The translations under genes and the position numbers were made by a program. 64,000 nt of DNA, taken from the IMG/VR virus record IMGVR_UViG_3300031521_000001. The stretch is one strand, 5' to 3'. This stretch comes from a virus. A model generated the notes under the pieces. It ran no database searches, was not told the origin of the DNA, and was given only the letters and a program-made list of their open reading frames with translations. Each line of letters begins with the position of its first letter. Within the stretch, counting starts at the first letter, position 1. Positions 1-64,000 of the stretch are shown here, piece after piece.

Positions 1-7735: not shown

Positions 7736-8605
7736 ATGCAAAGAGTATTAGTAACAGGAGGTTCTGGATTTGTAGGAACTAATCTTATTAAATATTTAAA
7801 TAAAAATTATAAAGGTATTGAAATATCATCATTAGACAATTACTTCACAGGTAAAGAAGAAAATCATGTAGATGATGTTACATATTACAATGGTAATACA
7901 TGGGATGCTCCTGAAATATTAAAAAATAAGAAATTTGATACAGTTTTTCATTTTGGAGAATACTCTAGAATTGTAAAATCATTTGATGATATTAAATATG
8001 TCGAAAAAACAATTTTATATGGCACACCAATAATAATGGAATTGTGTAGAGAATGGAATGCAAAATTAATATATTCTGCTTCATCTTCTAAATTTGGAAA
8101 TAATGGTGAAAATGAAAATTTAGCTCCTTATTCATGGATGAAAGCAAAGATTGTTGAACTTATAAAAAATTACAATAAATGGTATAATTTACAATATGAA
8201 ATTTGCTATTTTTTTAACGTGTATGGTGAAGGTCAAATAATGACAGGAGATTATGCTACTGTAATAGGCATATTTGAGCATCAATACTCAGAAGGTAACA
8301 AATGTACAGTTGTTGAGCCAGGTACTCAGAGCAGAGACTTTACCCACATTGAGGACATTGTTAGAGGTGTAGTATTATCATCTTTTACAAATATGAATCA
8401 TGAATGGTATTTACGTTCTGGAATAAATACTAGCATTATAGATGTTGCTAAAATGTTTGGAGAATTTGAATTTGTGTCTAAAAGAAGAGGAGAAAGATAT
8501 AATTCAGAAGAATTTGAAACTGATACAGAAAGAGAATTAAATTGGGTACCAGAACACAAATTAGATGATTGGATTAAATCAATAAAAAACAAAAAGAGAG
8601 ATTAA
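7736..8605 (+). CDS. NAD-dependent epimerase/dehydratase (extended short-chain dehydrogenase family; UDP-sugar epimerase or decarboxylase-like)
   Basis: N-terminal Rossmann fold VLVTGGSGFVGTNL; catalytic YxxxK (YSWMK). Confidence 0.85.
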   Translation: MQRVLVTGGSGFVGTNLIKYLNKNYKGIEISSLDNYFTGKEENHVDDVTYYNGNTWDAPEILKNKKFDTVFHFGEYSRIVKSFDDIKYVEKTILYGTPIIMELCREWNAKLIYSASSSKFGNNGENENLAPYSWMKAKIVELIKNYNKWYNLQYEICYFFNVYGEGQIMTGDYATVIGIFEHQYSEGNKCTVVEPGTQSRDFTHIEDIVRGVVLSSFTNMNHEWYLRSGINTSIIDVAKMFGEFEFVSKRRGERYNSEEFETDTERELNWVPEHKLDDWIKSIKNKKRD

Positions 8606-8614
8606 AAATCTCTC
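8596..8614. terminator. hairpin gagagatt-aaa-aatctctc overlapping the stop of the epimerase gene
   Basis: 8-bp stem, A/T flanks, convergent gene junction. Confidence 0.5.
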
Positions 8615-8620
8615 ATTTTT

Positions 8621-8842
8621 TTATAATGCTCCTGATGTCCTCATATCATCTTCTAATTTTAAAACTCTTTCTTCAAGAGCTTCTTTTTTATCTTTCCACA
8701 TGTAAGCTACGTTATTGTAGAATTCTAACCTCCATAATCTATTTGAATATTTCCATTCTGAATGACGTTTTAATCTGTCAATTAATGAATAATATTCAGG
8801 ACTATAAGTTTGTGAGACGTTTTGAGTTGAGTCGTTTCTCAT
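8621..8842 (-). CDS. hypothetical small charged protein
   Basis: ORF in tandem minus-strand series; preferred over the overlapping plus ORF 8626..8844 (hydrophobic, low complexity). Confidence 0.5.
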   Translation of the reverse strand: MRNDSTQNVSQTYSPEYYSLIDRLKRHSEWKYSNRLWRLEFYNNVAYMWKDKKEALEERVLKLEDDMRTSGAL

Positions 8843-8847
8843 GATTA

Positions 8848-9153
8848 TTATTTAGTTACTCTTACAATAGTAAATTTTTCAGAAAAATCACCATTATCAT
8901 GCTTTGTTTTTTCAACTTGAAATTCTCCTTTATTTAAAGAATTTAAGTATTTAGAAAAATTTGATTCTTCTCCTTTTGAATTTTTTCCTGAATAACCTAT
9001 ACAGTTAAATTCTTTTATTTCTTCTTCTGTGAGAAAATTTAATTTATCATAAAAAGATGATAAATATCCACTATTTGTTACTATGTTATGAATTTCTATA
9101 GCCATAATATTAATTAATTTCACATATTTGTAATTCTGAATTAACTTTTTCAA
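8848..9153 (-). CDS. hypothetical protein (start may be the internal Met, giving 8848..9105)
   Basis: ORF; a 44-nt overlap with the upstream gene is removed if the internal start is used. Confidence 0.6.
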   Translation of the reverse strand: MKKLIQNYKYVKLINIMAIEIHNIVTNSGYLSSFYDKLNFLTEEEIKEFNCIGYSGKNSKGEESNFSKYLNSLNKGEFQVEKTKHDNGDFSEKFTIVRVTK

Positions 9154-9496
9154 CGAAAATTAATATTTTTTCTACAACTTTTTCTATTGATTTGACTGTA
9201 CATTTTCTGAATTTAGAATTTAATCTATCTCTACTTGATGAATTTTTTTGATGTAAAGAACATTCAAATACTTCTACTTCACCAGATTGTTCAATACAAA
9301 ATCTCAAATAGTTTGAATTTTGAATATAGCCATAATGCCAATTTTCTTTTTTATCAAAAGATAAAGTCAACATAATAGTATCTTTACCAATGCTAGCCTT
9401 TGATACATCAAGATACTCTACTTTGCCAGTTAGTTCATTACGTAAAAATTCAATTGCATCTACTCTTAATAAATTTTCAATATTGAAGATTCTCAT
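9110..9496 (-). CDS. hypothetical protein
   Basis: 128-aa ORF. Confidence 0.65.
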   Translation of the reverse strand: MRIFNIENLLRVDAIEFLRNELTGKVEYLDVSKASIGKDTIMLTLSFDKKENWHYGYIQNSNYLRFCIEQSGEVEVFECSLHQKNSSSRDRLNSKFRKCTVKSIEKVVEKILIFVEKVNSELQICEIN

Positions 9497-9590
9497 ATAT
9501 TTATAACTTTAAATGATTAATTTATAATACAAAAGTACAAATAATTAGTCACATATGGAAAAAACATAAAAAGTTTTAATATTTTTTATA

Positions 9591-9917
9591 CTATTCTTCT
9601 ATTATATTACCTAATTTATCTAACTTAGTCTTTCTTACATACTGAACACATTCATCATAATATTTTTTACAATCTCTATTATAAAAAGTTTCTACATTCT
9701 GCCGTCCTTTCTCATTTGCTTCTTTAACAACATCTTTTAAGCATTCTTCACAACAGTATGACCACAATGTACTCATTCTAGTATCATCACCAAGAAAAAC
9801 TGAAAATTCTTGTTTATGAGTTTTGCAGTTGTTACATAATATTGAACTTGTTCCTGAATATCCTACTATAACATGACTAAATAGTTTATAATATTCATTT
9901 TTATCTGGTTTTTTCAT
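9591..9917 (-). CDS. Cys-rich hypothetical protein; start proposed at MKKPDKN (9917) rather than the track start 9974
   Basis: the ATG at 9915-9917 lies 1 nt after the upstream gene's stop; CxxC...CC..C pattern. Confidence 0.6.
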   Translation of the reverse strand: MKKPDKNEYYKLFSHVIVGYSGTSSILCNNCKTHKQEFSVFLGDDTRMSTLWSYCCEECLKDVVKEANEKGRQNVETFYNRDCKKYYDECVQYVRKTKLDKLGNIIEE

Positions 9918-9918
9918 A

Positions 9919-10335
9919 TTATAATATAAATCCAAATTTGATACCAATTCCTGTGCTATTAGTATAAAATACACTAGTAATCAATGTATTTTCATAAATA
10001 TATCCTATCTCTGCTCCTCCACTAAATAATTGTTTATTACTTACTAATTTAATATCATTTTGAGGTGTTGCACACATACCAGCTAACCCCATAATATAAA
10101 AATTAGAATCAAAAACATAACCTATTCCATAATTAAAATAATCTGGTAGTCTATCATCAACTGGTAATGATATGCTTAAACATTGATAAATTGATTTTTC
10201 AGAAATATATCCAAAATCTACACCAACTGATTTGCTAGAGTATGATAATTTTGTGATTAACTTAGTCTGATCATTTTGTGAAAACATTGAAATTGATATA
10301 AATAACAATACAATGATTAATTTAAAGTTTTTCAT
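9919..10335 (-). CDS. secreted small outer-membrane beta-barrel protein (OmpX/Ail/Lom-like)
   Basis: N-terminal signal peptide MKNFKLIIVLLFISISMFSQ; alternating hydrophobic strands; C-terminal ...GIGIKFGFIL ends in an aromatic/hydrophobic residue, typical of OMP barrels. Confidence 0.6.
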   Translation of the reverse strand: MKNFKLIIVLLFISISMFSQNDQTKLITKLSYSSKSVGVDFGYISEKSIYQCLSISLPVDDRLPDYFNYGIGYVFDSNFYIMGLAGMCATPQNDIKLVSNKQLFSGGAEIGYIYENTLITSVFYTNSTGIGIKFGFIL

Positions 10336-10628
10336 AATTTATTTAATTTATTTAATTTTTTCCTTCTCAAAAATTGCTCAATTTTCATATCAAGAAGTTG
10401 TTTACTAACAAAATAACTACCTCTTCCTGCGGTATAATCACACTGATCAAGCCATAATTCAAATGATATTCCGTCATCTTCAATATTTTCATGAATAATA
10501 CTAGAATATTTTCCAAATTGACCAGATTTATTTAAAATTTCAGTAGCCAATTCTAAATATTGTTCTGTAATAGAATCAGCTTTAATTATTAATTTTGATC
10601 TTTTTTCAAATGTTTCGTCGTAGTTCAT
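10332..10628 (-). CDS. hypothetical protein with RK-KL tail (FLRRKKLNKLNKL)
   Basis: ORF; C-terminal tail motif. Confidence 0.65.
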   Translation of the reverse strand: MNYDETFEKRSKLIIKADSITEQYLELATEILNKSGQFGKYSSIIHENIEDDGISFELWLDQCDYTAGRGSYFVSKQLLDMKIEQFLRRKKLNKLNKL

Positions 10629-10960
10629 TGAATTTCATCTTTTAACCAATTTAAAAAATCTTCTTCATTTGAAAAAGACAAAATAGAATCTTCATCATAT
10701 GGAAATTCACACATAACACTTGAACCAGATGTATTTTTTTCTATTTTTATATTATCTGATGTGAAAATAATTTTGACTTGAGTAGTTTCTCCTTCTTCAT
10801 AATCAGTCCAACCATAAGTTGCTTCAATAATATTATCAAAAGTTACATCATAATCTAATATTGGTCCAGTTTCACTACCATTACTATAATGTTCAGAATT
10901 TATTTTTTCTTCTTTATCAAATAAAGCAATAGCATTTAACATTACATCTGTTACATTCAT
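10625..10960 (-). CDS. hypothetical acidic protein
   Basis: ORF; first gene after a divergent region 10961-11053. Confidence 0.65.
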   Translation of the reverse strand: MNVTDVMLNAIALFDKEEKINSEHYSNGSETGPILDYDVTFDNIIEATYGWTDYEEGETTQVKIIFTSDNIKIEKNTSGSSVMCEFPYDEDSILSFSNEEDFLNWLKDEIQ

Positions 10961-11053
10961 AATATTTATATTATTAGAGATTATTAGAATGCAAAGATAC
11001 TAAATATAATTCGAATAAAAAAATATTATTTGTTTTTTTAAATTTTATTTTTA

Positions 11054-11431
11054 ATGATTATATTTAATATATATAGTCATATGAAATACTTAAAAACATT
11101 TGAATCATTATTATATAGTGATTATAAGGCTGGAGATTACGTACTACTTGATTTAATTAAAATAAAATCTAATAACAAAGATAATGATTATGAAATGGAT
11201 GAAGTTGATGAATATGGCAATTCTATACCAATTGATGAATTTGCATTAATAAAGGATAAGACTGTTGAATTAAATAATGGACTTTATTTATATAGTGTAA
11301 CTTTTTATAATTATAATAATGAAAAAAATGATTCTTATGGTGTTGAGTCAGATGAAATAATAAGAAAGCTAAATACAAATGAGATAGAAGAGTTCAACAG
11401 AAAAAAAGAAGCATTGAAATACAACATATGA
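11054..11431 (+). CDS. family A protein (MKYLKTFE...GDYVL...ALKYNI)
   Basis: array III. Confidence 0.75.
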   Translation: MIIFNIYSHMKYLKTFESLLYSDYKAGDYVLLDLIKIKSNNKDNDYEMDEVDEYGNSIPIDEFALIKDKTVELNNGLYLYSVTFYNYNNEKNDSYGVESDEIIRKLNTNEIEEFNRKKEALKYNI

Positions 11432-11862
11432 AATATTTAAAAAAATTTGAAAATAGATTAACTAACGTATTTAAATCTAAAGATGTAGATATGTGGGATG
11501 AATATATAGAAACTGAGTTAGAAACCGAATATGGATATAATAAACTCATTGGGGCTGTACATGCTGGAAATCTTAAAAGATTTGAATATTTATTACCAAT
11601 ATATAAAAATAAAATAAATAATATTTATGATGGAAAGAATGTATTAATTGAGGTTATAATACGAGATATTGATTTATATGAAAAAAAGAAAATGATTGAA
11701 TTATTATTGGATAATGGAGTTAATTATAAGCTCGAGTTTGGAGGTGATACATTTTATGATTTGATTACTAATGATAAATTAAAAAAATGGTTTGACGATA
11801 AATATCCAGATATAGTAAAAGAGCTTAATTTATATAAAAATACAAATAAATATAATTTATGA
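11428..11862 (+). CDS. family A frame carrying an ankyrin-like repeat core (MKYLKKFE...NKYNL)
   Basis: LIGAVHAGNLKRFEYLL...LLLDNGVNYK ankyrin-like repeats. Confidence 0.75.
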   Translation: MKYLKKFENRLTNVFKSKDVDMWDEYIETELETEYGYNKLIGAVHAGNLKRFEYLLPIYKNKINNIYDGKNVLIEVIIRDIDLYEKKKMIELLLDNGVNYKLEFGGDTFYDLITNDKLKKWFDDKYPDIVKELNLYKNTNKYNL

Positions 11863-12173
11863 AATATATAAAAACATTTGAAAAATTAGATAGAAAAATA
11901 AAAAAAGGAGATTATGCTATAATCGATTTTAAAACAACTAATCCTGGAGTTACAGAATTTTTTCAAAATAATATTAGTAAAATTATCGAAGTAAGAGGAA
12001 TATGGATTAAATTTGGTTATAAATATGTACCAGAAGAAATCAAGGAATATTTTTATAAATCTAGAGTATATTATATATATCAAATAGAGTTAAACTTAGA
12101 AGATGTTTACTCTTATGCTATCTCAAAAGAAAAATTAGAATTAGAATTATCAACAAAAAAATTCAACATATGA
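11859..12173 (+). CDS. family A small protein (MKYIKTFE...GDYAI...KKFNI)
   Basis: array III. Confidence 0.75.
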   Translation: MKYIKTFEKLDRKIKKGDYAIIDFKTTNPGVTEFFQNNISKIIEVRGIWIKFGYKYVPEEIKEYFYKSRVYYIYQIELNLEDVYSYAISKEKLELELSTKKFNI

Positions 12174-12748
12174 AATATATAAAAACATTTGAATTATCAA
12201 CTTTTTATGATGAAAAAGATATATTTTGGTATATCCATAATATTAATTTACCTAAAATTAAAGAATTAGTATCTGAAATACCTAATATTAATCTTAATAT
12301 TAAAGATAGTACTGGTGAAACACCTTTGCTTCAGTCAGTTAGGTTTAGTTTATATAACGTGTTTAAATTTTTGATAGAATCAGGAGCAGATGTAAATTGT
12401 ACATGTACTAATGGAGTCACTCCATTGATGATAGCAGCAAGAAATAAAAAAGAAGAATTTGTTCAAGATTTAATAGATGCTCACGCAGATTTGAATATTA
12501 AAAATGATGACGGCGAAACTGCATTAATTATGATTTCTAGCTACACAGATAAAAAGGCTTTTAAAATAATTGAAAACTTAATTGAAAGTGGTGCAGATTG
12601 GAATATATCTGATAATTATAATAATACTTTTTTGATGCATTTACAACCTGCATATATGAAAAAAATAATAGAAAAATATCCAGATAAATATGAAGAATTT
12701 ATTAAAGAATATAATTTTAAAAATGATATAAAAAAATTCAATTTATGA
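12170..12748 (+). CDS. ankyrin-repeat protein in family A frame (MKYIKTFE...KKFNL)
   Basis: 3-4 ankyrin repeats (TGETPLLQSV..., NGVTPLMIAARNKKEEFVQDLIDAHADLN, DGETALIMIS...). Confidence 0.8.
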   Translation: MKYIKTFELSTFYDEKDIFWYIHNINLPKIKELVSEIPNINLNIKDSTGETPLLQSVRFSLYNVFKFLIESGADVNCTCTNGVTPLMIAARNKKEEFVQDLIDAHADLNIKNDDGETALIMISSYTDKKAFKIIENLIESGADWNISDNYNNTFLMHLQPAYMKKIIEKYPDKYEEFIKEYNFKNDIKKFNL

Positions 12749-13146
12749 AATATATAAAAAAATTTGAAAGTGAAATATCAGATGATGAGAAAGCTATTTT
12801 GGATAGTCAAAAAGCGGAAGATAATTATCTTAGACAAAGATATAAAGATATGAAGAAATATTTATTTTTTAAAGATAGAACGGGTAATATAGATAATGGA
12901 ACATATTTTATATTAGAAAAAGATAGAATGGAAGCAGTATATGATCACACTAACCTTTTTATTGTGACTAACAAATTATATACATATAATTTGAACACAG
13001 ATAAATTGAAAAATGAAAAAAGAAAAGATAAGCATTACAATTTAAATAAATATAAACTTGGTTATATAATGACAGATTCAGATAATTTACAGGATTTATT
13101 AGATTATATACCTGCTCTAAAACACACAAATAAATTTAATCTATGA
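12745..13146 (+). CDS. family A protein with unrelated core (MKYIKKFE...TNKFNL)
   Basis: array III. Confidence 0.75.
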   Translation: MKYIKKFESEISDDEKAILDSQKAEDNYLRQRYKDMKKYLFFKDRTGNIDNGTYFILEKDRMEAVYDHTNLFIVTNKLYTYNLNTDKLKNEKRKDKHYNLNKYKLGYIMTDSDNLQDLLDYIPALKHTNKFNL

Positions 13147-13616
13147 AACACATTAAAACGTTTGAAAATGCATTCACTGACATATTTAAAAAAAGGAAGA
13201 AATTACCTCACGAAGTTATTAATTTTGGTGATGTATTAACTAAATTTATAGAGAAAAATATTGATATGGAATGGGATGTTTATTCAAATACATATGAAAG
13301 TAGTAATAAAAAATATTATGATGTTGTAAGAATTTTTATTGACCCACATGATATAGATGATGCTGCTGAAGTTTTGGAATTGCATTATAATTATGATAGA
13401 AATTCTATTTTATATTGTTACCATCCAATAATGAATTTTATGGAAGATATTAAAGACTATTTAGGAAATATTGTAAAGAATAGTTCTATTGAAGATGTTT
13501 CATCTGCTGGAGATAATAGATATTGGATACCACTAGATAAATTACCTGAAATAATAAATAAAATAAATAGCTCTGATTTTGATTATTATAAGTCGACAAA
13601 AAAATTTAACATATGA
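13143..13616 (+). CDS. family A protein with unrelated core (MKHIKTFE...TKKFNI)
   Basis: array III. Confidence 0.75.
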   Translation: MKHIKTFENAFTDIFKKRKKLPHEVINFGDVLTKFIEKNIDMEWDVYSNTYESSNKKYYDVVRIFIDPHDIDDAAEVLELHYNYDRNSILYCYHPIMNFMEDIKDYLGNIVKNSSIEDVSSAGDNRYWIPLDKLPEIINKINSSDFDYYKSTKKFNI

Positions 13617-13990
13617 AATATATAAAAAAATTTGAACGTAAAAAGAATGAATTTTATACAATTAAAAATGAATTAATTAATGCTGTATATCATGGTAATT
13701 ATTCTAAAACTAAAAAATTATTAGATTCTGGCTTTGATGTTAATAGTAATATAGATGGAAGAAATTCTGCATTATTATATGCTTCTTATAAAGGAGAATG
13801 GAATATTTTATTTCTAATATTAAAATATAATCCTGATTGGTACATAAAAGATATTTCAAAATATGATTTTATTGACTATATAAATGATCATATAGATGGA
13901 GATAAAGTAATAGAAAAAATAACAAAAAAATATCCTGTTAAATACAATGAGTATTTAATGATAAAAAAATCAGAAAAATTTAATTTATAA
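13613..13990 (+). CDS. ankyrin-repeat protein in family A frame (MKYIKKFE...SEKFNL)
   Basis: ankyrin repeats (LINAVYHGNYSKTKKLLDSGFDVNSNIDGRNSALLYAS...). Confidence 0.75.
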   Translation: MKYIKKFERKKNEFYTIKNELINAVYHGNYSKTKKLLDSGFDVNSNIDGRNSALLYASYKGEWNILFLILKYNPDWYIKDISKYDFIDYINDHIDGDKVIEKITKKYPVKYNEYLMIKKSEKFNL

Positions 13991-13992
13991 AT

Positions 13993-14298
13993 ATGAAAGT
14001 AGAAAAATTTAATGAGCATAATTTTACAACATTTGATGATGATATTGTATATGCAGGTAAATCTAAATACCCAGTAGGCACCAAAATTAAATTTAAAGAT
14101 GATGGTGAGTATTTAACTGGTACTTTGACACATCCATTTGGTTATGGTGATGTTGGTGTATTCTTAGATGAAAAAGGTAAATATAAATATGATAGGGTAT
14201 CACTAAAAAACAATGAATATACAGTAATTGATGATGATGTTGATAAATTCATTAAAGATCACAATTTCAAAAAAGATATAAAAAAATTCAATTTATAA
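13993..14298 (+). CDS. family A-related small protein (atypical N-term MKVEKFNE; C-term IKKFNL)
   Basis: last gene of array III. Confidence 0.7.
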   Translation: MKVEKFNEHNFTTFDDDIVYAGKSKYPVGTKIKFKDDGEYLTGTLTHPFGYGDVGVFLDEKGKYKYDRVSLKNNEYTVIDDDVDKFIKDHNFKKDIKKFNL

Positions 14299-14344
14299 GT
14301 GAAATAGCTTATAACTTATGTTTATAAGTGAAATAGCTTATAAC
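14295..14344. repeat. 21-bp direct repeat ataagtgaaatagcttataac, 2 copies (14295-14315 and 14324-14344), overlapping the stop of the upstream gene
   Basis: exact duplication 29 bp apart. Confidence 0.8.
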
Positions 14345-14345
14345 G

Positions 14346-14385
14346 AAAAAATCCTATCTAATTTTTCAATTAGATAGGATTTTTT
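14346..14385. terminator. 18-bp-stem hairpin aaaaaatcctatctaatt-tttc-aattagataggatttttt
   Basis: perfect inverted repeat with A/T runs. Confidence 0.7.
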
Positions 14386-14682
14386 TTAATATTGCTTGAG
14401 AATACAGCATTATAGAGAAGAACTTTAGAAACTATTATTTTTTTCTCACTAACATTTGAATTAGTATTCTTCTAATACAATCTAAGAAATAATTAAACTT
14501 CTTTTGTTGTTAGATAGTTCGGTAAAATGATAAAAAATAATTAAATTCATTAAATTTTAATTAATATTTTACTTTTTTTTCTTCATTCATAGAGGATCTA
14601 ATGGATTTACTCTCCTGAAGCGTTAATTTGGGTGAACTCAACCCTATTTTAATATTTTTTTATTAAAAATAAATAAATGAAA
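14386..14682. ncRNA. about 300-nt ORF-free segment bracketed by two strong hairpin terminators; candidate small-RNA gene (strand unknown)
   Basis: delimited by hairpins at 14346-14385 and 14683-14719; contains GC-richer segments (ggatctaatggatttactctcctgaagcg, gggtgaactcaaccc). Confidence 0.3.
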
Positions 14683-14719
14683 AAAAACACTACTTAATAT
14701 TGAATTAAGTAGTGTTTTT
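14683..14719. terminator. hairpin aaaaacactacttaat-attg-aattaagtagtgttttt
   Basis: about 13-bp stem with A/T-run flanks. Confidence 0.6.
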
Positions 14720-16039
14720 ATTTGTAATAGGCTGAGAAATATACCTTATACAGAAGAATCTTAAAAAGTTATTATTGTTTCTACTTTCTTTCCACTAATA
14801 TTGGTTTCCCTAACATTAGTAATTCTCAATGACAGTCAATTAGATTAACTAATCCTTTTGTTGTTAATTACTCTCTCAGTACTTATTACCTATCTAGGTT
14901 GCCACCCAAACTCAATCTTGCTACAGATTTAAGGAATTTTTCTGAAAATCATGTCAAACTTGGGGTTCTTCACGGCTACGACGATTTTCATCTCATAACT
15001 AGTAGTCACCTTTCATCAACAACAGTCGAACACTTTTCCTTTATTTGTTTTATTTTAATTGTGCATTAAATTTGCAATTTAAAGTTTGTTTTGTGGATAA
15101 TGAAAGTAGTGGTTCGACAACCAGCGTCTCCATCTTTTGAACGGAAATATACTAAACTACTCTCTGAGATATCCCTATCTCCATATTTTAAGTCAACTAA
15201 GATACTCTCATAGCACTTGGTAATGCTAAGGTAACCTTAATAACAGCACCACCTGTACATTGTATTACAATCTAATATTACCTTTCGGTTTTAAGCTAAC
15301 TCTCATAATGGACAACGCAATTATACAACTGGAAATCGTATTTCTTGCAATAATCCTTCAGGTTATTCTTATTGATGTTCCCATCTCACTTAGACTACCC
15401 ACATAGCCTTTGCATTAAACCACTTTCTCTACAGTGTTACCCTCGATAATTAAGGTTTAATGATATCCTGATTGTCTGCTCAAACACTAAATAATGTATT
15501 AATAACAAATTAACTAACTATTAACTATTCATATTAATGAGTATGTGAAGAATCTTACCGAAGCAAAATCAATTACACACAAAAAAATGTGTCAAATTAA
15601 TAATTGTTGTATCTGTTGATTAATAAATAATTTAATGTCGCAAATATATAGAAACAACTACATATTCACTTTATCCTACTTTCGTAGTTTATTTAATGAC
15701 TACAGACAGCCAAATATTTTCAATTTTTACAAAGAACGCTTTTAATAAAAAACAAACATTTAGATTGTAGTAAAAATTTATACTATCACTTCTTAACTAA
15801 AAGAAGTTAGTTCTAATAAAAGGAATTAACCTTTTAAACTTGTAAATTAACCATTTTCATAGTTATATATACTAATCAATCTAAATGTGTTGTTTCTTGT
15901 TGTTTCAAGTACGTTTACTTGAAAAATGACACAAATCTATTTCAGTCCATTTTTTTCTTTTCAGAACTTTTTTCAGTGGAACAATAAACATTTGGTATGT
16001 TCATTATATTTACTGTTATAATATAAATCCTTAAATTTG
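14720..16039. other. unique ORF-free, GC-richer (pyrimidine-rich on the plus strand) noncoding segment of the 3.8-kb island
   Basis: no ORF of 60 aa or more on either strand; composition differs from coding flanks. Confidence 0.5.
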
Positions 16040-16607
16040 TATTACATTTGCAACATTTACTTCTGTAATATTAATCGTACACTTTTGCAAGCTTCAAGTT
16101 GGCTTTTGCCTTTGATTATTTTTATTACTTTTTCAATTTCATTAATATCTAAGTGTGTTTAGTTGCACTATCTCCTTTTGCAAGCTTCAAGGTGGTTTCT
16201 GTACCATTAGATTTTTCATTGCTTTTACTATCTAAGTGTGTTTAATTGCACTATCTCCTTTTGCAAGCTTCAAGGTGGTTTCTATACCATTAGATTTTCA
16301 GTTTCATTTACAATTTAGTTTATTTCTACATGTGTTCATTTATAGTTATACACCTATTGCAAGCTTCAAGGTGATTTCTGTATCAACATTTTTCATTGTA
16401 TTTGAAATATATAAGTGTGTTCATTTGCACTATCTCCTTTTGCAAGCTTCAAGGTGGTTTCTATACCATTATATTTCTCATTGTATAAGCAAGATAATTA
16501 ATATGTAAGTGTGTTCATTTGCACTATCTCCTTTTGCAAGCTTCAAGGTGGTATTTTATACCATTACATTTTTCATTGCTTCAATCTGAAATTTGATTTG
16601 TTTCATT
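16040..16607. repeat. tandem minisatellite RA, 83-95 bp units, about 6 copies (about 16040 degenerate, 16148, 16231, 16326 degenerate, 16411, 16504); core ctaagtgtgttcatttgcactatctccttttgcaagcttcaaggtggtttctataccattagattttt
   Basis: head-to-tail near-identical units read directly from the sequence. Confidence 0.85.
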
Positions 16608-16608
16608 A

Positions 16609-16693
16609 TTGTAGTTCAAAATTACAAAAAGTTTTTTGTTTTACCAAATATTTAATGTTAAAGTTTTGAACTTTTTCAAGTACTCTTACTTGA
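16609..16693. repeat. RB element copy 1 (about 85 bp, MITE-like): TIR agttcaaaa...ttttgaact, terminal hairpin tcaagtac-tct-tacttga
   Basis: repeated at least 6 times in the island. Confidence 0.8.
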
Positions 16694-16815
16694 ATGAGTA
16701 TTAAAAAACCAAGTCATTTATAAGTTCTGTTAGCTTCTCAGCTTAGAAAAATAAACTTTCATTTGTCATATTTATTCTTGTAACTTTACAAATCTGCGAA
16801 ATGTATTATTATCAA

Positions 16816-16885
16816 TCTAAGTGTGTTCATTTGCACTATCTCCTTTTGCAAGCTTCAAGGTGGTATTTTATACCATTAGATTATC
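16816..16885. repeat. RA unit, isolated copy 6
   Basis: near-identical to the 16504 unit. Confidence 0.8.
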
Positions 16886-16915
16886 TATTAAATCTGATAT
16901 ATGTTTTGCTTTTTT

Positions 16916-17003
16916 ATTGTAGTTCAAAATTACAAAAAGTTTTTTGTTTTACCAAATATTTAATGTTAAAGTTTGAACTATTTTTTCAAGTACTCCTACT
17001 TGT
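16916..17003. repeat. RB element copy 2
   Basis: same sequence, including the caagtactcctacttg hairpin. Confidence 0.8.
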
Positions 17004-17083
17004 TTTTGTTATGAATAATAATCAAGGAACTTACTTCTTCTGACAAGTCAGTGTTTCAGTGTTAAAATTAATATTCATAGTGA

Positions 17084-17166
17084 AGATAGATGGAGTTGAA
17101 CCCAGTGTCAGTAACACTTGCCTTCTGCACAATTCGAATCGTGCTGCACCCTGTGTGCTTATCTTC
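17084..17166. ncRNA. GC-rich structured element flanked by a 7-bp inverted repeat (gaagata...tatcttc), with internal stem gcac-aattcgaatc-gtgc
   Basis: local GC-rich island in an AT-rich noncoding region; contains a T-arm-like ggagttgaacc but no complete tRNA cloverleaf. Confidence 0.3.
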
Positions 17167-17500
17167 ATCATTTTTATAATTTAATCAATAGTCAGTCCTT
17201 GTAGAGAAATAATAGCAGTCAGTCACTGATCATCTGACATTAGGTTCACACATCATCAAAAATTAATTTGATAGGTAATTTCCACGGTGTAGTTACTATT
17301 TACATTTATAACAAGATAAGTTCTACAGTTCTCATATCTATTTCAATGGACTTTTCATCTTTGATAATTTTCATTATCATTAACTCACCACTATTAGCAT
17401 CAAATTCATCTGGTTCATATATATTTTGTTACAAACATATACACTCTGATTTCAGATATTGCTGATATTTCTTGTTTAAATCTGATTTTTTGATTTAAAT

Positions 17501-17592
17501 TATTGTAGTACAAATATACAAAAAGTTTTTTGTTTTACCAAATATTTTTTGATATTTTTTCTACATTTTTTACTCAAGTACGTTTACAAGAG
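17501..17592. repeat. RB element copy 3 (divergent)
   Basis: attgtagtacaaatatacaaaaagttttttgttttaccaaatatt...actcaagtacgtttacaagag. Confidence 0.65.
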
Positions 17593-17764
17593 TTTTAAAA
17601 AATCAAATCATTTTTCAGTTCTTTTTATCTTCACAGATTAGAAATAACATTTTTTCATTTGTTATATTTACTTCTGTAACATTAAATTTATGTATTTTCA
17701 GTTTCACTATAATCTTGTTCAAGATTAAGGGTGGTTTCCTTACTACTAAATTGTGATTACTTTA

Positions 17765-17833
17765 ATCTAAGTGTGTTCATTTGCACTATCATTCTCTTGC
17801 AAGCTTTGAGAGGTTTTTATACCATTAGATTTT
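17765..17833. repeat. RA unit copy 7 (divergent)
   Basis: ctaagtgtgttcatttgcactatcattctcttgcaagctttgagaggtttttataccattagatt. Confidence 0.7.
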
Positions 17834-17861
17834 TTTCAATCTGAAATTTGATTTGTTTTTA

Positions 17862-17930
17862 TTGTAGTTCAAAATTACAAAAAGTTTTTTGTTTTACCAA
17901 ATATTTAATGTTAAAGTTTTGAACTTTTTT
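17862..17930. repeat. RB element copy 4 (lacks the terminal hairpin)
   Basis: attgtagttcaaaattacaaaaagttttttgttttaccaaatatttaatgttaaagttttgaact. Confidence 0.8.
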
Positions 17931-17971
17931 TCAATTGAAATTTAATTTTTGTGATTATATTTCTTTTGATA

Positions 17972-18056
17972 TTGTAGTGCAAAATTACAAAAAGTTTTTT
18001 GTTTTACCAAATATTTAATGTTAAAGTTTTGAACTTTTTCAAGTACTCTTACTTGA
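17972..18056. repeat. RB element copy 5 (complete, with hairpin)
   Basis: near-identical to copy 1. Confidence 0.8.
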
Positions 18057-18071
18057 AGTTTTTTGTTTTTT

Positions 18072-18135
18072 ATTGTAGTACAAAATTAATAAAAGTTTTT
18101 GATACTACCAAATATTTAATGTTAAAGTTTCAGTT
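18072..18135. repeat. RB element copy 6 (partial), abutting the stop of 18136..18474
   Basis: attgtagtacaaaattaataaaagtttttgatactaccaaatatttaatgttaaagttt. Confidence 0.65.
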
Positions 18136-18474
18136 TTAATATACGCATTCATATCCATCTGAATTCTCAAGTGTTTCAATAATTTCCAATAAAAAATCAT
18201 TAAAGTTTTTACTTGTATAATCTTTTGAAAAGAAATAATGATATTTTTCTAAAATCTCATCTCCTCTATTATAAAACAATTTTAATTTTGTTGCAGTATC
18301 TAATGCATCATCTTTTGACATTTCATGAGCCATATCTGCATAGTGCTCATTTTGACAATATTCATTATCTTGAAATTTCGCACCAATTTCTCTACATAAA
18401 GTTTCAATTAGATGTTCTCTATTTATGCTTGTTATAAACTTAATACCACTTTTTGTAATAATAGTTTTACTCAT
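18136..18474 (-). CDS. hypothetical protein
   Basis: 112-aa ORF; the overlapping plus ORF 18213..18437 is rejected. Confidence 0.7.
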   Translation of the reverse strand: MSKTIITKSGIKFITSINREHLIETLCREIGAKFQDNEYCQNEHYADMAHEMSKDDALDTATKLKLFYNRGDEILEKYHYFFSKDYTSKNFNDFLLEIIETLENSDGYECVY

Positions 18475-18496
18475 ATATTTATGTTTTTAAACTGAA

Positions 18497-18545
18497 TTAC
18501 AAAATTACAAAAAGATTTTCATACTACCAAACATTCACAAGTTAA
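18497..18545. repeat. RB element fragment (copy 7) in an intergenic spacer
   Basis: ctgaattacaaaattacaaaaagattttcatactaccaaacatt. Confidence 0.5.
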
Positions 18546-18549
18546 TTTT

Positions 18550-18894
18550 TCAATTATTTTTAAAATCTTCCAATGTTTTGTAATAACTACACATATTTTC
18601 AATTGAATAGAAAACTAATATATTATTTTTTATTGCAAATTCAACTTCCTTATCTGCACCACTTGATTCTCCTGGTAATCTCAATATACAATCACATACT
18701 GGAATCCACTCAAAATCAATTTTAAGCCAATCTTCATATGGTCTAGGATGAGCCATATGCTGAAAATGTGAATATAATGGTGTAAATGGCACAAAACCTT
18801 TATTCATTAATTCATCTGCTGTGTCCATTTGTATTTTAACATTAACAGCAACATCACCTTTTGTATATGGTGAAGCTATATAAACTTTAATCAT
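18550..18894 (-). CDS. nucleoside 2-deoxyribosyltransferase-like protein (DUF1937/DUF4406-like Rossmann fold)
   Basis: N-terminal VYIASPYTKG and ESSGADKEVEFA motifs resemble the IYLAGP and SxG..E signatures of that family. Confidence 0.5.
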   Translation of the reverse strand: MIKVYIASPYTKGDVAVNVKIQMDTADELMNKGFVPFTPLYSHFQHMAHPRPYEDWLKIDFEWIPVCDCILRLPGESSGADKEVEFAIKNNILVFYSIENMCSYYKTLEDFKNN

Positions 18895-18929
18895 ATTTTT
18901 ATTTTATTTTTTAATATATATATGATATA

Positions 18930-19457
18930 ATGAAAAATATAAAAAGTTTTGATAAATACAATGAAGATGTACTAACTGATGGTTTTACTCCTGAGAATGC
19001 AAGGTATAATGCAGGTATAAAAGCAAATAGAATAATATATCAACTTAAAAATTTATTATTACCTGTTGGTAAATTAACTGAGCAAGTTGTCACAAGGTCA
19101 ATTGAATCAATAAATTCATTAAATAGAATTATTAATGATGAAATTATTGAAGATGATGCTATGATAACTCAATTAAAAAAATCAGATACTTCAAATACAA
19201 TATTTGATGTTATAAAAAATATTGAAGTTAATCAAAATGGTATAAATAGATCTACAAATAAATACTCAGCTACAATAAATACTTTGTGGTTAGGAGGAAA
19301 AAAATATGATTTAATAGTAAAGCCATTATCATTTTGGTTGAATATGGCAAAAAAAGACAGAGAAACAGAAAATAAAATATCCAATCAACTATGTGGTTGG
19401 ATAAATAGTAATATAAATTTAACTATTGAATCATTAAATAAAATAACACACAAATGA
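18930..19457 (+). CDS. hypothetical protein
   Basis: 175-aa ORF. Confidence 0.7.
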   Translation: MKNIKSFDKYNEDVLTDGFTPENARYNAGIKANRIIYQLKNLLLPVGKLTEQVVTRSIESINSLNRIINDEIIEDDAMITQLKKSDTSNTIFDVIKNIEVNQNGINRSTNKYSATINTLWLGGKKYDLIVKPLSFWLNMAKKDRETENKISNQLCGWINSNINLTIESLNKITHK

Positions 19458-19999
19458 GCAAACCAATTAAAATAATAGGTATAATATTATTTAGTTTTAT
19501 ACTTATTTTTATAGCATATGAAATATTCATACCAACTAAAGATTATCCTTTTAGTAAAATTGAAATTGTTAATTATCATCATCTATATAACTTAACAAAT
19601 AGAACTTATCTAGATACAATTGTAGAATCAGGATTACAATCACTTAAAATTGATACTGTTACTGTTGTTATTAAAAATATTGATAAATCATCAATAGTAA
19701 TTAATGGCGAAGATATTGATTTGAAAGCATATATAGTAGTTAATAACGATACATATTATATATTTATTGGTGACTATAGTAGAAATGAAAGTATTACAAT
19801 ATTATCTCATGAATTAATTCATTTAAGACAATATTATGACAAAATGTTATTAATTAGTAGAACAGGAGTTTATTTATGGCTTGGTGATGTTATAGATATA
19901 TCAAATATGGATTATAATCAAAGACCTTGGGAAATAGAAGCATTTGATAATCAATCAGATAATGCAAATGCAATGAAATATATTTTATATAAATTATAA
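19454..19999 (+). CDS. membrane-anchored putative zinc metallopeptidase (HExxH)
   Basis: N-terminal TM segment; SHELIHL motif. Confidence 0.45.
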   Translation: MSKPIKIIGIILFSFILIFIAYEIFIPTKDYPFSKIEIVNYHHLYNLTNRTYLDTIVESGLQSLKIDTVTVVIKNIDKSSIVINGEDIDLKAYIVVNNDTYYIFIGDYSRNESITILSHELIHLRQYYDKMLLISRTGVYLWLGDVIDISNMDYNQRPWEIEAFDNQSDNANAMKYILYKL

Positions 20000-20341
20000 G
20001 TTGAATTTTTTTGATGCATTAATTATATTATAAAACTCTTCTGTTGTAAATTTATTTGGAAAAAAGTATTTACTATCTCCGTCATCTTTATCACAAATAA
20101 TATATCCTTTTTTATCTCTAAGTGTTATTATATCTCCATCACCTATTTTATAAACATTATTATAAGATCTCTTACCATTATATTCTGAATATTTTAAAAT
20201 AGAATCAATAATATATATCTCACCATATTTCAAATAATTACTCTGAAGTCCAATATATATAATTTCATCACCTATTTTTAAATCATTTAAGTAATCAGGA
20301 TTATCATGTTGTACTTCATATATTTTAAAATTTGTTATCAT
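19994..20341 (-). CDS. family A-related small protein on the minus strand (MITNFKIYE...GDEIIY...KKFNL)
   Basis: C-terminal KFNL; ATGA overlap. Confidence 0.7.
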   Translation of the reverse strand: MITNFKIYEVQHDNPDYLNDLKIGDEIIYIGLQSNYLKYGEIYIIDSILKYSEYNGKRSYNNVYKIGDGDIITLRDKKGYIICDKDDGDSKYFFPNKFTTEEFYNIINASKKFNL

Positions 20342-20691
20342 ATATTAAATTTATTAGTTTGTGTTAAAAATTCTAATTTTGATTTATCATCAGATATATG
20401 AATCAATTCTTCTAATGAAAAAGACATGGCATTTTTATATTTTTTGCTATAATCTATTTCGCTATGATAAATTTGATATGATTCTAAATAATCAGGAATA
20501 TAATCAAATTGAACTATAAATCTATCCCAACGATATTTAATATCAATAATTTCTATTATCTGTCCTATATTACTTAATGTAAAACTATTTAGTTCAGTAA
20601 AATCAATACTTTCACATATAACATAATCTCCAATAGATGGTAGTATTGATGATTTTTTATTTTTTTCATATATTTTAAAATCTGTTATCAT
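20338..20691 (-). CDS. family A-related small protein (MITDFKIYE...GDYVI...TNKFNI)
   Basis: paralog. Confidence 0.7.
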   Translation of the reverse strand: MITDFKIYEKNKKSSILPSIGDYVICESIDFTELNSFTLSNIGQIIEIIDIKYRWDRFIVQFDYIPDYLESYQIYHSEIDYSKKYKNAMSFSLEELIHISDDKSKLEFLTQTNKFNI

Positions 20692-20987
20692 ACATTAAAA
20701 TTGTTGGATTTATTAATTAATTTCAGTCTATCTTCTAATATTTTTCTAACTGATGAGTATTTGTATACATCTTTTTTATCTATCCAAAAACCATCTTCAT
20801 GATAATAATCTTTAAAATCAATTTTATATTGTGATTTACTTTTATTTATTATTTTAAAAATATTATTGCTTATTTTGGTTTTATATTGAATATCATAATT
20901 TATTCCTTTAAGAACAGGTATAACATAATAATCAACAGGTATTTCTATCTGGTTATTAACAAATTCATATTTTTTTATATATTTCAT
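20688..20987 (-). CDS. family A-related small protein (MKYIKKYE...SNNFNV)
   Basis: paralog. Confidence 0.7.
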   Translation of the reverse strand: MKYIKKYEFVNNQIEIPVDYYVIPVLKGINYDIQYKTKISNNIFKIINKSKSQYKIDFKDYYHEDGFWIDKKDVYKYSSVRKILEDRLKLINKSNNFNV

Positions 20988-21093
20988 AATTATATTTTAT
21001 AATTTATATTTTTGATATACTATATATTAAAAATAAAAATAACAATCTTATTTTTTTATATATAATATAAACAATAAAACAGCACAATTATAT

Positions 21094-22737
21094 ATGTTAA
21101 AATATGATGATTATAATAAATTGAATGAGGCTTTCTTTCATCGTAGTAAAGATGAGTTAGAAAATCTCATACATTCATTTAAAAGCTTGATTATAAATCT
21201 AAAACAATCAATAGATAAAAAATATACATTAGATTTCTATAAAACTCAAATCAAAGAGGATTTAGAATCATATAAAATAAATATATTGAATAATTACAAT
21301 AAAAATACAATTAGTAAATTTAAAGATTTGTTTAAAGAATTTTTAAATAATGTAGATAATGACATAATTAAGCATATGAAATTAGGTAAATTTGCTAATG
21401 ATATATTAAAGATATATTCTATTAATAATTCTTTTGATATTAACATAAAGAATGTAAATAGTGTGTTTAAAGCTTATCTTGATAATGTTGATAGATATAT
21501 AGACAACACATATGATTTTTTCTACAATAAGATTGAGACTGATAAATCATATGAACCATATAATAAAATTGATATTAAAATAAATAAAGTCCCTATTGAT
21601 GAATATCAAAAAACAAAATACAAATATCAAATTGAGTTATTAAAATTACAAGAATGGATTACATACAACAATAAAAAAGTATTGATTATATTTGAAGGTA
21701 GGGATGCTGCAGGAAAAGGTTCAGCGATTAGAAATATCACAAGATTTCTAGATCCAAAGCATTTTAGAGTACAGACATTTGGTATACCTACAGAAGAAGA
21801 GAGTAATAATTGGTTTGATAGATATGAAAAATCTTTACCTAAAAATGGAGAAATTGTTTTTTTTGATAGATCTTGGTATACAAGAGGTTATGTTGAACCA
21901 GTGATGAAATATTCAACTGAAGATAAATATAATAAATTTATGAAAGAAGTCAATAACTTTGAAGATAAATTAATAGATGATGACATCATACTTATAAAAA
22001 TATGGTTCTCCATATCTCAAGATGTACAAAAAATGAGATTTGAATTAAGAAAATCTAATCCATTGAAATACTGGAAGTTTAGTAAGAATGATGAGCAAAC
22101 ATTAGACAAATGGGATGAATTTACTAAATATATAAATGAGATTTTCAAAAAAACAAATACTAAAGATTCTCCTTGGATAATAATAGATGCTGATGATGAA
22201 AATTATTCAAGATTAGAATCTTTCAATAGTATAATAAAATCAATAGAAAAAGATAAATCAAACATCAAAGAGGGTGGAATAAAAGTAATATTTGAAGATT
22301 TAGATGGACCATTAATTCCATATGATAAAAATTCAGATACCGACTATCATAAATTTTTTAATGATCCAGAAAAATGGAGTAAGACTGCTATGAGCAATTT
22401 AAACAATATTATTGAAAAGACAGAAGCAAAAGTAGTATTATCTTCTTCATATAGAGATGATAAACCATTAAGCGAAATAGAAAAGATGATGAAAACTGCT
22501 GGATTTAAATATAAAATATATGACGTTGTTCCAAATGACAAATCTAAAAAACGTGGATCTGATATAAAAGATTGGTTAAAGAATAATAAATCAGTTAGTA
22601 ATTTTATTATTATTGACGATAATAAGCATGACTTATATGAAGTATTTAGCAAAAAACACATTGTTAAAACTACTCATGAATTAGGAATAACAGATGATAT
22701 TAAAGATGAAGCTATTGATAAATTAAATACTAAATGA
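21094..22737 (+). CDS. ppk2: polyphosphate kinase 2 (PPK2) with an N-terminal extension and a C-terminal HAD-like phosphatase domain
   Basis: Walker A FEGRDAAGKGS and PPK2 motif FFDRSWY; C-terminal HAD motifs FEDLDGPL (I), VVLSSS (II), IIIDDNKHD (IV). Confidence 0.8.
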   Translation: MLKYDDYNKLNEAFFHRSKDELENLIHSFKSLIINLKQSIDKKYTLDFYKTQIKEDLESYKINILNNYNKNTISKFKDLFKEFLNNVDNDIIKHMKLGKFANDILKIYSINNSFDINIKNVNSVFKAYLDNVDRYIDNTYDFFYNKIETDKSYEPYNKIDIKINKVPIDEYQKTKYKYQIELLKLQEWITYNNKKVLIIFEGRDAAGKGSAIRNITRFLDPKHFRVQTFGIPTEEESNNWFDRYEKSLPKNGEIVFFDRSWYTRGYVEPVMKYSTEDKYNKFMKEVNNFEDKLIDDDIILIKIWFSISQDVQKMRFELRKSNPLKYWKFSKNDEQTLDKWDEFTKYINEIFKKTNTKDSPWIIIDADDENYSRLESFNSIIKSIEKDKSNIKEGGIKVIFEDLDGPLIPYDKNSDTDYHKFFNDPEKWSKTAMSNLNNIIEKTEAKVVLSSSYRDDKPLSEIEKMMKTAGFKYKIYDVVPNDKSKKRGSDIKDWLKNNKSVSNFIIIDDNKHDLYEVFSKKHIVKTTHELGITDDIKDEAIDKLNTK

Positions 22738-22741
22738 TATT

Positions 22742-23149
22742 ATGAAATATTTAAAAAAATATGAAATGTTAAACAAATTAGACACATCAGATAATCCTAT
22801 ATTTATAGAATTTATGATTAATTTCATAACATCTTTAGATTATGACTTAACCACAAATTACAATAAAAAATACTCTAGAAATGAGATATTTTTTTATAAC
22901 AAAGATATAAATTCTGAGGGTTTAAAATTTTGTATTGAAATAACAAATGATGAATTAATTTTTAAAAAATACCATAATAATTTTAAGATTATTGAAGAAT
23001 ATTTAGAAACTATCAATGGATTAAATTTAATAAATATTGATCATCACATATACAACTTTAAGATATCAGGAAATACTCTAGATATCGAAGAACAGATAAC
23101 AAAAAAGAATTTTGATATGTTTAGAGAAGCAAATAAATTTAATTTATGA
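22742..23149 (+). CDS. family A protein (MKYLKKYE...ANKFNL)
   Basis: array IV. Confidence 0.75.
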   Translation: MKYLKKYEMLNKLDTSDNPIFIEFMINFITSLDYDLTTNYNKKYSRNEIFFYNKDINSEGLKFCIEITNDELIFKKYHNNFKIIEEYLETINGLNLINIDHHIYNFKISGNTLDIEEQITKKNFDMFREANKFNL

Positions 23150-23487
23150 AATATTTAAAAAAGTTTGAATCTAAAGAAGTAGATTTATTTAATGCTATTG
23201 TAAATGACAACACAAAAAGAGTTGAATATTTAATTAGACTTAATGCTGATATAAACATTCAAGATGCTGAAGGTAGAACTCCATTATTTTATGCAGCAAA
23301 TCATGATTTTATGAGTATTGTTAATATACTTATTGAAGCAGGAGCGGATTGGAATATTATTAACAACAAAGGATATGATTTTACATATTTATTAAGTGAT
23401 AAACAATTTGATTATATTATGAAAAAATATCCTGATGAATATAAAGAATATTTAATGAAAAAAACAGCAAACAAATTTAACTTATGA
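23146..23487 (+). CDS. ankyrin-repeat protein in family A frame
   Basis: NADINIQDAEGRTPLFYAANHDFMSIVNILIEAGADWN. Confidence 0.8.
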   Translation: MKYLKKFESKEVDLFNAIVNDNTKRVEYLIRLNADINIQDAEGRTPLFYAANHDFMSIVNILIEAGADWNIINNKGYDFTYLLSDKQFDYIMKKYPDEYKEYLMKKTANKFNL

Positions 23488-23915
23488 ACCATTTAAAAAT
23501 ATATGATAATTATAAAGATAAAATGAATTCAAAGAACAAATTCAATAATATGATAAATGAGTATATACCAGGATATTACATGATATATAAATCTAATACT
23601 TATCATTGGAAGCAACATAGATACAATGAATATATAGTATTATGTAGAATTATAAATCCAGAAGTTTTTGATGAAGTGGATCTAAGATTAAACATAGATA
23701 TTCTATCTTATTTTTGTGAATTAGAACAACATGAATTAAGGGAAGATGAAAAAATAAAGACTGGAAAACAAATAATAAATCCAAATCATTCAACGTTTGA
23801 AAGATTATTTTTGTCATCGTCATTAAAAACATCTCAAGATAAATTTGAAGAATTGAAAGAAACTACATATTATCAATGGGAATTAAATAAAGTCACAGAT
23901 AAATTTAACTTATGA
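23484..23915 (+). CDS. family A-related protein (MNHLKIYDN...TDKFNL)
   Basis: array IV. Confidence 0.7.
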   Translation: MNHLKIYDNYKDKMNSKNKFNNMINEYIPGYYMIYKSNTYHWKQHRYNEYIVLCRIINPEVFDEVDLRLNIDILSYFCELEQHELREDEKIKTGKQIINPNHSTFERLFLSSSLKTSQDKFEELKETTYYQWELNKVTDKFNL

Positions 23916-24298
23916 AAACATTCAATCAATACAATGAATCTATAAAAAATAAACATTTTCCTATATATTTTAGAAGATATTATGAATCAGGTAGATATAA
24001 AATATCAGATATATATTACGACATTGAACAAGCAAATAAATATAGTATTGAATATGTTCTATTTAATAATACCACTAAAGGAGATGAGTTCTTTTACTTA
24101 TATTTATTTCCATGTAATGAAAATGAATCTAAAATTATTAGTTCTGAGTTAATAGGTATGTTTAATCTATCAAGTATATTTAATGAAGACTTAACAACAG
24201 AAGAAAATATAGAATTAATAAAAACATCAAAAAATGCGAATATTATAAATTTAGAAGATGTAAATTTAATAATAAATTCAAATAAATTTAATATATGA
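23912..24298 (+). CDS. family A variant, N-term MKTFNQYNE (T4 CTS-like), C-term SNKFNI
   Basis: array IV. Confidence 0.75.
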   Translation: MKTFNQYNESIKNKHFPIYFRRYYESGRYKISDIYYDIEQANKYSIEYVLFNNTTKGDEFFYLYLFPCNENESKIISSELIGMFNLSSIFNEDLTTEENIELIKTSKNANIINLEDVNLIINSNKFNI

Positions 24299-24726
24299 AA
24301 ACATTTATACAGTTCAATGAAACTGAAAATTATGGAGAACCAATGTACAGTAATACAAATAGAATAACTCTTAACCTTTATTCTTATAATGACGAAGAAA
24401 ATGATTTTCCTCTTTTAGAACGAGATATCAAAAAATTAGAAGAAAATAATATTTATTATATTATAATTAGTACAACAGACAATTATATTAACTCTACACA
24501 ATTTCAAACAATGTTTAAAATTTATGCATTACCAAAAAATAAAGAACAGAGAGATATAACTTATTATAATATGAATTTTTCTTATAATACTAAAATTAAC
24601 ATAGAATACAATGGTGAAAATTTAGATGAAGTTTTAGATGCAATTAAAAAAAGAAATAAAAATTTTTCAATCATAAATAAAGAAGACTTATATGTTATTA
24701 TAAATTCAAATAAATTTAATATATGA
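24295..24726 (+). CDS. family A variant, N-term MKTFIQFNE (CTS-like), C-term SNKFNI
   Basis: paralog of 23912..24298. Confidence 0.75.
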   Translation: MKTFIQFNETENYGEPMYSNTNRITLNLYSYNDEENDFPLLERDIKKLEENNIYYIIISTTDNYINSTQFQTMFKIYALPKNKEQRDITYYNMNFSYNTKINIEYNGENLDEVLDAIKKRNKNFSIINKEDLYVIINSNKFNI

Positions 24727-25082
24727 AAACATATCAACAATTTAATGAAATGAGCAATGTTGGATGTACTATATTTTTCAAAGTATATTTTAAATTTGAA
24801 AATGTGTATAAACAAATTGAGATATTAGATGAAAATAGAATAGATTATGATATATCTTATCATAATAAATTCATTAAAATAGATGCTTATGCTTATTCTA
24901 TAAGTGAGTATAATTTTCTTATATCAATTGAATTCAAAATAAATAAAAAATCACAAGAACTAATAAATCCAAATATGTCACTTGATAAAATTAGAAGTAT
25001 TGTAAAATCAGACAAAGGTTGGACGCCAACAAGTAAAGAAGAATTACCATACATTAATGATATAAATAAATTCAACTTATGA
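24723..25082 (+). CDS. family A variant, N-term MKTYQQFNE (closest to T4 MKTYQEFIAE), C-term INKFNL
   Basis: array IV. Confidence 0.75.
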   Translation: MKTYQQFNEMSNVGCTIFFKVYFKFENVYKQIEILDENRIDYDISYHNKFIKIDAYAYSISEYNFLISIEFKINKKSQELINPNMSLDKIRSIVKSDKGWTPTSKEELPYINDINKFNL

Positions 25083-25585
25083 AATATATAAAAAGATTTG
25101 AAAGTATAATAACAGAATTGAATTACTCAAGTAAAGGATTAACTTCTTTACCTGAGTTGCCTGATACATTAAAGAATTTGGGATGTCATCATAATAAATT
25201 AAGATATCTACCAGAATTACCAACTACATTAGAAGAATTGTTTTGTGGCGATAATGAGTTAAAAAAATTGCCAACTTTACCAAACACAATAACAAATTTA
25301 ATGATTCATCATAATGATTTGACAGAATTGCCAGATCTACCAGATTCATTGATAAATTTTTCATGTGGGCATAATAATTTAACTGAAATACCAAAATTAC
25401 CAAATAATTTAGTATATTTTTTATGTGATAATAATAATTTATCTGAATTACCAGAAATGCCAGAAACTGTAACTCAATTTAGTTGTAAGTATAATAATTT
25501 ACCATATGAAGATTTGAATGGATATTGGGATTGGTTTTATGATAGAAATCCAGAAAGAAAACAAGCAAAAAAATTCAACTTATGA
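25079..25585 (+). CDS. leucine-rich-repeat protein in family A frame (MKYIKRFE...AKKFNL)
   Basis: about 7 tandem LRRs of 20-22 aa (LPELPDTLKNLGCHHNKLRYLPELPTTLEELFCGDNELKKLPTLPNTITNL...). Confidence 0.8.
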   Translation: MKYIKRFESIITELNYSSKGLTSLPELPDTLKNLGCHHNKLRYLPELPTTLEELFCGDNELKKLPTLPNTITNLMIHHNDLTELPDLPDSLINFSCGHNNLTEIPKLPNNLVYFLCDNNNLSELPEMPETVTQFSCKYNNLPYEDLNGYWDWFYDRNPERKQAKKFNL

Positions 25586-26097
25586 GATATTTAAAAAAAT
25601 TTGAAAAATATAATGCATCTTTAGATTTAAATTATATTTTAGAAGATGATGTATATAGTGATTCAGATGCAATAAAATTATTAAAAAAAGTGAAATATGC
25701 TATTGACAATGATTGTGTTATTGATAATATTAATATACATTGGATGGAAAGAACTCCTTTAATTACATGCGCTGTTTTAGACTGTCATATAAAAACCCAG
25801 TCTAAATATAGAAATATATTTGAGCAAATAGCAAAAGAACTAATTAATTCAGGAGCTAATATAAATCATATAGATAAAGATAACAGAAGTGCTTTAATAT
25901 GGGCTACAGATAGAGGACATTTTGATGTAATGGAACTATTAATTGAAAATGGCGCAGATTGGAATATTATGGATGTATTCCATCATGAATTTCATGAATA
26001 TTTGAGTGATGAACATTTTGAAAAAATTATTCATAAATATCCAGAACAATATGAATTGTATAACATGAAAAACAACACGAACAAATTCAATTTATGA
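25582..26097 (+). CDS. ankyrin-repeat protein in family A frame
   Basis: ELINSGANINHIDKDNRSALIWATDRGHFDVMELLIENGADWN. Confidence 0.8.
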   Translation: MRYLKKFEKYNASLDLNYILEDDVYSDSDAIKLLKKVKYAIDNDCVIDNINIHWMERTPLITCAVLDCHIKTQSKYRNIFEQIAKELINSGANINHIDKDNRSALIWATDRGHFDVMELLIENGADWNIMDVFHHEFHEYLSDEHFEKIIHKYPEQYELYNMKNNTNKFNL

Positions 26098-26585
26098 AAC
26101 ATATAAAAACATATACTCAGAAAGAATTGGATGATAATTTGTTGAAATATTCAGCAAAACAGGCATCTTTGCAAAAAGTAAGAGAATTGATAACAGATGG
26201 AGCTAACGTTAATTGTTTTGATCGTATCAGATATAACACGCCATTAATTAACGCATCACAACAACTAAATTATAGTACAATTAAATTGTTAATAGAAAAT
26301 GGTGCTGATATAAATTTAGTAAATAAAAACAATAAAAATTGTATATTTTATATTGTTAATCAAAACACATATACTTATACTAAATATAAAAATAAAATTA
26401 ATAATATAATTGATTTATTAATTTCATCTGGAATAAATTTAAACAATAAAAATAAAAGTGATGTTGATATTTTTGATAATATTCAAGAATCAAATCCTTT
26501 TATTCTTCAATATATAATAGATAATTATCCAGAAGAATACAAAGAATATTTAATGAAAAAAACTGCAAACAAATTTAACTTATGA
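26094..26585 (+). CDS. ankyrin-repeat protein in family A frame
   Basis: LITDGANVNCFD...NTPLINASQQLNYSTIKLLIENGADINLVNKNN. Confidence 0.8.
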   Translation: MKHIKTYTQKELDDNLLKYSAKQASLQKVRELITDGANVNCFDRIRYNTPLINASQQLNYSTIKLLIENGADINLVNKNNKNCIFYIVNQNTYTYTKYKNKINNIIDLLISSGINLNNKNKSDVDIFDNIQESNPFILQYIIDNYPEEYKEYLMKKTANKFNL

Positions 26586-26902
26586 AATATATTAAAGCAT
26601 ATGAAACAGTTGAAGTCTGGAACGATAATAAAAGGATAAAAACATATGATTCATCAGAATACGAATTAAGTGATTATGTGATTTTGAATAAGCTTTATTT
26701 TCCAGATATAAGTGATAATTACACATATCTTATAGGTAAAATAATAGACATTTCAGAAAATAATAATATGTTTTATTGGGTTATTAAATTACCAGATAAA
26801 AAAGTAGTATGGACTGGAGATTATGAAATACATAAAACTATAACAAAAGAAGAATATGAAACGCTAGAAATAAAAAATTCATCAGATAAATATAATATAT
26901 AA
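26582..26902 (+). CDS. family A-related small protein (MKYIKAYE...SDKYNI)
   Basis: array IV. Confidence 0.7.
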   Translation: MKYIKAYETVEVWNDNKRIKTYDSSEYELSDYVILNKLYFPDISDNYTYLIGKIIDISENNNMFYWVIKLPDKKVVWTGDYEIHKTITKEEYETLEIKNSSDKYNI

Positions 26903-26906
26903 GAAT

Positions 26907-27239
26907 ATGATAAGTAAATATAATGACTTCATTTTAGAAAATAAATATGAAGATGAACGTGAAGATGTCACAGGTAAAGTTAACAGAAGTAAAAAGTTAT
27001 CGAAAGAAATGAAGGAAAAAATATTACCTTTGATTATTCCTGGTAATACAAAATACAAAAATGGTAGAATTTTTGATTTACATATACCTAAAATCGAAGG
27101 TAAATCATTTAAATTAGTAAGCTTAGGTGCAGATAAAAATGGATTTTTTGTATTTACTCATAGAGCAAGATGTAAATCTAAACCAAATATTGAAGATATT
27201 CCAAATAAAGATATTGAATTTATTGAAACAACAGGATAA
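26907..27239 (+). CDS. hypothetical basic protein
   Basis: ORF, no family termini. Confidence 0.6.
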   Translation: MISKYNDFILENKYEDEREDVTGKVNRSKKLSKEMKEKILPLIIPGNTKYKNGRIFDLHIPKIEGKSFKLVSLGADKNGFFVFTHRARCKSKPNIEDIPNKDIEFIETTG

Positions 27240-27257
27240 TAAAATAATATATAGAAT

Positions 27258-27476
27258 ATGAAAATTAAAAAATTTAAAGAATTAAATGAAGCTGATACTA
27301 ATCAGATACCAGGTACATCATTAGATAAATATTATTCTTATTATAAAAGATGGTGTGATGAAAATGGATTTGAATATAATTTTAAAGATATATCAGAAGA
27401 TGAAATTATTGAGATAGCAAAAAAATACGCTGATGATAATAATTTACCGAATATGACATATTACAGAAATGATTAA
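27258..27476 (+). CDS. hypothetical small protein
   Basis: ORF followed by a hairpin. Confidence 0.6.
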   Translation: MKIKKFKELNEADTNQIPGTSLDKYYSYYKRWCDENGFEYNFKDISEDEIIEIAKKYADDNNLPNMTYYRND

Positions 27477-27490
27477 TATATTTAACAATA

Positions 27491-27523
27491 AAAAAATGAA
27501 TTATTTATTATAATTCATTTTTT
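27491..27523. terminator. hairpin aaaaaatgaattat-ttatt-ataattcatttttt
   Basis: 9-bp core stem extended by A/T-run pairing. Confidence 0.6.
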
Positions 27524-27558
27524 TTGATTATATTCGTAGATAAAAATAAATAGATAAA

Positions 27559-27741
27559 ATGACAAAAATATTAGATATTATAAATAAATTATTCTTATTT
27601 TTTGCTTTGCTTTGGTTAGCCTTATCATTGTGTGTAATAATTATATTATCATTAATTAAAACTTTTTTGAGAATAACATATAAATCAATTAAGAATAAAA
27701 TCAAAAGAAAAAATGAAAAAAAAATTACTATGGTTGGATGA
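27559..27741 (+). CDS. possible small transmembrane protein
   Basis: hydrophobic core LFLFFALLWLALSLCVIIILSLI; overlaps the next gene by 29 nt; the alternative minus ORF 27528..27755 is also hydrophobic, so strand is uncertain. Confidence 0.3.
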   Translation: MTKILDIINKLFLFFALLWLALSLCVIIILSLIKTFLRITYKSIKNKIKRKNEKKITMVG

Positions 27742-28051
27742 TTCTCGTAATCCATTAGAAAATGATTGGTTAGTTTTTAGTCCAATTGGAAAAGATGTAG
27801 AAGTGAGTTGGGTTATGACTCAAACTGAATTTGAAGATTGTATTATGATTAATGGATTACCTGATGCAATATGTTTTGATCATGACTTGGGTACAGGTAA
27901 TGGTGATGGATATGAGTGTGCCAAATGGTTATGTAGATACTGTGACAACAAAAAATTAAAACTACCTTTATATGCTATGCAATCAGCTAATACAGTAGGA
28001 AGAGAAAATATTGATTGCTATTTAAAAAATTATATGAAACACTGCTATTAA
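27713..28051 (+). CDS. stand-alone receiver (CheY-like/cREC-like) domain protein
   Basis: KKLLWLDDSRNP ... AICFDHDLGTGNGDGYECAKWL pattern resembles REC-fold phospho-acceptor and cyclic-phosphate-processing receiver domains. Confidence 0.45.
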   Translation: MKKKLLWLDDSRNPLENDWLVFSPIGKDVEVSWVMTQTEFEDCIMINGLPDAICFDHDLGTGNGDGYECAKWLCRYCDNKKLKLPLYAMQSANTVGRENIDCYLKNYMKHCY

Positions 28052-28055
28052 TATT

Positions 28056-28253
28056 ATGAAAAACGAAAAAGAAAAAGAAATAAAGGATTTTGAAAAATGG
28101 AGAATAAAAGAAGAATTAACTCTTCAAATTTTGATTGGATTAAATAAATCAATTGAAGATTTTAAATCTACTACAATTGAAGGATATAAACCAACAAATA
28201 AAGATATAAATTCTGTTCTAAGTACAATTTTAAGCAAAAGGTTAAATAAATAA
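28056..28253 (+). CDS. hypothetical small protein
   Basis: ORF followed by a hairpin. Confidence 0.55.
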   Translation: MKNEKEKEIKDFEKWRIKEELTLQILIGLNKSIEDFKSTTIEGYKPTNKDINSVLSTILSKRLNK

Positions 28254-28254
28254 A

Positions 28255-28286
28255 AAAAGAGTTATGATTTAAATCATAACTCTTTT
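28255..28286. terminator. perfect 32-bp palindrome aaaagagttatgattt/aaatcataactctttt between convergent genes
   Basis: perfect inverted repeat. Confidence 0.7.
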
Positions 28287-28290
28287 ATTT

Positions 28291-29013
28291 TTATTTCTGA
28301 AATGATGGTTTCAGCCACATTTTTGTGTGTTTAAAAATATAATCTCTTAATTCTGGAAATTCATTCAGCATCAAAATTGTTTTTAATGTATCATACTTAA
28401 AACACTTTGTAAGTTCATCTTGAATTCTTTCATTAGAAACTACTTTCATTTTTGATTCATAATCATAATTTTTGATAGCGATTTCAATATCATCAGTCAT
28501 TCTGAATCCTTTTGTGATACAAAAACGGACGCATCTCAAAATCCGTAGGCTGTCCTCATCAAATGTAAGTTCACATGGTCTTGGAGTTCTAAGAATTCCC
28601 ATTTTTAAATCTTTCACACCATCAAACAAGTCAATCAAAGTACCATTCTCATCAACAGCCATAGCATTTAATGTGAAATCACGTCTTATTAAATCATCTT
28701 CTAGTGTACCAAGTTCTAAAATTGGACGTCTTGTACCTTCATAATAGCCAATTTCCTTTCTTGCCATTACAAAATCTGCTGTCAATCCTTCATGCTTATG
28801 TCCTTTTGGAAATTTTGCTTTGATAGTAAAACATCTTGGTGTTGAATTGTATATAGTGTAACCATTTTTACGTAGCCATAACTCCATATCCATAAATCCA
28901 GATTCAACTGATTGATTCATATCATCTAATACAAAAGTAAAGTCAATGTCTTTACAATCAACTCCTAAAATACGGTCACGAACCGCTCCTCCCACTTCAT
29001 AAATTTTTGGCAT
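28291..29013 (-). CDS. nucleotidyltransferase, tRNA CCA-adding/poly(A) polymerase head domain (Pol-beta superfamily)
   Basis: motifs GGAVRDRILG...DIDF and RRDFTLNAM. Confidence 0.8.
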   Translation of the reverse strand: MPKIYEVGGAVRDRILGVDCKDIDFTFVLDDMNQSVESGFMDMELWLRKNGYTIYNSTPRCFTIKAKFPKGHKHEGLTADFVMARKEIGYYEGTRRPILELGTLEDDLIRRDFTLNAMAVDENGTLIDLFDGVKDLKMGILRTPRPCELTFDEDSLRILRCVRFCITKGFRMTDDIEIAIKNYDYESKMKVVSNERIQDELTKCFKYDTLKTILMLNEFPELRDYIFKHTKMWLKPSFQK

Positions 29014-29085
29014 ATTTTTATTTTTATTTAATTCTCACAAAGATATGGAGAATAATTGATACTAGCAAATCTTTAAGTTAAAAAA

Positions 29086-29649
29086 TCAATCTATAGGTAA
29101 TCCACCAAAAGTCTTTTGAGCCCATACAGCTAATGAGTGTCTTTCGGAATCTGTGTAATTATTAACATGGTTGTGGTAGTAATTATAAGTTTTAACTTCC
29201 TCAGCATATCTTCTATCTTCTATTTCCGATTTTAAAGTACTGTTAACTTCTATACCTTTTATATTATTGTGATTGAGTAACGTTTCTAGTATTGAAGTTT
29301 TAATATCTTCTAACTTGTAATCCTTAATTACAGAACCTATTACAATAGGTAACCTCTTTGTATTATCCAATACTGAATTGAGTGTGTTTGGATCAGTAAA
29401 CTTTAAATATACATAAGCCCCATACATATCAATATCTAAGTTATACATGTCAAATAGTATTACGTTCTTGGAACAATAATTACCATGACAAAGAAGAGAA
29501 TGTAAACTAATATGATTCTCATGAAGACAATACCTATCATCTAGTGATAACTCTTTTAATACTTTCTCAAAATATTCAGGAGTAGTTTTCTTATCTTGAA
29601 CTGCCTGATGGACAATTCCTGCATTAGGGTGATATTTGTAATCTCTCAT
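29086..29649 (-). CDS. hypothetical protein (weak phosphotransferase-like HGNYCSKNVIL segment)
   Basis: 187-aa ORF between the NTase and Pnkp genes. Confidence 0.65.
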   Translation of the reverse strand: MRDYKYHPNAGIVHQAVQDKKTTPEYFEKVLKELSLDDRYCLHENHISLHSLLCHGNYCSKNVILFDMYNLDIDMYGAYVYLKFTDPNTLNSVLDNTKRLPIVIGSVIKDYKLEDIKTSILETLLNHNNIKGIEVNSTLKSEIEDRRYAEEVKTYNYYHNHVNNYTDSERHSLAVWAQKTFGGLPID

Positions 29650-29654
29650 GATTT

Positions 29655-29885
29655 TTATTTTTTATATTTTTTAAACCACATACTGTAAATCGAATATATA
29701 TACACACTTAGAAGAAACAAAATAAACACACCTAGTATAATACAAATACTAGTAAAATCTACATTATGATTATTTATATTTGAATTATAAATTATCATAA
29801 TAACTTTAATTGACATTGAAATAAGATACATATACATAGCTGATACTGCTATTGTACCGAAAATTTTAAAAAATTTAATGTTCAT
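29655..29885 (-). CDS. small two-TM membrane protein
   Basis: hydrophobic ORF. Confidence 0.55.
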   Translation of the reverse strand: MNIKFFKIFGTIAVSAMYMYLISMSIKVIMIIYNSNINNHNVDFTSICIILGVFILFLLSVYIYSIYSMWFKKYKK

Positions 29886-30048
29886 ATCTTTTTTTATTTA
29901 TATGTTTATCTTCTATTTTATCAGCGAATTCATTAATATCTTCTGATAATGCTATTAATAAGAAGCCTATTAATATAACACAAGTAAAAATACCAATGAA
30001 GCCTATTAATAAAGCTAATAATCTCAATAATGTTATTATGAATCTCAT
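29875..30048 (-). CDS. small membrane protein, 57 aa (MRFIITLLRLLALLIGFIGIFTCVILIGFLLIALSEDINEFADKIEDKHINKKRYEH); below the 60-aa track cutoff
   Basis: translated by hand; ATG at 30046-30048, TAA at 29875-29877; third of three consecutive small TM ORFs. Confidence 0.35.
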   Translation of the reverse strand: MRFIITLLRLLALLIGFIGIFTCVILIGFLLIALSEDINEFADKIEDKHINKKRYEH

Positions 30049-30059
30049 ATTATTTTTTT

Positions 30060-30293
30060 TTATTTTTTTAATATCTTATATGAAAAAATTAATATTATAA
30101 TAATTAAAAAAAGAGTGATAATTGTTCCTATTCCAAAAAAAATATAATTCTCTATACATTTATTTAATGAATAATAATTAACATCATATAGATAATGTGT
30201 CATTTTAATTCCATCAATTATATAATATAACATGTATCCGTATCCAATCAATAACAAAAAATTAAAAACTATATTAAAAATTTTTTTCACCAT
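30060..30293 (-). CDS. small two-TM membrane protein
   Basis: hydrophobic ORF. Confidence 0.55.
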   Translation of the reverse strand: MVKKIFNIVFNFLLLIGYGYMLYYIIDGIKMTHYLYDVNYYSLNKCIENYIFFGIGTIITLFLIIIILIFSYKILKK

Positions 30294-30301
30294 AATATTA
30301 T

Positions 30302-30574
30302 TTATAGTTTAAATACATAACCTTCTGGAAACTTCTTTCTACATTCTGAACCAACTCCCATAACCCATGCATTATCATAAGTTTCTTTATCATCTGCTTT
30401 ATACATTCCACCACCAAATATTGAATTGATGAAATATTTTGGCTCTTTTAATATTCTACCGCAACATGGACAATGATCCATATTCATACTATCTGCTTTA
30501 TCAGCATTAGAATAATATAAATCAAGATTCTCAATTGTAGGAATACTAATAATATCTTCAGGTTCTTTATTCAT
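30302..30574 (-). CDS. small zinc-binding protein (HCPCCG...GSECRKKF)
   Basis: Cys/His cluster. Confidence 0.6.
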   Translation of the reverse strand: MNKEPEDIISIPTIENLDLYYSNADKADSMNMDHCPCCGRILKEPKYFINSIFGGGMYKADDKETYDNAWVMGVGSECRKKFPEGYVFKL

Positions 30575-30613
30575 ATAGTTGATTATTTATAATTACAATA
30601 CAAAGGTATATAA

Positions 30614-30642
30614 AAAGCCTTGAATAAAAAATATTCAAGACT
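30614..30642. terminator. hairpin agccttgaata-aaaaa-tattcaagact (one mismatch)
   Basis: inverted repeat between tandem minus-strand genes. Confidence 0.45.
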
Positions 30643-30666
30643 TTATTTAATATATTTTAATACTAA

Positions 30667-31605
30667 TTAGAAAAAATTGGAAGCGTCAACATATTTGAAT
30701 CCACATCTTTTAGCGAATGTTTTATCACTTGTCAAATCTCCAACCATTGTACATTGTGATGAGTCAAGTTTATATTTTTCAATAAAATCTACACCTAATC
30801 CTACACCTGGTTTTCTACAATAACAAATTATTGGAGGTACTGAATGTCCACAATATTTATAATCAATATTAACTCCTAACATTTCATTTGTTTTTTCAAA
30901 ACAAGCTATTGCAGTTTCATGAGTTAATAAGCCTTTTGCTATACCGCTTTGATTTGAAACCCCTAGTAGTATATAACCTTGTTTCTGTAATTCTAAAAGT
31001 TTTTCTGTTCTACCAGGAATAATTTCTATATCATTCACATCAGTAGGGAAATGTCCTCCACTTTTAGTTACTCTTAAAGTACCGTCATAATCAAATAAAA
31101 TAGCTTTATTTGTATATTCTGATGGTTTACGTTTAAAATCAATTTTTTCTATATCATCAATTCCTTCTGATAGTTCTGGTGCTTCAAAATGTTTATTAAT
31201 TTTATAAAGTGCTGCAACAGGAAACATATGTGGATCATTAACTTTAGAATAATCACTTAAATTTGTAAACAACCTACCTTGAGTTTTTATCATTCTGGTA
31301 ACAGCATTGAACATACAATCTTCAATTTTTGTTGTGAAATAAAGACACAATACATAGTAGCCATATTTTTTTGCTAATGCAATAGCATCAGCCCTAGATA
31401 ACTTAGTAGAATATGTACCATCTAAGATAATATCTACTCCATCTATCATCAAGTTTTCAAGTTTTTTGTTGAGTGAACTTAATGTACCACCTTCAATATC
31501 TCTTGAAAGTAATGTACACTTATAATCAACCCATTTTTCAACAATACTTGATTTTCCTGCTGCTGGTAATCCACAAGTTATAACTAATTTTTTATCTTTT
31601 ATCAT
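30667..31605 (-). CDS. pnkp: polynucleotide 5'-kinase / 3'-phosphatase (T4 Pnkp-like)
   Basis: N-terminal P-loop ITCGLPAAGKSS; C-terminal HAD phosphatase motifs ILFDYDGTL (DxDGT), LLGVSNQSG, VGDLTSD. Confidence 0.85.
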   Translation of the reverse strand: MIKDKKLVITCGLPAAGKSSIVEKWVDYKCTLLSRDIEGGTLSSLNKKLENLMIDGVDIILDGTYSTKLSRADAIALAKKYGYYVLCLYFTTKIEDCMFNAVTRMIKTQGRLFTNLSDYSKVNDPHMFPVAALYKINKHFEAPELSEGIDDIEKIDFKRKPSEYTNKAILFDYDGTLRVTKSGGHFPTDVNDIEIIPGRTEKLLELQKQGYILLGVSNQSGIAKGLLTHETAIACFEKTNEMLGVNIDYKYCGHSVPPIICYCRKPGVGLGVDFIEKYKLDSSQCTMVGDLTSDKTFAKRCGFKYVDASNFF

Positions 31606-31936
31606 TTTTTGATATTTTTTTTATAAAATCACAATATTCTAACCACATCACACTTGAAACATCAGTAGAATATCCTATATCCTTATATGACTTTATAAAT
31701 AATTCTTCAGTTATTTTGTCAGAAATTTCGTTTTTATATATAATATTAGTTGTTAATCTATCAAGATGCTCCCTGGCATATGATAATATTCTTTGTTTTA
31801 CGAATTTACTTTTTTGTTCTTGTAATTCTTCTTCTGTTTCTAAAATTTCAGTCTTAGTTGTTTTTGAAGTATGGCCTTCATATGTTTTCATGTCACCTCC
31901 CCAGTGTTCAATCAACATTTTACCAAATGCACCCAT
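31592..31936 (-). CDS. hypothetical protein
   Basis: 114-aa ORF overlapping the Pnkp start by 14 nt. Confidence 0.6.
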   Translation of the reverse strand: MGAFGKMLIEHWGGDMKTYEGHTSKTTKTEILETEEELQEQKSKFVKQRILSYAREHLDRLTTNIIYKNEISDKITEELFIKSYKDIGYSTDVSSVMWLEYCDFIKKISKNDKR

Positions 31937-31948
31937 ATTTATTACTAT

Positions 31949-33160
31949 TTAATATCTATAATTATTCCATTTATCATTTTCATCTACAATTTTTCCATTG
32001 TTATCATAATAATAGTTATTAATAATTACATAAGTAGATAATCCTAATGATACTATAAGTATAATAATAAATAACCAAATTTGCTGTGTTCCACTTAAAT
32101 CTACATCAATATAATCAAAATCTTTAAATTGCTTTCTTTGCCAGTATTTTGGTATATTGCTTTCTGTCCAATTTGCTAATTCTTCTAGATTTAATTTATC
32201 TTTACCATTATAGTAACTTCTAAAATTAACTTCAAATGTTGGTTTATCACTCCATGAGAATGCATCTACCCACTGTAGTTTTTTTGATACTGAGTCCATA
32301 CCAAAACATAATATGAGTTCATTCTTATTACCACCTAACCAATAGCTTTGTTGTTCTTTTACTATTGAACGAGATTTATTATAATAAAACATTAAAAATA
32401 CTCTTATCTGATTTCTTGGACCATAATAGCCATTGATATATTGCCAAGATTTCAATTCTTTTAATGTTGGTTTATAACCTAAAAAAGGAGATTGCTCAGT
32501 TGTACTGCTTCCTGAAAACATACCACTATCACCATCATTATTTGAATATAATTTTGGATAATCATATAATCCATCTATTTTTGCATCCTCTTTAGAAATT
32601 TTTGAAAATCCAAATATAGAATATGAACTATTTATTTTATTCGTGTATGTATGTTCAGTTGTTATTGTTTTTGAACTATAAATATTATTGTCCCATTTGA
32701 TATTATACATATTACCATCATGATTATAAAAATCTCTGTTCATATCTACAAATATTTTTTGAGCATTCCAAGATTTCAACAATCTATAATATTCATTTTT
32801 TGAGATTTCTTGCTCTTTACCATTTGATAATACTTGTGACCAATGTTCAGGATGATCGTCTCTATGAGAACAATCATATGATTCACTGTGAGATTTACCA
32901 TTACCATCATCTACTGTTCTTGAACAAGTTTCTGTAATCCATTCATCCCAAAATTCATAATAATGTGCCTCAGTAACATAGTTACCAAAATACTCAGTTG
33001 CTTGTGTCTTACTATGAATCATTATAGTACTAATAAGTAAAGTTAGTAATATAGATGGTACAATAACAATGAGATATTCCCACCAAACAACTTTTGTTCT
33101 GAAAAAAATAAAAATTAAGATAGCAATTAAAATTGGAATGAAATAAATGAATGTTGTCAT
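31949..33160 (-). CDS. membrane protein with N- and C-terminal TM helices and a Cys-containing ectodomain
   Basis: 403-aa ORF; TM helices at both ends. Confidence 0.75.
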   Translation of the reverse strand: MTTFIYFIPILIAILIFIFFRTKVVWWEYLIVIVPSILLTLLISTIMIHSKTQATEYFGNYVTEAHYYEFWDEWITETCSRTVDDGNGKSHSESYDCSHRDDHPEHWSQVLSNGKEQEISKNEYYRLLKSWNAQKIFVDMNRDFYNHDGNMYNIKWDNNIYSSKTITTEHTYTNKINSSYSIFGFSKISKEDAKIDGLYDYPKLYSNNDGDSGMFSGSSTTEQSPFLGYKPTLKELKSWQYINGYYGPRNQIRVFLMFYYNKSRSIVKEQQSYWLGGNKNELILCFGMDSVSKKLQWVDAFSWSDKPTFEVNFRSYYNGKDKLNLEELANWTESNIPKYWQRKQFKDFDYIDVDLSGTQQIWLFIIILIVSLGLSTYVIINNYYYDNNGKIVDENDKWNNYRY

Positions 33161-33184
33161 AATTTTAAAATTTTAGTTTTTAAA

Positions 33185-33604
33185 TTAAATATATTTATTT
33201 TTATGTTCTGAATAATATTTTTTCAATTCTTCAAAAGATTTCATATCTTTGTGAATAACACATCTTTTATAAGATTGTAATTCTGATAAAGAAAAATCGG
33301 AGAATTCATTATTTGGTATAAATTCATATTCATTATTCTCATTTAATTTCAAATACTTCTCTAAATATTCATCTCCATCCATAAACCAATGATCAACAGA
33401 TGATGAAAAACTAACACTTGAAATATTATATTTTTCTTTTTCTTCTCCATCAAATACAATTTTACAGAAATCGTACCAGTCAATCAAAGGATTACCAGTA
33501 TCAAATCTCATTTCTTTCTTATCACCATAATATAGAATAAGAGCCACATATGATGATTGTAATGAATCATCATAATCTACAGTTAAAAATCCAGAGTTAT
33601 CCAT
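33185..33604 (-). CDS. hypothetical acidic protein
   Basis: ORF. Confidence 0.65.
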   Translation of the reverse strand: MDNSGFLTVDYDDSLQSSYVALILYYGDKKEMRFDTGNPLIDWYDFCKIVFDGEEKEKYNISSVSFSSSVDHWFMDGDEYLEKYLKLNENNEYEFIPNNEFSDFSLSELQSYKRCVIHKDMKSFEELKKYYSEHKNKYI

Positions 33605-33640
33605 ATTGATTGAGTTTTAAATTGTGTACAAAGATAATAA

Positions 33641-33676
33641 AAAAAAGTCACTTATATACAAATAAGTGACTTTTTT
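33641..33676. terminator. hairpin aaaaaagtcacttat-atacaa-ataagtgactttttt
   Basis: 15-bp perfect stem between tandem minus-strand genes. Confidence 0.65.
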
Positions 33677-33695
33677 TAAATAAATTTAATTTTTA

Positions 33696-34235
33696 TTATA
33701 GAGAAATCTCATTATCATCTACTCGAGTCTTCATTACTTCTTTTGTTACTGAGCAAGAAATTGGAACATATACAAATTGTTTAGAATTTTCTTTTGTTAC
33801 AAACCATTTTGCTGGTATTTGAGTTATATATGTATCATAATCACGTTTCATATCAATCATTCTTTTTTGCTGATTAGCGAAGTTTGTACGTTGAATTTCA
33901 ATACTATTCATTAAAGTTACATAGAGAGTATTATCAAATTTAGGATTAGATTCTTGAATCCATTTCATTAATGTACCATCACCTTTTGAATAACGTCCAC
34001 CAATCATATCAGTATAAATTTTATCAAAATTGTCTGCATATGCTGCAGGAACTTTTGCTTGATCTTTAAGAATTGTCCACATTTCATTATGAACTGCTTC
34101 AATGTTACCGTTCTGCGCTCCACAAGCTTTGTACTTTTGAATTGCATTGTTATTTACTGATACATAAGTAAAAAATACTGAAATTGCTAACAGTGCAACA
34201 ATTCCTACAACAGTGAGAATAATAATTTTTTTCAT
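33696..34235 (-). CDS. membrane-anchored protein (N-terminal TM/signal anchor)
   Basis: MKKIIILTVVGIVALLAISVFF. Confidence 0.7.
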   Translation of the reverse strand: MKKIIILTVVGIVALLAISVFFTYVSVNNNAIQKYKACGAQNGNIEAVHNEMWTILKDQAKVPAAYADNFDKIYTDMIGGRYSKGDGTLMKWIQESNPKFDNTLYVTLMNSIEIQRTNFANQQKRMIDMKRDYDTYITQIPAKWFVTKENSKQFVYVPISCSVTKEVMKTRVDDNEISL

Positions 34236-34411
34236 TTTTTTAAAAAATTTTTAATTGTTTTTATTAATATTTATTTGCATTTAGAATTAAAAAGTTCTGA
34301 TATAATTATTTTATTTTACATTTTATTGTTTTTAAATTATATGCAAAGATAATTATAATTATTTATATAAAAAATTATATTTACAATATTTAACAAAAAA
34401 TGTTATAATAT

Positions 34412-35089
34412 TTATTTTATAAATCCAAGTAGTTCTATTAAAAATTCATCTTTACCTTTAATTAATTGAATTGTAGATTCTTTTGCAAAATTTCCTTCAT
34501 ATCCTACGTTATTACGTCCAAAATTTTCATTTTCAATTAATAATGGTAGAATTTCTATTTTAGTTCCAATCCAGAATTCTTTAGTAATTTCAATTTCATT
34601 AAGATATTCTTTAGTTGGAAATTCAGTAGTAGGAATCAACATCTTTCTCAAACTTCTCATTTTAGAATCCCATGATATATCTGCTTTATTATATGTTATT
34701 TTTTTCCATTCATTATTACATTCATTACATTTATTAATTTCAACTGTATCTATACTACCACTAATTGATGAAGAAGATATGAAATTAGGTAAATTTGTTG
34801 ATGATGATGAAGCTTCAATATTACCTTTCAATTGACATATTTTATCAACCACTTTATTGGATTTACATTTTGGACATGTTTCATTTTCGTGCTTGACTCT
34901 TTTATTTTCTTGAATTTCATAATTTGTTTTTTCTTCAAATATTTTATCATTTAAACGCTCACTTTCTATTAAATAAAGTGCATGTAATCTATCATCTTCA
35001 AGTTTTTTAGAAATCTCTTCCTGTTTAACTATATCAGATTTAATTCTATCACGTTCTTTACGTGCACTACTTTTTAAAAAATTCCACAT
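34412..35089 (-). CDS. hypothetical protein with a zinc-ribbon-like CPKC...CNEC
   Basis: 225-aa ORF. Confidence 0.7.
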   Translation of the reverse strand: MWNFLKSSARKERDRIKSDIVKQEEISKKLEDDRLHALYLIESERLNDKIFEEKTNYEIQENKRVKHENETCPKCKSNKVVDKICQLKGNIEASSSSTNLPNFISSSSISGSIDTVEINKCNECNNEWKKITYNKADISWDSKMRSLRKMLIPTTEFPTKEYLNEIEITKEFWIGTKIEILPLLIENENFGRNNVGYEGNFAKESTIQLIKGKDEFLIELLGFIK

Positions 35090-35112
35090 AGTATTTAATT
35101 TTTAGGTTATTT

Positions 35113-35742
35113 TTATACATCAAATCCATTTATATGAGTATTATTAATCAAGAAATCATCAATTTTTTTCATATTTTTAAGTGGATAAATTACAACATCA
35201 TATTCAACTCCAACCACGTTATTCTTTTTTCCTATTTTATATCTTTTATATTGTATTTCAAGTCCTGACATTTCTTTTTCTAAATCTTCTATTGAATAAT
35301 CAGTAGATAAAAAATGAACAACATATAATTTAGAATGATGAAAAGTATCAAATATTTTCTCAAACTTAAATAATACAATCATAACTATTAGCACAACTAA
35401 TAGAACGAATAGAGCTAATGAATAATGTTGATATCCTATGCACATACCTATTGCTGATGCCATCCAAATGATAGCGGCAGAAGTTATACCACGAACATTT
35501 CCTCCTTCTTTAAAAACAACCCCAGCACCAATGAAGCCAATTCCTGTTACAATATTTGAAGCTATTCTATCGCCACTAATCAAATTAACTGATAGTATAG
35601 TAAACAAGCATGAACTAACGCAAATCAATATCATTGTTTTGAAACCTGCAGGTTTACCATGAAATCCTCTTTCTATTCCTAATATAGATCCAGCAGCTAA
35701 TGATGCTAATATTTGTATTATATTTTCGTATTCTGGTAGCAT
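35113..35742 (-). CDS. mgtC: MgtC/SapB-family membrane protein
   Basis: ILGIERGFHGKPAGFKTMILI...GIGFIGAGVVF... matches the MgtC N-terminal signature (GxER..K.AGxRT); hydrophobic core plus a C-terminal soluble domain. Confidence 0.8.
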   Translation of the reverse strand: MLPEYENIIQILASLAAGSILGIERGFHGKPAGFKTMILICVSSCLFTILSVNLISGDRIASNIVTGIGFIGAGVVFKEGGNVRGITSAAIIWMASAIGMCIGYQHYSLALFVLLVVLIVMIVLFKFEKIFDTFHHSKLYVVHFLSTDYSIEDLEKEMSGLEIQYKRYKIGKKNNVVGVEYDVVIYPLKNMKKIDDFLINNTHINGFDV

Positions 35743-35745
35743 ATT

Positions 35746-35955
35746 TTATTTTTTTTCTAAAAAATTACAACATTTTTCTTTAGCATCTTTAATATTACCT
35801 TCTCTTGAACTAAAATATCCTACTGTTGGTATAGCAAAACCGACATATCTTTTACAAAGAGCAGAATGAAAACAAACCGCACCACAATAGTACATTTTGT
35901 TTTCTTTCTTTATATCCTTTTTTTTATTACCAAACAACATTTCAAATAAGTTCAT
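35746..35955 (-). CDS. small Cys-rich protein
   Basis: ORF. Confidence 0.5.
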   Translation of the reverse strand: MNLFEMLFGNKKKDIKKENKMYYCGAVCFHSALCKRYVGFAIPTVGYFSSREGNIKDAKEKCCNFLEKK

Positions 35956-36224
35956 ATTTTATTGAATTGAATAATACTTTTATGATTTAGGCGTACATAT
36001 TTTATTTTCTACTTCTTTTCTTGATTGAATTGCTTTATAAATAAAATCTGTATTTATAAAATCTGTATTGAACACATCAAATACTTTTTTATAATAGTCT
36101 GATAATAATAATTTATTGTTTTTTTCTTCAGTCTTTTGCATATCATTTTTAATTATGATGCAAAACTACTATTTTTTTTACTGTGTTCCAAAAAATAAAA
36201 TACTATTTATATTTTTTTCACAAC

Positions 36225-36749
36225 TTAATTATATTTATTAATGTTTTTTTCAGATATATAATCATAAACATGTCCAATATTTTTCAATTTATATAGCCAA
36301 TCATATCCATCAAAGTACATTTTTTCTATTATGACATTCTTTTTATCATAATTGAATTTAACTTCATTACTATATTTTGGATAAGTTTTTGGTTTTTCAG
36401 GTTTGATAATTTCGAAATGGGATTTGATTATTTCATCTGTGACATCATTTGTTTTATATAATTTTTTTATTTTACCTCCTAAAATTTCATAAGGAATTTT
36501 ACATTTCGCATAAAGCTCATTTATATCAAATTTTTCTCCTACAAAAACAGTTTTCCACAAACGTTTATTCCAACCAATGCTATTAGGAGCATCGCTATAA
36601 CAATTAAACTTTGAGTCAATCATTCCTTCAAAATCTTCTGCCCAAAGTTTACTTTTTAATGCATAATCATAAACTATCGCAACTTCTCTGAAATGTTCAG
36701 CAAATTTCTCAATAAAATATATCTTATAATCTACAACTTTGAATTCCAT
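36225..36749 (-). CDS. hypothetical protein
   Basis: 174-aa ORF. Confidence 0.7.
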   Translation of the reverse strand: MEFKVVDYKIYFIEKFAEHFREVAIVYDYALKSKLWAEDFEGMIDSKFNCYSDAPNSIGWNKRLWKTVFVGEKFDINELYAKCKIPYEILGGKIKKLYKTNDVTDEIIKSHFEIIKPEKPKTYPKYSNEVKFNYDKKNVIIEKMYFDGYDWLYKLKNIGHVYDYISEKNINKYN

Positions 36750-36835
36750 AATTTTACTTTTTTAAATATTGTCCACAAAAATACAACAATTATTTCAATT
36801 GAAGAATTTAATTAAGTTTTTTTAATATATAAAGT

Positions 36836-37159
36836 ATGAAATATATAAAGAAATTTGAAAATACTGAAGATAAACCAAAAGTTGGTGATTATGTATTGAT
36901 ATCAATTGATAATGATGAAGAAAATGATTTTTACTCTAATAATCCAGGACAAATTATTAAATTTTTTACTCTACAAAAATATAGGTTTACAGTTATGATA
37001 TCATATGGTAAAAACATTCCTGATAACATGAAAAATATATTATTACTTAATAAAAGATGTGGTTATTATAAAATTTTTGACTATGAAGATATCTTCATAT
37101 TTTCTAAAAATAAAGAAGATTTAAAACTAAAAATAGCATCAAATAAATTTAACTTATGA
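36836..37159 (+). CDS. family A small protein (MKYIKKFE...GDYVL...ASNKFNL)
   Basis: array V. Confidence 0.8.
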   Translation: MKYIKKFENTEDKPKVGDYVLISIDNDEENDFYSNNPGQIIKFFTLQKYRFTVMISYGKNIPDNMKNILLLNKRCGYYKIFDYEDIFIFSKNKEDLKLKIASNKFNL

Positions 37160-37473
37160 AATATATAAAATCATTTGAAAAAATAAATAATACAATTCAT
37201 TATAAAATTCCAGCATATCCGTTAGAAGTATATTTTATTGCAATAACTAAAATTGGTATGACACAAGATGAAATATCTCATTGGATTAATAATAAATACG
37301 CTCAATATTGGAATAACTCACATTTTAAATTTATATATTTAAATAACACATACAATGATTATACTAAAAAATATCAATGGAGTTGGACAAATAACATAAA
37401 TAAAGCAAATGAGACTGTAATAGAAATAACTGTTGAAGATTATGAAATTGATGCAAACAAATTTAACATATGA
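37156..37473 (+). CDS. family A frame with divergent core (MKYIKSFE...DANKFNI)
   Basis: array V. Confidence 0.75.
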   Translation: MKYIKSFEKINNTIHYKIPAYPLEVYFIAITKIGMTQDEISHWINNKYAQYWNNSHFKFIYLNNTYNDYTKKYQWSWTNNINKANETVIEITVEDYEIDANKFNI

Positions 37474-37793
37474 AATACATTAAGAAATTTGAAATGATTG
37501 AAGATAGCCCAAAAGTTGGAGATTATGTCTTAATGAATATTAGTTATGATAAAAATTCAGATTTTTATCTTAATTATCCAGGTAAAATAATTAAATTTTT
37601 TACAATAGGAAAATATCGTCAAGGTGTAAATATATCATATGGAGATAATATTCCTGATAATATGACAGAAATATTAGGGTATACAAAAAAACATGGATAT
37701 TATAAAAATTTTCAATATAAAGAGATATATGCATTTTCAAAAAATAAAGAAGATTTAAAAATTAAAATAAGCGCAAATAAATTCAATATATGA
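37470..37793 (+). CDS. family A small protein
   Basis: paralog of 36836 (about 60% identity). Confidence 0.8.
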   Translation: MKYIKKFEMIEDSPKVGDYVLMNISYDKNSDFYLNYPGKIIKFFTIGKYRQGVNISYGDNIPDNMTEILGYTKKHGYYKNFQYKEIYAFSKNKEDLKIKISANKFNI

Positions 37794-38158
37794 AATACTT
37801 GAAAAAATTTGAAGATAATATAAATGAGCCTGAAGTTGGAGATTATGTATCTATAATAGGTAAAAAATTTATTAATCATTTAAGAAGATACTATGATGAT
37901 AAAGATATTGTTAATTTGAAAAAATATCTTCTTAATTTTCCTGGAAAAATTCATAGTACCTTTAATGATAAAAGAATAGGTGTGACATATGGTTTTGATG
38001 TTCCAGAAGATGTAAAAAAATTTTTACAATATGATAAACCTTATGGAGGTTACAATAAAATATTTAATTATGAAGATATAAATGCATTTGGAAAAACAAT
38101 AGAAGAATTAAAATATAAAATAGAACTTAAAAATAACATTAACAAATTTAATATATGA
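37790..38158 (+). CDS. family A small protein
   Basis: array V. Confidence 0.8.
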   Translation: MKYLKKFEDNINEPEVGDYVSIIGKKFINHLRRYYDDKDIVNLKKYLLNFPGKIHSTFNDKRIGVTYGFDVPEDVKKFLQYDKPYGGYNKIFNYEDINAFGKTIEELKYKIELKNNINKFNI

Positions 38159-38466
38159 AATACATAAAATCATTCAAAAATAAAAATTTAGAATATGAGG
38201 TAGGAGATTGTGTTAAAATAAAAATAATTCCTGATTATGTAAGTCATATAGAAAGAATTGAAGATAATTTATTTGTAAAAATAATAGAAATGAATTTTTT
38301 GACGAATCATAATAATAGTGATATTGATAATATATTTATTGTGTTTGAAACATTAATCACTAAACAAAAAATATCTGGTAATATATATTTCATTTCTAAA
38401 AAAATGACTGAATCAGAAATAGATTATTGTAAGATTAAATCAGAAACAAATAAATTCAACTTATGA
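38155..38466 (+). CDS. family A small protein (GDCVKI variant)
   Basis: array V. Confidence 0.75.
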   Translation: MKYIKSFKNKNLEYEVGDCVKIKIIPDYVSHIERIEDNLFVKIIEMNFLTNHNNSDIDNIFIVFETLITKQKISGNIYFISKKMTESEIDYCKIKSETNKFNL

Positions 38467-38756
38467 AATACTTAAAAAAATTTGAAGATATTGAAAATAC
38501 TCCAGAAATTGGTGATTACATTATTCCAAATGTAGAAACATTGAATCATCTTATTGACAATAAAATTAATAATCATGTATATCAAATAATAGGAACAAAA
38601 GAAAGAAATATGGGTGGTTTTTTATATATCATTAAAGTAAAATTGAATGATAATCAATTAGATGACTGGTATTTATCCAATTATGAAATAATGCATTTAT
38701 CAAAAAACAAAGAAGATTTAGAAGTATTATTACAATCAAATAAATTTAACATATGA
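38463..38756 (+). CDS. family A small protein
   Basis: array V. Confidence 0.8.
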   Translation: MKYLKKFEDIENTPEIGDYIIPNVETLNHLIDNKINNHVYQIIGTKERNMGGFLYIIKVKLNDNQLDDWYLSNYEIMHLSKNKEDLEVLLQSNKFNI

Positions 38757-39034
38757 AATATATAAAAACATTTGAAAGAATTAATTATTATATACCAGAA
38801 AAAGGTGATTATGTTATTTGTGGTGGTAATAATACATGGGATAGTAAATTCGCAAAATTTATATCAAACAACATTGGAGTATTAATAAATCATTTACCTA
38901 ATCAATATAGAATAGATTATGATTATATTGATCCATATTCAATATATTTAACAAATAGAAAAGATATATTATATTGGTCAAGTGATAAGAAAGAATTAGA
39001 AGAAATTCTACAAGCAAACAAATTTAATTTATGA
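38753..39034 (+). CDS. family A small protein
   Basis: array V. Confidence 0.8.
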   Translation: MKYIKTFERINYYIPEKGDYVICGGNNTWDSKFAKFISNNIGVLINHLPNQYRIDYDYIDPYSIYLTNRKDILYWSSDKKELEEILQANKFNL

Positions 39035-39342
39035 AACACATTAAAACATTTGAAAATAATTATGAATATGCAGAAGTTGGAGATTATGTTATTATTAATG
39101 TGAATAATCTAAAATTCAGCAATGATAATATAGGTAATATTTACAAGAAAATGTTAACTGATAATGTATATAAAATAATTGACAGTAAAATAGTATCAGG
39201 AAACAGACAAATATATCTAATTGATTTATATGACGATGAACATATTAACGGATATTATATTGATAGTAAGAATGTATTAGCATTTGATAAAGATAAAGAA
39301 TTTGTTAAATGTAAAAATGATATAAACAAATATAATTTATAA
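39031..39342 (+). CDS. family A small protein (C-term INKYNL)
   Basis: array V. Confidence 0.8.
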   Translation: MKHIKTFENNYEYAEVGDYVIINVNNLKFSNDNIGNIYKKMLTDNVYKIIDSKIVSGNRQIYLIDLYDDEHINGYYIDSKNVLAFDKDKEFVKCKNDINKYNL

Positions 39343-39672
39343 AATATTTAATTTTTCTAACTTCCTCTTTCTTTGAATTGATTTATAATCAAAATGCTCA
39401 ATTATTTCTTCTTCAGTTAATAAGGCTAAATTACAATTACGATTAGAATAAATATATATTTCTGATTCTACTGTATAACATTTATATTCAAGGCAATAAT
39501 GTGCATATTTATATTTATTACCTTTTATAAATGTGTGATTTTGAAAACCTAAATCATATTTTGTCCAATCATCTAATGATATTAGAATATCTCCTACACT
39601 TAAATCAAGCTTATTCATATCTATTAATTTTATATCAAACAAAGATACAAAATATTTTTGGTTAAATAACAT
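39337..39672 (-). CDS. hypothetical protein with RK-KL tail (QRKRKLEKLNIL)
   Basis: ORF convergent with array V. Confidence 0.65.
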   Translation of the reverse strand: MLFNQKYFVSLFDIKLIDMNKLDLSVGDILISLDDWTKYDLGFQNHTFIKGNKYKYAHYCLEYKCYTVESEIYIYSNRNCNLALLTEEEIIEHFDYKSIQRKRKLEKLNIL

Positions 39673-39718
39673 TTTAATAATAAACTTTCATATAATTTTT
39701 GATACAATAAAATAAACT

Positions 39719-40612
39719 ATGAAAGAATTAGAATTAAAAAAATTAGTACATTCAACTATAGACAACACTATCAAGTATATTTTTTATACTGAAGATAAAT
39801 TGATAGTTGAATTTTCTTATATCAATAAGAATGATGGTAAAAATATTATTTGCTGTCCAGTTTCAACATTTTGTAATATAGGCTGCAAATTTTGTCACAC
39901 AGCAGAATATATTGGTAAAATTAAAAATAGAAACCTAACATCATTAGAGATTTCAAATGGAGTTGATTATATTTATAATGATTTGAAACTATCTGAAAAC
40001 CCAAAAACTTTATTGATAAGCTCCATGGGTATTGGTGAAATTGTAACCAATGTTGATGAAGTTGTAGAATCAATGATAAATATTCAAAATACTTATCTTA
40101 AAGATATATATGTTAGATTTGCATTTGCAACATCTTTACCTGAATCTCACAAAATCGAGTTTTTCAAATTGACAAATAAAATTGCAGAGAATAATTTACC
40201 TGTTAAGTTGCATCTATCATTACATTATACAACAGATGAATTAAGAAGTCAATGGATGCCAATGTCAATGAAAATTGAACCAACTATTGCAGCAGTTGAT
40301 TACTATAAAGCAACTACAGGAAATGATGTTGAAATACATTATGCACTAATAGAGAATGTTAATGATAAATCAGAAGATGCTATGAGATTAAGCAATCTTA
40401 TTAAAGGTAAAGGTTATAATGTTAAATTTTTATTCTATAACAAGAAAGATAATATAGACGCTGAACCATCTAACATTTCTAAAATTAGAAACTTTGTTGA
40501 TATATTTAGTCTTGTAGGAATAAAACATGAATACTATGTACCTCCTGGACTCACAATTGGAGCATCTTGTGGTCAACTATCTATAAATGAGTATATTAAA
40601 ATAAAAAAATAA
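39719..40612 (+). CDS. radical SAM enzyme of the RlmN/Cfr family (RNA adenine C2/C8 methyltransferase), N-terminally truncated relative to bacterial RlmN
   Basis: CNIGCKFCHTAE (Cx3Cx2C, compare RlmN CALECKFCSTAQ) and C-terminal GASCGQL (compare the RlmN Cys355 motif AACGQL). Confidence 0.75.
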   Translation: MKELELKKLVHSTIDNTIKYIFYTEDKLIVEFSYINKNDGKNIICCPVSTFCNIGCKFCHTAEYIGKIKNRNLTSLEISNGVDYIYNDLKLSENPKTLLISSMGIGEIVTNVDEVVESMINIQNTYLKDIYVRFAFATSLPESHKIEFFKLTNKIAENNLPVKLHLSLHYTTDELRSQWMPMSMKIEPTIAAVDYYKATTGNDVEIHYALIENVNDKSEDAMRLSNLIKGKGYNVKFLFYNKKDNIDAEPSNISKIRNFVDIFSLVGIKHEYYVPPGLTIGASCGQLSINEYIKIKK

Positions 40613-40630
40613 TAATTAAATAATAATTAA

Positions 40631-42091
40631 ATGAATAATAGAAACTTCATATTACATATAAAAGAAGATAAATACAAAAAATTATTAATTGATTATATTT
40701 TTAAATATCGTCAATTCGAAAACTTATATCTTATAATATTAAAAGAGAATAAGGATGATTTTAATTTTTTATCTAATTATAAAGTAATGAGAGCTATTCT
40801 TGCGGAAACTACTGGAGGTAAAGATAAAAATGAAGTTGATTTTATTAGATATAAATATAAAGAAAATGATAAAATGAATGAATTAATTATTTTATCAAAA
40901 AGTCTTAAAATACATAATATTTCAGATTTGATTAAAAGAGTAAAATCAAATTATAAATCTTTTTTCACTAAAATAAGAAATAAAGTTAAAGCCAACGTTC
41001 CATGTACAAAAAAGTTATCACTATTGACTAAATATTCCATTCTAGTTGATAAAATTGCATTTTCAATAAAGAAAAAGGATAAAATTGGAATCAACTTGAG
41101 TAATAAAATGTTTTATATTGATTTTAAGCATAAAATATTACCAGATAATATACAAAGTCTTAAAGTCGTTTACTCAAATAAAGAAGTTTATTTACATTTT
41201 AATTACTTGACTGAAGATATATTAAACACAAATAATTCATTAATAAAAGAAGCAGGAATAGATGTAGGTATTAATAATTTATTAGCTATATTTATTGATG
41301 ATAAAACATCTAAATCAATAATTGTTGACGGAAATATTTTTAAAACTTATAATTCAAAATTCAACAGGTTCTTGTCTAAACTTAATGAATCAATTTCTAA
41401 AGAAGTCATAGAATTTAAACTCAGTAATACTGGTACTAAATATGCAGTTAAGTGGACTAAAAGAGGAATAGAATTACGTAAATATAAGACATTTATTTAT
41501 GAAAAAAGAAATCGTTATTTTTATGATCAATTTCATAAAGTTAGTAAACGTGTGGTTGAATTATTGAAATTAAATTCTGTAAACAATCTAACAATTTCAT
41601 ACAATCTAGCTAGATTAAAATATAATGGTGATTGTAAATTAAATAAAAAAGTAAAACAAAATTTCATACAAATTCCTTTCATAAAACTACTAAATTACAT
41701 TCAATATAAAAGTAATGAAGTTGGAATTCAAGTAGATATAATTGATGAATCTTACACATCAAAGTGCTCATGTATTAGTGATAATGTGAATGATCCGTTA
41801 GATAAAGAACTAAATGGTGTTCGTTCTAAAAGAGATTTATTTACTGATAAACTAATAAATAAAACAATGAATGCTGATTTGAACGGTGCTGTCAATCATA
41901 TAAAAAAATCAAACAAAAATAATAATTTTTCTTGGTTGGAAAATTATATGTTTAAACTGTGTAATCCAGTTAAAATTAAATGCGACTACGATTTCTTTAA
42001 ATATTTAAAGAATAGTGTGCTCTGGCAAGGAATTTCATCAAAAGAAGTTCAAACGTCACTTCATGTACAAAATTGTACAAGTTTAAGTTGA
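40631..42091 (+). mobile_element. tnpB: IS200/IS605-family (IS1341-like) TnpB RNA-guided nuclease homolog; no tnpA
   Basis: RuvC-I GIDVGINNL, RuvC-II RVVELL, hallmark ESYTSKCSC, RuvC-III NADLNGAVNHI; second CxxC of the zinc finger is missing. Confidence 0.85.
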
Positions 42092-42216
42092 CGAATTTGA
42101 TTACTGCTGTATATGTTAAGTAATTTTAATAAAATTAAAGATGATGAATTTCATGAATTAAGAAGACAATATATTGAAAAGTTCAAAATTATTAGAAGAT
42201 TATATAAATAATAAAT

Positions 42217-42432
42217 GTGATGGAAAAATTTAAAATTGGAGATAATGTAATTAAAAATAAAGAAATCTGGATAAGTAATGATTTTGATGGTTGGGGTAGA
42301 GGAATTGGAATTGGTATTGTTATGGAACCTCCATTTGAGATGAATGACAATGAAGTTGATATTAGATGGAACGGTGGTAGATGTTTTGAATTTACAGAAG
42401 AATTAATAAATATTAGTATAGAAAATGAATGA
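42217..42432 (+). CDS. hypothetical small protein
   Basis: ORF downstream of tnpB; preferred over the antisense ORF 42192..42440. Confidence 0.5.
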   Translation: MMEKFKIGDNVIKNKEIWISNDFDGWGRGIGIGIVMEPPFEMNDNEVDIRWNGGRCFEFTEELINISIENE

Positions 42433-42459
42433 GTAATCACGCATTAAGTATAAAAAAAC

Positions 42460-42491
42460 AAAAGATTGAATGAGTAATCATTCAATCTTTT
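42460..42491. terminator. hairpin aagattgaatga-gtaa-tcattcaatctt
   Basis: 12-bp stem with A/T flanks; direct repeat gaatgagtaatca at 42427 and 42468. Confidence 0.65.
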
Positions 42492-42748
42492 TTTATAAAT
42501 TATTACAGGTATTTATTTATAAAATGGCATACTTCAGTTCTTTTTTGGATCCCTCTGTAACTTAGACCTATTAATTTTTTTAGTCCTGCGACGAACTTGC
42601 TATCGTTTTTCAATGGCATCGTAGTTCCACTTCGTCTTACAAATATAATATCATAAAATCACCAAGACAGTATGGTATCGCTTGTTGTAATTTCAACAAA
42701 ATGAATAACATAACTTTACAATAATAATACTTTAATAATTTATATTTA
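42492..42748. ncRNA. GC-richer ORF-free 250-bp segment with internal inverted repeats; candidate small RNA, or the right-end/guide-RNA scaffold of the TnpB element
   Basis: composition shift relative to the flanks; inverted repeat gacgaa...ttcgtc. Confidence 0.3.
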
Positions 42749-43129
42749 TTAATTAAAGCTAAAGTTAAAAAATAAAAAATTTAAAATATCATCACATTTC
42801 CTTATAGAATTAATGAACTCTAATCTATTTTGATATAATGCTTCTAAACCAATTGAAATACCATCAAACTCTTCTAATTTATACTTAGTCCTTGGTACAT
42901 TAAAATAATCATAACCACCAAAAATTTTATGAGTTATCATAGATATATTAGCAAGACAAAAGTGTGTTCTCAAATCAGGTTGTAAGTAAGTATTGTTAAT
43001 CTCACTCACTTCCTTTAATGCATATTCTATAAGCTTCCTTTCAACAATATTACGAACAATACCATTAAACTCTATTTGGTGAGTATCAATTGTTAATTCT
43101 TCTTCTGGTGGATAAACTGCTACTGACAT
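42749..43129 (-). CDS. hypothetical protein
   Basis: ORF. Confidence 0.65.
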   Translation of the reverse strand: MSVAVYPPEEELTIDTHQIEFNGIVRNIVERKLIEYALKEVSEINNTYLQPDLRTHFCLANISMITHKIFGGYDYFNVPRTKYKLEEFDGISIGLEALYQNRLEFINSIRKCDDILNFLFFNFSFN

Positions 43130-43169
43130 AATTATAGTGTTTTTTAATTGTTTGACTTAATTGAATACA

Positions 43170-43204
43170 AAGATACCACATATAATTAATATATGTGGTA
43201 TCTT
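43170..43204. terminator. hairpin aagataccacatata-attaa-tatatgtggtatctt
   Basis: 15-bp perfect stem between tandem minus-strand genes. Confidence 0.65.
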
Positions 43205-43222
43205 AAAAGTTAAATAATATTA

Positions 43223-43624
43223 TTAATAACTAATATGTATTAAAACGCTATTTCTTACTATGGCTTTTTTAAGAATATCTATAAATTCTGCATGTTCTTC
43301 ATCAGTCCAATGCTTATTTTCTTTCATTAAACTTTTTATGTTTATAATATCGCTCTCTTTCATATTTACAATACAATCATTGAGTTCATTATTTTTATAG
43401 AAAGATTCTTTATCATCTTTTATAATTCCATACTCTCCAATCAAATAAGATAGAAGAACCCAATTATTTCTAAGATAGTAAATCTCTGTTACTAATTTCT
43501 CAAAGTCTTCAAATATGATTGAATCTTTTTTTTGTTCATCACTATATTCTACATCTTCATATATAACTGGAGTAACTTCCTTATATGAATCCTTTGTTTT
43601 ATAAAATGTTATATCAAGTCCCAT
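43223..43624 (-). CDS. hypothetical protein
   Basis: ORF. Confidence 0.65.
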   Translation of the reverse strand: MGLDITFYKTKDSYKEVTPVIYEDVEYSDEQKKDSIIFEDFEKLVTEIYYLRNNWVLLSYLIGEYGIIKDDKESFYKNNELNDCIVNMKESDIINIKSLMKENKHWTDEEHAEFIDILKKAIVRNSVLIHISY

Positions 43625-43626
43625 AA

Positions 43627-43920
43627 TTATGTTGTTTTTTCTTTGTGTCTAATCATCAATCCAGTACCACTTGGAGAATTTAAGCAATAATATATTTCCA
43701 GATTATGAGTAACTAAATATCTAATTAATCCATTATATTCTTCTGCTGATACTTCTTTTGATTTTTGTGCTCTCAATTCTGTACCATCAATAAATCCTTT
43801 TGAATACCCTAACTTTCTACCATTCTCAAATGATTCAGTATCATTTTTGTATTTTAAAAGAGTAATTTTAATTCTCATCTCGCATATCATATTAAAGATA
43901 TAATCAAAAAATTTTTTCAT
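43627..43920 (-). CDS. hypothetical protein
   Basis: ORF. Confidence 0.65.
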   Translation of the reverse strand: MKKFFDYIFNMICEMRIKITLLKYKNDTESFENGRKLGYSKGFIDGTELRAQKSKEVSAEEYNGLIRYLVTHNLEIYYCLNSPSGTGLMIRHKEKTT

Positions 43921-44128
43921 TTGATATTTTATTTAATTTACGTTTTCTATATTCTGATAATGTTATAAATTCATGATATTCAGTTATAAAAACAACATCT
44001 TTAAATTCAAGAAATTCAAAAGCAGTTTCATTATTACCAATACAAATAATATGTAATGGTTTAAAAAGTGGAAAATCATTATTCATAACTTTATTATTAG
44101 TACAAATTACTATATCACCTATTTTCAT
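43904..44128 (-). CDS. small protein with RK-KL tail (EYRKRKLNKI); ATG start at 44128 (the track start at 44143 is a TTG)
   Basis: internal ATG MKIGDIV...; 4-nt ATGA overlap with the upstream small ORF. Confidence 0.6.
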   Translation of the reverse strand: MKIGDIVICTNNKVMNNDFPLFKPLHIICIGNNETAFEFLEFKDVVFITEYHEFITLSEYRKRKLNKISNEKIF

Positions 44129-44304
44129 AATCCTATTGTCCAATCAATTGGTCCTTCTTCAATATAAACACTTTCATACTTTGTTTGAAGTTCATCAAAA
44201 ATGCTACTAATTAGTTCATATTCAGAAACTGTTAAATATCTCTCAATTCTCATATTATCTGTTCCAGATATTTCAAGATTATATAATTTTTTTTCGGTTT
44301 CCAT
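44125..44304 (-). CDS. 59-aa small protein (METEKKLYNLEISGTDNMRIERYLTVSEYELISSIFDELQTKYESVYIEEGPIDWTIGL), below the track cutoff
   Basis: translated by hand; TAATG overlap with the upstream gene and ATGA overlap with the downstream gene. Confidence 0.45.
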   Translation of the reverse strand: METEKKLYNLEISGTDNMRIERYLTVSEYELISSIFDELQTKYESVYIEEGPIDWTIGL

Positions 44305-44624
44305 TATATTTTTGGTTTTAAATTTTTAACTTTTTTTCTTCTTAAATATTTTTCAATAACATCAACACCAATTGTATCTAAAAATTTATCATCAATTAAA
44401 GCCTTAGGATTCATATAGTATTCCCATCCGTCAGCCCACTCATGTAAATTAAAGTCATGATGAAGATCCATAAAAATTTTACTTTTAGTAAATATAACAT
44501 AGATTCTATTATTAAGTATTCCTAAAAATATCATTTCTTCTCCTAAATAAGAACCATCATCTCCATGTGATCTTTCTGTTCTAACTATGCTATCTCCTTT
44601 TTTGAATTTTAAAATTGAACTCAT
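44304..44624 (-). CDS. hypothetical protein with basic tail (YLRRKKVKNLKPKI)
   Basis: ORF. Confidence 0.65.
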   Translation of the reverse strand: MSSILKFKKGDSIVRTERSHGDDGSYLGEEMIFLGILNNRIYVIFTKSKIFMDLHHDFNLHEWADGWEYYMNPKALIDDKFLDTIGVDVIEKYLRRKKVKNLKPKI

Positions 44625-44632
44625 TTATTTGT

Positions 44633-45124
44633 TTAAAATTTTGTTGTCCATTTTGGATTAGGTAAATAATTAACCTCTTCATATTTTTTTAATAGTTTAT
44701 AAAGTGGTTCCCAATCTGAATCTGGAAAAAACGCTGCCTTATCATCCAGGATCACGTTGAAATACATCTTCTTATCATAGAATCCGAAATTTCCATTATT
44801 AGATGATATGTTTGGATTTTCATTTATATTATCAAAATGTATAAAATTATTATCAAACTCTTTTATATAATTACTAATTTCATTTTGATATGATGATGTC
44901 CACATTATTATATGAATATCATTTCTATTAGTTAATATTTGAAGTACTTCTTTTGCGAAAGGATAGAACTCAATAGTTTTATCATTCAAGTTATAACTTG
45001 GTTTAATTACAGTTGAATGCAAATCTATAACCCAATAAGTTGTATACCATTCTTTTTTAAAAGAATTGGTAAACACCTTATCAATGTATTTAGTCATGGA
45101 TGTCGTTAATAATTCTTCAAACAT
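44633..45124 (-). CDS. possible HAD-like hydrolase/5'-nucleotidase with a variant motif I (DLHST)
   Basis: VIDLHSTV, IIMWTSS, VILDDKA resemble HAD motifs I, II and IV. Confidence 0.35.
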   Translation of the reverse strand: MFEELLTTSMTKYIDKVFTNSFKKEWYTTYWVIDLHSTVIKPSYNLNDKTIEFYPFAKEVLQILTNRNDIHIIMWTSSYQNEISNYIKEFDNNFIHFDNINENPNISSNNGNFGFYDKKMYFNVILDDKAAFFPDSDWEPLYKLLKKYEEVNYLPNPKWTTKF

Positions 45125-45127
45125 ATT

Positions 45128-45436
45128 TTACTTATTATCTATATCAAATTCCTTTTTCAACTCAAGATATCGTTCTAATCTATTTTGTTTCAACCTTTCG
45201 TCTGTTTTCACCTTTTCAATCATTCTTTGATTATATTGCTCATCAGTTTCTTCTATCATTCTACTAATTTCGACATCGAAATATCCATCATGTTCATATT
45301 TTGTTGTACACTCAGGTTCTATATATTCACAAATGATTATATCATCATCCTGAAATTGTATATGTTTCAATTCTTTCCAAGTAATATTATTATCAGAAGT
45401 TTTAGAAAAAATTATTTTTTTAATTTTCTTTTTCAT
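45128..45436 (-). CDS. hypothetical protein
   Basis: ORF. Confidence 0.6.
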   Translation of the reverse strand: MKKKIKKIIFSKTSDNNITWKELKHIQFQDDDIIICEYIEPECTTKYEHDGYFDVEISRMIEETDEQYNQRMIEKVKTDERLKQNRLERYLELKKEFDIDNK

Positions 45437-45440
45437 ATTA

Positions 45441-45848
45441 TTAGTCGAATGGTTCTATAATTTTCTTAATATATTTAACTGGTATATCAACTTCACAACA
45501 CAAATGATTTCTATTAGATGACATATCTTGGTTTGAGAAGTTATCATCATAAAAAGTTATACCATCTTTAATTAATTCTTGTGTATCAAGTGCAACTATA
45601 AATGAATCATCATAATACCTAAACATATCGCCAGTTGTATGTTTAATAGGATACGAAAAGAACAACATTCCTGTATCAACAATTGATTTGTGTTGTGGTT
45701 GGTTAATTTTTAGTCCTTCTTTTTCAATATTTTCTATTCTATCTTCAGTAGTTACATGGTATAAAACATCATATTTGCTAATATCATGCTGATTAAACTC
45801 TTTTTCATACGTTTCACCTGTAAAAGGTGATGTGAATTGTTTTTTCAT
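45441..45848 (-). CDS. hypothetical protein
   Basis: ORF. Confidence 0.65.
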   Translation of the reverse strand: MKKQFTSPFTGETYEKEFNQHDISKYDVLYHVTTEDRIENIEKEGLKINQPQHKSIVDTGMLFFSYPIKHTTGDMFRYYDDSFIVALDTQELIKDGITFYDDNFSNQDMSSNRNHLCCEVDIPVKYIKKIIEPFD

Positions 45849-45849
45849 A

Positions 45850-46068
45850 TTATTTAATTAAAGTACAATTATTACATTTTTCAATTAATTCTACTGTGTG
45901 AATTTCACTATTTTCAACAGAATAATAAAAAAATGTCCAGTTTTTCATTGCATATCCTATATTGAATGGCTCTGTAGTACCAAAATCCTTTATACATGAA
46001 GGAATGAATAAATATTTTAATTTATTTTTAAATTCTTCTCGACTTGTTACTATTTCAGTAGTATTCAT
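45850..46068 (-). CDS. hypothetical small protein
   Basis: ORF. Confidence 0.55.
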   Translation of the reverse strand: MNTTEIVTSREEFKNKLKYLFIPSCIKDFGTTEPFNIGYAMKNWTFFYYSVENSEIHTVELIEKCNNCTLIK

Positions 46069-46069
46069 A

Positions 46070-46372
46070 TTATTTCATCATTGTTTTTGCTTCAACTAAT
46101 TCTTTAATTATTTGTTCCATTTGAATGATGTTGTTACTGTGTAGTCCTGGTATTTTTTTATAAACATCATTAATTAAATTATCAAAATTTTCTGATTGAT
46201 ATATGAAATTATGAGTTGGAAACCATTTTTTGAGTACATCTTCTAATACATCACAACTTTCATCACCATCAAATGGTTCTTCCAATCCTAAAATAATATT
46301 ATTTTTATCATCAATAGCAATAACATTATCAGATATTGGTTGAAGTGTACCCCAATTATTATAATATGACAT
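46070..46372 (-). CDS. hypothetical protein
   Basis: ORF. Confidence 0.6.
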   Translation of the reverse strand: MSYYNNWGTLQPISDNVIAIDDKNNIILGLEEPFDGDESCDVLEDVLKKWFPTHNFIYQSENFDNLINDVYKKIPGLHSNNIIQMEQIIKELVEAKTMMK

Positions 46373-46508
46373 AAATCTTAATTCATATCTTTCATTGAAA
46401 ATTCTTTGACTTTCAAATTTAAATGGTAATCCAAGTGAACAATCATAAAACTCATCAGATGAATTATTTAGGAAATCTATAATTTAATTTCCATTAATTT
46501 TATCTAAA

Positions 46509-46868
46509 TTAATCATTATCTTCAATATAATAATCCAAATCTAAACCATTTTTATCACAATAATCTTCAAATTCTACTGAGTAATCAGTACCATATTTTT
46601 CAATTAATTCATTACAATTGTCTGGCATACCATCGCAAACACCAAAATAGCATACTTCTCCATCATATTTATCTGATGATACATATAAATTTCCACAAGG
46701 AACATTATTTTCTTTTGAGAATTTTTCAAAGAAATGTAAAACAATATTTATTGCCTCTTTACTATTTTTAATATGTTCTTTATAGAAAATATCAAGAGTG
46801 TCTATAATCATATAAAAATCTTTTGATTTTTCACTTGTAATAACTGGGTAATCTTTAAAATCTTTCAT
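46509..46868 (-). CDS. hypothetical acidic protein
   Basis: ORF. Confidence 0.65.
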   Translation of the reverse strand: MKDFKDYPVITSEKSKDFYMIIDTLDIFYKEHIKNSKEAINIVLHFFEKFSKENNVPCGNLYVSSDKYDGEVCYFGVCDGMPDNCNELIEKYGTDYSVEFEDYCDKNGLDLDYYIEDND

Positions 46869-46877
46869 TATTTTATT

Positions 46878-47052
46878 TTATTTTATTTTGTTTAATTGTT
46901 CTAATTTCTTTTTTCTTACATAATCCTCAATATCTTTCAGTTTCATATCACCAAGAACATTCCAACCATATTGCATAAATAAAAATTCTAGTTGTTTTGC
47001 TGTCCAATCTCCTGGATTATTCTTAATATTTTCAGAAAAAATTTAATATTCA
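46878..47052 (-). pseudogene. frameshifted remnant of an RK-KL-tail small gene (C-terminal ...DIEDYVRKKKLEQLNKIK in one frame; the ATG at 47052 opens a frame that stops after 6 codons)
   Basis: hand translation: the frame carrying the tail motif has no ATG for more than 32 aa, and the upstream ATG frame hits TGA at 47032-47034. Confidence 0.35.
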
Positions 47053-47056
47053 TGAT

Positions 47057-47239
47057 TTATTTTTTTATTTCAATGCAACCATGTCTTGTTCCTTTATAAC
47101 CAATCATAATTTCTAAGAATGGTGTAATCTGTAAAGAATAAATGCTTGATTTATTACTAAATTTAGTTATGCTCACTCCGATTACAAATGGAATTATTCT
47201 ATAAAATTTTGTATTAATAATACCTTTATAAGTTTTCAT
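47057..47239 (-). CDS. hypothetical small protein
   Basis: 60-aa ORF. Confidence 0.35.
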   Translation of the reverse strand: MKTYKGIINTKFYRIIPFVIGVSITKFSNKSSIYSLQITPFLEIMIGYKGTRHGCIEIKK

Positions 47240-47241
47240 TT

Positions 47242-47607
47242 TTATTTATTTTCATTTTTATATTCATTTAAAAATTCTTCAATATATTTTAATTCTATAC
47301 TTTCAAGAACACTATATATTGGATTATCATTTTCTTTACTAATTAAAGATTCATCTAAACATTCCAATTTCTTAATTCTTAAAAAAGATTCAATATTTTT
47401 AATACTCATACCTTTAAGTGATTTATTGATTATATCTATTTTAAACCTAAGGTTAGATAACTTACTTTGTATTTCTACACAATCATCATTGGCTATGCTC
47501 CAATATAAATTACCGCCCATCATATCTCGAATTTCAATGGCTTTATCCAAATTTTTCTGTCCTTCTTCTACTTTATCAAAGTTCAATAGTTCACTGAAAT
47601 TATGCAT
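47242..47607 (-). CDS. hypothetical protein
   Basis: ORF. Confidence 0.65.
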   Translation of the reverse strand: MHNFSELLNFDKVEEGQKNLDKAIEIRDMMGGNLYWSIANDDCVEIQSKLSNLRFKIDIINKSLKGMSIKNIESFLRIKKLECLDESLISKENDNPIYSVLESIELKYIEEFLNEYKNENK

Positions 47608-47610
47608 ATT

Positions 47611-47922
47611 TTAATAGTGTAAATTTTTAAATTCTAATTTTATACCATTCAATTTTTCAGAAATAAATTTATCTTTATTCCATAAAATTAAAAACTTCTT
47701 CCACTTTTTAGATAAATTATTATATTGTGTTTTTGTTAAATGTTTATTATGATCATCATAATTCATAATATTAAACCAATGTTTATTTATGACAATATTC
47801 ATTTCTACTGATTTTTCAATAATAAATTCAGCATAAAGTTCTTCTACATTATCAAAATTTACATCCCAAACACTTTCAATATAGCTATAATAATCTGAAT
47901 ATCTACTTGTTATACAAATCAT
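47611..47922 (-). CDS. hypothetical protein
   Basis: ORF. Confidence 0.65.
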   Translation of the reverse strand: MICITSRYSDYYSYIESVWDVNFDNVEELYAEFIIEKSVEMNIVINKHWFNIMNYDDHNKHLTKTQYNNLSKKWKKFLILWNKDKFISEKLNGIKLEFKNLHY

Positions 47923-47937
47923 ATTAAAATATTTTAA

Positions 47938-48555
47938 TTAGTGATATAAATTATTTTGATGTATGTATTTATCAACATCTAATGGTACAAAGATACTAAT
48001 ATCTTCTGAATTGGCAACATTATTTCTTATTTTTGTTGATGATAATGATGATATTTTAAAATCTTTAAGAAAAACAGTATCTTTATTTATAATTACATTA
48101 TCACTAAGTAATTCAGATTTTTTATATTCAAAACATTTTTCATTTGTTTCATTATCAAAATCTCTTGGTAAAACTAAAAAAGGATAGTTTTTACATATAA
48201 CTTTAAAATTTTTCCATTTATCTATATCTAGCCAAATATCTAATCCCATTATCATATAATAATTAGTATCTGGATTAGAATTACTTAGTGAAGTTAATGC
48301 ATTAATTGTATATGATGGCAAAGGTAAATACTGTTCAACGGTATTGACACTAATATTATCATAGTCTTCTACAGCTAATTTACACATATTACATCTATCC
48401 AAATAATCAGCCAAGTCATATTTGAAAGGATTTTGTGGTGATACTACTAATTGTACTTCGTCAATATAATTTAGCTTATATATATACTCAGCTATCTTAA
48501 CGTGTGTATTATGGCAAGGATTGTAGCTACCAAAAAAAAGTGCAACATTTTTCAT
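47938..48555 (-). CDS. nicotinate/nicotinamide mononucleotide adenylyltransferase (NadD/NMNAT family)
   Basis: FGSYNPCHNTH (GxFxPxHxxH nucleotidyltransferase motif) and C-terminal SSTKIRNNV (ISSTxIR motif). Confidence 0.75.
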   Translation of the reverse strand: MKNVALFFGSYNPCHNTHVKIAEYIYKLNYIDEVQLVVSPQNPFKYDLADYLDRCNMCKLAVEDYDNISVNTVEQYLPLPSYTINALTSLSNSNPDTNYYMIMGLDIWLDIDKWKNFKVICKNYPFLVLPRDFDNETNEKCFEYKKSELLSDNVIINKDTVFLKDFKISSLSSTKIRNNVANSEDISIFVPLDVDKYIHQNNLYH

Positions 48556-49058
48556 TTGAATATGTTATTGAGTTTTACTGAAATTTCATTATTTGTTGAT
48601 ACATAAAATTTATGTAAATCAACTAAATCATCAACAAAAATTTCCAAATCTGATTTGGTTGATAATTTTTTTTCTTTATTCTTACTATATACTAAAGAAA
48701 TATTATTAGAGCTAAAACTCATCAATCCAATATTTTCATGTTCATTTTTACAATCATCATCATATTTTCCACCACAAAATATAATATTCGATGCAAACCA
48801 ATTTAATGGATAATCTTCTCTATATTTCTCAGTGGAGTCTTTTAATGTCAAAGTAATATTAAAACTACTAACAATTGAATTATTGAGTATATTTTTAATA
48901 TCATCTAATACTAAAGTGTTAAATTTAACACAATCATAATCTCTAACTATATTTTCTCCATTTATACTAAAATGATATGTTGATTTATCATCAGAAAAAA
49001 TATTATGCATTAACAATTCTTCAAAAATTAGTATAATGAAATTTTTTATTTCTTCCAT
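48552..49058 (-). CDS. hypothetical protein, overlaps the start of the NMNAT gene
   Basis: ORF. Confidence 0.65.
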   Translation of the reverse strand: MEEIKNFIILIFEELLMHNIFSDDKSTYHFSINGENIVRDYDCVKFNTLVLDDIKNILNNSIVSSFNITLTLKDSTEKYREDYPLNWFASNIIFCGGKYDDDCKNEHENIGLMSFSSNNISLVYSKNKEKKLSTKSDLEIFVDDLVDLHKFYVSTNNEISVKLNNIFK

Positions 49059-49273
49059 GATATATTTTTATATTCACCTAAATAGTTATCAAATGCTGTC
49101 ATCCAAGCATATACATCTTCTTCATATGATGTATCTGGATCATAATAATCCAATTTGACTTTCATTGACATATCATCAGAAAAAATCAAATCATATTTAG
49201 CATTCCAGCTCAAGTCAGAATTTACAATTTCATGAGCTTCTATGTTTAAATCTATTAATTCACCTATTTTCAT
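49046..49273 (-). CDS. hypothetical small protein
   Basis: ORF. Confidence 0.55.
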   Translation of the reverse strand: MKIGELIDLNIEAHEIVNSDLSWNAKYDLIFSDDMSMKVKLDYYDPDTSYEEDVYAWMTAFDNYLGEYKNISWKK

Positions 49274-49278
49274 ATTGT

Positions 49279-49509
49279 TTATTTTAATTCAATTCTTATT
49301 TTATAATAACAATTTTCTAACCCAGCATTTTTCAGTGCGTTGTAAACTTTCATTGCTTCTTCTTCATGATTATATGAAGTAAAAACTTCAATTGCCACTT
49401 TAGCCTTACCTTCTAATTCTCCTCCTCTTATCCAAAGTTCACGTGGATTATTATTTAACACATTCAAATTATCATTCTTGTCGATGTAAAAACTTTCTGA
49501 ATTTGCCAT
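49279..49509 (-). CDS. hypothetical small protein
   Basis: ORF. Confidence 0.55.
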   Translation of the reverse strand: MANSESFYIDKNDNLNVLNNNPRELWIRGGELEGKAKVAIEVFTSYNHEEEAMKVYNALKNAGLENCYYKIRIELK

Positions 49510-49511
49510 GA

Positions 49512-49721
49512 TTATTTAATTTTTTTTATTGACAATATAATAAATACTATACCGCCTGAAAAAATCACAAAAGAAAAAATAAATGATATTATCGCTAAAT
49601 CTAATACACTAAAAGGTGATTTACCAACTAATGATAAAAGAAAAAAGAATAACCATGTTGTTAATATGGTATATTTCATTTCCAGCATAACTGAAAAATA
49701 TAGTTTTAAAAATTTTTTCAT
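49512..49721 (-). CDS. small two-TM membrane protein
   Basis: hydrophobic ORF. Confidence 0.5.
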   Translation of the reverse strand: MKKFLKLYFSVMLEMKYTILTTWLFFFLLSLVGKSPFSVLDLAIISFIFSFVIFSGGIVFIILSIKKIK

Positions 49722-49899
49722 GTTATTTAAGTTTTTTATAATTGTTATACGAAAAAATATTAATAATCAATAGTATAGGAAGAATAATTCCAGCAGCAAT
49801 AAGAATAGAAGATTGTCCTTTGTCACAAATATACAAAATAAAAATAGCAGACCAAATGAATACAGTTGATATAGAAATTCCAATTATGTCAGTTTTCAT

Positions 49900-50121
49900 T
49901 TATTTATAATTTACATTTTTAGTTTTTTTATTATATTTAGGTCTTGAATATTTATTCTTTTTTGCATCAGTAATCCAATATTGAAGAAAATGAAATAATC
50001 TTTCATTGTCAGATATTCCGCCATAATTAGCCAGTTGAAACCTAACTTCTCTACAAATATCTTCTGCAGATTTGTTTCTGCGTTGTTCACGTTTATTTAC
50101 AATTGATTTCATATTGAACAT
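49900..50121 (-). CDS. hypothetical small basic protein
   Basis: ORF. Confidence 0.5.
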   Translation of the reverse strand: MFNMKSIVNKREQRRNKSAEDICREVRFQLANYGGISDNERLFHFLQYWITDAKKNKYSRPKYNKKTKNVNYK

Positions 50122-50194
50122 TTTAATGTTATTAAATACAAAAGTAATAAATAAATATTACATTAAAACTAAATTATAATTTATTAACAGAAAA

Positions 50195-50581
50195 TTATAG
50201 ATTATTATACCATTTAATATTTTCAACTAACTGTTTCCAGGCATCATCTATTTCATAGCATGATACCTCATTATCTAATTTATCGCACAATTTTTCGTAT
50301 TCACTATAATATTGTATTACTAAAATATCTTTATCATTAATTACGTCCCATTTTTTACAAACAGGCATAAATAAATCCCATTTAGCATTAAAAAGTAGTG
50401 GATTATCTTCTCCATTATTATTTTCCAATGAATTTGCGATATTATCTAAATGTAATAATGCATCATCATAACCGTTACCCCATTCAGATTCTGATATAAT
50501 ATATAATTCTTTTTCTATATCATATGATATACCAATGAATTTTGAAATCAGTTTATTTCCTTCAATAATGTTTTTTTTCAT
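50195..50581 (-). CDS. hypothetical protein
   Basis: ORF. Confidence 0.65.
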   Translation of the reverse strand: MKKNIIEGNKLISKFIGISYDIEKELYIISESEWGNGYDDALLHLDNIANSLENNNGEDNPLLFNAKWDLFMPVCKKWDVINDKDILVIQYYSEYEKLCDKLDNEVSCYEIDDAWKQLVENIKWYNNL

Positions 50582-50584
50582 AAT

Positions 50585-50827
50585 TTAGTCTATTTCTTCA
50601 ATAGTTATTTTAACTTTTTTACCTATAAATTTATCAAAATCTTTATGCTCTAAGTTTTCATCCCAAGAGCACAATTTTATAAACATACCATTATCAGCAT
50701 TTTCATCCAAATCGATATGAAAACATTTGTAATGCATATCATCTTCAGTGTCCATCTCTTTTTCATTTAATTTATAATCAAAAGATACAAATGATTTTTC
50801 TTCTGTTGGTTTTTTTAATTCTTCCAT
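50585..50827 (-). CDS. hypothetical acidic small protein
   Basis: ORF. Confidence 0.55.
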   Translation of the reverse strand: MEELKKPTEEKSFVSFDYKLNEKEMDTEDDMHYKCFHIDLDENADNGMFIKLCSWDENLEHKDFDKFIGKKVKITIEEID

Positions 50828-51222
50828 TATTTATTTAATTTGTAAATTATTTCAATTTTATTGTAATCATCAATAATATAAAAATATCTATCATTTTTAT
50901 ATTCATAAATTGATAATGTATAAATATCATCTGTATAGAAGCTATCTAGACTTATATTATTACTATAATTTTCAAGTTTCTCATTTAAATAATAATAGAC
51001 AGTAGTATTATTTAATGCTAAAGTTATTTTTCTATTATCTTTGTCAATATACAATTGTCCATTTATCTTTTGCCAAGGTTGCCAATTATATAGAGAATAA
51101 CAATTTTCATATTTAACATTATTGACTCTTACTTTAACACTATCAATAATATATTTGTTGATAGGATATATATTTAAAAATATACCTGATACAAATATGA
51201 AAATTGTTATTATTCTTTTCAT
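50827..51222 (-). CDS. secreted or lipoprotein-like protein (N-terminal signal peptide)
   Basis: MKRIITIFIFVSGIFLNIYP. Confidence 0.6.
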   Translation of the reverse strand: MKRIITIFIFVSGIFLNIYPINKYIIDSVKVRVNNVKYENCYSLYNWQPWQKINGQLYIDKDNRKITLALNNTTVYYYLNEKLENYSNNISLDSFYTDDIYTLSIYEYKNDRYFYIIDDYNKIEIIYKLNK

Positions 51223-51407
51223 TTCTATAATTTATTTAACATTATCAATTGAATCTTCTTCTGTTTCATTATAAGATTCATTAATATCAACATCAGGTGT
51301 CAATACAGTTGATTCAGTTACTTCAGTTTCAGGAATTTCATGTTCTACATATGAATTGATTCCAATTTCATTTACCCCCACACAATACGTTGCTTTTTTC
51401 ATTTTAT

Positions 51408-51737
51408 TTAATTTATTTGTTTTTTCTTTTTAATATAAATAATACTATTTTTAATTTCTAATGCGTTTGATAAAGATGCAATAAAAAACAAAAAAGGTAA
51501 TATAAGCATAAGCCACAATGATTGAATCTTATTATTATCATTCAATAAAAAAATAAGAACATCATAAATTATACTCCAATAAATCATTTTTTTCCAATTA
51601 TTACATTTTTTCCATATTTCAAAATATGACAAATTTAAATAATTTTGACATAAGAGTTCATCTGTCAACTCTTTTTCCTTTTCTTTAATTGAATACAATT
51701 GATCTTGTAATTCTTCCTTTGTTAATTTGCTTTCCAT
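51408..51737 (-). CDS. membrane protein
   Basis: two hydrophobic segments. Confidence 0.55.
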   Translation of the reverse strand: MESKLTKEELQDQLYSIKEKEKELTDELLCQNYLNLSYFEIWKKCNNWKKMIYWSIIYDVLIFLLNDNNKIQSLWLMLILPFLFFIASLSNALEIKNSIIYIKKKKQIN

Positions 51738-51738
51738 T

Positions 51739-52125
51739 TTATTTTAATCTTTTTAATTTTTCAACCTCAGTATCTCTTATATAAATTCCGTTGACTTTTT
51801 TACCCAACATGAAATCAGAGAATTTTAATCCAGAATAACATTGCACAAGTCCGTCAAATTTAGCATCAAATGGATTAGTGAAATGTTTATCACAATGATA
51901 TGTAAAATCATGATTATCTTTTCCCCTTACTTTTGATATTTGATATCCACAAAATTTTTTAAAACTTCCATTTTTAAAATCCATTGAACAGTAGCTAGTA
52001 CAAATATAAATATTAAAGTTGTCATATAGCCATTTAATTATTGATTCAACTTCTAAATAACTTTCCAGTCCTTTTGGTTCATATCCTAAAATCTTGTATC
52101 TTTTTATTAATGTTTCATATTTCAT
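51739..52125 (-). CDS. hypothetical Cys/His-containing protein
   Basis: ORF. Confidence 0.6.
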   Translation of the reverse strand: MKYETLIKRYKILGYEPKGLESYLEVESIIKWLYDNFNIYICTSYCSMDFKNGSFKKFCGYQISKVRGKDNHDFTYHCDKHFTNPFDAKFDGLVQCYSGLKFSDFMLGKKVNGIYIRDTEVEKLKRLK

Positions 52126-52352
52126 TATTCTATATTTTTAATGTTGGTTTGTTTGACTTTTTCTTCTTTATTTAATATTGAATAACAAAAAACACAAGTC
52201 CAATATGTCAATAATGCTATGTTAAATAATAAAAATTTAATTTTAATCTCAACACCTAATACATAATAAGATATCATATCTATTAATAGATATGTTATTA
52301 CTAACATCAATAAATAATAGAATAATAACTTCATTTTTTTGACTATTTTCAT
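52125..52352 (-). CDS. small two-TM membrane protein
   Basis: hydrophobic ORF. Confidence 0.5.
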   Translation of the reverse strand: MKIVKKMKLLFYYLLMLVITYLLIDMISYYVLGVEIKIKFLLFNIALLTYWTCVFCYSILNKEEKVKQTNIKNIE

Positions 52353-52750
52353 TTTAGATACAATTTTAATAATGATTCACAAATATCTTTCCAGTTAATT
52401 GTTTTATCATTAAATATGCACATGACTTTTGTTTCATCATTAATAAATTCCATGGCATCATCATCATCATCAAGATGCCAAATAAATTCTGGATTATCTA
52501 AAAAAAATTTATATTTATCTTTCATATTAAGAAAATGAATATTGTTTTTATCAATGCCCAATTTATTTACAACTTCAAATAAATATTTATTATTATATGC
52601 ACATTTAGTAGTATCTTCAAATCTATCAGTAACAATATGAACTTCTATTCCTTTTTCGATTAAAGATTTAGCATATTCCTGAATATCAGTTTTTGATAAT
52701 GTACTATCGAAATCAAATGAAACTTTTAGTTTTTTAGTTTGACTGTTCAT
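52349..52750 (-). CDS. HAD-superfamily small phosphatase (5'(3')-deoxyribonucleotidase-like)
   Basis: motif I FDFDSTL (DxDxT), motif II HIVTD, motif IV HLDDDDD. Confidence 0.65.
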   Translation of the reverse strand: MNSQTKKLKVSFDFDSTLSKTDIQEYAKSLIEKGIEVHIVTDRFEDTTKCAYNNKYLFEVVNKLGIDKNNIHFLNMKDKYKFFLDNPEFIWHLDDDDDAMEFINDETKVMCIFNDKTINWKDICESLLKLYLK

Positions 52751-52955
52751 CAGTTTGATTATTAAAATTATCTTCAGTCTTGTCTTTGTCAGTTTTTATT
52801 AATGCGATTAAAATATATGGATATAATGTAACATTTATAAACATTAAGAATAAGATTCTGATTAATAATAAATCAACATTAAAATATTTCGACAATCCAG
52901 AGCAAACTCCACACACCATGCCATTTTTAGTATCTAAATAAAATTTTTCTTTCAT
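52734..52955 (-). CDS. small membrane protein
   Basis: hydrophobic ORF. Confidence 0.5.
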   Translation of the reverse strand: MKEKFYLDTKNGMVCGVCSGLSKYFNVDLLLIRILFLMFINVTLYPYILIALIKTDKDKTEDNFNNQTDEQSN

Positions 52956-53185
52956 ACTATTTTTTTGATATTATTTAATTTTTTTTTTCTATATTCAGTA
53001 TTAGTTATAAAACAATCCTCTGAATATGTAAACTCTGGATGTTCCTCAATATAAATATCATATCTTGTAAATCCTACTATATGATAATCTTTTAGAGTAT
53101 AAACTCTATCTACATACAATCTTGGTTTAGGATCATATGCACCTCTTTTATTCAATATACAAACAATCTTATCACCTGGTTTCAT
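52952..53185 (-). CDS. small protein with RK-KL tail (EYRKKKLNNIKKIV)
   Basis: ORF plus tail motif. Confidence 0.6.
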   Translation of the reverse strand: MKPGDKIVCILNKRGAYDPKPRLYVDRVYTLKDYHIVGFTRYDIYIEEHPEFTYSEDCFITNTEYRKKKLNNIKKIV

Positions 53186-53189
53186 AGGA

Positions 53190-53450
53190 TTAGTAAGATA
53201 TTTTATATTTTTCTAAAATTGGAATAGAATCAGGACGATTAATAGCTAACAAAGCTATATCATATTCTGTCTCGTGTTCACCATCTGTTAAATAACATCT
53301 ATATGTGTCATGAACGTCATCAACTTTAAGAATTAGATTGGCATCCACTTTTTCTGAATGTCCCCACATGTTTCCTAAGTTAACTTTACATGATACAGAA
53401 TAAACAGTTTTATATTTACTTTTAGTAAATAATTTTTTAAAAAAATTCAT
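53190..53450 (-). CDS. hypothetical small protein
   Basis: ORF. Confidence 0.55.
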   Translation of the reverse strand: MNFFKKLFTKSKYKTVYSVSCKVNLGNMWGHSEKVDANLILKVDDVHDTYRCYLTDGEHETEYDIALLAINRPDSIPILEKYKISY

Positions 53451-53498
53451 AATTGTATAGTTTTTTAATTAATTAGATATTTTTTATAAAATTTATAT

Positions 53499-53975
53499 TT
53501 AATTTAAGATTTCATATTTAGCATCTACATTATATGTAAAATCAGAAGGAGTATCCCACCAATGTTCAGTTTTAAATGGATATATCCGAATTTGTTGTTT
53601 TTCTATCCATTGAGGTCTGTTATATATAATTTCTTCTGTATATAACCAAACAGTTTTTGAAATATCTGTAATTGTTCTTGTCTTTTTATTTGTGGAAACT
53701 TCAAAATTAACATTCTCTATATCATTAACAAGTTTTACCATTGTTGGTGAATTGCCATGCACAACATTAAAATCTTTACTTAATAATTCTGATAATGATT
53801 CTCCAGGTAAATCGCATTTTGAACATCTCAAATATTTATCAGATAAATCTAATATTGCTTCAATTTCTGTTAAATATTCACCTTCTACTGTCAATTTCCA
53901 TGTTTGTAGTCTATATTTCATATTCTTAATTTTCATATTAATAATAAATCCATAATATAATGTACAAATATACAA
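53499..53975 (-). CDS. hypothetical protein
   Basis: ORF. Confidence 0.65.
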   Translation of the reverse strand: MYICTLYYGFIINMKIKNMKYRLQTWKLTVEGEYLTEIEAILDLSDKYLRCSKCDLPGESLSELLSKDFNVVHGNSPTMVKLVNDIENVNFEVSTNKKTRTITDISKTVWLYTEEIIYNRPQWIEKQQIRIYPFKTEHWWDTPSDFTYNVDAKYEILN

Positions 53976-54018
53976 CTATATTATGGATTAACCAAATAAA
54001 AAATCTAATATTTTAATA

Positions 54019-54297
54019 TTATTTCAAAGATTCAAAAAAATCTTTATCTTGATCGCAAACTTCCCATTTATTACATTTAGGACCGTCATAATCTACAAAT
54101 CTAGTTATCTTAGATTTTGTGTTTTTATCTAATAAGCATATTCCTGCAGATGCATAATAATTTTTAAAATTTTTACATGTACAGCAACAATCTAACATAA
54201 ATGTTCTCTCAAGAATAGCATCTTCTTCTGTGTATTCTTCTATTTTTTGATTTTCTATATCAAAAAAACTACTAAAATCTAATTCTTCTGTTTTCAT
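54019..54297 (-). CDS. Cys-rich hypothetical protein (CCCTC...C...C)
   Basis: ORF. Confidence 0.6.
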   Translation of the reverse strand: MKTEELDFSSFFDIENQKIEEYTEEDAILERTFMLDCCCTCKNFKNYYASAGICLLDKNTKSKITRFVDYDGPKCNKWEVCDQDKDFFESLK

Positions 54298-54489
54298 AAT
54301 TTAAAATTTATTATTCAGCATAATAACCGCCGTGTCTACCTATTTTCAAATATAAATATCCTAAAATTCTTAAATATCTATAACCTTGTAATGTATATAC
54401 AATTCTAACATCTGTATAGTCAGCAAATATAAATTTAAATAAAGTATTGTTTTTTTTGAGTATGAGTTTTCATATTTTTAATTTTGTAG

Positions 54490-54578
54490 GAAGAATGACT
54501 GGATTCGAACCAGTAATAATTTATAATTTTTTACAAATGCTTTTTTGGCTACTAGTTTACCGATTAACTTACATTCTT
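54490..54578 (-). tRNA. tRNA-like gene, 89 nt: perfect 7-bp acceptor stem, D-arm AGTT-AATCGGTAA-AACT, T-arm ACTGG-TTCGAAT-CCAGT. The anticodon region is about 15-20 nt too long (intron or long variable arm); anticodon unresolved
   Basis: reverse complement of 54490-54578 folds into acceptor, D and T arms with canonical GG and T-Psi-C-like motifs. Confidence 0.55.
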
Positions 54579-54583
54579 CTATT

Positions 54584-54661
54584 TGGTGGAATTATGGGAG
54601 TCGAACCCAAGTTTAATCAATTTAAAATTGACGCTTTAATGGCTATAAAATCCGTTATTCC
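54584..54661 (-). tRNA. tRNA-like gene, 78 nt with genome-encoded CCA: T-arm GGG-TTCGACT-CCC, acceptor 6/7 bp, candidate anticodon stem-loop GTCAA-TTTTAAA-TTGAT giving anticodon UUA; the D-arm is poorly formed and position 8 is C
   Basis: the reverse complement ends ...ttcgactcccataattccacca; cloverleaf only partially satisfied. Confidence 0.4.
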
Positions 54662-54709
54662 ATTTTTTTAAGTATTTTAAATATTTTTGGTATATTAATA
54701 TTTTAACTG

Positions 54710-54809
54710 TAGTTAAGGCGGGACTCGAACCCGCATGAGAAATTAATCTCTGAGATACCTCATTAATAGGATTTTAATCCTAAACGTCTAACCATTTCGT
54801 CACCTAACT
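54710..54809 (-). tRNA. tRNA-like gene, 100 nt: acceptor AGTTAGG/CTTAACT (one G-U pair), U8, D-loop AAATGGTTAGA, T-arm GCGGG-TTCGAGT-CCCGC. About 26 extra nt in the anticodon/variable region (stem-loops aggat-taaaa-atcct and atgag-N21-ctcat), probably an intron
   Basis: strong acceptor and T-arm pairing read from the reverse complement. Confidence 0.5.
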
Positions 54810-55115
54810 ATCTCCACCTGAGTCTACGATGAATGGATGTAACCGATGTTTTATTTACTTTGAAAAAACAACTTAATCATCTTACTGAATAAAAAAAGTC
54901 ACCTAAAAATGGGGAATTGGTTATTCCTAATCCATTTAGCACTAACTAAACCATAGTACAATCTGTATCATTTTTATACGTAAATGATAAATCGTTAAGT
55001 GTCTCTTGCTTAATTAATTGAAAATTAAATTAATAATATTCAATCATAAACTATATATAAATATTTTAAATTTGCAATTTGCAAATTGCAAATATAATTT
55101 ATAGTTCTTTGTTAA

Positions 55116-55322
55116 TCAATTATTTAAGCTCTCTTTTTCTATTAAAAATTCGACAATATCGTTTGTTAAATATGCTGTTGATTCTAGAGTATCTCCTGCA
55201 TCAGAATGCTTCTTTCCTATTAAGTATGCATTTTGTAGCATTTCATTATTTGGTACATTAAAATAATCCATTTCATTTTTGAATCCTAACATATAGAATT
55301 CTAATAATCTTTCATTTTTCAT
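55116..55322 (-). CDS. hypothetical small protein
   Basis: ORF; the overlapping plus ORF 55079..55261 is rejected. Confidence 0.55.
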   Translation of the reverse strand: MKNERLLEFYMLGFKNEMDYFNVPNNEMLQNAYLIGKKHSDAGDTLESTAYLTNDIVEFLIEKESLNN

Positions 55323-55534
55323 AATTTATTAATTTTATCAAGTTTTTCTTTTCTTAATTCTTTTTTATCATAATATAAAAATGTGTATATTAATTCGTTA
55401 TTATCATTAAATGATTGTTTAAATTCTTTAATTTCAATATCATTATTGTAATTTAACCATTTGGTTATATCAGATTCAAAATCTCTCAAATCATATGAAT
55501 CTCTCACATGGTTTTTAAATATTTTAATTTTCAT
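55319..55534 (-). CDS. small protein with RK-KL tail (ELRKEKLDKINKL)
   Basis: ORF plus tail motif. Confidence 0.6.
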   Translation of the reverse strand: MKIKIFKNHVRDSYDLRDFESDITKWLNYNNDIEIKEFKQSFNDNNELIYTFLYYDKKELRKEKLDKINKL

Positions 55535-55538
55535 ATGA

Positions 55539-56240
55539 TTAAATATTTAAAATATAACAAAAATCAGGTAGAGCATCAATATAAGTAATGGATGTATTAT
55601 CTTTTTTTGATTCATTATGAGCTATCTTATCTAAGTGAGTATGGCCACAAATTTGATGATAATTTTTTAATGATTTAGTCCATGTTTCAGTTTTATCAGC
55701 CCACAATGGACCGCCAACCTGGAAACGACCGTTTCTTATATATCCACAATCAACTAAACAACTCAATTCAAATTCTTGTGCTAAATTTAATTTTTCTGCT
55801 ATTGTACCTTCAAAATCTGATATTTTTTTAAATTCTCTCAAAAATTTATCATACCATCCACGGTGAATACCAGCATGAGTCCAAATATAATTTTCATATT
55901 GATATGACATTTGAAATAATTTTAAATTGATGTGGAATATATCATACAAATCGAAATGCATATCTGCTCTATAACCAGTACAATATCCTAATATTTTCAT
56001 TTGGGGTGGGCGTATTGCATATTGGTAATCGTGATTACCTAATAATAAAACAACTTTATCTGGATATTGTTTTTTAAATTCAATTATATCTAATAAATTA
56101 TTTAATATTGTAATATTACTTAGATTATATTCATCTACATAATCTCCAACAAATATAATTTTATCATATTCTGATATATCTTTAACGAATTTCTTCCATG
56201 AATCAAAACCATGAATATCACCTATACTTAAAATTTTCAT
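55539..56240 (-). CDS. calcineurin-like metallophosphoesterase (Ser/Thr phosphatase / ApaH-like)
   Basis: motifs GDIHG, GDYVDEY, GNHD. Confidence 0.85.
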   Translation of the reverse strand: MKILSIGDIHGFDSWKKFVKDISEYDKIIFVGDYVDEYNLSNITILNNLLDIIEFKKQYPDKVVLLLGNHDYQYAIRPPQMKILGYCTGYRADMHFDLYDIFHINLKLFQMSYQYENYIWTHAGIHRGWYDKFLREFKKISDFEGTIAEKLNLAQEFELSCLVDCGYIRNGRFQVGGPLWADKTETWTKSLKNYHQICGHTHLDKIAHNESKKDNTSITYIDALPDFCYILNI

Positions 56241-56412
56241 TTGATAATAAAATTTGAAATGTCCCTACTAATAATATTACATGCTACAACAATAGCATCT
56301 TCATCTATATCGAATTCACTTATTTCAATTGAGTCTAATACGTCATCGACATTTTTAGTATCTTCAACATCAATAATCAATTTAAAAACACAATCAATTT
56401 CTATCCTTTTCA

Positions 56413-56715
56413 TTATATTAATATGAAATTTTCATTTAAATATTCTTCTGAATGAGAACCTAATGATGTTTCAATTTCATTCACATCAAATATAATATAA
56501 TTATTCATTGCAACTGATTCACTTATCATACCATATTCTCCTCGATGAGATATTATTAAAACATTCTCATCTCCATAGATATCTTTTCCAGCTTTTAATG
56601 TATCTTCGTGTGTTTTATTGAATGATTCAACTGCATTATTGATTTCATCAATAATTGCAAAATCTCCTACCCATTGAAACACCAATATATCTTCTAATCT
56701 TCTATATCTTTTCAT
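56413..56715 (-). CDS. hypothetical protein
   Basis: ORF. Confidence 0.6.
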   Translation of the reverse strand: MKRYRRLEDILVFQWVGDFAIIDEINNAVESFNKTHEDTLKAGKDIYGDENVLIISHRGEYGMISESVAMNNYIIFDVNEIETSLGSHSEEYLNENFILI

Positions 56716-56954
56716 GTTATTGTAATTTCTTTTATTGTTACTTTGATTTTATCATTGATAACATTCATTCTTTCAGATAATGAAATATCGTGTTCCATAG
56801 AATGTTCTAAATGATCTATATTCCTATAACCATTACAATCTAAATCAACTTCAAGTCCAAATTCTTTAAGAGCTTTTACAATTGCTAATGTAACTGTAGA
56901 TTTGCCTATAGCTGTTGCTCCTTCAACTTTAATAGTAATATTATTTTTGTTCAT
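56712..56954 (-). CDS. small P-loop-containing protein (GATAIGKST)
   Basis: Walker A-like motif in an 80-aa ORF. Confidence 0.5.
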   Translation of the reverse strand: MNKNNITIKVEGATAIGKSTVTLAIVKALKEFGLEVDLDCNGYRNIDHLEHSMEHDISLSERMNVINDKIKVTIKEITIT

Positions 56955-57150
56955 TATTTTTGTTTTTATTTTGTGTTGTTTTTTTTTCTAAATATAAAAA
57001 ATATTTTAAATATGCTAAAAAAAAGACTGATATGATTACAATTTGTAATTTAATATCAAAAGGATAAGACATTAGATATCCTAAAACTCCAAATGATATA
57101 ATAAGTATAAATAATTTAAAATATGTTGTTTTTTTCATTTTAATTTTCAT
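56941..57150 (-). CDS. small two-TM membrane protein
   Basis: hydrophobic ORF. Confidence 0.5.
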   Translation of the reverse strand: MKIKMKKTTYFKLFILIISFGVLGYLMSYPFDIKLQIVIISVFFLAYLKYFLYLEKKTTQNKNKNNEQK

Positions 57151-57629
57151 TTTTCATAATACAAATTTTTAAAATCTATTCTAAATTTATATTCAGATGC
57201 ATTTTTATCAACTGTAATATATTTAAGTTTAAAATTATTAACTATTGGACTTAATAATTCAGAACCAATTAAAAAATATTCAGTATCTTCACTGATAGTA
57301 TCTTTATCAAGAGTACTATCATTATAAGTTTGAACGAATAAAACATAGTTATTTTTAACTCCTATAACTTTTTTATTTATTTTAATCTCTTGTTTAAATG
57401 GATCATTTTTATAAATATTATAACTCCATGTTTGACCAACTTCAATTTTTTGTTTAATAGTAGGTGTCATTAAAGTTACATAATCTTCTTTTTCTGATTC
57501 TTGACTAATCATAGTTCCAAATTGAAAAGACATAAATGAAACGAACGCTATACCTACAACAATTAGAGCGTGTTTAAAAGATGATAATCTCCTAGATTGC
57601 TTGTAATCATAATAATCATTTTCTTCCAT
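57147..57629 (-). CDS. membrane-anchored protein (N-terminal TM)
   Basis: HALIVVGIAFVSFMSFQFG. Confidence 0.65.
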   Translation of the reverse strand: MEENDYYDYKQSRRLSSFKHALIVVGIAFVSFMSFQFGTMISQESEKEDYVTLMTPTIKQKIEVGQTWSYNIYKNDPFKQEIKINKKVIGVKNNYVLFVQTYNDSTLDKDTISEDTEYFLIGSELLSPIVNNFKLKYITVDKNASEYKFRIDFKNLYYEK

Positions 57630-57730
57630 AATAAAATTTAAATTATTTTTTGTTTAATATAACATTTCACAAAGATACAATAAAATATTGATATATTGTT
57701 TATATAGTAATATTTTTTTTATGTTTAACT

Positions 57731-58021
57731 TTAAAATCTAATATTTGATAAGCCATATTTTTTTAATATGGTATAAAAACTTGTCCAGGTTACAAAATAT
57801 TGATTCTTATTGTGATGAGATTCGTAAATGATGCAAATTTCAGTGTCTCCTTCTAATATTGGCTTAGAAATACTGATACATGGTTTAGAACTACTATAAG
57901 GAATTACAAAAATTTCAGTTGGTGATTTTTCAATAAATAATTTTTTTATTTCATGAAATGTCAATTCAATTTCAATTTGTTTTGTTATTGTTTCAATTCT
58001 TATTAATCTATTATCTGTCAT
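57731..58021 (-). CDS. hypothetical protein
   Basis: ORF. Confidence 0.6.
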   Translation of the reverse strand: MTDNRLIRIETITKQIEIELTFHEIKKLFIEKSPTEIFVIPYSSSKPCISISKPILEGDTEICIIYESHHNKNQYFVTWTSFYTILKKYGLSNIRF

Positions 58022-58035
58022 TTTTTATATAATTT

Positions 58036-58323
58036 TTAAGGAAGTGATAAACTAAATGGCGAATATACATAAACATTAGCATCTATTGATATTATTCCAC
58101 CGTGTTTAGTTTTAAAATAGTCAAATATAGCCATCTCAGCTTCAAAGAATGAATCATAATGATAATTAAAATTTATCAACATATGTACACTCACATCACT
58201 TGCTATCACCCAACCAATAAAATTCTTCTTATATACTACAAAATATGTTTTATTATGTTGATATGTATGAACTTGTTTAATTATTTTAAATTTATCCATA
58301 TGTTTAATATTTAGGAAATGCAT
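58036..58323 (-). CDS. hypothetical protein
   Basis: ORF. Confidence 0.6.
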   Translation of the reverse strand: MHFLNIKHMDKFKIIKQVHTYQHNKTYFVVYKKNFIGWVIASDVSVHMLINFNYHYDSFFEAEMAIFDYFKTKHGGIISIDANVYVYSPFSLSLP

Positions 58324-58537
58324 GATTTTTATCTAACCAATAAATTGAGCCACACCACAATTTAGTCCAAAAATAGTCATGATTAAATATTGATAAAAAC
58401 ATAAAAATGATTGCGAATGGAAATAATACTAAACCGATAATACAATAATTAATTGTAATAAATATCATTTTTAATATACTTAAAATTATCAGCAATAAAA
58501 TTTTAATTATCAGCAATAAAATTTTAATTATTTTCAT
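58304..58537 (-). CDS. small membrane protein with an internally duplicated N-terminus (KILLLII x2) caused by a 21-bp tandem DNA duplication
   Basis: ttatcagcaataaaattttaa repeated at about 58477-58518. Confidence 0.5.
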   Translation of the reverse strand: MKIIKILLLIIKILLLIILSILKMIFITINYCIIGLVLFPFAIIFMFLSIFNHDYFWTKLWCGSIYWLDKNHAFPKY

Positions 58538-58539
58538 GT

Positions 58540-58809
58540 TTATTTGTTATTTTCATTAATTTCATCTAATTTTTCTTTTCTTAAATTCATTGGATCAATA
58601 GTAAGCAATTTATCTAATTCTGATAGAACTTTATTTACTTCTTCAGATGAATCAAAATCAATAATCAATTCACAGATACCATCTTTAGATTTCCTTTCAA
58701 CTATAATATTCCAAAAATTTAATCTATCGCAAGGATAATATGCAAATATGCTATTTAAATTTAATCTATAAATACCAATTTTAATACACTTTTTTATTTT
58801 ACATTTCAT
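58540..58809 (-). CDS. small protein with RK-KL tail (NLRKEKLDEINENNK)
   Basis: ORF plus tail motif. Confidence 0.6.
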   Translation of the reverse strand: MKCKIKKCIKIGIYRLNLNSIFAYYPCDRLNFWNIIVERKSKDGICELIIDFDSSEEVNKVLSELDKLLTIDPMNLRKEKLDEINENNK

Positions 58810-59059
58810 CTTTATTTAACTCAATAAGTTTCTCTTTTCTTTTGTAGTTATTAATATTTAAAACAAACAAAGAATCTAATTCATCTATTGTTATTTTCAA
58901 ATCTAATTCGTTTTCAAAAGATATATCAAATTCGTCTATATTATCCAGTAACAGACGTTCAATAACAAGATTTTTATTATTATAAGTATAGTAGCCAAAT
59001 ATACTATCAATTTTTATTCTTCTACCTCCAATTATTATTTTATCTTTATCTATTACCAT
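58799..59059 (-). CDS. small protein with RK-KL tail (YKRKEKLIELNKDEM)
   Basis: ORF plus tail motif. Confidence 0.6.
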   Translation of the reverse strand: MVIDKDKIIIGGRRIKIDSIFGYYTYNNKNLVIERLLLDNIDEFDISFENELDLKITIDELDSLFVLNINNYKRKEKLIELNKDEM

Positions 59060-59391
59060 AAATCTTCTGATGTTAATTCACTACCTAATAACTTATTTTT
59101 TAATTGCCCATTTGATTTAACTAATTCTAATGCTTCTTCTCTTGTTAGAAATCTATTTTTTGTAGTTAGAAATCCCTGTACTGTTAACTCACCATATTTT
59201 TCAAATGGATAAATTCTATTTGTTTGTTCAAATATAGAAGGATGACGATTACCGCTATATACAATTCCTTTATTTATATTATATGGTTTATATAAATAAT
59301 CAATTCCGTCATCAATCCAATTTGCTGCACACACAACATATTCTATCTCACCATTATTAAGGTGGACTTCTAATCTTTCTTTGTCTATCAT
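59053..59391 (-). CDS. hypothetical protein
   Basis: ORF. Confidence 0.6.
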   Translation of the reverse strand: MIDKERLEVHLNNGEIEYVVCAANWIDDGIDYLYKPYNINKGIVYSGNRHPSIFEQTNRIYPFEKYGELTVQGFLTTKNRFLTREEALELVKSNGQLKNKLLGSELTSEDLW

Positions 59392-59801
59392 TTACAATTC
59401 ATGGTTTTGTTCCAACTTTTTATTACAACATCTCTCAATGTATCAAGAGTAAAATCATCATATACTAATTCCTCAGAATTTTGTCTCATTTCTAATCCAC
59501 AAGTGTTACATTTAACATAAGCATAACCACAATTATTTAATCCTGTATGACTACAATTAACTTCAGCATTACCTCCACAAACACATTTACTAACACCACT
59601 TTCAGAAAATGATGGATTCCACCTATCTATTAATTTCTTATAAAAGAATAATAATTCATAATCACCAATATTAACAAAGTCTAAATCACTAGCATCTTTA
59701 CAAATATTTCCATATGAAAAATCTTTAAATTCATCACCTGTAAAATTATTAGTTTCTTCTCTAATATTTTCTATCTCTCTTAGTATAAAAGTTCTATTCA
59801 T
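59388..59801 (-). CDS. zinc-ribbon protein, possibly Lar-like restriction-alleviation family
   Basis: KCVCGGNAEV...YAYVKCNTCGLEM resembles the Lar CPFCGG...V.C..CG pattern. Confidence 0.35.
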   Translation of the reverse strand: MNRTFILREIENIREETNNFTGDEFKDFSYGNICKDASDLDFVNIGDYELLFFYKKLIDRWNPSFSESGVSKCVCGGNAEVNCSHTGLNNCGYAYVKCNTCGLEMRQNSEELVYDDFTLDTLRDVVIKSWNKTMNCK

Positions 59802-59813
59802 CTATTTTTATTT

Positions 59814-60113
59814 TTAATTATAATTTGGATAGATTATTGATTCAAATTTATCAGTTAATCTTTCTTTAATATTATCAATAGCTTCTTCTAGCGTAATAAC
59901 ATTAATACCAATACTTGAAATATGAGTTTTAAAATGTTCATCATATTGTTCATCAGACATTTTTTTAAAAAAATTGCATGATTTGCGATTTTTAATATAA
60001 TATTCTTCAATCTTTATATCATAAAGTTTAGTTGCTTCATCTTTATCTGAAAAAACTTCAATTATTTCAGATACGCATAAATCATATACTACCCAAGTGT
60101 CAATTAATTTCAT
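59814..60113 (-). CDS. hypothetical protein
   Basis: ORF. Confidence 0.6.
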   Translation of the reverse strand: MKLIDTWVVYDLCVSEIIEVFSDKDEATKLYDIKIEEYYIKNRKSCNFFKKMSDEQYDEHFKTHISSIGINVITLEEAIDNIKERLTDKFESIIYPNYN

Positions 60114-60120
60114 AACATTT

Positions 60121-61227
60121 TTATTTTAGCCAATAATTAGTTTTATTTGTTCCTTTTACATTCATCATTTGTAAGAATTCTTTTGGAAATTCTGTACCCC
60201 ATGCAAATCCAACATCACAATGAGTATCTTCAGAAAAATCTGTTATTATATTTGATGTAGAAAAAATTAGAGGATCTTCCCTTCTTGCTAATGCTTGCTG
60301 AACTTCAAGCTTCAATGTTTTAATTTGTTCTGCTTGCTGTATAGCCATTTGCTGTTGACGAATTTGTTCTTTTGATATTTTTTCAAGTTCAGATTGTATT
60401 CTACCAATATTTTGTTCGATTCCTTTTACTTGTTCTTTGAGTATCTTTGTTGAATTTTCAAGTGCATCTACTCTATTACCAAGATTTACCATTGTTTCAT
60501 ACATACTTCTAAATAATGGTAAATTCATACCAACATTCATACTAACCATTGATAATGAATTTGGAAAATATACATCGTAATATTTTTGACTCTTTACGTG
60601 TTTTTCAAAATCATAAAAACCAATAGGACATAATATATAAAAGTTTCTTTCTGAGTTAGCATTTTTGTAGTTATTAATAGCAGACTCAATATCTTTTGAT
60701 GCCCTTTTTGGGTCACAAGTCAGAATGGAATTTTTTGCTAATTCTAATGGAATAATCATAAATCCAAAAGTCTCTGCAATTTGAACAATAGAACTAAGAT
60801 TCGAATTTAATCTTGAGTTAAGGTACTGATTGTAATTTTTGTCTATTTGAATTTCAACTTGATCATATCTGTCGCCTGAAGAAGTTCTTTCTTTTTTTAT
60901 CAAGTTGTATTTTATTAAGTTTTCAGGAATCTTAACATTATATGATTTCAAACTGCCTAATATATTATTATATTCAGTAACTTTTTCGTTGATTGAATAT
61001 CCTAACTGTTTAAAAATTTCCCTTTTAGTAGAAAAATTAGTTTTGGTTTCATCATAATAGGAATTAGATCTAATAATATTGGCTTTTTCTAACACTTTTA
61101 ATGTTAACATAAATTCTTTTAAATCAGAGTCTATTAATTTTAGCTTATCAATTAATAATTGACTCTTTTCAGTGCTTTTTGCTGCACCTGATACATTTTT
61201 TGTTGGAGTGACATTTAATAAATTCAT
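60121..61227 (-). CDS. coiled-coil protein (368 aa)
   Basis: long heptad-like stretches (LKEQVKGIEQNIGRIQSELEKISKEQIRQQQMAIQQAEQIKTLKLEVQQALARRE). Confidence 0.75.
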   Translation of the reverse strand: MNLLNVTPTKNVSGAAKSTEKSQLLIDKLKLIDSDLKEFMLTLKVLEKANIIRSNSYYDETKTNFSTKREIFKQLGYSINEKVTEYNNILGSLKSYNVKIPENLIKYNLIKKERTSSGDRYDQVEIQIDKNYNQYLNSRLNSNLSSIVQIAETFGFMIIPLELAKNSILTCDPKRASKDIESAINNYKNANSERNFYILCPIGFYDFEKHVKSQKYYDVYFPNSLSMVSMNVGMNLPLFRSMYETMVNLGNRVDALENSTKILKEQVKGIEQNIGRIQSELEKISKEQIRQQQMAIQQAEQIKTLKLEVQQALARREDPLIFSTSNIITDFSEDTHCDVGFAWGTEFPKEFLQMMNVKGTNKTNYWLK

Positions 61228-61317
61228 AATAATAATTTTTAATTACACAAAAATTGAAATAATTTTTAATTTCAAACACAAAGATAATAAAAAAAATCAA
61301 TTACACAAATTAATTGT

Positions 61318-61758
61318 TCATATATTATTCAATTTATTTAGTTTTTTCTTTCTTAAATATAAATTATAATTACCATTATGATTTAACATATTAATATAAT
61401 CTTTTAATGTCAATTCAGATAACTCAGAAATATATTTATTTAGTTTTACTTTATAATCTCTAAGACTAACTAAAAAATCTTTATCAAAAAAATAAAACAT
61501 CAATAATATTAAATCAAAAAAATCAGAAATTTCTTCATTTTTTATTCGTAGTAAGTCATCTTTTAATTTTAATGACAAATCATATAAAGAAATAAATTTA
61601 TAATCATTTTTTTGATATTCAATTATAGTATTTAATAATTGATAAAAAATACGGGAATATCTTTCATCAATAGCCTGAATATCTACTAAAAAAAGAAATC
61701 TATTACGATATAACATATCATTATATTTCTTAGTATCAAGTTTTTTGATTTCAATCAT
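61318..61758 (-). CDS. hypothetical protein with RK-KL tail (LYLRKKKLNKLNNI)
   Basis: ORF plus tail motif. Confidence 0.65.
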   Translation of the reverse strand: MIEIKKLDTKKYNDMLYRNRFLFLVDIQAIDERYSRIFYQLLNTIIEYQKNDYKFISLYDLSLKLKDDLLRIKNEEISDFFDLILLMFYFFDKDFLVSLRDYKVKLNKYISELSELTLKDYINMLNHNGNYNLYLRKKKLNKLNNI

Positions 61759-61966
61759 TAATTTTTTTTGATAATTGTATTAACTTCTCTTTTCTAATTT
61801 CTATCTTCGCTTTTGAATAATATTCTAAATAGTTATCGTGTTCTAACAGGAAATCAAAAAATGTATGATTTACACCACGATAAGGTGTATCTTCATCTTG
61901 ACCACAATATAAATCATATGCTTTATGATCTAATTCAGTAATAATATAATCATTATAATTAATCAT
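61751..61966 (-). CDS. small protein with RK-KL tail (IRKEKLIQLSKKIND)
   Basis: ORF plus tail motif. Confidence 0.6.
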   Translation of the reverse strand: MINYNDYIITELDHKAYDLYCGQDEDTPYRGVNHTFFDFLLEHDNYLEYYSKAKIEIRKEKLIQLSKKIND

Positions 61967-62276
61967 TTGATTCTGTTATTTTATTTAACTTATCTATTCT
62001 TAATTTAGTTTTTAAATTAAATGCAACAGCATGAGCATACTTTGAGTGACAATCATCTATTGATTTCATAATATAAATATATTCATCATAATCTTCTTCA
62101 TTGGTTATTTCAAATTCTTCATTTAGTTTAATTTTTTCAAAATAACGTAATTCTGATTCAAAATAATTTATTTCTGATAGTATATTTTTTTCATTTATCA
62201 TAATTTTATATTTTACCTTGAACAAAAAACTCAAGTATAAATACAAGTTTAGACTCAAATTCTTTATCTTCTTCAA
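61959..62276 (-). CDS. small protein with tail variant (KLRIDKLNKITESND)
   Basis: ORF plus tail motif. Confidence 0.6.
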   Translation of the reverse strand: MKKIKNLSLNLYLYLSFLFKVKYKIMINEKNILSEINYFESELRYFEKIKLNEEFEITNEEDYDEYIYIMKSIDDCHSKYAHAVAFNLKTKLRIDKLNKITESND

Positions 62277-62454
62277 TCTCTTTCAACATTTTATAATAAT
62301 ATGATGTGTCTAATGTATTATCATCAGGCTCACCACTTCTTAAAAACATCTGATAATGTTCATTAACATAGTTGTCAATATTTCCATATTTATTTATCTC
62401 AACTATAGATTCTTTTATCTTATTGATAATTTCTTTTGATTCGCTATATCTCAT
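62206..62454 (-). CDS. hypothetical small protein
   Basis: ORF overlapping the previous by 71 nt; the start may be internal. Confidence 0.5.
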   Translation of the reverse strand: MRYSESKEIINKIKESIVEINKYGNIDNYVNEHYQMFLRSGEPDDNTLDTSYYYKMLKEIEEDKEFESKLVFILEFFVQGKI

Positions 62455-62492
62455 TTTTGTAACTTTTTTATTTTTTTATCATATAATATAAC

Positions 62493-62981
62493 ATGGAAAT
62501 ATTAGATATTAAATTTAGAATGGAAGGCTTAGAAAAAAAACTATCGAATTTATATCCATATGAATTCGAGATTGATGGCGTATCTGTGGCTTCATATGAA
62601 GGCTTTATACAGTCATTAAGAACTCCAGACATACAAATTAAAGAGAGTATATGGAAACTATCAGGGTTTGAAGCATGGTCAGCTGGTCAATGTTTAGATT
62701 GGATAGATACTCAAGAATTATATTGGATATCTACACCAATCAATAGACAATCTGAAGAATATGATGAACTAATAAAACGATCATATGATTGTTTATTTGA
62801 ACAAAATGAATCTTTCAGAAACAGTTTAAAAGAATCAATACCTTATAAATTAGATCACACTATTGGTAAATCTGGCAAAACTAACACATTAATGACAAAA
62901 AGTGAATTCTTAATCCAATTAAATAGATTAAGATCCAAATTGACAGAAAAGAAGTTTTTTAATTTACTTGACTTGTTCTGA
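62493..62981 (+). CDS. NADAR-domain protein (YbiA/DUF1768 family; NAD and ADP-ribose processing)
   Basis: YPYEFEIDGVSVASYEGFIQSLRT matches the NADAR core F..FEIDG..Y.S.EH.FQA.K. Confidence 0.6.
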   Translation: MEILDIKFRMEGLEKKLSNLYPYEFEIDGVSVASYEGFIQSLRTPDIQIKESIWKLSGFEAWSAGQCLDWIDTQELYWISTPINRQSEEYDELIKRSYDCLFEQNESFRNSLKESIPYKLDHTIGKSGKTNTLMTKSEFLIQLNRLRSKLTEKKFFNLLDLF

Positions 62982-63308
62982 TTTATAATAATTTCTAAAT
63001 CTCATCAATGTTTCACAAACCCAAGATTCAACTTCTTTTGCTTTCCATCCATGTTTAAGCTGAAGTATTGCTAATTTAAGTACTCCTCTTTCATATCTGG
63101 TTGATGCACCTCCTTTGTACATATAGATAAGACTTGCTACTTTCTCTGCTTCTGATACGTTTGTGCCATCACGTACAATAACTTTTCTACAGTTAACTGA
63201 CTTATTTGTATCTGCTTCGGCTTTAACATTACTTGAATGTCTATCTCTTAAAATTTCACAAGAAATAACCTTTAAATTCTTATCATAATAAACTGCTGTG
63301 TAATCCAT
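62964..63308 (-). CDS. hypothetical protein
   Basis: ORF convergent with and overlapping the NADAR gene end by 18 nt. Confidence 0.6.
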   Translation of the reverse strand: MDYTAVYYDKNLKVISCEILRDRHSSNVKAEADTNKSVNCRKVIVRDGTNVSEAEKVASLIYMYKGGASTRYERGVLKLAILQLKHGWKAKEVESWVCETLMRFRNYYKSEQVK

Positions 63309-63437
63309 GTTTTTTTGTTTAATTATTTAAATTTTGGTGGCTTTGGTATATTATATCCACCTTTATCTAGAAATGTGCTAATTGCCATATATATGAATAA
63401 TATGGTAAATGGAACACAAATACATAATACTAATATA

Positions 63438-64000: not shown

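Follow-up and report, generated by a model that had tools for sequence, protein, structure and literature searches.

A GOLLD RNA gene with predicted upstream promoters and small structured RNA elements in a gene-poor island of an AT-rich huge phage

What does a phage keep in a 3.8-kb stretch (14299-18135) lying between two convergent genes, 13993-14298 on the plus strand and 18136-18474 on the minus strand? Our analysis of a 64-kb window, the whole stretch of DNA studied here, indicates that this island is real and that its core is the gene for GOLLD, an already-known giant phage RNA. Most probably, an AT-rich huge phage has its GOLLD locus here, with promoters and small RNAs upstream of the gene and a recombination scar downstream. 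All of its identifiable elements turned out to lie on the minus strand, a point on which the original prediction had made no call. That prediction correctly described a gene-poor island between convergent genes; however, its statement that ORFs of 60 aa or more are absent does not hold. Under translation table 11 the plus strand carries three, of 90 aa (GTG start, 16236-16508), 80 aa (ATG start, 16801-17043) and 65 aa (TTG start, 17268-17465), all overlying repeats on the strand opposite to the promoters. These ORFs, and a minus-strand stretch (~17310-17445) that translates to a protein-like tail, could be read as a decayed or frameshifted protein-coding region. We consider this extremely unlikely, since two related lineages (A and B) keep none of the three ORFs, a 20-22-nt hairpin insertion breaks the protein-like stretch in both, and a structured RNA with a high score takes up ~1 kb of the island.

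The collections searched held three lineages in all: this one, A and B. Relatives of this phage reach at least 346 kb. A comparison with related genomes had been proposed as a check, and it showed that the huge-phage relatives keep the island but share no conserved ORF, with indels in A and B that are not multiples of three. The largest island ORFs in related lineages span 40-62 aa, except for a 91-aa TTG-start ORF in L009 (1046-1321) that lies on the opposite strand over repeats and is not conserved. Synteny with A and B extends throughout the island at 80-86% identity, and the GOLLD core is 92-95% identical, compared to 77-87% for the flanking genes. The GC content of the island is 0.25-0.29 versus ~0.21-0.23 in the flanks. 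Its GC skew (to -0.20) and AT skew (to -0.24) make the plus strand pyrimidine-rich and T-rich, in agreement with the earlier description of a less AT-rich island with a pyrimidine-rich plus strand.

GOLLD RNA (Rfam RF02032) was reportedly described by Weinberg and colleagues in 2009. The part of its 3′ domain covered by the Rfam model lies at 14729-15164 (minus strand) and scores 243.3 bits (threshold 150, E 6.6e-68) over model positions 1-416 of 416, with the pseudoknot intact; at the corresponding position, the GOLLD genes of the relatives reach 275-279 bits. The earlier suggestion of a cluster of noncoding RNAs was therefore sound, and the covariance search proposed with it identifies GOLLD at once. 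The 5′ domain (15165-15770, minus strand) was recognized by homology to other GOLLD loci. Its 5′ end is estimated at 15740-15770, giving a whole gene of ~1.0 kb (~15770 to 14729). Within this domain, 15165-15480 shares 95% identity with A and 93% with B, and a lineage-variable insert occupies 15480-15610. The domain is homologous to that of the huge phage LR745206, from which its GNRA hairpin differs by a compensatory change (CTAC-GAAA-GTAG against CCTC-GAAA-GAGG), and an HMM of the domain retrieves 101 further GOLLD loci. Like the family at large, the gene combines a full-length 3′-domain match including the pseudoknot, a length of ~1 kb, a separate and more variable ~600-nt 5′ domain with a GNRA hairpin, a variable A-rich linker between the domains, and a phage context with a tRNA-type neighbourhood. 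It differs in that no canonical tRNA adjoins it, a ~70-nt repeat and a degenerate tRNA-like element being found instead, and in that its last ~300 nt are recombinant compared with A and B, with an old 3′-end duplicate left downstream.

This recombination is evident in the lineage comparison: toward its 3′ end, GOLLD identity to A and B drops from 92-95% to 79% and then 48%, whereas A and B stay 96-98% identical to each other. The present gene is followed by an intrinsic terminator at 14683-14719, whose 16-bp stem precedes T8 on the minus strand; since it is symmetrical, it would act in both directions. A second bidirectional intrinsic terminator hairpin at 14346-14385 (18-bp stem, then a U run) shows nearly 100% identity to its counterparts in A and B, which stand directly 3′ of GOLLD and serve as the GOLLD terminator. 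Both hairpins had been predicted and both are real, with 16 and 18 pairs, respectively, and a minus-strand U run after each. Beyond them lie two tandem 24-nt direct repeats, TTTATAAGTGAAATAGCTTATAAC (14292-14344), which are 100% identical to each other and also kept in A and B; a 7-bp hairpin is possible in each, and the pair overlaps the stop codon of gene 13993-14298.

The original prediction placed a stand-alone small-RNA gene of about 300 nt between the two terminators (14386-14683). A strong hairpin at each boundary fits such a gene, as does the folding of 14340-14730, which is far better than that of shuffled sequence (z = -6.8) with both hairpins included, although these two hairpins supply much of the score. 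The interval has no counterpart in A and B, in which GOLLD runs directly into the 14346-14385 terminator, and contains no promoter motif. Both of its halves, moreover, have another explanation. An older GOLLD 3′-end leftover occupies 14394-14520 on the minus strand (about model positions 290-415), and a three-way alignment shows no difference between its last 57 nt and the functional 3′ end of GOLLD in A and B. The Rfam match to this part (14394-14495) is partial, at 30.8 bits (E 1.7e-5) with several pairs broken. The first 1.7 kb of the island, which had been called unique, is nearly so, the exception being this diverged partial duplicate (14394-14495 versus 14729-14860).

The other half, 14560-14683 on the minus strand, resembles the right end (omega-RNA region) of an IS200/IS605-family element by its similarity to Lak-B megaphages. 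Positions 14611-14678 share 82% identity with a stretch in seven Lak-B records, which in Lak-B1 begins ~20 nt past the stop of an ORF with OrfB_IS605 and Cas12f1-like TNB domains. As in an IS200/IS605 right end carrying a TnpB omega RNA, ~75 nt (14605-14680) align past the stop of the Lak-megaphage TnpB, including a hairpin, GGGTTGAG-TT(C/T)ACCC. In contrast to such an end, the fragment comprises the terminal part only and has neither tnpB nor tnpA as a neighbour, and the sequence downstream of the window's own TnpB-like gene (40631-42091) is unrelated. Lineages A and B lack the fragment. The idea of a mobile-element landing site thus gains limited support, over ~120 nt only. A GOLLD-like 3′ subdomain or a fragment resembling a TnpB guide scaffold could each in principle be RNA; even so, we give the stand-alone gene little credence. 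Instead, 14386-14719 (~330 nt) appears to be a lineage-specific recombination scar rather than a separate gene, in which a new terminator and the IS605-like right-end fragment accompany the old GOLLD 3′ end, still followed by its original terminator.

Upstream of GOLLD, a minus-strand leader with several hairpins (15771-16024; ~92% conserved in B, partly replaced in A) contains a palindrome, TTCAAGTAAACGTACTTGAA, at 15904-15923. No convincing dedicated promoter was found immediately upstream of GOLLD; the sole candidate, TAAATTTT at 15773-15780 with ACTACAAT after it, resembles a promoter box in degenerate form, and this reading is tentative since the multiple alignment placed the box out of register. 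The second half of the island consists of two repeat families, as originally described, with 4-7 matches versus 0.00-0.02 expected; neither was found elsewhere in the 64-kb window. One family is a ~90-nt module, present in six minus-strand copies, with a consensus Bacteroidota-type promoter core, TTTG-N20-TAATTTTG, and all six predicted promoters are aimed at GOLLD. Nearest the gene is module 6 (16606-16694; core 16617-16648), preceded by the palindrome TTCAAGTAAGAGTACTTGAA at 16675-16694. It is followed by module 5 (16914-17004; core 16925-16956, upstream palindrome 16985-17004), module 4 (17500-17592; core 17511-17542 with -7 box TATATTTG, upstream palindrome degenerate, 17573-17592) and three tandem modules at 17859-18130 (cores 17870-17901, 17980-18011 and 18081-18112; palindrome 18038-18057). 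The AT-rich palindrome before each module has no U tract, so the ends of the units are left undefined. Copy number varies, ten module matches being listed for lineage A.

The reading of the repeat core as a promoter is supported by a diverged minus-strand copy, recognized by similarity, that lies outside the island at 18500-18531, ending ~25 nt and starting ~57 nt upstream of the ATG of gene 18136-18474. Primary-sigma promoters of the Bacteroidota (Bacteroides, Flavobacterium) have a -33 TTTG and a -7 TAnnTTTG box. Every repeat copy matches both boxes exactly with 20-nt spacing. The window holds 21 matches to TTTG-N18-22-TAnnTTTG versus 6.1 expected (0 of 100 shuffles reach 21); seven are repeat cores, all on the minus strand, and other copies lie upstream of genes in the correct orientation. 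None of 86 ORFs has a Shine-Dalgarno-like motif upstream, which fits Bacteroidota. Motif enrichment across the window, placement upstream of genes and the lack of Shine-Dalgarno use are all as in Bacteroidota, and the host is probably a member of this phylum. The start sites, however, are predicted from sequence, and these promoters may instead be read by a sigma factor or polymerase of similar specificity that the phage itself encodes. Across 87 other GOLLD loci, sense-oriented copies of the promoter motif are 14-fold enriched within the upstream 900 nt, and 36 of these loci carry at least two.

The other family is a ~70-nt element in eight full copies and one degenerate copy, tRNA-sized and folding as a four-way junction. 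A covariance model of it (R1) matches only within the island and in a single orientation: in five tandem copies (16145-16215, 16228-16298, 16322-16394, 16407-16477 and 16501-16572; 59.6-98.9 bits), a single copy (16813-16884; 94.4 bits), two copies in 17684-17833 (17763-17833 and 17684-17754; 85.9 and 63.3 bits) and the degenerate copy (16025-16119; 21.7 bits, E 0.061), which retains the loop and the stem ACTT-GAAGCTTGCAA-AAGT. The copy at 17763-17833 carries compensatory stem changes, while that at 17684-17754 is strongly diverged yet still forms a hairpin. The first element after each promoter starts 30-38 nt past the predicted start site (~34 nt for 16813-16884 and promoter 5). RNAalifold predicted the junction unaided, and pair counts back it: 94% of alignment cells are paired versus 28-55% with partners slid, and changes on both sides affect 5 pairs and 11 cells, which 0 of 500 shuffles reach. 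With three lineages only, this covariation comes largely from paralogous, non-independent copies. One 11-nt loop, GAAGCUUGCAA, is nearly invariant and comprises two overlapping palindromes.

Such features raise the question of whether the arrays at 16000-18135 act as DNA, as iterons or a centromere-like site for replication, partition or packaging, with the palindromes AAGCTT/TTGCAA, TTCAAGTA-N4-TACTTGAA and ACAAAAA-C-TTTTTGT as protein-binding sites and an incidental fold. The many short palindromes and direct repeats, 83-96-bp spacing, the AT-rich gene-free setting and a repeat copy number that differs among lineages would all suit this role. Wobble pairs (6 G-U versus 8 A-C cells, mostly from the two copies that have diverged furthest) leave the strand of the element undecided; it is assigned to the minus strand because the promoters and GOLLD are oriented that way and because of the AT skew. 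Nevertheless, the stems covary around a fixed loop (CCTT/AAGG becomes TCTC/GAGA, ACTC/GAGT or ACTT/AAGT; ATCTAA/TTAGAT becomes ATGTAA/TTACAT or ATATAA/TTATAT), a signature of base pairing rather than of binding by a sequence-specific protein. The other repeat family is an exact promoter consensus that also precedes an ordinary gene, and the tandem-promoter layout is found before GOLLD in many unrelated phages. Nothing favored the replication or packaging element that had been suggested on the basis of the island itself: GC skew merely tracks gene orientation, with no origin-like switch beyond it. A purely DNA-level role is thus quite improbable.

Downstream of promoter 4 lies a non-repeated noncoding minus-strand stretch, 17010-17500. 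Its conservation in A and B is ~80-90%, the indels measure 20-22 nt, and no ORF is kept. The stretch holds a degenerate tRNA-like element (17080-17166, minus strand) with a 7-8-bp closing stem, a long extra arm, a T-loop-like TTCAACT and an "anticodon" loop of 8 nt that includes the palindrome UUCGAA. ARAGORN reports it at a relaxed threshold only, with no call at default, and it does not match the Rfam tRNA model. The element is conserved in A and B, and its U-G to C-G and A-U to G-U changes fit a minus-strand RNA only. Both this 87-nt element and the ~70-nt element share with tRNAs their size (~70-87 nt) and cloverleaf-like four- or five-way junctions, and with phage tRNA islands a tandem arrangement, their own promoters and a place adjoining GOLLD. 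Unlike tRNAs, neither is recognized by the tRNA covariance model or by ARAGORN with default parameters. The ~70-nt element lacks a T-loop, has an 11-nt loop where the anticodon loop would lie, and has linkers of the wrong length; in the 87-nt element the anticodon loop counts 8 nt, the T stem is weak and the D loop is very small.

Non-functional relics of a tRNA array could look like this, leaving GOLLD and one or two promoters as the only parts that matter. tRNAs are common upstream of GOLLD, 17080-17166 is tRNA-shaped but fails the models, some ~70-nt copies pass as opposite-strand cloverleaves when the ARAGORN threshold is very relaxed, and the copies at 16025-16119, 16322-16394 and 17684-17754 are clearly degenerate. 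We consider decay unlikely, however, because compensatory changes have preserved all four helices in most copies, and across paralogues and three lineages that differ by ~15-20% elsewhere the 11-nt loop is near-invariant. The ~70-nt element also has no detectable similarity to the tRNA model, its linkers misfit a tRNA in both orientations, and the between-lineage changes of the tRNA-like element preserve structure. The ~70-nt element matches no Rfam family and is absent from 100 of 100 other GOLLD loci. It therefore appears to be an undescribed folded RNA and a new part, with a function that we infer from sequence.

A same-strand tRNA lies within 2.5 kb upstream in 44 of 82 other GOLLD loci, and LR745206 has promoter-tRNA units directly upstream of GOLLD. 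The loci of LR745206 (634 kb) and IMG/VR contig 3300027996_002186 (483 kb) belong to the same GOLLD subfamily with common 5′-domain motifs, and likewise have two to five tandem Bacteroidota-type promoters in sense directly upstream and small tRNA or tRNA-like genes between these and GOLLD. They differ in spanning ~1.5-2 kb, compared to 3.8 kb here, and in having either true tRNAs or a ~95-nt class-II-like tRNA-like element that is present on both sides of GOLLD.

Based on these observations, we predict that transcription from the six module promoters (-33 TTTG, -7 TAATTTTG) in the upstream 2.3 kb yields short structured RNAs and probably continues into GOLLD, whose transcript would end at the strong intrinsic terminator 14719-14683. 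The products would be ~70-nt four-way-junction RNAs (eight and one degenerate) and one ~490-nt transcript bearing the degenerate tRNA-like element. As no terminator lies between the units, a multi-unit precursor is likely to be heavily transcribed and processed into small RNAs and GOLLD. The small RNAs would fill the position held by real tRNAs in about half of the other GOLLD loci examined, and may be functionally linked to GOLLD. The family has been seen by cryo-EM to form an RNA-only 14-subunit nanocage (Kretsch et al. 2025, PMC12286853), and the GOLLD RNA of this phage is expected from its family membership to assemble into the same kind of cage.

The core of the 3.8-kb island at 14299-18135 is, by homology, a GOLLD RNA, a member of a known family that was found by standard search in a single, routine Rfam hit. 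RF02032 matched 14729-15164 (minus strand) with 243.3 bits (E = 6.6e-68) across positions 1-416 of the 416-position model, for which the curated gathering threshold is 150 bits, and the orthologous position in relatives scored 275-279 bits. In the Rfam alignment the GOLLD pseudoknot is intact, with UGUUGUUGA pairing with UUAACAACA, and few non-standard pairs are flagged model-wide. The original prediction had offered a noncoding RNA cluster as one reading of the island, and the Rfam covariance search, by returning GOLLD, bore this reading out. GOLLD RNAs are among the largest bacterial or phage noncoding RNAs. They exceed 800 nt, are encoded by phages or prophages, often near tRNAs, and were shown in 2025 to form a 14-subunit RNA-only nanocage that is larger than a ribosome and is without known function or cargo (PMC12286853).

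The Rfam model spans only the conserved 3′ half of GOLLD. We placed the 5′ half upstream on the minus strand because 15165-15480, in the 5′ domain, is 93-95% identical to two related lineages, because 15343-15467 has a match in the huge phage LR745206 that falls within a GOLLD gene scoring 287 bits, and because 15610-15745 can be aligned with the beginning of that GOLLD, where a 5′-domain GNRA hairpin shows a compensatory change (CTAC-GAAA-GTAG in the window vs CCTC-GAAA-GAGG in LR745206). Based on the RF02032 match and this 5′-half evidence, GOLLD is estimated to run from about 15740-15770 to 14729, or about 1.0 kb; an insert at 15480-15610 is lineage-variable and is deleted in lineage A, one of the two related lineages. 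An HMM of the full GOLLD RNA recovered 101 GOLLD loci. The gene ends in a terminator composed of a 16-bp hairpin and U8 (14719-14683). Its phage context is evident from PHROG hits in the window and from relatives on IMG/VR contigs of 113-346 kb. Default ARAGORN found no canonical tRNA neighbours of this GOLLD; a degenerate tRNA-like element is present, and the true tRNAs are 40 kb away. These two tRNA genes, at 54490-54578 (-) and 54710-54809 (-) (89 and 100 nt; Rfam 41 bits each), have inserts of unusual length, and ARAGORN calls only one of them, as tRNA-Phe with anticodon AAA.

When the island repeats were used as queries, eight IMG/VR contigs of 113-256 kb were recovered, and a metagenome scan added one further contig of 346,561 bp. 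These contigs form two lineages, A (e.g. contigs L004 and L123) and B (L009 and L122), both of which are 80-86% identical to the window over the whole island, in the same order; the comparison with related genomes proposed at the outset thus showed the island to be conserved. No contig of the window's own lineage was recovered, and no close relative of the window was found in the phage reference collection. The flanking genes are 77-87% identical and the island is conserved at least equally, yet it is ORF-free. The window has a GC content of about 23% and densely packed small genes, and no credible gene occurs in the 3.8 kb from the end of 13993-14298 (+) to the end of 18136-18474 (-). The island is indeed ORF-poor, but the stricter claim that it has no ORF of at least 60 aa fails, since three plus-strand ORFs of 65-90 aa appear under translation table 11. 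One of these is ATG-started; they overlie repeats and have not been retained in related genomes, whose largest island ORFs are 40-62 aa, save one 91-aa ORF in L009 (1046-1321, TTG start, opposite strand, over repeats, not conserved).

Other sequence-level observations on the island were largely right. The island is less AT-rich, as reported, with a GC content of up to 0.29, and its plus strand is rich in pyrimidines and in T; both hairpins (14346-14385 and 14683-14719) are real, and so are the two repeat families, which are confined to the island with 4-7 matches vs 0.00-0.02 expected. A replication origin, also suggested originally, did not hold up from nucleotide skew, as the cumulative skew peaks merely track gene orientation. 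A decayed gene at about 17310-17445 (minus strand) was rejected as well; lineages A and B have a 20-22-nt insertion there and no conserved frame. CRISPR arrays consist of identical repeats of ~23-50 nt with unique spacers of similar length, and we rejected this reading of the array, in which the repeats are ~70 nt and the AT-rich spacers are 12-26 nt and partly conserved between units. No Rfam family was found for the repeats or for 17010-17500 at E-values up to 5-10, only chance snoRNA-type matches. At one edge of the island (14292-14344), a pair of perfect direct repeats of 24 nt, each able to form a 7-bp hairpin, overlaps the stop codon of gene 13993-14298 and is conserved in both related lineages.

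The stretch between the two hairpins (14386-14683) had been proposed as a stand-alone small-RNA gene of about 300 nt. Our comparison points instead to a recombination scar: in lineages A and B, GOLLD runs directly into the hairpin corresponding to 14346-14385. Read along the minus strand, the window's GOLLD 3′ end is followed by a different terminator (14719-14683), then by ~120 nt with a core (14611-14678) that shares 82% identity with a stretch present in seven Lak-B megaphage records, then by an AT-rich spacer, a second, partial GOLLD 3′ end and the old terminator. The partial 3′ end gives a partial Rfam match of 30.8 bits at 14394-14495, and over its final 57 nt it does not differ from the functional 3′ end of A and B. 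In the Lak megaphage Lak-B1, the matching stretch starts ~20 nt past the stop codon of an ORF with OrfB_IS605 and Cas12f1-like TNB domains; this ORF reads through TAG codons, as is expected in Lak phages. Because it follows such an ORF, we take the Lak-B1 stretch to be the right-end/guide-RNA region of an IS605-family element. The island fragment is homologous only to the ~75 nt following tnpB in Lak-B1. No tnpB or tnpA adjoins it (no ORF exceeds 56 aa within 14299-16235), and neither a second copy nor a link to the window's own TnpB gene was found. The latter, at 40631-42091 (+), encodes a 486-aa TnpB-like protein with OrfB_IS605 and Cas12f1-like TNB domains, and the sequence downstream of it is unrelated to the island fragment.

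Over the last ~300 nt of the window's GOLLD, identity to lineages A and B falls to 79% and then to 48%, whereas A and B remain 96-98% identical to each other. Compensatory changes keep this diverged 3′ end in accord with the family model. Most simply, these findings are read as recombination with a more distant GOLLD-bearing genome, in which an IS-derived fragment was carried along and the old 3′ end was left behind. No donor was found among 104 sampled loci. Read in this way, the chimeric 3′ end of GOLLD, together with the IS-associated scar, is a new part of this locus.

The first repeat family, of ~90 nt, is a predicted Bacteroidota-type promoter module. Promoters in Bacteroidota have the consensus -33 TTTG/-7 TAnnTTTG, with the boxes ~19-21 nt apart. 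On the minus strand the module core is ATATTTGGTAAAACAAAAAACTTTTTGTAATTTTGAACTACAAT, i.e. TTTG, a 20-nt spacer and TAATTTTG, and all seven repeat cores match the Bacteroidota-type boxes exactly with the 20-nt spacer. The motif TTTG-N18-22-TAnnTTTG has 21 matches in the window vs 6.1 expected, a number reached by none of 100 shuffles. A third of these (7/21) are the repeat core, all on the minus strand, and further matches precede genes in the right orientation (5257, 29013, 33604, 45124 and 61227). Upstream of its core each module also has a palindrome that is AT-rich, TTCAAGTA-N4-TACTTGAA, and just past the predicted start site it has a conserved small hairpin, AAAUC...GAUUU. A diverged module copy at 18500-18531 ends ~25 nt and starts ~57 nt upstream of the ATG (18474) of gene 18136-18474 (-). 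This 112-aa gene at the island edge, to which the diverged copy belongs, is missing from lineages A and B, where extra promoter-module copies occur instead.

For none of the 86 window ORFs of at least 100 aa do the preceding 20 nt contain a Shine-Dalgarno-like motif (background 4.7%), which indicates Shine-Dalgarno-independent initiation and fits a Bacteroidota host. The window's nucleotide-sugar epimerase gene was uninformative as to the host, with one match, at 45% identity, in a gammaproteobacterial MAG. Back-to-back runs of ORFs of ~100-170 aa at 4-2002, 22742-27239 and 36836-38466 look like tandem paralogue arrays; at least in the run at 4-2002, each ORF is preceded by 20 nt of near-identical sequence (e.g. 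AAATAAATTTAACTT). Weak PHROG hits at 6826-7578 (+) and 30667-31605 (-) (tRNA nucleotidyltransferase; polynucleotide kinase/RNA ligase) suggest an RNA-repair theme, and an ankyrin-repeat protein is encoded at 12170-12748 (+), just upstream of the island.

With a shared 16-nt GOLLD 5′-domain motif we fetched 114 IMG/VR loci, 101 of which are GOLLD. Among the 87 loci with enough upstream sequence (L126-L239), the 900 nt preceding GOLLD show a 14-fold enrichment of the promoter motif on the sense strand (1.57 vs 0.114 per kb), and 36 of the 87 have 2-5 tandem Bacteroidota-type motifs, in the sense direction, within this distance. LR745206 and the 483-kb contig L178 each carry three tandem promoter modules before GOLLD. 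A same-strand tRNA lies within 2.5 kb upstream in 44/82 loci. Tandem promoters upstream of GOLLD were not found described in the literature searched; that they are a general feature of this GOLLD subfamily is a new finding. Stacks of 2-5 consensus promoters and tRNA-sized RNAs at what are probably Bacteroidota-phage GOLLD loci point to very high co-expression. Several other huge-phage loci also have GOLLD flanked by a ~95-nt class-II-like tRNA-like element (GGTCGGTTCGTCTAATGG...GTTCGATTCCTCTACCGAC), immediately downstream of it and, in two phages, on both sides: LR745206 (L119; 5279-5381 and 6474-6576), L178 (8214-8320 and 9252-9338), and also L176, L161, L146 and L219. This element is uncalled by ARAGORN and the Rfam tRNA model and is absent from the window.

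The second repeat family is a ~70-nt element with the minus-strand consensus AUCUAAUGGUAUAGAAACCACCUUGAAGCUUGCAAAAGGAGAUAGUGCAAAUGAACACACUUAGAU. From an alignment of 17 copies from three lineages, RNAalifold, run unguided, predicted a four-way junction in which P1 (6 bp) closes the element, P2 has 3-4 bp, P3 has 4 bp topped by an 11-nt loop, and P4 has 3 bp. Paired cells amount to 94.1%, vs 28-55% with the partners shifted by 1-3 columns. Two-sided changes affect 5 pairs (11 cells), and the observed values were reached by none of 500 shuffles. In P1, C-G changes to G-C, A-U or U-A; in P3, CCUU/AAGG changes to UCUC/GAGA, ACUC/GAGU or ACUU/AAGU, and in one very diverged copy this helix is rebuilt as UAAUCUUG/CAAGAUUA. 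The P3 loop, GAAGCUUGCAA, is near-invariant and contains two overlapping 6-nt palindromes (AAGCUU and UUGCAA). A covariance model found eight full copies and one degenerate copy, all within the island and oriented alike, with no further copy in the rest of the 64 kb. It found no copies in 100 other GOLLD loci (977 kb), and the element matched no Rfam family. Searches of IMG/VR with an exact 18-mer and a degenerate pattern returned the same contigs only, the degenerate pattern adding single chance hits, and a 23-base pattern found only lineages A and B in JGI metagenomes.

Since G-U vs A-C counts leave the strand of the element undecided, we assigned it to the minus strand because of the promoter direction, the spacing from the predicted start site, which is 30-38 nt for the first copy downstream of each promoter, and the AT skew of the repeat array, which at -0.18 to -0.24 is as for sense strands in this genome. 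A tRNA identity was not supported: 14000-18500 gave no tRNA-model match at E-values up to 5, and ARAGORN makes no default call in the island, only calls at 70-80% thresholds. A tRNA (RF00005) has a 7-nt anticodon loop, a T-loop motif and canonical linkers; the element lacks a T-loop, its loop is of 11 nt and its linkers are of 0, 0, 5 and 2 nt. Homology to the tRNA-like element of LR745206 and L178 found no support either; TCTAATGG...CTTAG is shared, but the covariance model and an HMM detect no relationship. Mini-ORFs in the repeats (minus-strand AAGGAG-N8-ATG) were rejected, as several copies have ATT or ACT in place of the ATG and none of the 86 window genes uses a Shine-Dalgarno-like motif.

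A second candidate small RNA lies in the stretch 17500-17010, which is non-repeated, conserved, noncoding and downstream of promoter 4. The segment 17166-17080 of this stretch has a tRNA-like fold with a five-way junction, and ARAGORN, at the 80% threshold only, reports an 87-nt class-II-like tRNA with an 8-nt anticodon loop. The T stem is weak and the loop TTCAACT is T-loop-like. Lineage A differences in this element preserve pairing (U-G to C-G and A-U to G-U) and fit a minus-strand RNA only. It was rejected as a canonical tRNA: the Rfam tRNA model has no match in 17040-17200 at E-values up to 10, default ARAGORN makes no call, and the anticodon loop is not of 7 nt.

Taken together, the locus appears to be built for very high minus-strand transcription of noncoding RNAs. 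Six stacked promoters would fire toward GOLLD. The units are not separated by terminators, and transcription probably continues across the small-RNA units into GOLLD, to end at 14719-14683. Processing would then free the small folded RNAs, in the manner of a tRNA operon, and GOLLD would assemble into its cage. We infer this transcription and processing, and any interaction of the ~70-nt RNA with GOLLD, from sequence. The invariant loop has a 7-nt complement in GOLLD, UUGCAAG near 15340-15346, which is conserved in lineages A and B; we do not count it as evidence of pairing, since such a match has an estimated chance expectation of ~0.05-0.2.

The clade-specific array of a covarying ~70-nt RNA element in place of tRNAs is a further new part of this locus. 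We can speculate, though we consider it rather unlikely, that the element is a new phage small-RNA family tied to GOLLD that replaces tRNAs in this clade, with a loop that pairs with itself or with GOLLD. It would then be a candidate for the cargo of the GOLLD nanocage or for a partner in its assembly, or else a decoy of tRNA size. Were this true, the locus would offer a genetic handle on the function of GOLLD. One clade carries an array of structurally constrained ~70-nt RNAs instead of tRNAs and, if a link to GOLLD exists, these RNAs would be a concrete candidate partner.

Follow-up and report, generated by a model that had tools for sequence, protein, structure and literature searches.

Paired terminal peptides, candidate docking tags, on a very large family of small proteins from uncultivated giant phages

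Phage T4 encodes three internal proteins per genome, which share a short N-terminal capsid-targeting sequence (CTS). In the record NC_000866, IPII and IPIII begin with MKTYQEFIAE and IPI with MKTFKEF. Targeting by the CTS maps to residues 4 and 7 (PMC9026906), and the loci of the internal proteins combine a conserved tag with a variety of bodies (PMC3012670). The giant phage SPN3US is reported to carry about 50 protein species in its head, with ejection proteins that amount to more than 40 MDa (PMC7411985). [quoted passage not shown] Giant phages of this kind pack many protein species, and these include paralog families.

Encapsulin cargo-loading peptides and microcompartment encapsulation peptides send unrelated cargo into a shell by means of a short amphipathic terminal peptide and a flexible linker, and the encapsulin shell itself has the phage-capsid fold. 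These systems are cellular, handle one or few cargos and place the tag at one end. Another point of comparison is provided by the poxvirus ankyrin/PRANC proteins, numerous fast-evolving paralogs that combine ankyrin repeats with a constant folded C-terminal domain of about 50 residues.

The DNA analysed here, a 64-kb stretch that we call the window (its parent contig probably measures 711 kb), contains about 38 cassettes belonging to one very large multigene family, carried by a lineage of uncultivated, AT-rich (22–30% GC) giant phages. They are organized in arrays:

1..3227, plus strand: array comprising the end of a member that starts upstream (to 351), genes at 348, 698, 1006, 1332, 1664 and 2712–3227, a 37-aa pseudogene (1999–2112) and an ORF with the C-terminal tag only (2191–2397)
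11054..14298, plus strand: eight family genes (from motifs and domain scan) starting at 11081 (inside ORF 11054), 11428, 11859, 12170 (ankyrin), 12745, 13143, 13613 (ankyrin-like) and 13993 (variant MKVEKFNE)
19994..20987, minus strand: three family genes (from motifs), 20688–20987 (MKYIKKYE...NNFNV), 20338–20691 and 19994–20341 (variant N-tag MIT[DN]FKIYE)
22742..26902, plus strand: ten family genes in translational coupling that follow immediately on a PPK2-HAD gene (from ORFs, motifs and domain scan), starting at 22742, 23146, 23484, 23912, 24295, 24723, 25079 (leucine-rich repeat, LRR), 25582 (ankyrin), 26094 (ankyrin) and 26582
36836..39342, plus strand: eight SH3/Tudor-like family genes starting at 36836, 37156, 37470, 37790, 38155, 38463, 38753 and 39031, the last ending NKYNL-TAA

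The first array extends upstream of the window, as seen in the related locus L046, and at least 10 more members lie in the upstream 10 kb. Neighbouring genes encode RNA-repair proteins, helicases, methyltransferases and homing endonucleases; the largest ORFs of related loci are likewise helicases, a methyltransferase and homing endonucleases. Structural genes were seen neither in the window and its flanks nor in the P0030 flanks and approximately 0.7 Mb of related accessory loci.

Every cassette is built in the same order: an N-terminal octapeptide leads through a short polar linker to a small body, after which come a terminal helix and a C-terminal pentapeptide. Cassettes stand head to tail, and most family stop codons overlap the start of the next gene (ATGA), which is the case at 29 family junctions in the window. 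The N-terminal consensus is MKYIKKFE, with the general form MK[Y/H][I/L]K-x-[F/Y]E; of 122 members, 119 have I or L at position 4 and 120 have F or Y at position 7. The C-terminal motif reads (A/S/T)NK[F/Y]N[L/I]-stop around the core NK[F/Y]N[L/I]; conservation reaches about 15 residues back, into the C-terminal helix, and the last 14 residues contain an acidic stretch followed by a hydrophobic residue at −3.

An earlier note on this DNA had reported more than 45 ORFs in the window that share an N-terminal peptide. That count was too high: the N-motif occurs in 33 ORFs of the window (including the 37-aa pseudogene at 1999 and the start at 11081), and about five further members have variant N-termini (MITxFKIYE twice, MKVEKFNE, one starting upstream of the window and one truncated), while 37 members carry the C-motif. 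The shared peptide itself is real and lies far above chance. Across the window and related loci, the regular expression ^MK-x-hydrophobic-x-x-[FY]-(0–2 residues)-E matches 112 of the 145 ORFs of the family and 4 of the 288 ORFs outside it, and both motifs are present together in 109 of the 112.

The earlier note had also pointed to a match with the T4 CTS in three variants of the peptide, and the three ORFs that carry them lie exactly in the span it gave:

23912..24298, plus strand: family gene with N-tag MKTFNQYNE (23912–23938) and C-tag NKFNI (24281–24295); its TGA stop overlaps the next ATG
24295..24726, plus strand: family gene (from ORF and motifs) with N-tag MKTFIQFNE (24295–24321) and C-tag NKFNI (24709–24723)
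24723..25082, plus strand: family gene that runs from N-tag MKTYQQFNE (24723–24749) through a ferredoxin-like alpha/beta body and a C-terminal helix to C-tag NKFNL (25065–25079)

The first two are paralogs (29% identity), and the second has no match in Pfam or PHROGs. Judged by the T4 starts in NC_000866, the resemblance of this trio is genuine. It is confined, however, to the one tandem trio and its orthologs: the form MKT[F/Y]xQ[F/Y]NE is found nowhere else, the wider form MKT[YF]x[EQ]F covers 4 of 145 members overall, and the family consensus lacks it. The ortholog of the first gene (P0017) begins with MKTFNQYYE, and one ortholog of an MKT-type gene begins with MKYIKEYE instead. Neither the C-terminal NK[FY]N[LI] nor the status of the MKT form as a rare sub-variant had appeared in the earlier note.

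Compared with T4, the family as a whole shows likenesses that carry part of the earlier note's capsid-targeting interpretation. A Met1 peptide of about ten residues is common to otherwise unrelated small proteins in hypervariable loci; residues 4 and 7 are hydrophobic or aromatic in both cases (I/L4 and F/Y7 here), with a Glu shortly after; and the tag is predicted to lie outside the mature fold. The setting is also alike: T4 internal protein genes are found away from the head-gene block, beside tRNA and RNA-repair genes. Other properties speak against that interpretation. The consensus MKYIKKFE differs from MKTYQEFIAE, and the gp21 site I/L-x-E (CTS residues 8 and 10) is missing: P2 before E8 is F/Y, and at P3 any of K, T, R, L, S and Q may stand (T makes up about 40% and K about 30%), with F/Y at P3 in the MKT variants. 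The family is mostly acidic (median pI 5.3, 66% of members below 6 and 12% above 8.5), whereas IPI*, IPII* and IPIII* are basic (pI 9.0–9.7). Nothing in the CTS model calls for an invariant tag at the C-terminus, yet the C-tag here equals the N-tag in conservation, and dozens of tightly ATGA-coupled genes per 64 kb contrast with three genes per genome in T4. Homology to the T4 internal proteins was considered and rejected, as there is no body similarity beyond the tag and no match in GenBank phages; the T4 resemblance is one of function and shape, not evidence for common descent. A tblastn search with T4 gp21 across phages gave no lead to the protease of this phage.

The remaining systems share other elements with the family. 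The sequence K-T-[FY]-E, present in about 40% of members, may be compared with the TFE site of 201phi2-1. However, the tag measures 8–9 aa, in contrast to the long phiKZ and SPN3US propeptides, its P3 is not consistently S/A/G, and head proteins of phiKZ, 201phi2-1 and SPN3US lack a C-terminal tag; no sequence or fold relation between phiKZ/SPN3US-type head proteins and the family was found. With encapsulin-type tags, the plan of tag plus linker is alike, and no sequence similarity is known. Unlike the single folded domain of the poxvirus ankyrin/PRANC proteins, two peptides of 8 and 5 residues are attached here to many folds.

These folds are mutually unrelated. Bodies include an SH3/Tudor-like barrel, a ferredoxin-like domain, ankyrin repeats (at least four members), an LRR (one member) and many types without known relatives, in agreement with the earlier description of them as unrelated, fast-diversifying and partly of the ankyrin and LRR kinds. 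A Pfam scan of 72 members gave no match and no enzyme domain, and only ankyrin and LRR were recognised elsewhere in the family. SH3-type members had no Pfam match, and non-repeat members in general had none above the cut-off in Pfam, none in PHROGs and no relative in the PDB. Fold searches against BFVD and the PDB returned only generic SH3/Tudor and ferredoxin-like folds. In AlphaFold models of two unrelated bodies (the SH3/Tudor-like barrel and the ferredoxin-like domain; mean pLDDT 84.6 and 81.3), pLDDT falls below 50 at residues 1–10 and 4–12. The N-motif is thus predicted to stand outside the fold, as expected of a removable or docking tag. A search of the literature on megaphage ankyrin families found nothing relevant.

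Both end motifs are under selection at the amino-acid level. The earlier note had named an N-terminus constrained only as a DNA regulatory site as one alternative to its proposal; minor synonymous codons within the N-motif number 76 against 59.5 expected, which places the signal at the protein level. For the K and F codons of the C-motif the corresponding values are 19 and 22. Non-synonymous change in the motifs is almost confined to Y/H, I/L and F/Y. This combination of free synonymous variation and fixed residues indicates that selection acts on the protein, and a DNA-level regulatory site alone is ruled out by synonymous codons varying at or above background in both motifs. Matches in a sigma-70 promoter scan were no more frequent than in shuffled sequences. 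One body type alone accounts for 2,677 cluster representatives in metagenomes, which keep both tags, and the selection on the tags is strong and old.

Taken together, we read the two ends as paired terminal docking tags on diversifying small binders, with capsid loading as the leading single mechanism; we assign capsid loading a probability of roughly 0.35. Two docking tags would deliver all members to one common partner, with the variable bodies acting as binders or inhibitors of host proteins. The assembling capsid would be the single most likely partner. The N-tag, a short amphipathic peptide that has hydrophobic residues at positions 3/4 and 7 and is joined to a linker, would act like the T4 CTS in loading the prohead, and the loaded proteins would be injected together with the DNA; the C-tag would add either a further contact or another processed end. 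Scale is not prohibitive for such loading, given the roughly 50 protein species reported for the SPN3US head (PMC7411985), a figure that also tempers the earlier claim that a repertoire of this size would be unprecedented. Extended to the whole lineage, the proposal becomes more tentative, and we regard it as possible with the odds clearly against it: a widespread giant-phage lineage might load dozens to hundreds of tagged binders per capsid through a two-part address and inject them as a rapidly diversifying anti-defence or takeover arsenal, available from the start, the ATGA arrays generating new cargo.

The first alternative, which we consider unlikely, keeps the docking function and changes the partner. 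The tags may bind a hub outside the virion, such as a protease or unfoldase of host or phage origin, a chaperone or a secretion apparatus, and the family would then consist of adaptors or short-lived early takeover proteins whose ends bind the hub while the bodies pick targets. Protein-level selection, the N-tag modelled as unfolded, the binding modules free of enzyme domains in the 72 members scanned, and the surrounding non-structural accessory genes are all consistent with this view. Acidic proteins are typical of early inhibitors, joint conservation of both ends fits a two-point contact, and the acidic stretch before the hydrophobic −3 residue resembles C-terminal secretion or recognition signals. 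The poxvirus ankyrin proteins with their constant C-terminal module offer a parallel. However, any such hub is a candidate partner only, and in known viral adaptor families the conserved element is a domain of 40–100 residues instead of motifs 8 and 5 residues long. We know of no phage precedent for adaptors that dock to a hub by tags of this kind.

Considerably less probable is that the ends serve expression, through termination and re-initiation at ATGA in a host that does not use Shine-Dalgarno sequences, mediated either by the last and first tRNAs or by the nascent peptide. The 29 ATGA family junctions of the window fit this explanation, as does the Asn codon at −3, for which 61% of members use AAC (background 11%), the share being 67% before TGA overlaps and 40% before TAA. 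This bias is a nucleotide- or tRNA-level preference at the junction, and because one tRNA reads two-fold synonymous codons, the codon test leaves room for a tRNA-level effect. Against it, array-first genes retain the N-motif and array-last genes retain the C-motif while ending in TAA, and the ends of 13 ATGA-coupled pairs of genes from outside the family, also in the window, are quite different and include neither motif. The same two observations rule out the motifs as a by-product of ATGA coupling as sole cause. Moreover, AT-richness alone would permit changes of K to N/I or F to L/I, none of which is seen, and the C-terminal conservation continues over about 15 residues, into the helix.

Slightly less probable again is that the junction of about 40 nt is kept as a recombination substrate for shuffling, duplication and deletion of cassettes, in the manner of the conserved flanks of T4-type hyperplastic loci, with the protein ends as passengers. 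Whole cassettes are indeed gained and lost between related phages exactly at the junctions: in L006, the array syntenic to 22742..26902 is without the genes at 23912 and 24295 and has one additional cassette, and in L027 the array syntenic to 11054..14298 has two additional ones. A fused two-unit protein (P0025) and frameshifted remnants (ORFs at 1999 and 2496–2708) point the same way. Variation at synonymous sites in the motifs nevertheless equals or exceeds the background although the residues are fixed, the opposite of what a demand for DNA identity predicts, and recombination at the junctions is better read as a consequence of conserved ends. We give least credence to structural ends that pack together or onto the next member, capping the fold or building chains: K-aromatic-x-aliphatic does occur in both motifs (KYIK, KFNL), which co-occur, and the aromatics of position 7 and the C-motif covary weakly (odds ratio 4, p = 0.005, relatedness uncorrected), but this covariation is gone within the window's own clade and the N-motif is undocked, with pLDDT below 50, in both AlphaFold models.

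The design of the family is unusually clean: small binding domains change freely between two terminal peptides that selection on the protein keeps invariant. If these are capsid-loading tags, they would mark the largest known repertoire of virion-delivered effectors and yield a transferable pair of tags with which cargo could be brought into the capsids of giant phages; docking to another hub would make them a new kind of phage adaptor system. On either reading, a short regular expression could pull thousands of candidate host-interaction proteins from metagenomes. The family, which reaches about 10 genes per 10 kb in places, is missing from every curated library, and three different members searched against 50,697 GenBank phage records gave no match. 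Among GTDB genomes, two matches proved to be chance matches, and the one true match lies on a 5.7-kb contig of 25% GC that was binned with a Muribaculaceae MAG.

The window carries members of a very large, undescribed protein family in which unrelated, small binder-like bodies are flanked by two selected terminal peptides and encoded in coupled cassette arrays. The N-terminal motif (consensus MKYIKKFE) opens 33 window ORFs, with about five further variant starts, so the earlier note, with more than 45 members, overstates how many the window contains; the C-terminal motif, (A/S/T)-N-K-[F/Y]-N-[L/I], which that note overlooked, is present on 37. The arrays continue in the 10 kb upstream of the window (at least 10 further members); the five in the window are located as follows:

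1-3227 (+), family array
11054-14298 (+), family array
19994-20987 (-), family array
22742-26902 (+), family array
36836-39342 (+), family array

Among 572 distinct ORFs from the window and related loci, the C-motif accompanies the strict N-motif in 109 of 112 cases; two of the three exceptions end in QFNL or KYNM, and the 36 ORFs possessing the C-motif only mostly have variant N-termini, e.g., MITxFKIFE, MKxxKFNE or MKT. The latter type includes three adjacent plus-strand genes (23912-24298, 24295-24726 and 24723-25082) whose coordinates and starts, MKTFNQYNE, MKTFIQFNE and MKTYQQFNE, are as previously described.

The commonest body (arrays 348-2002 and 36836-39342) bears a P-x-x-GDYV signature and is predicted by AlphaFold (20 sequences, pLDDT 84.6) to form a five-strand barrel with a C-terminal helix, pLDDT being below 50 at residues 1-10. 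The product of 24723-25082 is modelled (7 sequences, pLDDT 81.3) as a ferredoxin-like alpha/beta domain with a C-terminal helix, pLDDT being below 50 at residues 4-12. Ankyrin and leucine-rich-repeat (LRR) bodies, also anticipated earlier, occur on the following members:

Genes 12170, 23146, 25582 and 26094, ankyrin bodies
Gene 25079, LRR body

A Pfam search with 72 further members produced no significant match except for one ankyrin member, and no enzyme domains were seen in the members scanned. The two modelled folds and the other bodies thus indicate a constant design: a floppy N-tag is joined by a polar linker to a small body, which is followed by a helix and the C-tag. Most members are acidic (median pI 5.3; 66% below 6).

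Several small non-family genes within the mostly minus-strand region 42220-53185 (e.g., 43904-44128, 52952-53185 and 42220-42432) start with M-K-(I/P)-G-D-x-(I/V), resembling the GDYV barrel signature of the SH3-like bodies, with neither terminal tag present. A second, smaller tandem family, unrelated to the main one, is located at 3956-4904 (-); its proteins of ~70-87 aa start with M[KR]YLCKKTY or MRLKCIKTY.

The family is new to curated resources: it was not found in Pfam, PHROGs, PDB or GenBank phages (Lak included). A profile of the SH3-type subfamily matched 2,677 representatives of 50% identity clusters at E<=1e-3 and 1,414 at E<=1e-10, all metagenomic proteins without names, on contigs of 22-30% GC. 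Both MK[Y/H][I/L]K-x-[F/Y]E and NK[Y/F]N[L/I] are kept in all of the 143 best new matches, among which KYNL is the commoner ending. GTDB gave a single real match, on a short contig (25% GC) assigned to a Muribaculaceae MAG, which is weakly consistent with Bacteroidota hosts.

The window itself has 20-27% GC and short, tightly packed genes. A DNA-level search of GenBank phages with it found none similar; a 403-aa window protein shares 36-39% identity with genes of Lak megaphages (Prevotella hosts) and also matches Tenacibaculum, Bacillus, Xanthomonas and Burkholderia phage records. Proteins of the window are carried by a 711,471-bp metagenomic contig, and related IMG/VR fragments reach 256 kb. 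Its identifiable genes encode phage accessory functions, including an HD protein, an epimerase and the following, the first four forming an RNA-repair/ADP-ribose set:

21094-22737 (+), PPK2-'Swiss Army Knife' HAD fusion
28291-29013 (-), tRNA nucleotidyltransferase
30667-31605 (-), polynucleotide kinase/phosphatase
6020-6823 (+), microbial-type PARG
39719-40612, radical-SAM gene directly before the TnpB-like gene
40631-42091 (+), TnpB/IS605 OrfB-like protein, 486 aa, with Cas12f1-like TNB and OrfB_IS605 domains

We infer that both ends act as tags through which the proteins dock to one shared partner. As the leading single mechanism, with a probability of roughly 0.35, the tags would load the family proteins into the capsid, since a short terminal amphipathic peptide with a linker on unrelated cargo is a hallmark of shell-loading signals, such as the phage T4 capsid-targeting sequence (CTS); encapsulin and microcompartment peptides are further examples. 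The tagged family genuinely exists, occurs very widely and lends itself to direct testing; its function is putative.

In the T4 record, internal proteins IPII and IPIII start with MKTYQEFIAE-A and IPI with MKTFKEFTSTTTPVSTITE-A. The CTS comprises the first 10 residues of IPIII, with residues 4 and 7 mainly governing targeting and residues 8 and 10 processing (PMC9026906). The likeness to this signal, proposed in the earlier note, holds in part. The family shares I/L4 and F/Y7 followed by E, its tag lies outside the predicted fold, and its bodies are diverse, as T4 IP loci are behind their conserved CTS (PMC3012670); the general N-motif pattern is nearly absent outside the family (4 of 288 non-family ORFs). 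T4 IP genes themselves lie outside the head-gene block, adjoining tRNA genes, lysozyme and RNA ligase, so the non-structural context of the arrays is no argument against capsid loading. However, the near-identity to T4 at MKT is seen in a single subfamily, namely the window trio and orthologs P0014, P0017, P0018 and P0019. The ortholog of 24723-25082 in the related locus L006 (55% identical) starts with MKYIKEYE; we therefore regard MKT as a variation on the family's own motif and not as a leftover T4 tag. Unlike the T4 proteins, the family lacks an I/L-x-E site, is mostly acidic (mature IPs have pI 9.0-9.7) and possesses a C-tag not predicted by the CTS model, an objection weakened by T4 Alt, which is processed at both ends (PMC9026906). 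As to scale, the packing of many proteins is known from giant phages: the head of SPN3US has ~50 (PMC7411985), and the first 15 residues of its gp53 and gp54 are the same (PMC5694885). The two-tag design matches no described system, and the family could possibly represent a giant extension of the CTS principle.

Alternatively, the tags may serve a non-virion hub, which we consider conceivable but doubtful.

An expression role of the conserved ends is improbable. Stop TGA and the next start overlap as ATGA in 91 of 122 members, but the motifs are not needed for coupling as such: 13 ATGA-coupled non-family pairs in the window have ends unrelated to either motif. Array-terminal genes with a TAA stop keep the C-motif, and array-first genes keep the N-motif despite unrelated upstream DNA. 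Body codons are strongly biased (AAA, TAT, TTT, GAA and AAT each make up ~90% of their codon pair), and minor synonymous codons are at or above background in the N-motif (76 observed vs 59.5 expected) and number 19 vs 22 expected in the C-motif K and F codons. Residue changes are almost limited to Y/H3, I/L4, F/Y7, the C-motif F/Y and the final L/I. With synonymous sites free and residues near-fixed, both motifs are kept by selection on the protein rather than as the DNA-level regulatory site that the earlier note had weighed. The remaining nucleotide-level oddity concerns the penultimate residue, Asn, for which 61% of members use AAC (vs 11% in bodies), more often before TGA overlaps (67%) than before TAA (40%); at family junctions (e.g., 24290-24298) this choice puts a C at position -3 relative to the following ATG.

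It is quite unlikely that the ends are recombination flanks, although cassettes do turn over. L006 is syntenic with array 22742-26585, lacks the 23912 and 24295 genes and has one extra cassette; L027, syntenic with 11054-14298, has two. Frameshifted remnants and fused double units are also present; in the 243-aa metagenomic relative P0025, two SH3-type units are fused in frame across a degraded internal C-tag/N-tag junction (...DASKLQVNIISKKLKHLKLYE...), so cassettes can fuse. Whole cassettes are therefore gained and lost at conserved junctions, which we take as a consequence of the conserved ends, not their cause. Structural capping or chaining by the ends is the least probable reading.

Outside the arrays, a full-length match to GOLLD RNA (RF02032; 14729-15164 (-), 243 bits, E = 6.6e-68) sits within 3.8 kb (14300-18100) devoid of ORFs of >=50 aa. 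The adjoining region 16090-18130 contains eight copies of a 67-nt repeat, spaced 79-96 nt inside clusters and interrupted by gaps of 312 and 871 nt, together with six copies of a 75-nt repeat; these gave no Rfam match at E<=0.1 and no fold stabler than shuffles. Rfam also detects two long tRNA-like genes, 54490-54578 (-) (41.4 bits) and 54710-54809 (-) (40.6 bits), of which ARAGORN calls only the former, assigning it to tRNA-Phe; its anticodon, AAA, is unusual.

Follow-up and report, generated by a model that had tools for sequence, protein, structure and literature searches.

RNA-end-repair gene families within 4 kb of a very large phage genome: probable parts of a dispersed repair toolkit

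A cREC domain protein, a short CCA-type nucleotidyltransferase (NTase) and a polynucleotide kinase-phosphatase (Pnkp), all representatives of RNA-end-repair gene families, lie within 4 kb of one another in the window, as we call the whole 64,000-nucleotide stretch of viral DNA analysed here (Table 1). The genes correspond to real open reading frames (ORFs) throughout 27713-31605 and the catalytic motifs of all three are intact, in line with the original prediction of three repair-type genes on convergent arms. Our preferred reading, to which we give a probability of about 0.62, is that they are genuine components of a dispersed toolkit for RNA-end repair in a very large phage (phage contigs reach up to 711 kb), and not a self-contained, ligase-free system.

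Table 1. Positions of the repair-related and neighbouring features in the window
Feature	Position	Strand	Evidence
Microbial PARG-like (macro-type) protein	6020..6823	+	Pfam PF10021 E=1.7e-19
Stand-alone C-terminal half of class II CCA-adding/repair enzyme (body/tail + HD phosphohydrolase)	6826..7578	+	TIGR02692, PDB 3wfo, PHROG 2244
Fusion: unknown N-terminal region + PPK2 P-loop kinase + HAD_SAK_2	21094..22737	+	Pfam PPK2 E=1.2e-72, HAD_SAK_2 E=7.7e-24
Stand-alone cREC domain, 112 aa	27713..28051	+	Pfam PF20274, PHROG 1479, invariant residues
Terminator-like hairpin	28255..28286	both strands	Terminator scan
Short class II CCA-adding-type NTase, 240 aa, head + neck	28291..29013	-	PolyA_pol, PHROG 24229, TIGR02692, motifs
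187-aa ORF	29086..29649		ORFan
Polynucleotide 5'-kinase / 3'-phosphatase (Pnkp), 312 aa	30667..31605	-	AAA_33, PNK3P, motifs
Two tRNA genes, CCA not encoded	54490-54578 and 54710-54809	-	tRNA-like element between
Calcineurin-like metallophosphoesterase, adjoining tRNA genes	55539..56240	-	Pfam Metallophos E=2.5e-11

While the RNA-end-processing families of the predicted repair cluster are confirmed, the genes do not form one operon. The rightward arm that carries cREC and the leftward arm from NTase to Pnkp (28291-31605) are convergent, and between them lies a perfect 14-bp hairpin flanked by T-runs and found by the scan on both strands, likely a bidirectional terminator that parts the two arms. 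The placement of Pnkp also varies among relatives: it is missing at this spot in L019 and stands in a different context in L015, and no partner families were found near Pnkp in L015, L003 and L004.

The cREC protein matches the cREC_REC model with E=4.4e-17 (63 bits vs a cut-off of 27), each of its 808 homologs is annotated PF20274, and all invariant family residues are kept, including D9 D10, D56-H57-D58 and S91/N93. It is the penultimate gene of its array, followed by a 65-aa ORF, and its remoter homologs occur in unrelated gene contexts. We predict it to be a 2',3'-cyclic-phosphate / cyclic ADPr phosphoesterase, the function proposed for cREC in phage RNA repair (PMC7824862, PMC9503650); the family is without any experimental characterisation to date (PMC9503650).

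The NTase consists of a PolyA_pol head (E=5.7e-20) and a weakly matching RNA-binding neck, so that the predicted assignment to the CCA type holds, but not the description as a head alone. It covers positions 30-219 of the 466 in the TIGR02692 model, carries the motifs GGAVRD, DID, RRDF, EDSLR and ERI, and matches the PHROG family named 'tRNA nucleotidyltransferase' with E=2.7e-69. It is one of a clade of short, stand-alone NTases that share the conserved C-terminal tail 'LRDYIF..WLKPT', and 443 phage records contain relatives. The protein stops after the neck and lacks the body/tail that grip tRNA, and it might instead add poly(A) or other tails to RNA, or be an NTase that modifies nucleotides: in class II enzymes the C-terminal regions contribute to CCA vs poly(A) specificity, PcnB models match it too, and it scores far under the equivalog cut-offs of all CCA models. 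We nevertheless regard this as quite improbable, since CCA-adding enzymes are its best matches, it preserves both RRD and EDxxR, the motif that selects the nucleotide, and the clade occurs widely in large phages rich in tRNAs, where it is annotated as tRNA NTase and linked to RNA ligases and cREC. The two phage tRNAs without encoded CCA are likely substrates; the predicted tRNA gene cluster is real, though over 54490..54809 it comprises only these two and one tRNA-like element between them, which ends in ACCA.

In Pnkp, an N-terminal P-loop kinase is followed by a C-terminal phosphatase of the HAD-IIIA type that has a C.H...C.C zinc loop, and the motifs GLPAAGKS (P-loop), SRD, DYDGT, RKP and GDLTSD are all present. 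This domain order agrees with the T4 type that had been proposed, but the sequence does not: mammalian PNKP, where the order is reversed, is nearest for both domains, and no T4 PNK chain was found among the matches, even at E<=10.

Between NTase and Pnkp lie, as predicted, the 187-aa ORF, three small ORFs with hydrophobic products (76, 57 and 77 aa; Kyte-Doolittle maxima 2.6-3.1) and a 90-aa zinc protein (Zn90, 30302-30574) with a conserved HCPCCG...GSECRKKFP motif. As no RNA ligase had been recognised, it was suggested that the 187-aa ORF or another such protein, Zn90 included, might supply a new sealing activity, in a form of tRNA repair that lacks a ligase and is as yet undescribed. No RNA ligase family was hit by any of the 147 ORFs in the window, which bears out the observation within the window, and close relatives keep Zn90 upstream of NTase, with Pnkp upstream of Zn90 where present. 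The same phage, however, has a canonical Rnl5/Naegleria-type RNA ligase ~0.9 kb beyond the right end of the window (window-equivalent positions ~64884-66920). A contig with 99.94% identity to window positions 60497-64000 (L027) extends past them into a PF21189 OB gene (121 aa), a GIY-YIG gene (304 aa) and a PF09414 RNA_ligase gene (235 aa). When joined, the two ligase ORFs align over the full length of 5cot, the Naegleria RNA ligase (E=1.2e-67), and contain KLDG and EGSVFK motifs; the split, where the GIY-YIG homing-endonuclease gene is inserted, falls in the inter-domain linker, while contig L108 carries an intact Rnl5 of 357 aa. We predict the split ligase to be the sealing enzyme. The 187-aa ORF, on the other hand, had no match but itself in a search of 5.8 billion proteins, does not occur in the closest relatives even though these keep Pnkp-Zn90-TM-NTase/cREC, and gave an unusable structural model (pLDDT 45); the small phage family to which Zn90 belongs is nowhere else tied to repair genes. 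The idea of a new sealing activity is largely refuted, and we consider it extremely improbable; the ORFs between NTase and Pnkp are more probably unrelated passengers where gene gain and loss are frequent.

Further repair-related genes are found elsewhere in the window. The separate HD half, 21 kb from the NTase and on the opposite strand, matches TIGR02692 positions 226-462 of 466 (E=9.6e-36) and PHROG 2244 positions 183-381 of 392, aligns to residues 230-500 of 3wfo, and has intact HD metal ligands. A clade of such stand-alone halves is present in huge phages; in one of these (LR756502) the half occurs alongside an otherwise full-length NTase without HD, so it is not merely a broken gene pair. 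Together with a 253-aa unknown and the PARG-like protein it makes up a tight array of three genes, and its pairing with the PARG-like protein, which is directly upstream, is kept in relatives L159/L160. The PARG-like protein might process ADP-ribose derivatives, in connection with NAD conflicts or the removal of RNA 2'-phosphates; NMNAT-like genes are also in the window. The PPK2-HAD_SAK_2 fusion is 90-93% conserved in relatives, where it lies ~5 kb from cREC, and HAD_SAK_2 is a 'Swiss army knife' RNA-repair phosphatase. The metallophosphoesterase matches the phosphoesterase part of PHROG 8238 weakly, and its homologs adjoin a short NTase in L050 and lie near one in L040, while in L108 the NTase adjoins a separate ORF with a Pfam Metallophos match; the window's enzyme is a weak candidate for a 2',3'-phosphoesterase.

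From knowledge of the families, we infer the substrates, the order of steps and the cooperation of the enzymes as follows. cREC, and probably also the HD half, would act on the cyclic phosphate by opening or removing it; the Pnkp HAD domain would clear the leftover 3'-phosphate and its kinase domain phosphorylate the 5'-OH; the Rnl5-type ligase, ~33 kb from Pnkp, would close the nick; and the NTase would restore trimmed 3' ends, besides supplying CCA to the phage tRNAs. Alternatively, repair could proceed without ligation at a clipped acceptor end, with cREC and/or the HD half opening the 2',3'-cyclic phosphate, the Pnkp phosphatase clearing it and the NTase rebuilding CCA, an in-trans mirror of the E. 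coli CCA enzyme that would leave ligase and Pnkp kinase for other breaks. The HD domain of the E. coli enzyme does remove 2',3'-cyclic phosphate (PMC6961547, citing Yakunin 2004), the HD module here is a separate protein with its metal ligands, the phage tRNAs do not encode CCA, and in five lineages (L041, L045, L068, L074, L113) cREC directly adjoins a short NTase and no ligase was detected up to 3 kb away. Such a scheme would, however, make the intact Pnkp kinase domain superfluous and has no known host toxin target; near short NTases Rnl5 is as frequent as cREC, whereas the HD half was within 10 kb in 0/80 loci and an NTase within 10 kb in just one of 18 stand-alone HD loci (L221, differently arranged). 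We therefore find it doubtful.

A single genome does not allow one to compute whether the proximity of these genes exceeds chance; the recurrence of such neighbourhoods in other phages supports that it does. We anchored 80 viral loci on short NTases, dereplicated them to 56 lineages and counted partners within 10 kb. cREC was present in 19 of the 80 loci, Rnl5 OB in 17 and HAD_SAK in 11, across unrelated viral contigs; at least one partner (cREC, Rnl5, HAD_SAK or phosphoesterase) was found in 22/56 lineages, and none within 10 kb in the other 34. Six of nine cREC partners lie <=3 kb from the short NTase (binomial estimate vs uniform spread, p ~0.025), on the same strand in 8/9 lineages, the exception being the window's own, and L108 has a compact co-directional array of Metallophos, NTase, Rnl5 and cREC. 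Control loci anchored on Zn90 (34 loci, 455 kb) contained none of these partner families, although these contigs are from smaller phages and make the enrichment estimate rough. The comparative data thus support a link between NTase, cREC, Rnl5 and HAD_SAK. It is this recurrence, together with the L108 operon and the empty controls, that speaks against the three genes being unlinked neighbours in an accessory-gene region, with the NTase maturing CCA-less tRNAs, cREC serving NAD+/ADP-ribose or cyclic-nucleotide counter-defence and Pnkp general end processing. Such independence would fit the terminator between convergent genes, the variable gene content among relatives, the lack of CCA in the tRNA genes, the PARG-like and NMNAT-like genes, the cADPr processing also proposed for cREC (PMC7824862), and the NTase neighbourhoods of cultured phages, which concern NAD metabolism or DNA. 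We consider it unlikely, if still a serious contender.

We place the set, as a dispersed member, among the RNA-repair toolkits of jumbo phages that Iyer, Anantharaman, Krishnan, Burroughs and Aravind described (Viruses 2021, PMC7824862; Viruses 2022, PMC9503650), after Burroughs and Aravind 2016. The suggestion of an undescribed variant is not supported: PMC7824862 ties cRec to RNA ligases by operonic links and already lists PKN-HAD and CCA-adding enzymes in jumbo-phage RNA repair. As in those toolkits, this phage has cRec, PKN-HAD, a 'Swiss army knife' HAD, a CCA-adding NTase, an ATP-grasp RNA ligase, PARG/macro and NAD salvage; here, in contrast, the parts are spread over >60 kb, the NTase is of the short head-neck form with the HD/body-tail half as a separate gene, and a homing-endonuclease gene interrupts the ligase. 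E. coli Cca unites CCA addition with an HD-domain 2',3'-cyclic phosphodiesterase/phosphatase acting on tRNA 3' ends (PMC6961547); NTase and HD half together tile such enzymes, but as modules from separate stand-alone clades. The ligase of Naegleria gruberi (NgrRnl, Rnl5) shares the N-terminal OB and C-terminal adenylyltransferase domain with the phage copy, which differs in being divided. T4 repairs its tRNAs with PseT Pnkp and Rnl1, against the PrrC anticodon nuclease. In both phages an N-terminal kinase/C-terminal HAD phosphatase heals and an ATP-dependent RNA ligase elsewhere in the genome seals, whereas no sequence similarity to T4 Pnk could be detected for the Pnkp studied here, the ligase is an Rnl5 of the Naegleria/Deinococcus type with an N-terminal OB instead of Rnl1, and cREC and NTase are added.

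The genes considered here belong to RNA-repair families and retain their motifs, the same phage encodes an RNA ligase, and the linkage between these families recurs in other viruses; the locus is a further example, with its genes scattered, of a kind of RNA-repair locus already described in jumbo phages. Two papers (PMC7824862, PMC9503650) describe all of the families and how they act jointly in the RNA repair of jumbo phages. With these families on record there and a ligase of the Naegleria/Deinococcus type with an N-terminal OB domain (Rnl5) present, the undescribed, ligase-less variant of viral tRNA repair put forward in the original prediction is not supported. The novelty is modest: a recurrent module of short nucleotidyltransferase (NTase), Rnl5, cREC domain and phosphoesterase, a clade of stand-alone HD halves of CCA enzymes in huge phages, and a ligase apparently split by an endonuclease gene. 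The window is low in G+C (~23-27%) and densely packed with ~147 short ORFs. Its proteins also turn up on contigs as long as 711,471 bp, which makes the source a very large phage and places its genome with the largest of phages. Megablast with 24 kb of the window found no nucleotide-level relative among 50,697 phage records.

The ORFs named at the outset are all present where they had been placed, and between NTase and Pnkp there are, as described, the ORF of 187 aa, a trio of hydrophobic ORFs with 57-77 aa each and a cysteine-rich protein of 90 aa (Zn90). The two arms are indeed convergent: the arm running rightward stops at 28253 and its leftward counterpart at 28291, and in the gap a terminator scan places a perfect 14-bp hairpin that is flanked by T-runs, so that cREC and NTase are transcribed towards each other. 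On the minus strand from Pnkp to NTase the same scan gave no terminator-like site, and these two genes may thus lie on a common long leftward transcript. A promoter scan did no better than chance (56 hits, with 60.8 expected) and carries no information on transcription units. The genes do not form a self-contained RNA-repair operon, in the sense of a co-directional set conserved together: the arms converge on a terminator, Pnkp is lost or relocated in relatives, and the ligase lies 33 kb away.

Features of the window and of the overlapping contig L027 (window positions unless stated)
Feature	Position	Strand	Remarks
Paralogous gene arrays	4-2002, 11054-14298, 22742-26902, 36836-39342	+	tandem genes of 100-170 aa
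PARG-like gene	6020-6823		directly upstream of HD half
HD half of CCA enzyme	6826-7578	+	250 aa; TIGR02692 positions 226-462 of 466, E=9.6e-36
GOLLD RNA, fragment	14394-14495	-	partial, matches 3' part of model
GOLLD RNA, full length	14729-15164	-	RF02032, model 1-416 of 416
PPK2-HAD_SAK_2 fusion	21094-22737	+	547 aa; unassigned ~165-residue N-terminus, PPK2 E=1.2e-72
cREC	27713-28051	+	PF20274
Hairpin	28255-28286		between the two arms
Short NTase	28291-29013	-	240 aa
187-aa ORF	29086-29649		
Zn90	30302-30574	-	90 aa
Pnkp	30667-31605	-	kinase-phosphatase
TnpB/Cas12f-like region	39719-42091	+	protein of 486 aa
NMNAT-type gene	47938-48555	-	second gene of this type in L027, 7043-7597 (-)
tRNA gene	54490-54578	-	ARAGORN call Phe, anticodon AAA
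tRNA-like element	54584-54661	-	78 nt, ends ACCA
Metallophosphoesterase gene			beside window tRNA genes
Rnl5 locus	L027 4388-6424 (~64884-66920 window-equivalent)	-	just past window's right end

Catalytic motifs are intact in cREC, NTase and Pnkp. The NTase is a class II enzyme of the CCA-adding type, with a PolyA_pol head (E=5.7e-20) and a match to PHROG 24229 'tRNA nucleotidyltransferase' (E=2.7e-69), and CCA addition is its predicted activity. Motifs A-E (GGxVRD...DxD, RRD, EDxxR) are present at residues 8, 22, 110, 153 and 195. The protein has no tRNA-binding body and tail; it aligns with positions 30-219 of 466 of TIGR02692, stopping after the neck, and its best score of 106.9 bits lies below the NCBIfam equivalog cut-off of 290, as expected at half length. 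Short NTases form a clade of their own and can be told by their C-terminal tail, which full-length enzymes lack. The 'tRNA cluster' originally reported, at 54.49-54.81 kb, amounts to a pair of tRNA genes plus a single tRNA-like element. Neither tRNA gene encodes its CCA, so that ordinary tRNA maturation is a further role for the NTase. One of the tRNA genes (54490-54578) has ~30 nt inserted behind the anticodon stem region, and the element between the two matches the tmRNA model only, and weakly (15.7 bits).

The receiver-like domain seen originally is real, but belongs specifically to the cREC family (63 bits, well above the gathering cut-off, which is 27; E=4.4e-17; profile positions 2-88 of 88). 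Its receiver-type acidic active-site residues are kept (D9 D10 after strand 1, D56 H57 D58 after strand 3, S91 N93) and are invariant in 20 homologs; no kinase family that could provide a histidine kinase partner was found in any window ORF. PMC7824862 and PMC9503650 name the family and predict, without going further, that cREC acts in the RNA-repair and NAD systems of phages as a phosphoesterase on 2',3'-cyclic phosphate or cyclic ADPr. Its neighbours here include NTase and Pnkp, and it recurs beside NTase and Rnl5 in other loci.

Pnkp joins a P-loop kinase and a HAD-IIIA/PNK3P phosphatase in one protein. It had been called T4-type, and this applies to the order of its domains, kinase then phosphatase (AAA_33 at residues 7-101, PNK3P at 168-294, with GLPAAGKS, SRD and DYDGT present), but there is no detectable sequence similarity to T4 PseT: tblastn matched only six phage records, none of them T4-like, the match to PHROG 505 is weak (E=6.7e-6), and no T4 PNK chain in the PDB was matched at E<=0.01 by the whole protein or at E<=10 by the kinase domain. 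The best solved structures are those of mammalian PNKP, for both domains (mouse 1yj5, E=1.5e-16). Compared with the mammalian FHA-phosphatase-kinase order, the domains are swapped and the FHA domain is absent, and TIGR01663 is matched at 84 bits against a cut-off of 503.

An unknown ORF between NTase and Pnkp had been proposed to supply the sealing activity, and neither candidate is credible. The 187-aa ORF is an ORFan: it matches only itself among 5.8 billion proteins, is missing from the nearest relatives, and gave an unusable single-sequence AlphaFold model (pLDDT 45). Zn90 is one of ~50 small phage proteins that make up a well-conserved family, sharing HCPCCG...GSECRKKFP and a mean column identity of 61%. 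Outside this lineage the family adjoins unrelated genes, and 34 Zn90-anchored loci (455 kb) contained none of the repair families, which argues against a role of Zn90 in repair. AlphaFold models Zn90 with very high confidence (pLDDT 95), although nothing in the PDB is a structural neighbour.

The statement that no RNA ligase is recognisable is correct for the window, where no ORF matches any ligase family, but not for the phage, which encodes one 0.9 kb further on. Contig L027 is 99.94% identical to window positions 60497-64000 and runs 4.1 kb beyond. Its minus strand carries, in order, a 121-aa ORF with the PF21189 OB fold (E=1.1e-38), a 304-aa GIY-YIG ORF and a 235-aa ORF with the PF09414 RNA_ligase (adenylyltransferase) domain (E=7e-17), in which the KLDG lysine motif is present. 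When the two ligase ORFs are joined they match the RNA ligase of Naegleria gruberi (5cot) from end to end (E=1.2e-67), and the break between them falls in the inter-domain linker. From this match and the KLDG motif, we conclude that the phage has a ligase of the Rnl5 type, apparently split by a homing-endonuclease gene and located ~33 kb from Pnkp. An intact 357-aa version of Rnl5 is found in the viral contig L108. Apparent gaps in a viral pathway can thus be artefacts of the window, the 'missing' ligase having lain 0.9 kb outside.

Conservation of the neighbourhood was followed in related contigs. Pnkp proteins 84-86% identical to that of the window occur on ten IMG/VR contigs, nine of which have Pnkp, Zn90, one membrane ORF and NTase, followed by a 65-aa ORF and cREC in convergent orientation; in these nine, two of the membrane ORFs are missing, as are the 187-aa ORF and the four genes that precede Pnkp. 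A more distant contig (L019), in which cREC and NTase are both 77% identical, keeps cREC, Zn90 and NTase, lacks Pnkp at that spot, and has a 290-aa insertion, while in another (L015) Pnkp lies in a wholly different context. This variable gene content makes the region a hotspot of gene gain and loss, and Pnkp is a mobile addition to it. Around Pnkp in the huge phages LR756511 and LR756500 and in contig L015, tblastn and our own HMMs found no partner families.

For a wider comparison, short NTases (53-93% identity) served as anchors for 80 viral loci, the ORFs of which we searched with our own HMMs, built from sequences collected in this analysis. Within 10 kb of the NTase, cREC was found in 19 loci, the Rnl5 OB domain in 17 and HAD_SAK, the 'Swiss army knife' RNA-repair phosphatase, in 11; a Pnkp of the window's type was near the short NTase in three close relatives only. 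After dereplication at 90% NTase identity to 56 lineages, the counts were 9 for cREC, 12 for Rnl5 and 8 for HAD_SAK, with at least one partner in 22. In six of the nine cREC lineages the gene lies within 3 kb of the NTase (binomial p ~0.025 against the 10-kb flank, our own calculation), and in all nine but the window's own the two share a strand. The contig L108 carries a co-directional array of Metallophos (9299-9967), NTase (9986-10723), Rnl5 (11254-12327) and cREC (12317-12724), confirmed with Pfam. On the basis of this recurrence and of the L108 array, the window genes are a scattered version of a recurring module, with two reservations: the majority of lineages lack a partner in the 10-kb flanks, and the Zn90-anchored control contigs come from smaller phages. 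The best cultured-phage NTase matches, Cellulophaga phi17:2 and Microbacterium Big4, have neither Pnkp nor cREC among the genes around the NTase.

The part absent from the NTase is matched by a separate gene, the HD half, which comprises the body/tail and HD domain of a class II CCA enzyme. The two proteins tile a single actinobacterial CCA-enzyme model, and likewise PDB 3wfo and PHROG 2244; fused full-length versions are known, such as a 501-aa ORF in MT837203. We rate an obligate split enzyme as improbable, because the short NTases form their own clade with their own tail, the halves never lie within 10 kb of each other elsewhere, and the complete 642-kb phage LR756502 has, besides its stand-alone HD half, an NTase of ~380 aa that lacks the HD domain and is otherwise full-length, these two and a cREC being all far apart. 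Among 80 viral loci anchored on the HD half, 62 are fused and 18 stand-alone, and the stand-alone group, mostly on contigs of 100-500 kb, holds all of the closest relatives of the window protein. Members of this clade (the window protein, L025 7962-8759, L026 7950-8768, L159-L167, L173-L175 and L182; 250-296 aa) have intact HD metal ligands and no NTase within 10 kb. We therefore read the HD half as a putative independent tRNA-end phosphohydrolase rather than an obligate subunit of the short NTase. In the E. coli CCA enzyme, the HD domain removes a 2',3'-cyclic phosphate before repair (PMC6961547), a suggestive parallel by analogy.

The PPK2-HAD_SAK_2 fusion is 90-93% conserved in relatives, and its combination of domains suggests a polyphosphate-driven end-healing enzyme. 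The PARG-like gene and the two NMNAT-type (cytidylyltransferase-like) genes are signs of NAD+/ADP-ribose metabolism within this accessory region; the 253-aa ORF upstream of PARG (5257-6018) had no informative match. Elsewhere in the window, the full-length GOLLD RNA reaches 243 bits, where the gathering score is 150, and both GOLLD matches lie in a nearly ORF-free stretch of ~3.8 kb (~14300-18100), the remainder of which matched no Rfam family at E<=0.01. The genes of the paralogous arrays have overlapping stop and start codons, many start with MKYIK.FE and end with KFNL, and some contain ankyrin or leucine-rich repeats. The TnpB/Cas12f-like protein (OrfB_IS605 plus a Cas12f1-like TNB domain) is encoded directly 3' of a weak radical-SAM protein.

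From what is known of these families, we infer substrates, an order of action and a cooperation of the following kind: cREC and/or the HD protein would open the cyclic phosphate, the Pnkp phosphatase would clear the remaining phosphate and the kinase would phosphorylate the 5' end, Rnl5 would seal the nick, and the short NTase would rebuild the CCA and mature the phage tRNAs. If this cooperation holds, the present phage and the compact operon of L108 would be good material on which to test cREC, a domain of wide distribution with a predicted cyclic-phosphate activity, and also the large clade of minimal CCA-type enzymes without tRNA-binding domains. We also speculate, at a probability of roughly one in five, that huge phages have split the bacterial 'CCA addition/repair' enzyme into a head-neck NTase and an HD/body-tail phosphohydrolase, which with cREC and a PNKP-like phosphatase would heal and rebuild, independently of a ligase, the acceptor ends of tRNAs that the host's defence toxins have attacked. 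Such ligase-independent repair of acceptor ends, if true, would be a route distinct from the anticodon-loop paradigm of T4. In its other aspects, the result is an expected elaboration of the known phage counter-defence against host ribonucleases.

What the first reader, a model, noticed from the sequence alone, without database searches (positions are those of the whole stretch)
39719..40612. Truncated RlmN/Cfr-type radical-SAM RNA methyltransferase
Both hallmark cysteine motifs of the RlmN/Cfr family are present: the radical-SAM cluster CNIGCKFCHTAE, and the C-terminal catalytic Cys in GASCGQL that forms the methyl-Cys intermediate. The N-terminal accessory domain of bacterial RlmN is absent (297 aa versus about 380). 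RlmN methylates A2503 of 23S rRNA and A37 of tRNAs. Cfr at the same site confers multi-antibiotic resistance. A viral copy could remodel host ribosomes or tRNAs, protect viral tRNAs, or confer ribosome-level resistance to a host translation-targeting toxin.
Basis: partly seen in the sequence, partly recalled or inferred. Interest (0 to 1): 0.6.

Follow-up and report, generated by a model that had tools for sequence, protein, structure and literature searches.

The report
Short phage RlmN-like radical-SAM methylase
A huge bacteriophage carries an intact, stripped-down relative of the RNA-methylating enzymes RlmN and Cfr that keeps their catalytic residues but lacks their RNA-gripping parts, so it probably methylates something other than the ribosome, perhaps a DNA building block.

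Summary
ORF 39719-40612 (+) encodes a 297-aa protein with the radical-SAM CX3CX2C cluster and equivalents of RlmN Glu105, Cys118 and Cys355. Its confident model superposes on RlmN (TM 0.82).

"Truncated" is misleading. Over 100 diverged relatives share the same 285-300 aa architecture, the gene is under purifying selection (dN/dS 0.14), and the clade sits outside a well-supported RlmN+Cfr clade. It occurs in huge tailed phages, on contigs up to 711 kb.

The RNA-remodelling reading is not supported. The HhH2 RNA-binding domain is absent. The Arg residues invariant in canonical enzymes that contact RNA are replaced by other invariant residues, and N-terminally truncated Cfr does not confer resistance in vivo.

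Four large extensions in relatives have recognisable domains: dCMP deaminase (twice), a nucleoside deoxyribosyltransferase-like domain and an HD phosphohydrolase. A dUTPase triple fusion also occurs. Three other extensions have no recognisable domain. Close phage homologues often sit beside dUTPase, dCMP deaminase, an NMP kinase or ribonucleotide reductase.

Best reading (about 0.5): an RlmN-type C-methylase acting on a deoxynucleotide or DNA. An RNA target remains possible (about 0.3). No experiment or paper addresses this family.

The parts
39719..40612 (+). Complete gene for a 297-aa short-form class-A radical-SAM methylase (RlmN/Cfr-like, without the HhH2 N-terminal domain)
   Evidence: ORF and translation. 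TIGR00048 E=1.4e-38. PDB RlmN E=1.6e-18. AF2 pLDDT 94.5. Foldseek RlmN TMq 0.82. dN/dS 0.14 against the homologue in L015.
39728..39853 (+). Beta-sheet extension (residues 4-45, four strands). In RlmN/Cfr it links the N-terminal domain to the core. It carries Glu31 (39809-39811, = RlmN E105) and Cys45 (39851-39853, = RlmN C118, the cross-link-resolving Cys).
   Evidence: Strands E4-11, E18-24, E29-35 and E41-45 in the model. E31 and C45 are invariant columns with RlmN and Cfr. Among 124 short forms, E is kept in 120 and C in 115.
39872..39895 (+). Radical-SAM [4Fe-4S] cluster motif C52-x3-C56-x2-C59 (CNIGCKFC)
   Evidence: Translation. Invariant in alignments A1 and A3. Kept in 123 of 124 short forms.
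40025..40039 (+). MGIGE (residues 103-107), the SAM-binding GxGE motif shared with RlmN/Cfr
   Evidence: M103, G104 and G106 invariant and E107 nearly invariant across phage forms, RlmN and Cfr.
40205..40537 (+). Remodelled substrate pocket. The short-form-specific invariant residues K163, H165, E205, K236, E271 and Y273 occupy the positions where Cfr and RlmN contact the target adenosine and its flanking nucleotides.
   Evidence: Column-by-column mapping onto Cfr/RlmN contact residues. The contacts are taken from PMC13001441. All six residues are invariant in 116 clade members.
40568..40570 (+). Cys284 codon, equivalent to RlmN C355 / Cfr C338 (the methyl-carrier cysteine) within GASCGQL
   Evidence: Sequence. 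Aligned with C355. Kept in 121 of 124 short forms.
40631..42091 (+). Adjacent but not part of the feature: a TnpB (IS605 OrfB / Cas12f-like) gene inserted just downstream
   Evidence: Pfam OrfB_IS605 and Cas12f1-like_TNB; NCBIfam guided_TnpB. In the related phage contig L015 the flanking genes are 56 nt apart, so about 1.47 kb is an insertion.

Best explanation
The gene encodes a functional class-A radical-SAM methylase that works chemically like RlmN/Cfr. By inference from RlmN/Cfr, a [4Fe-4S] cluster (Cys52/56/59) binds SAM; one SAM methylates Cys284; a second SAM yields a 5'-deoxyadenosyl radical that turns the S-methyl into a methylene radical; this adds to an sp2 carbon of a nucleobase; and Cys45 with Glu31 resolves the covalent adduct to leave a C-methyl group.

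It belongs to a distinct, ancient short-form clade that never had, or long ago lost, the HhH2 RNA-recognition domain and has rebuilt the substrate pocket. Its substrate is therefore probably not 23S rRNA A2503 or tRNA A37. It is more likely a component of DNA-precursor metabolism: most likely a free deoxynucleotide, less likely DNA itself. The phage would then make a C-methylated base for its own DNA or nucleotide pool.

Shown: homology, fold, conservation of the catalytic residues, loss of the RNA-contact elements, purifying selection, phage distribution, and the fusion and neighbour pattern.

Inferred: the chemistry, by homology, and the substrate class, by association and pocket changes. 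The exact substrate and carbon are unknown.
For: Catalytic machinery:
- E31, C45, C52/56/59, GxGE and C284 are invariant with RlmN and Cfr and kept in about 93-99% of 124 short forms.
- The fold matches RlmN at TMq 0.82.
- dN/dS is 0.14.

Distinct clade:
- N-terminal length is bimodal.
- The canonical RlmN+Cfr clade contains no short form and is recovered in 38 of 40 bootstraps.
- Scores are far below the RlmN and Cfr cut-offs.

Loss of RNA recognition:
- There is no HhH2 domain in the protein or elsewhere in the window.
- RlmN R206, R344 and N307 are invariant or nearly so in 15 canonical sequences and contact RNA (PMC13001441; PMC5130265). They are V/I, Y/F (120 of 124) and K (114 of 124) in short forms.
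- New invariant E205 and E271 sit where the flanking nucleotides bind in Cfr.
- Cfr truncated at its N-terminus gives no resistance (PMC8752094).
- RlmN needs extended RNA structure and does not modify an anticodon stem-loop 17-mer.

Link to deoxynucleotide metabolism:
- Among seven family representatives with large extra regions, the four with recognisable domains carry dCMP deaminase (P0191 N-terminal, P0212 C-terminal), Nuc_deoxyrib_tr (P0249) and HD+HD_assoc (P0267).
- The dCMP-deaminase fusion recurs in at least 40 clusters, and a triple fusion adds dUTPase (P0302).
- Phage homologues 40-56% identical to the window protein have, as adjacent same-strand genes, dUTPase (L016), dCMP deaminase (L026, L045), an NMP-kinase-like gene (L029) and ribonucleotide reductase (L010). 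L052 (30% identical) has dCMP deaminase two genes upstream.
- dCMP deaminase is the most frequent Pfam family within two genes.
- The chromosomal sister clade in gut Bacilli has a LysR regulator upstream in 14 of 19 loci and MazG-like PRA-PH in 3. One locus sits next to a 5-hmdU DNA kinase.
- Tunturi_5 gp170 and P0249 lie in DNA replication modules.
Against: - No member of the short-form family has been studied, and every characterised class-A radical-SAM methylase acts on RNA.
- The window copy itself has no informative neighbours. It lies between a small-ORF paralogue array and a TnpB insertion.
- The window carries RNA-repair genes (a PNKP-like gene, a CCA-adding-like gene, PPK2-HAD_SAK_2) and tRNAs.
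- Translation-related genes also occur near homologues: IF3, PTH2, Thg1, tRNA_bind and RNA ligases. No partner gene is conserved.
- Enrichment for nucleotide genes at positions +/-1 (about 8%) barely exceeds that at +/-4 (about 6%).
- The strongest fusion evidence comes from clades only about 33-35% identical to the window protein.
- Ser101, at the position that H-bonds the 2'-OH in Cfr, is invariant. New Lys residues and Glu side chains could also serve a different RNA.
- The pocket argument rests on alignment to published contacts. It does not rest on a model with ligand.
Confidence: 0.5

Rival explanations
1. One reading: an RNA methyltransferase that installs m2A or m8A on host or phage tRNA (A37) or on 23S rRNA A2503. 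RNA recognition would be achieved without the HhH2 domain, through the rebuilt pocket or an unidentified partner. The function would be to tune translation or to protect tRNA or ribosomes from host toxins.
For: - The only characterised relatives are RlmN and Cfr, which are also the best sequence and fold matches.
- The beta-sheet extension and K19 are conserved with the RNA enzymes.
- Huge phages carrying the gene also carry translation and RNA-repair genes. The window has a PNKP-like gene, a CCA-adding-like gene, PPK2-HAD_SAK_2 and two tRNAs.
- Homologue neighbourhoods include IF3, PTH2, Thg1, tRNA_bind and RNA ligases. L010 has T4 Rnl1 and a TROVE protein.
- Ser101 occupies the Cfr position that binds the ribose 2'-OH.
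Against: - The HhH2 domain that anchors rRNA and tRNA is absent family-wide, and no split copy exists in the window.
- RNA-contact residues R206, R344 and N307 are replaced, and acidic E205 and E271 line the site of the flanking nucleotides.
- N-terminally truncated Cfr does not confer resistance.
- RlmN requires extended RNA structure.
- The recognisable fusion partners are all deoxynucleotide enzymes. None is an RNA-binding or translation domain.
- The protein lies outside the RlmN+Cfr clade.
Confidence: 0.3
2. A radical-SAM methylase for a different class of substrate: a protein side chain, a cofactor, or a secondary metabolite or nucleotide-derived signal. The RlmN scaffold would be reused for chemistry unrelated to nucleic-acid bases.
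For: - The pocket is extensively remodelled with new invariant K, H, E and Y residues.
- In Vibrio phages the gene follows PRPP synthetase and a nicotinate phosphoribosyltransferase-family gene, which are NAD-salvage genes.
- The bacterial sister clade is under a LysR-type regulator, as small-molecule metabolic genes often are.
Against: - The two-cysteine methyl-transfer apparatus is kept intact. It is known only for amidine-type sp2 carbons of adenine.
- Fusion partners all handle deoxynucleotides specifically.
- There is no hit to any defence or anti-defence model.
Confidence: 0.12
3. A decaying or inactive remnant of a captured bacterial rlmN gene: a true truncation with no function.
For: It is shorter than RlmN by about 85 residues. 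It sits next to a TnpB insertion, in a region of small paralogous ORFs.
Against: - dN/dS is 0.14.
- All catalytic residues are intact, and 47 columns are invariant across 116 relatives.
- The same length recurs in more than 100 diverged representatives.
- The model is confident and compact.
- In a related genome the insertion site of TnpB lies outside the gene.
Confidence: 0.03

Closest known systems
RlmN (dual-specificity 23S rRNA A2503 / tRNA A37 C2-methyltransferase; E. coli P36979; PDB 3RFA, 5HR7; NCBIfam TIGR00048)
   Same: - The same radical-SAM core and beta-sheet extension (TMq 0.82).
- The same CX3CX2C motif, GxGE motif, catalytic Glu, resolving Cys and methyl-carrier Cys.
- The same two-SAM ping-pong chemistry is therefore expected.
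   Different: - No HhH2 N-terminal domain (about 75 residues) and a shortened C-terminal tail.
- 25-28% identity, and 132.8 bits against the 290-bit cut-off.
- R206, R344 and N307 are replaced, and there are short-form-specific motifs (VEIHY, EYYxPPG, SLHYT) and insertions.
- It lies outside the RlmN+Cfr clade.
- It is encoded by phages, and the window clade was not found in 185,579 cellular species genomes.
Cfr (23S rRNA A2503 C8-methyltransferase; PhLOPSA resistance; PDB 9P0P; NCBIfam NF000424 / TIGR04432)
   Same: The same class-A mechanism and cysteines, with a similar fold (TMq 0.67).
   Different: - 88 bits against the 530-bit cut-off.
- Residues shown by mutagenesis to matter for Cfr (Y97, W101, S103, S151, Q329, F330) are K37, K41, I43, L99, P275 and P276 here.
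- The Cfr alpha5/beta6 loop extension and the N-terminal domain are absent.
- There is no basis for predicting antibiotic resistance.
Uncharacterised phage 'Fe-S-cluster redox domain-containing' / COG0820-like proteins (PHROG 27142). Examples: Tunturiibacter phage Tunturi_5 gp170, Pseudomonas phage 201phi2-1 gp434 (B3FJU2), UniProt A0A6J5RTK8.
   Same: - The same short architecture and fold: BFVD TM 0.90 and 0.85.
- PHROG 27142 at E=1e-16.
- Tunturi_5 gp170 is 37% identical over 99% of the query and has the same pocket motifs.
- This is the family to which the window protein actually belongs.
   Different: These entries carry only automatic names and no functional data. The phiKZ-like members are very distant (about 21% identity).
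Phage deoxynucleotide-modifying enzymes of the thymidylate-synthase family (dCMP/dUMP hydroxymethylases, dCMP methylase). This is a functional analogy only, recalled from general knowledge.
   Same: They work on dNMPs beside dCMP deaminase, dUTPase, dNMP kinase and ribonucleotide reductase. That matches the fusion and neighbour context seen for the short-form family.
   Different: The fold and cofactor are unrelated (folate-dependent, no Fe-S cluster). No sequence similarity exists. The analogy is inferred from context and was not tested.

Membership tests
Class-A radical-SAM methylases (RlmN/Cfr superfamily, defined by mechanism) | CX3CX2C [4Fe-4S]/SAM motif in a partial TIM-barrel radical-SAM core | tested here: met
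   C52/C56/C59. AF2 model with Foldseek RlmN TMq 0.80-0.83.
Class-A radical-SAM methylases (RlmN/Cfr superfamily, defined by mechanism) | Methyl-carrier Cys in the C-terminal loop (RlmN C355), resolving Cys (C118) and catalytic Glu (E105) | tested here: met
   C284, C45 and E31 fall in invariant columns with RlmN, Cfr, Cfr(C) and Cfr(D). They are kept in 121, 115 and 120 of 124 short forms.
Class-A radical-SAM methylases (RlmN/Cfr superfamily, defined by mechanism) | Methyl transfer through an S-methylcysteine and a covalent enzyme-substrate adduct | not testable with these tools
   Requires biochemistry. Inferred from the conserved residues only.
RlmN (TIGR00048, EC 2.1.1.192) | Whole-protein score at or above the curated cut-off | tested here: not met
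   132.8 bits against a cut-off of 290.
RlmN (TIGR00048, EC 2.1.1.192) | N-terminal HhH2 RNA-binding domain | tested here: not met
   The alignment starts at RlmN residue 88. There are 30 residues before the catalytic Glu, against 104 in E. coli RlmN. A profile of the domain finds nothing in the window.
RlmN (TIGR00048, EC 2.1.1.192) | RNA-contact residues R206, R344 and N307, invariant or nearly so in canonical enzymes | tested here: not met
   V132, Y273 and K236 in the window protein. Short forms have V/I, Y/F (120 of 124) and K (114 of 124).
RlmN (TIGR00048, EC 2.1.1.192) | Placement inside the RlmN clade | tested here: not met
   NJ tree of 139 sequences. The canonical RlmN+Cfr clade excludes all short forms in 38 of 40 bootstraps.
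RlmN (TIGR00048, EC 2.1.1.192) | m2A formation at 23S A2503 and tRNA A37 | not testable with these tools
   No experiment is available. Indirect evidence argues against it.
Cfr (NF000424, TIGR04432) | Score at or above the curated cut-off | tested here: not met
   88.4 against 530 bits, and 78.1 against 550 bits.
Cfr (NF000424, TIGR04432) | Cfr-specific substrate-site residues needed for C8 methylation and resistance (Y97, W101, S103, S151, Q329, F330), and the alpha5/beta6 loop extension | tested here: not met
   K37, K41, I43, L99, P275 and P276 at those columns (residues from PMC12887959). The loop extension is absent in alignment A1.
Phage short-form RlmN-like family (PHROG 27142 / COG0820-like) | About 285-300 aa, no N-terminal domain, and the motifs VEIHY, K-F-L-x-Y-N and E-Y-x-x-P-P-G before the SCG cysteine | tested here: met
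   PHROG 27142 at E=1e-16. The motifs are invariant in 116 relatives and shared with Tunturi_5 gp170. BFVD TM 0.90.

The most novel reading that the evidence does not exclude
The short-form proteins could be the first class-A radical-SAM methylases that act on free deoxynucleotides. That would give phages, and some reduced-genome gut Bacilli, a folate-independent, SAM-driven route to a C-methylated DNA precursor. The product could be a new methylated purine base for phage DNA. Given the repeated fusion to the two dUMP-producing enzymes (dCMP deaminase and dUTPase), it could instead be a third, radical-SAM type of thymidylate synthesis.
Probability: 0.3. Interest if true: 0.9.

Novelty: new variant of a known kind. 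Interest (0 to 1): 0.62.

Why it matters
RlmN and Cfr are the only studied enzymes that methylate unactivated sp2 carbons through a protein-bound methylene radical. Both are known only as RNA enzymes, and Cfr is a major antibiotic-resistance determinant.

This gene belongs to a large, conserved family that is annotated only automatically. It is common in huge and jumbo phages, including cultured ones such as Tunturi_5 and 201phi2-1. A sister clade occurs in the chromosomes of gut Bacilli. The family keeps the chemistry of RlmN/Cfr but has discarded the RNA-recognition apparatus.

If its substrate is a deoxynucleotide or DNA, three things follow. The reaction class extends beyond RNA. An unrecognised DNA modification or nucleotide-supply pathway in phages comes into view. 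And database labels such as "23S rRNA (adenine2503-C2)-methyltransferase" or "Cfr" on these genes, which could be misread as resistance genes in viromes, would need correcting.

If the substrate turns out to be RNA after all, the family would show how a minimal RlmN recognises RNA without its accessory domain.

Tried and rejected
- **Giant eukaryotic virus origin** (23% GC, tandem paralogues). Rejected: start/stop overlaps typical of phage operons, PHROG hits, a large terminase next to a homologue, and IMG/VR phage contigs.
- **A conserved partner gene supplying RNA binding.** All-against-all clustering of 427 neighbour ORFs from 37 loci found none.
- **A split-off HhH2 domain elsewhere in the window.** None found.
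- **A functional link to the adjacent TnpB.** Rejected, because TnpB is a 1.47-kb insertion absent from the related contig L015.
- **A defence or anti-defence component.** No PADLOC hit.
- **The C-terminal 210-aa domain of the 505-aa fusions in the window's own clade** (P0017, P0019, P0027, P0036). It has no Pfam or PDB match and only four stand-alone homologues, all hypothetical, so it is uninformative. I ran no further search on it.
- **Simple replacement of thymidylate synthase.** Weakened, because Tunturi_5 encodes dUTPase, dCMP deaminase and an annotated thymidylate synthase as well as gp170. I could not check the other genomes.
- **Promoter and terminator scan around the gene.** Uninformative in this AT-rich DNA: 35 sites against 37 expected.
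- **Literature.** Six successful full-text searches found no study of phage RlmN-like enzymes, nor any of 2-methyladenine in phage DNA.
- **Unavailable resources.** The AFDB fold library and the Schwalm 2016 paper.
Full report
**1. The observation**

The ORF at 39719-40612 (+) is real and complete: ATG start, 297 codons, then a stop. Its translation contains FCNIGCKFCHTAEY and IGASCGQLS, and the Cys284 codon is TGT at 40568-40570.

The similarity to RlmN/Cfr is far beyond chance:
- NCBIfam TIGR00048 gives E=1.4e-38 and CfrAB gives 5.5e-25.
- PDB RlmN 6fz6 gives E=1.6e-18. E. coli RlmN 3rf9 gives 4.6e-16, aligning query 13-288 to RlmN 88-359.
- An AlphaFold2 model built on 116 relatives has mean pLDDT 94.5.
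- The model's best solved-structure matches are RlmN entries at TMq 0.80-0.83, followed by Cfr at 0.67. Other radical-SAM enzymes reach at most 0.60.

I aligned the protein with E. coli and Paenibacillus RlmN and with Cfr, Cfr(C) and Cfr(D), fetched from annotated plasmid-collection records. The alignment shows invariant columns for E31 (RlmN E105), C45 (C118), C52/C56/C59, M103-G104-x-G106, S167-x-H169, V214-N215-D216 and C284 (C355).

About 75 N-terminal residues of RlmN, the HhH2 domain, have no counterpart. Upstream lie 46 nt of spacer and then a gene on the other strand. An HMM of the canonical N-terminal domain finds nothing in any frame of the window (best E=0.5).

**2. What genome this is**

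The window is 20-27% G+C. It holds about 146 short, tightly packed ORFs, many with overlapping stop and start codons, including a 13-member family of roughly 105-aa paralogues.

The exact protein occurs on 14 contigs, six of them 0.2-1 Mb. Members of its 90% cluster sit on contigs up to 711 kb.

A 57%-identical homologue lies one gene downstream of a T4-type large terminase (L012). Another lies among T4 RNA ligase 1, ribonucleotide reductase and a TROVE protein on a 338-kb contig (L010). IMG/VR holds 68 loci. This is a huge tailed phage, not a giant eukaryotic virus.

**3. It is a family, not a truncation**

A word-indexed search found 388 relatives. The best 120 are 51-99% identical, and nearly all are 285-300 aa. 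An exhaustive search of 1.84 billion cluster representatives found 80 with E below 1e-30 and 1246 with E below 1e-10. Short proteins that align from about residue 5 dominate down to E of about 1e-22, where canonical-length RlmN/Cfr proteins begin to appear.

In 139 aligned sequences, the number of residues before the catalytic Glu is bimodal: 20-49 in 118 sequences and 80-119 in 14.

A neighbour-joining tree puts all 15 canonical-length sequences, including E. coli RlmN and the three Cfr types, in one clade with no short form inside it. That split appears in 38 of 40 bootstraps. The window protein sits in a separate, large short-form clade.

Against the homologue in contig L015 (about 89% amino-acid and 87.7% nucleotide identity), dN=0.057 and dS=0.41, so dN/dS is 0.14. 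Across 116 clade members, 47 columns are invariant. The gene is functional and old.

A scan of 185,579 cellular species genomes with clade-specific peptide patterns found no relative. Within the limits of a pattern scan, the window's clade therefore looks restricted to phages.

Cultured phages carry relatives:
- Tunturiibacter phage Tunturi_5 gp170 (37% identity).
- Several Vibrio, Xanthomonas/Stenotrophomonas and Salmonella phages (about 27%).
- At about 21%, the phiKZ-like phages 201phi2-1 (gp434), Psa21, Phabio and D6, and Brevundimonas/Caulobacter jumbo phages.

In the BFVD library the model matches an uncultured-phage "COG0820" protein at TM 0.90 and 201phi2-1 B3FJU2 at 0.85. PHROG 27142, "Fe-S-cluster redox domain-containing", is the matching phage family.

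**4. What is kept and what is lost**

The complete class-A methyl-transfer apparatus is kept (section 1). In 124 short forms, E31 is kept in 120, C45 in 115, the cluster cysteines in 123 and C284 in 121.

The RNA-recognition apparatus is lost. The Cfr-rRNA cryo-EM preprint shows the HhH2 domain anchoring the H90/H91/H92 junction through backbone contacts. It lists the core-domain contacts to A2503 and its neighbours (PMC13001441). Mapping those positions column by column gives:

| RlmN / Cfr residue | Role or canonical conservation | Short forms |
|---|---|---|
| R206 / R184 | Invariant in 15 of 15 canonical; binds tRNA G29 and rRNA U2580/C2579 | V or I |
| R344 / R327 | Invariant in 15 of 15; binds the ribose of the target A | Y or F in 120 of 124 |
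| N307 / N288 | Binds the phosphate of the target A | K in 114 of 124 |
| Cfr Y252 and T325 | Hold the flanking G2502 and U2504 | Invariant E205 and E271 |
| Cfr N208 and T210 | Contact U2504 | K163 and H165 |

The six Cfr residues whose change to the RlmN residue abolishes resistance (PMC12887959) match neither the Cfr type nor the RlmN type here.

Two experimental results bear on this. N-terminally truncated Cfr made from internal start codons does not contribute to resistance (PMC8752094). RlmN does not modify an isolated anticodon stem-loop and needs extended tRNA structure (PMC5130265).

**5. Clues to the real substrate**

I looked at family representatives with large extra regions. The four with recognisable extra domains all carry deoxynucleotide enzymes:
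- P0191: an N-terminal DCTD-type dCMP deaminase.
- P0212: a C-terminal dCMP deaminase.
- P0249: a nucleoside 2-deoxyribosyltransferase-like domain.
- P0267: HD plus HD_assoc, which resembles a dNTP triphosphohydrolase.

Three further extensions have no recognisable domain: P0027, P0155 and P0160. All the fused proteins keep the catalytic cysteines. The deaminase fusion is common, with at least 40 clusters and some with hundreds of members. P0302 and P0303 add a dUTPase as a third domain.

That clade is chromosomal in gut "Bacilli"/"Tenericutes" MAGs. A LysR-type regulator lies immediately upstream in 14 of 19 loci, and a MazG-like PRA-PH gene is nearby in three. One locus lies beside a second radical-SAM gene and a 5-hmdU DNA kinase. 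P0191 and P0249 are on phage-like contigs.

In the phage loci nearer to the window protein, the adjacent same-strand genes are:
- dUTPase (L016, 56% identity to the window protein).
- dCMP deaminase (L026 at 53% and L045 at 40%). In L052 (30%) it lies two genes upstream.
- An NMP-kinase-like protein (L029, 49%).
- The ribonucleotide reductase large subunit (L010, 52%).

dCMP deaminase is the most frequent Pfam family within two genes of the target. Tunturi_5 gp170 lies among SSB, RuvC, UvsX, SbcD and DnaB genes.

The picture is not one-sided. IF3, PTH2, Thg1, tRNA-binding and RNA-ligase genes also occur nearby, and no single partner is conserved. The window copy has no informative neighbours. 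Upstream is the paralogue array. Downstream is a TnpB gene that is a 1.47-kb insertion relative to L015. Elsewhere the window encodes RNA-repair-type genes.

**6. Interpretation**

Two things are shown. The protein is an intact class-A radical-SAM methylase of a distinct short-form clade, and its substrate-recognition elements differ systematically from those of RlmN and Cfr.

The rest is inferred. It most likely uses RlmN chemistry to C-methylate a nucleobase in a deoxynucleotide, or less likely in DNA, as part of phage DNA-precursor metabolism. I put this at about 0.5. Another small-molecule or protein substrate is at about 0.12, and an inactive relic at about 0.03.

One attractive version is that the enzyme makes dTMP from the dUMP supplied by its fusion partners. 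It is weakened, though not excluded, by Tunturi_5, which also encodes an annotated thymidylate synthase next to dUTPase and dCMP deaminase.

**7. Novelty**

Six successful full-text searches found no study of phage or short-form RlmN-like enzymes, nor any of 2-methyladenine in phage DNA. Source databases label these genes "23S rRNA (adenine2503-C2)-methyltransferase", "Cfr" or "Fe-S-cluster redox domain".

I class it as a new variant of a known kind: known chemistry and fold, a new architecture, and probably a new class of substrate. The window gene is one ordinary member of that uncharacterised family. Cultured phages exist in which the question can be settled.

Noticed in passing
window 14729-15164 (-), within the ORF-poor stretch at about 14300-18100: A full-length GOLLD RNA (Rfam RF02032): 243 bits against a gathering score of 150, covering model positions 1-416. 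It is a large structured non-coding RNA carried by this huge phage.
   Followed up: partly
window 40631-42091 (+): A TnpB / IS605 OrfB (Cas12f-like) gene directly downstream of the methylase. It is a 1.47-kb insertion relative to the related phage contig IMGVR_UViG_3300029983_000009 (L015), where the flanking genes are 56 nt apart. No TnpA was seen, and no guide RNA was searched for.
   Followed up: partly
window 348-1667, 11859-12173, 20338-20987, 36836-39342: A 13-member family of roughly 105-aa paralogues (N-terminus MKYIKKFE..., C-terminus ...NKFNI/L) in tandem arrays with overlapping stop and start codons. There are no Pfam hits. A second family of 6 members lies at 11428-13990 and 23146-26585.
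   Followed up: no
window 21094-22737 (+), 28291-29013 (-), 30667-31605 (-): An RNA-repair-type gene set: a PPK2 polyphosphate kinase fused to a HAD_SAK_2 domain, a short PolyA_pol/CCA-adding-type nucleotidyltransferase, and a kinase-phosphatase resembling polynucleotide kinase-phosphatase.
   Followed up: partly
window 54490-54578 (-) and 54710-54809 (-): Two unusually long tRNA-like genes (89 and 100 nt) by Rfam. ARAGORN calls only the first, as tRNA-Phe with the odd anticodon AAA.
   Followed up: no
window 6020-8605 (+) and 35113-35742 (-): A run of a microbial-type PARG (poly-ADP-ribose glycohydrolase-like) gene, an HD-domain protein and an NAD-dependent epimerase/dehydratase. Separately, an MgtC-like protein.
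   Followed up: no
L094-L119 (gut Bacilli/'Tenericutes' MAG chromosomes), L085: The sister clade of the short-form methylase is a chromosomal gene in reduced-genome gut bacteria. It is often fused to dCMP deaminase (and dUTPase in L097 / P0302). A LysR-type regulator lies immediately upstream in 14 of 19 loci.
   Followed up: partly
L083/L084 10001-13459: A short-form methylase followed by a radical-SAM/SPASM protein and a 5-hmdU DNA kinase (HMUDK_hel) homologue, next to a KilA-N protein. This may be a DNA hypermodification island.
   Followed up: no
L089 17-511 and 3188-5455: The stand-alone homologue of the unknown C-terminal domain of the 505-aa fusions lies on a contig with an adenylosuccinate-synthetase-like (PurA/PurZ-type) fragment and RtcB.
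   Followed up: no
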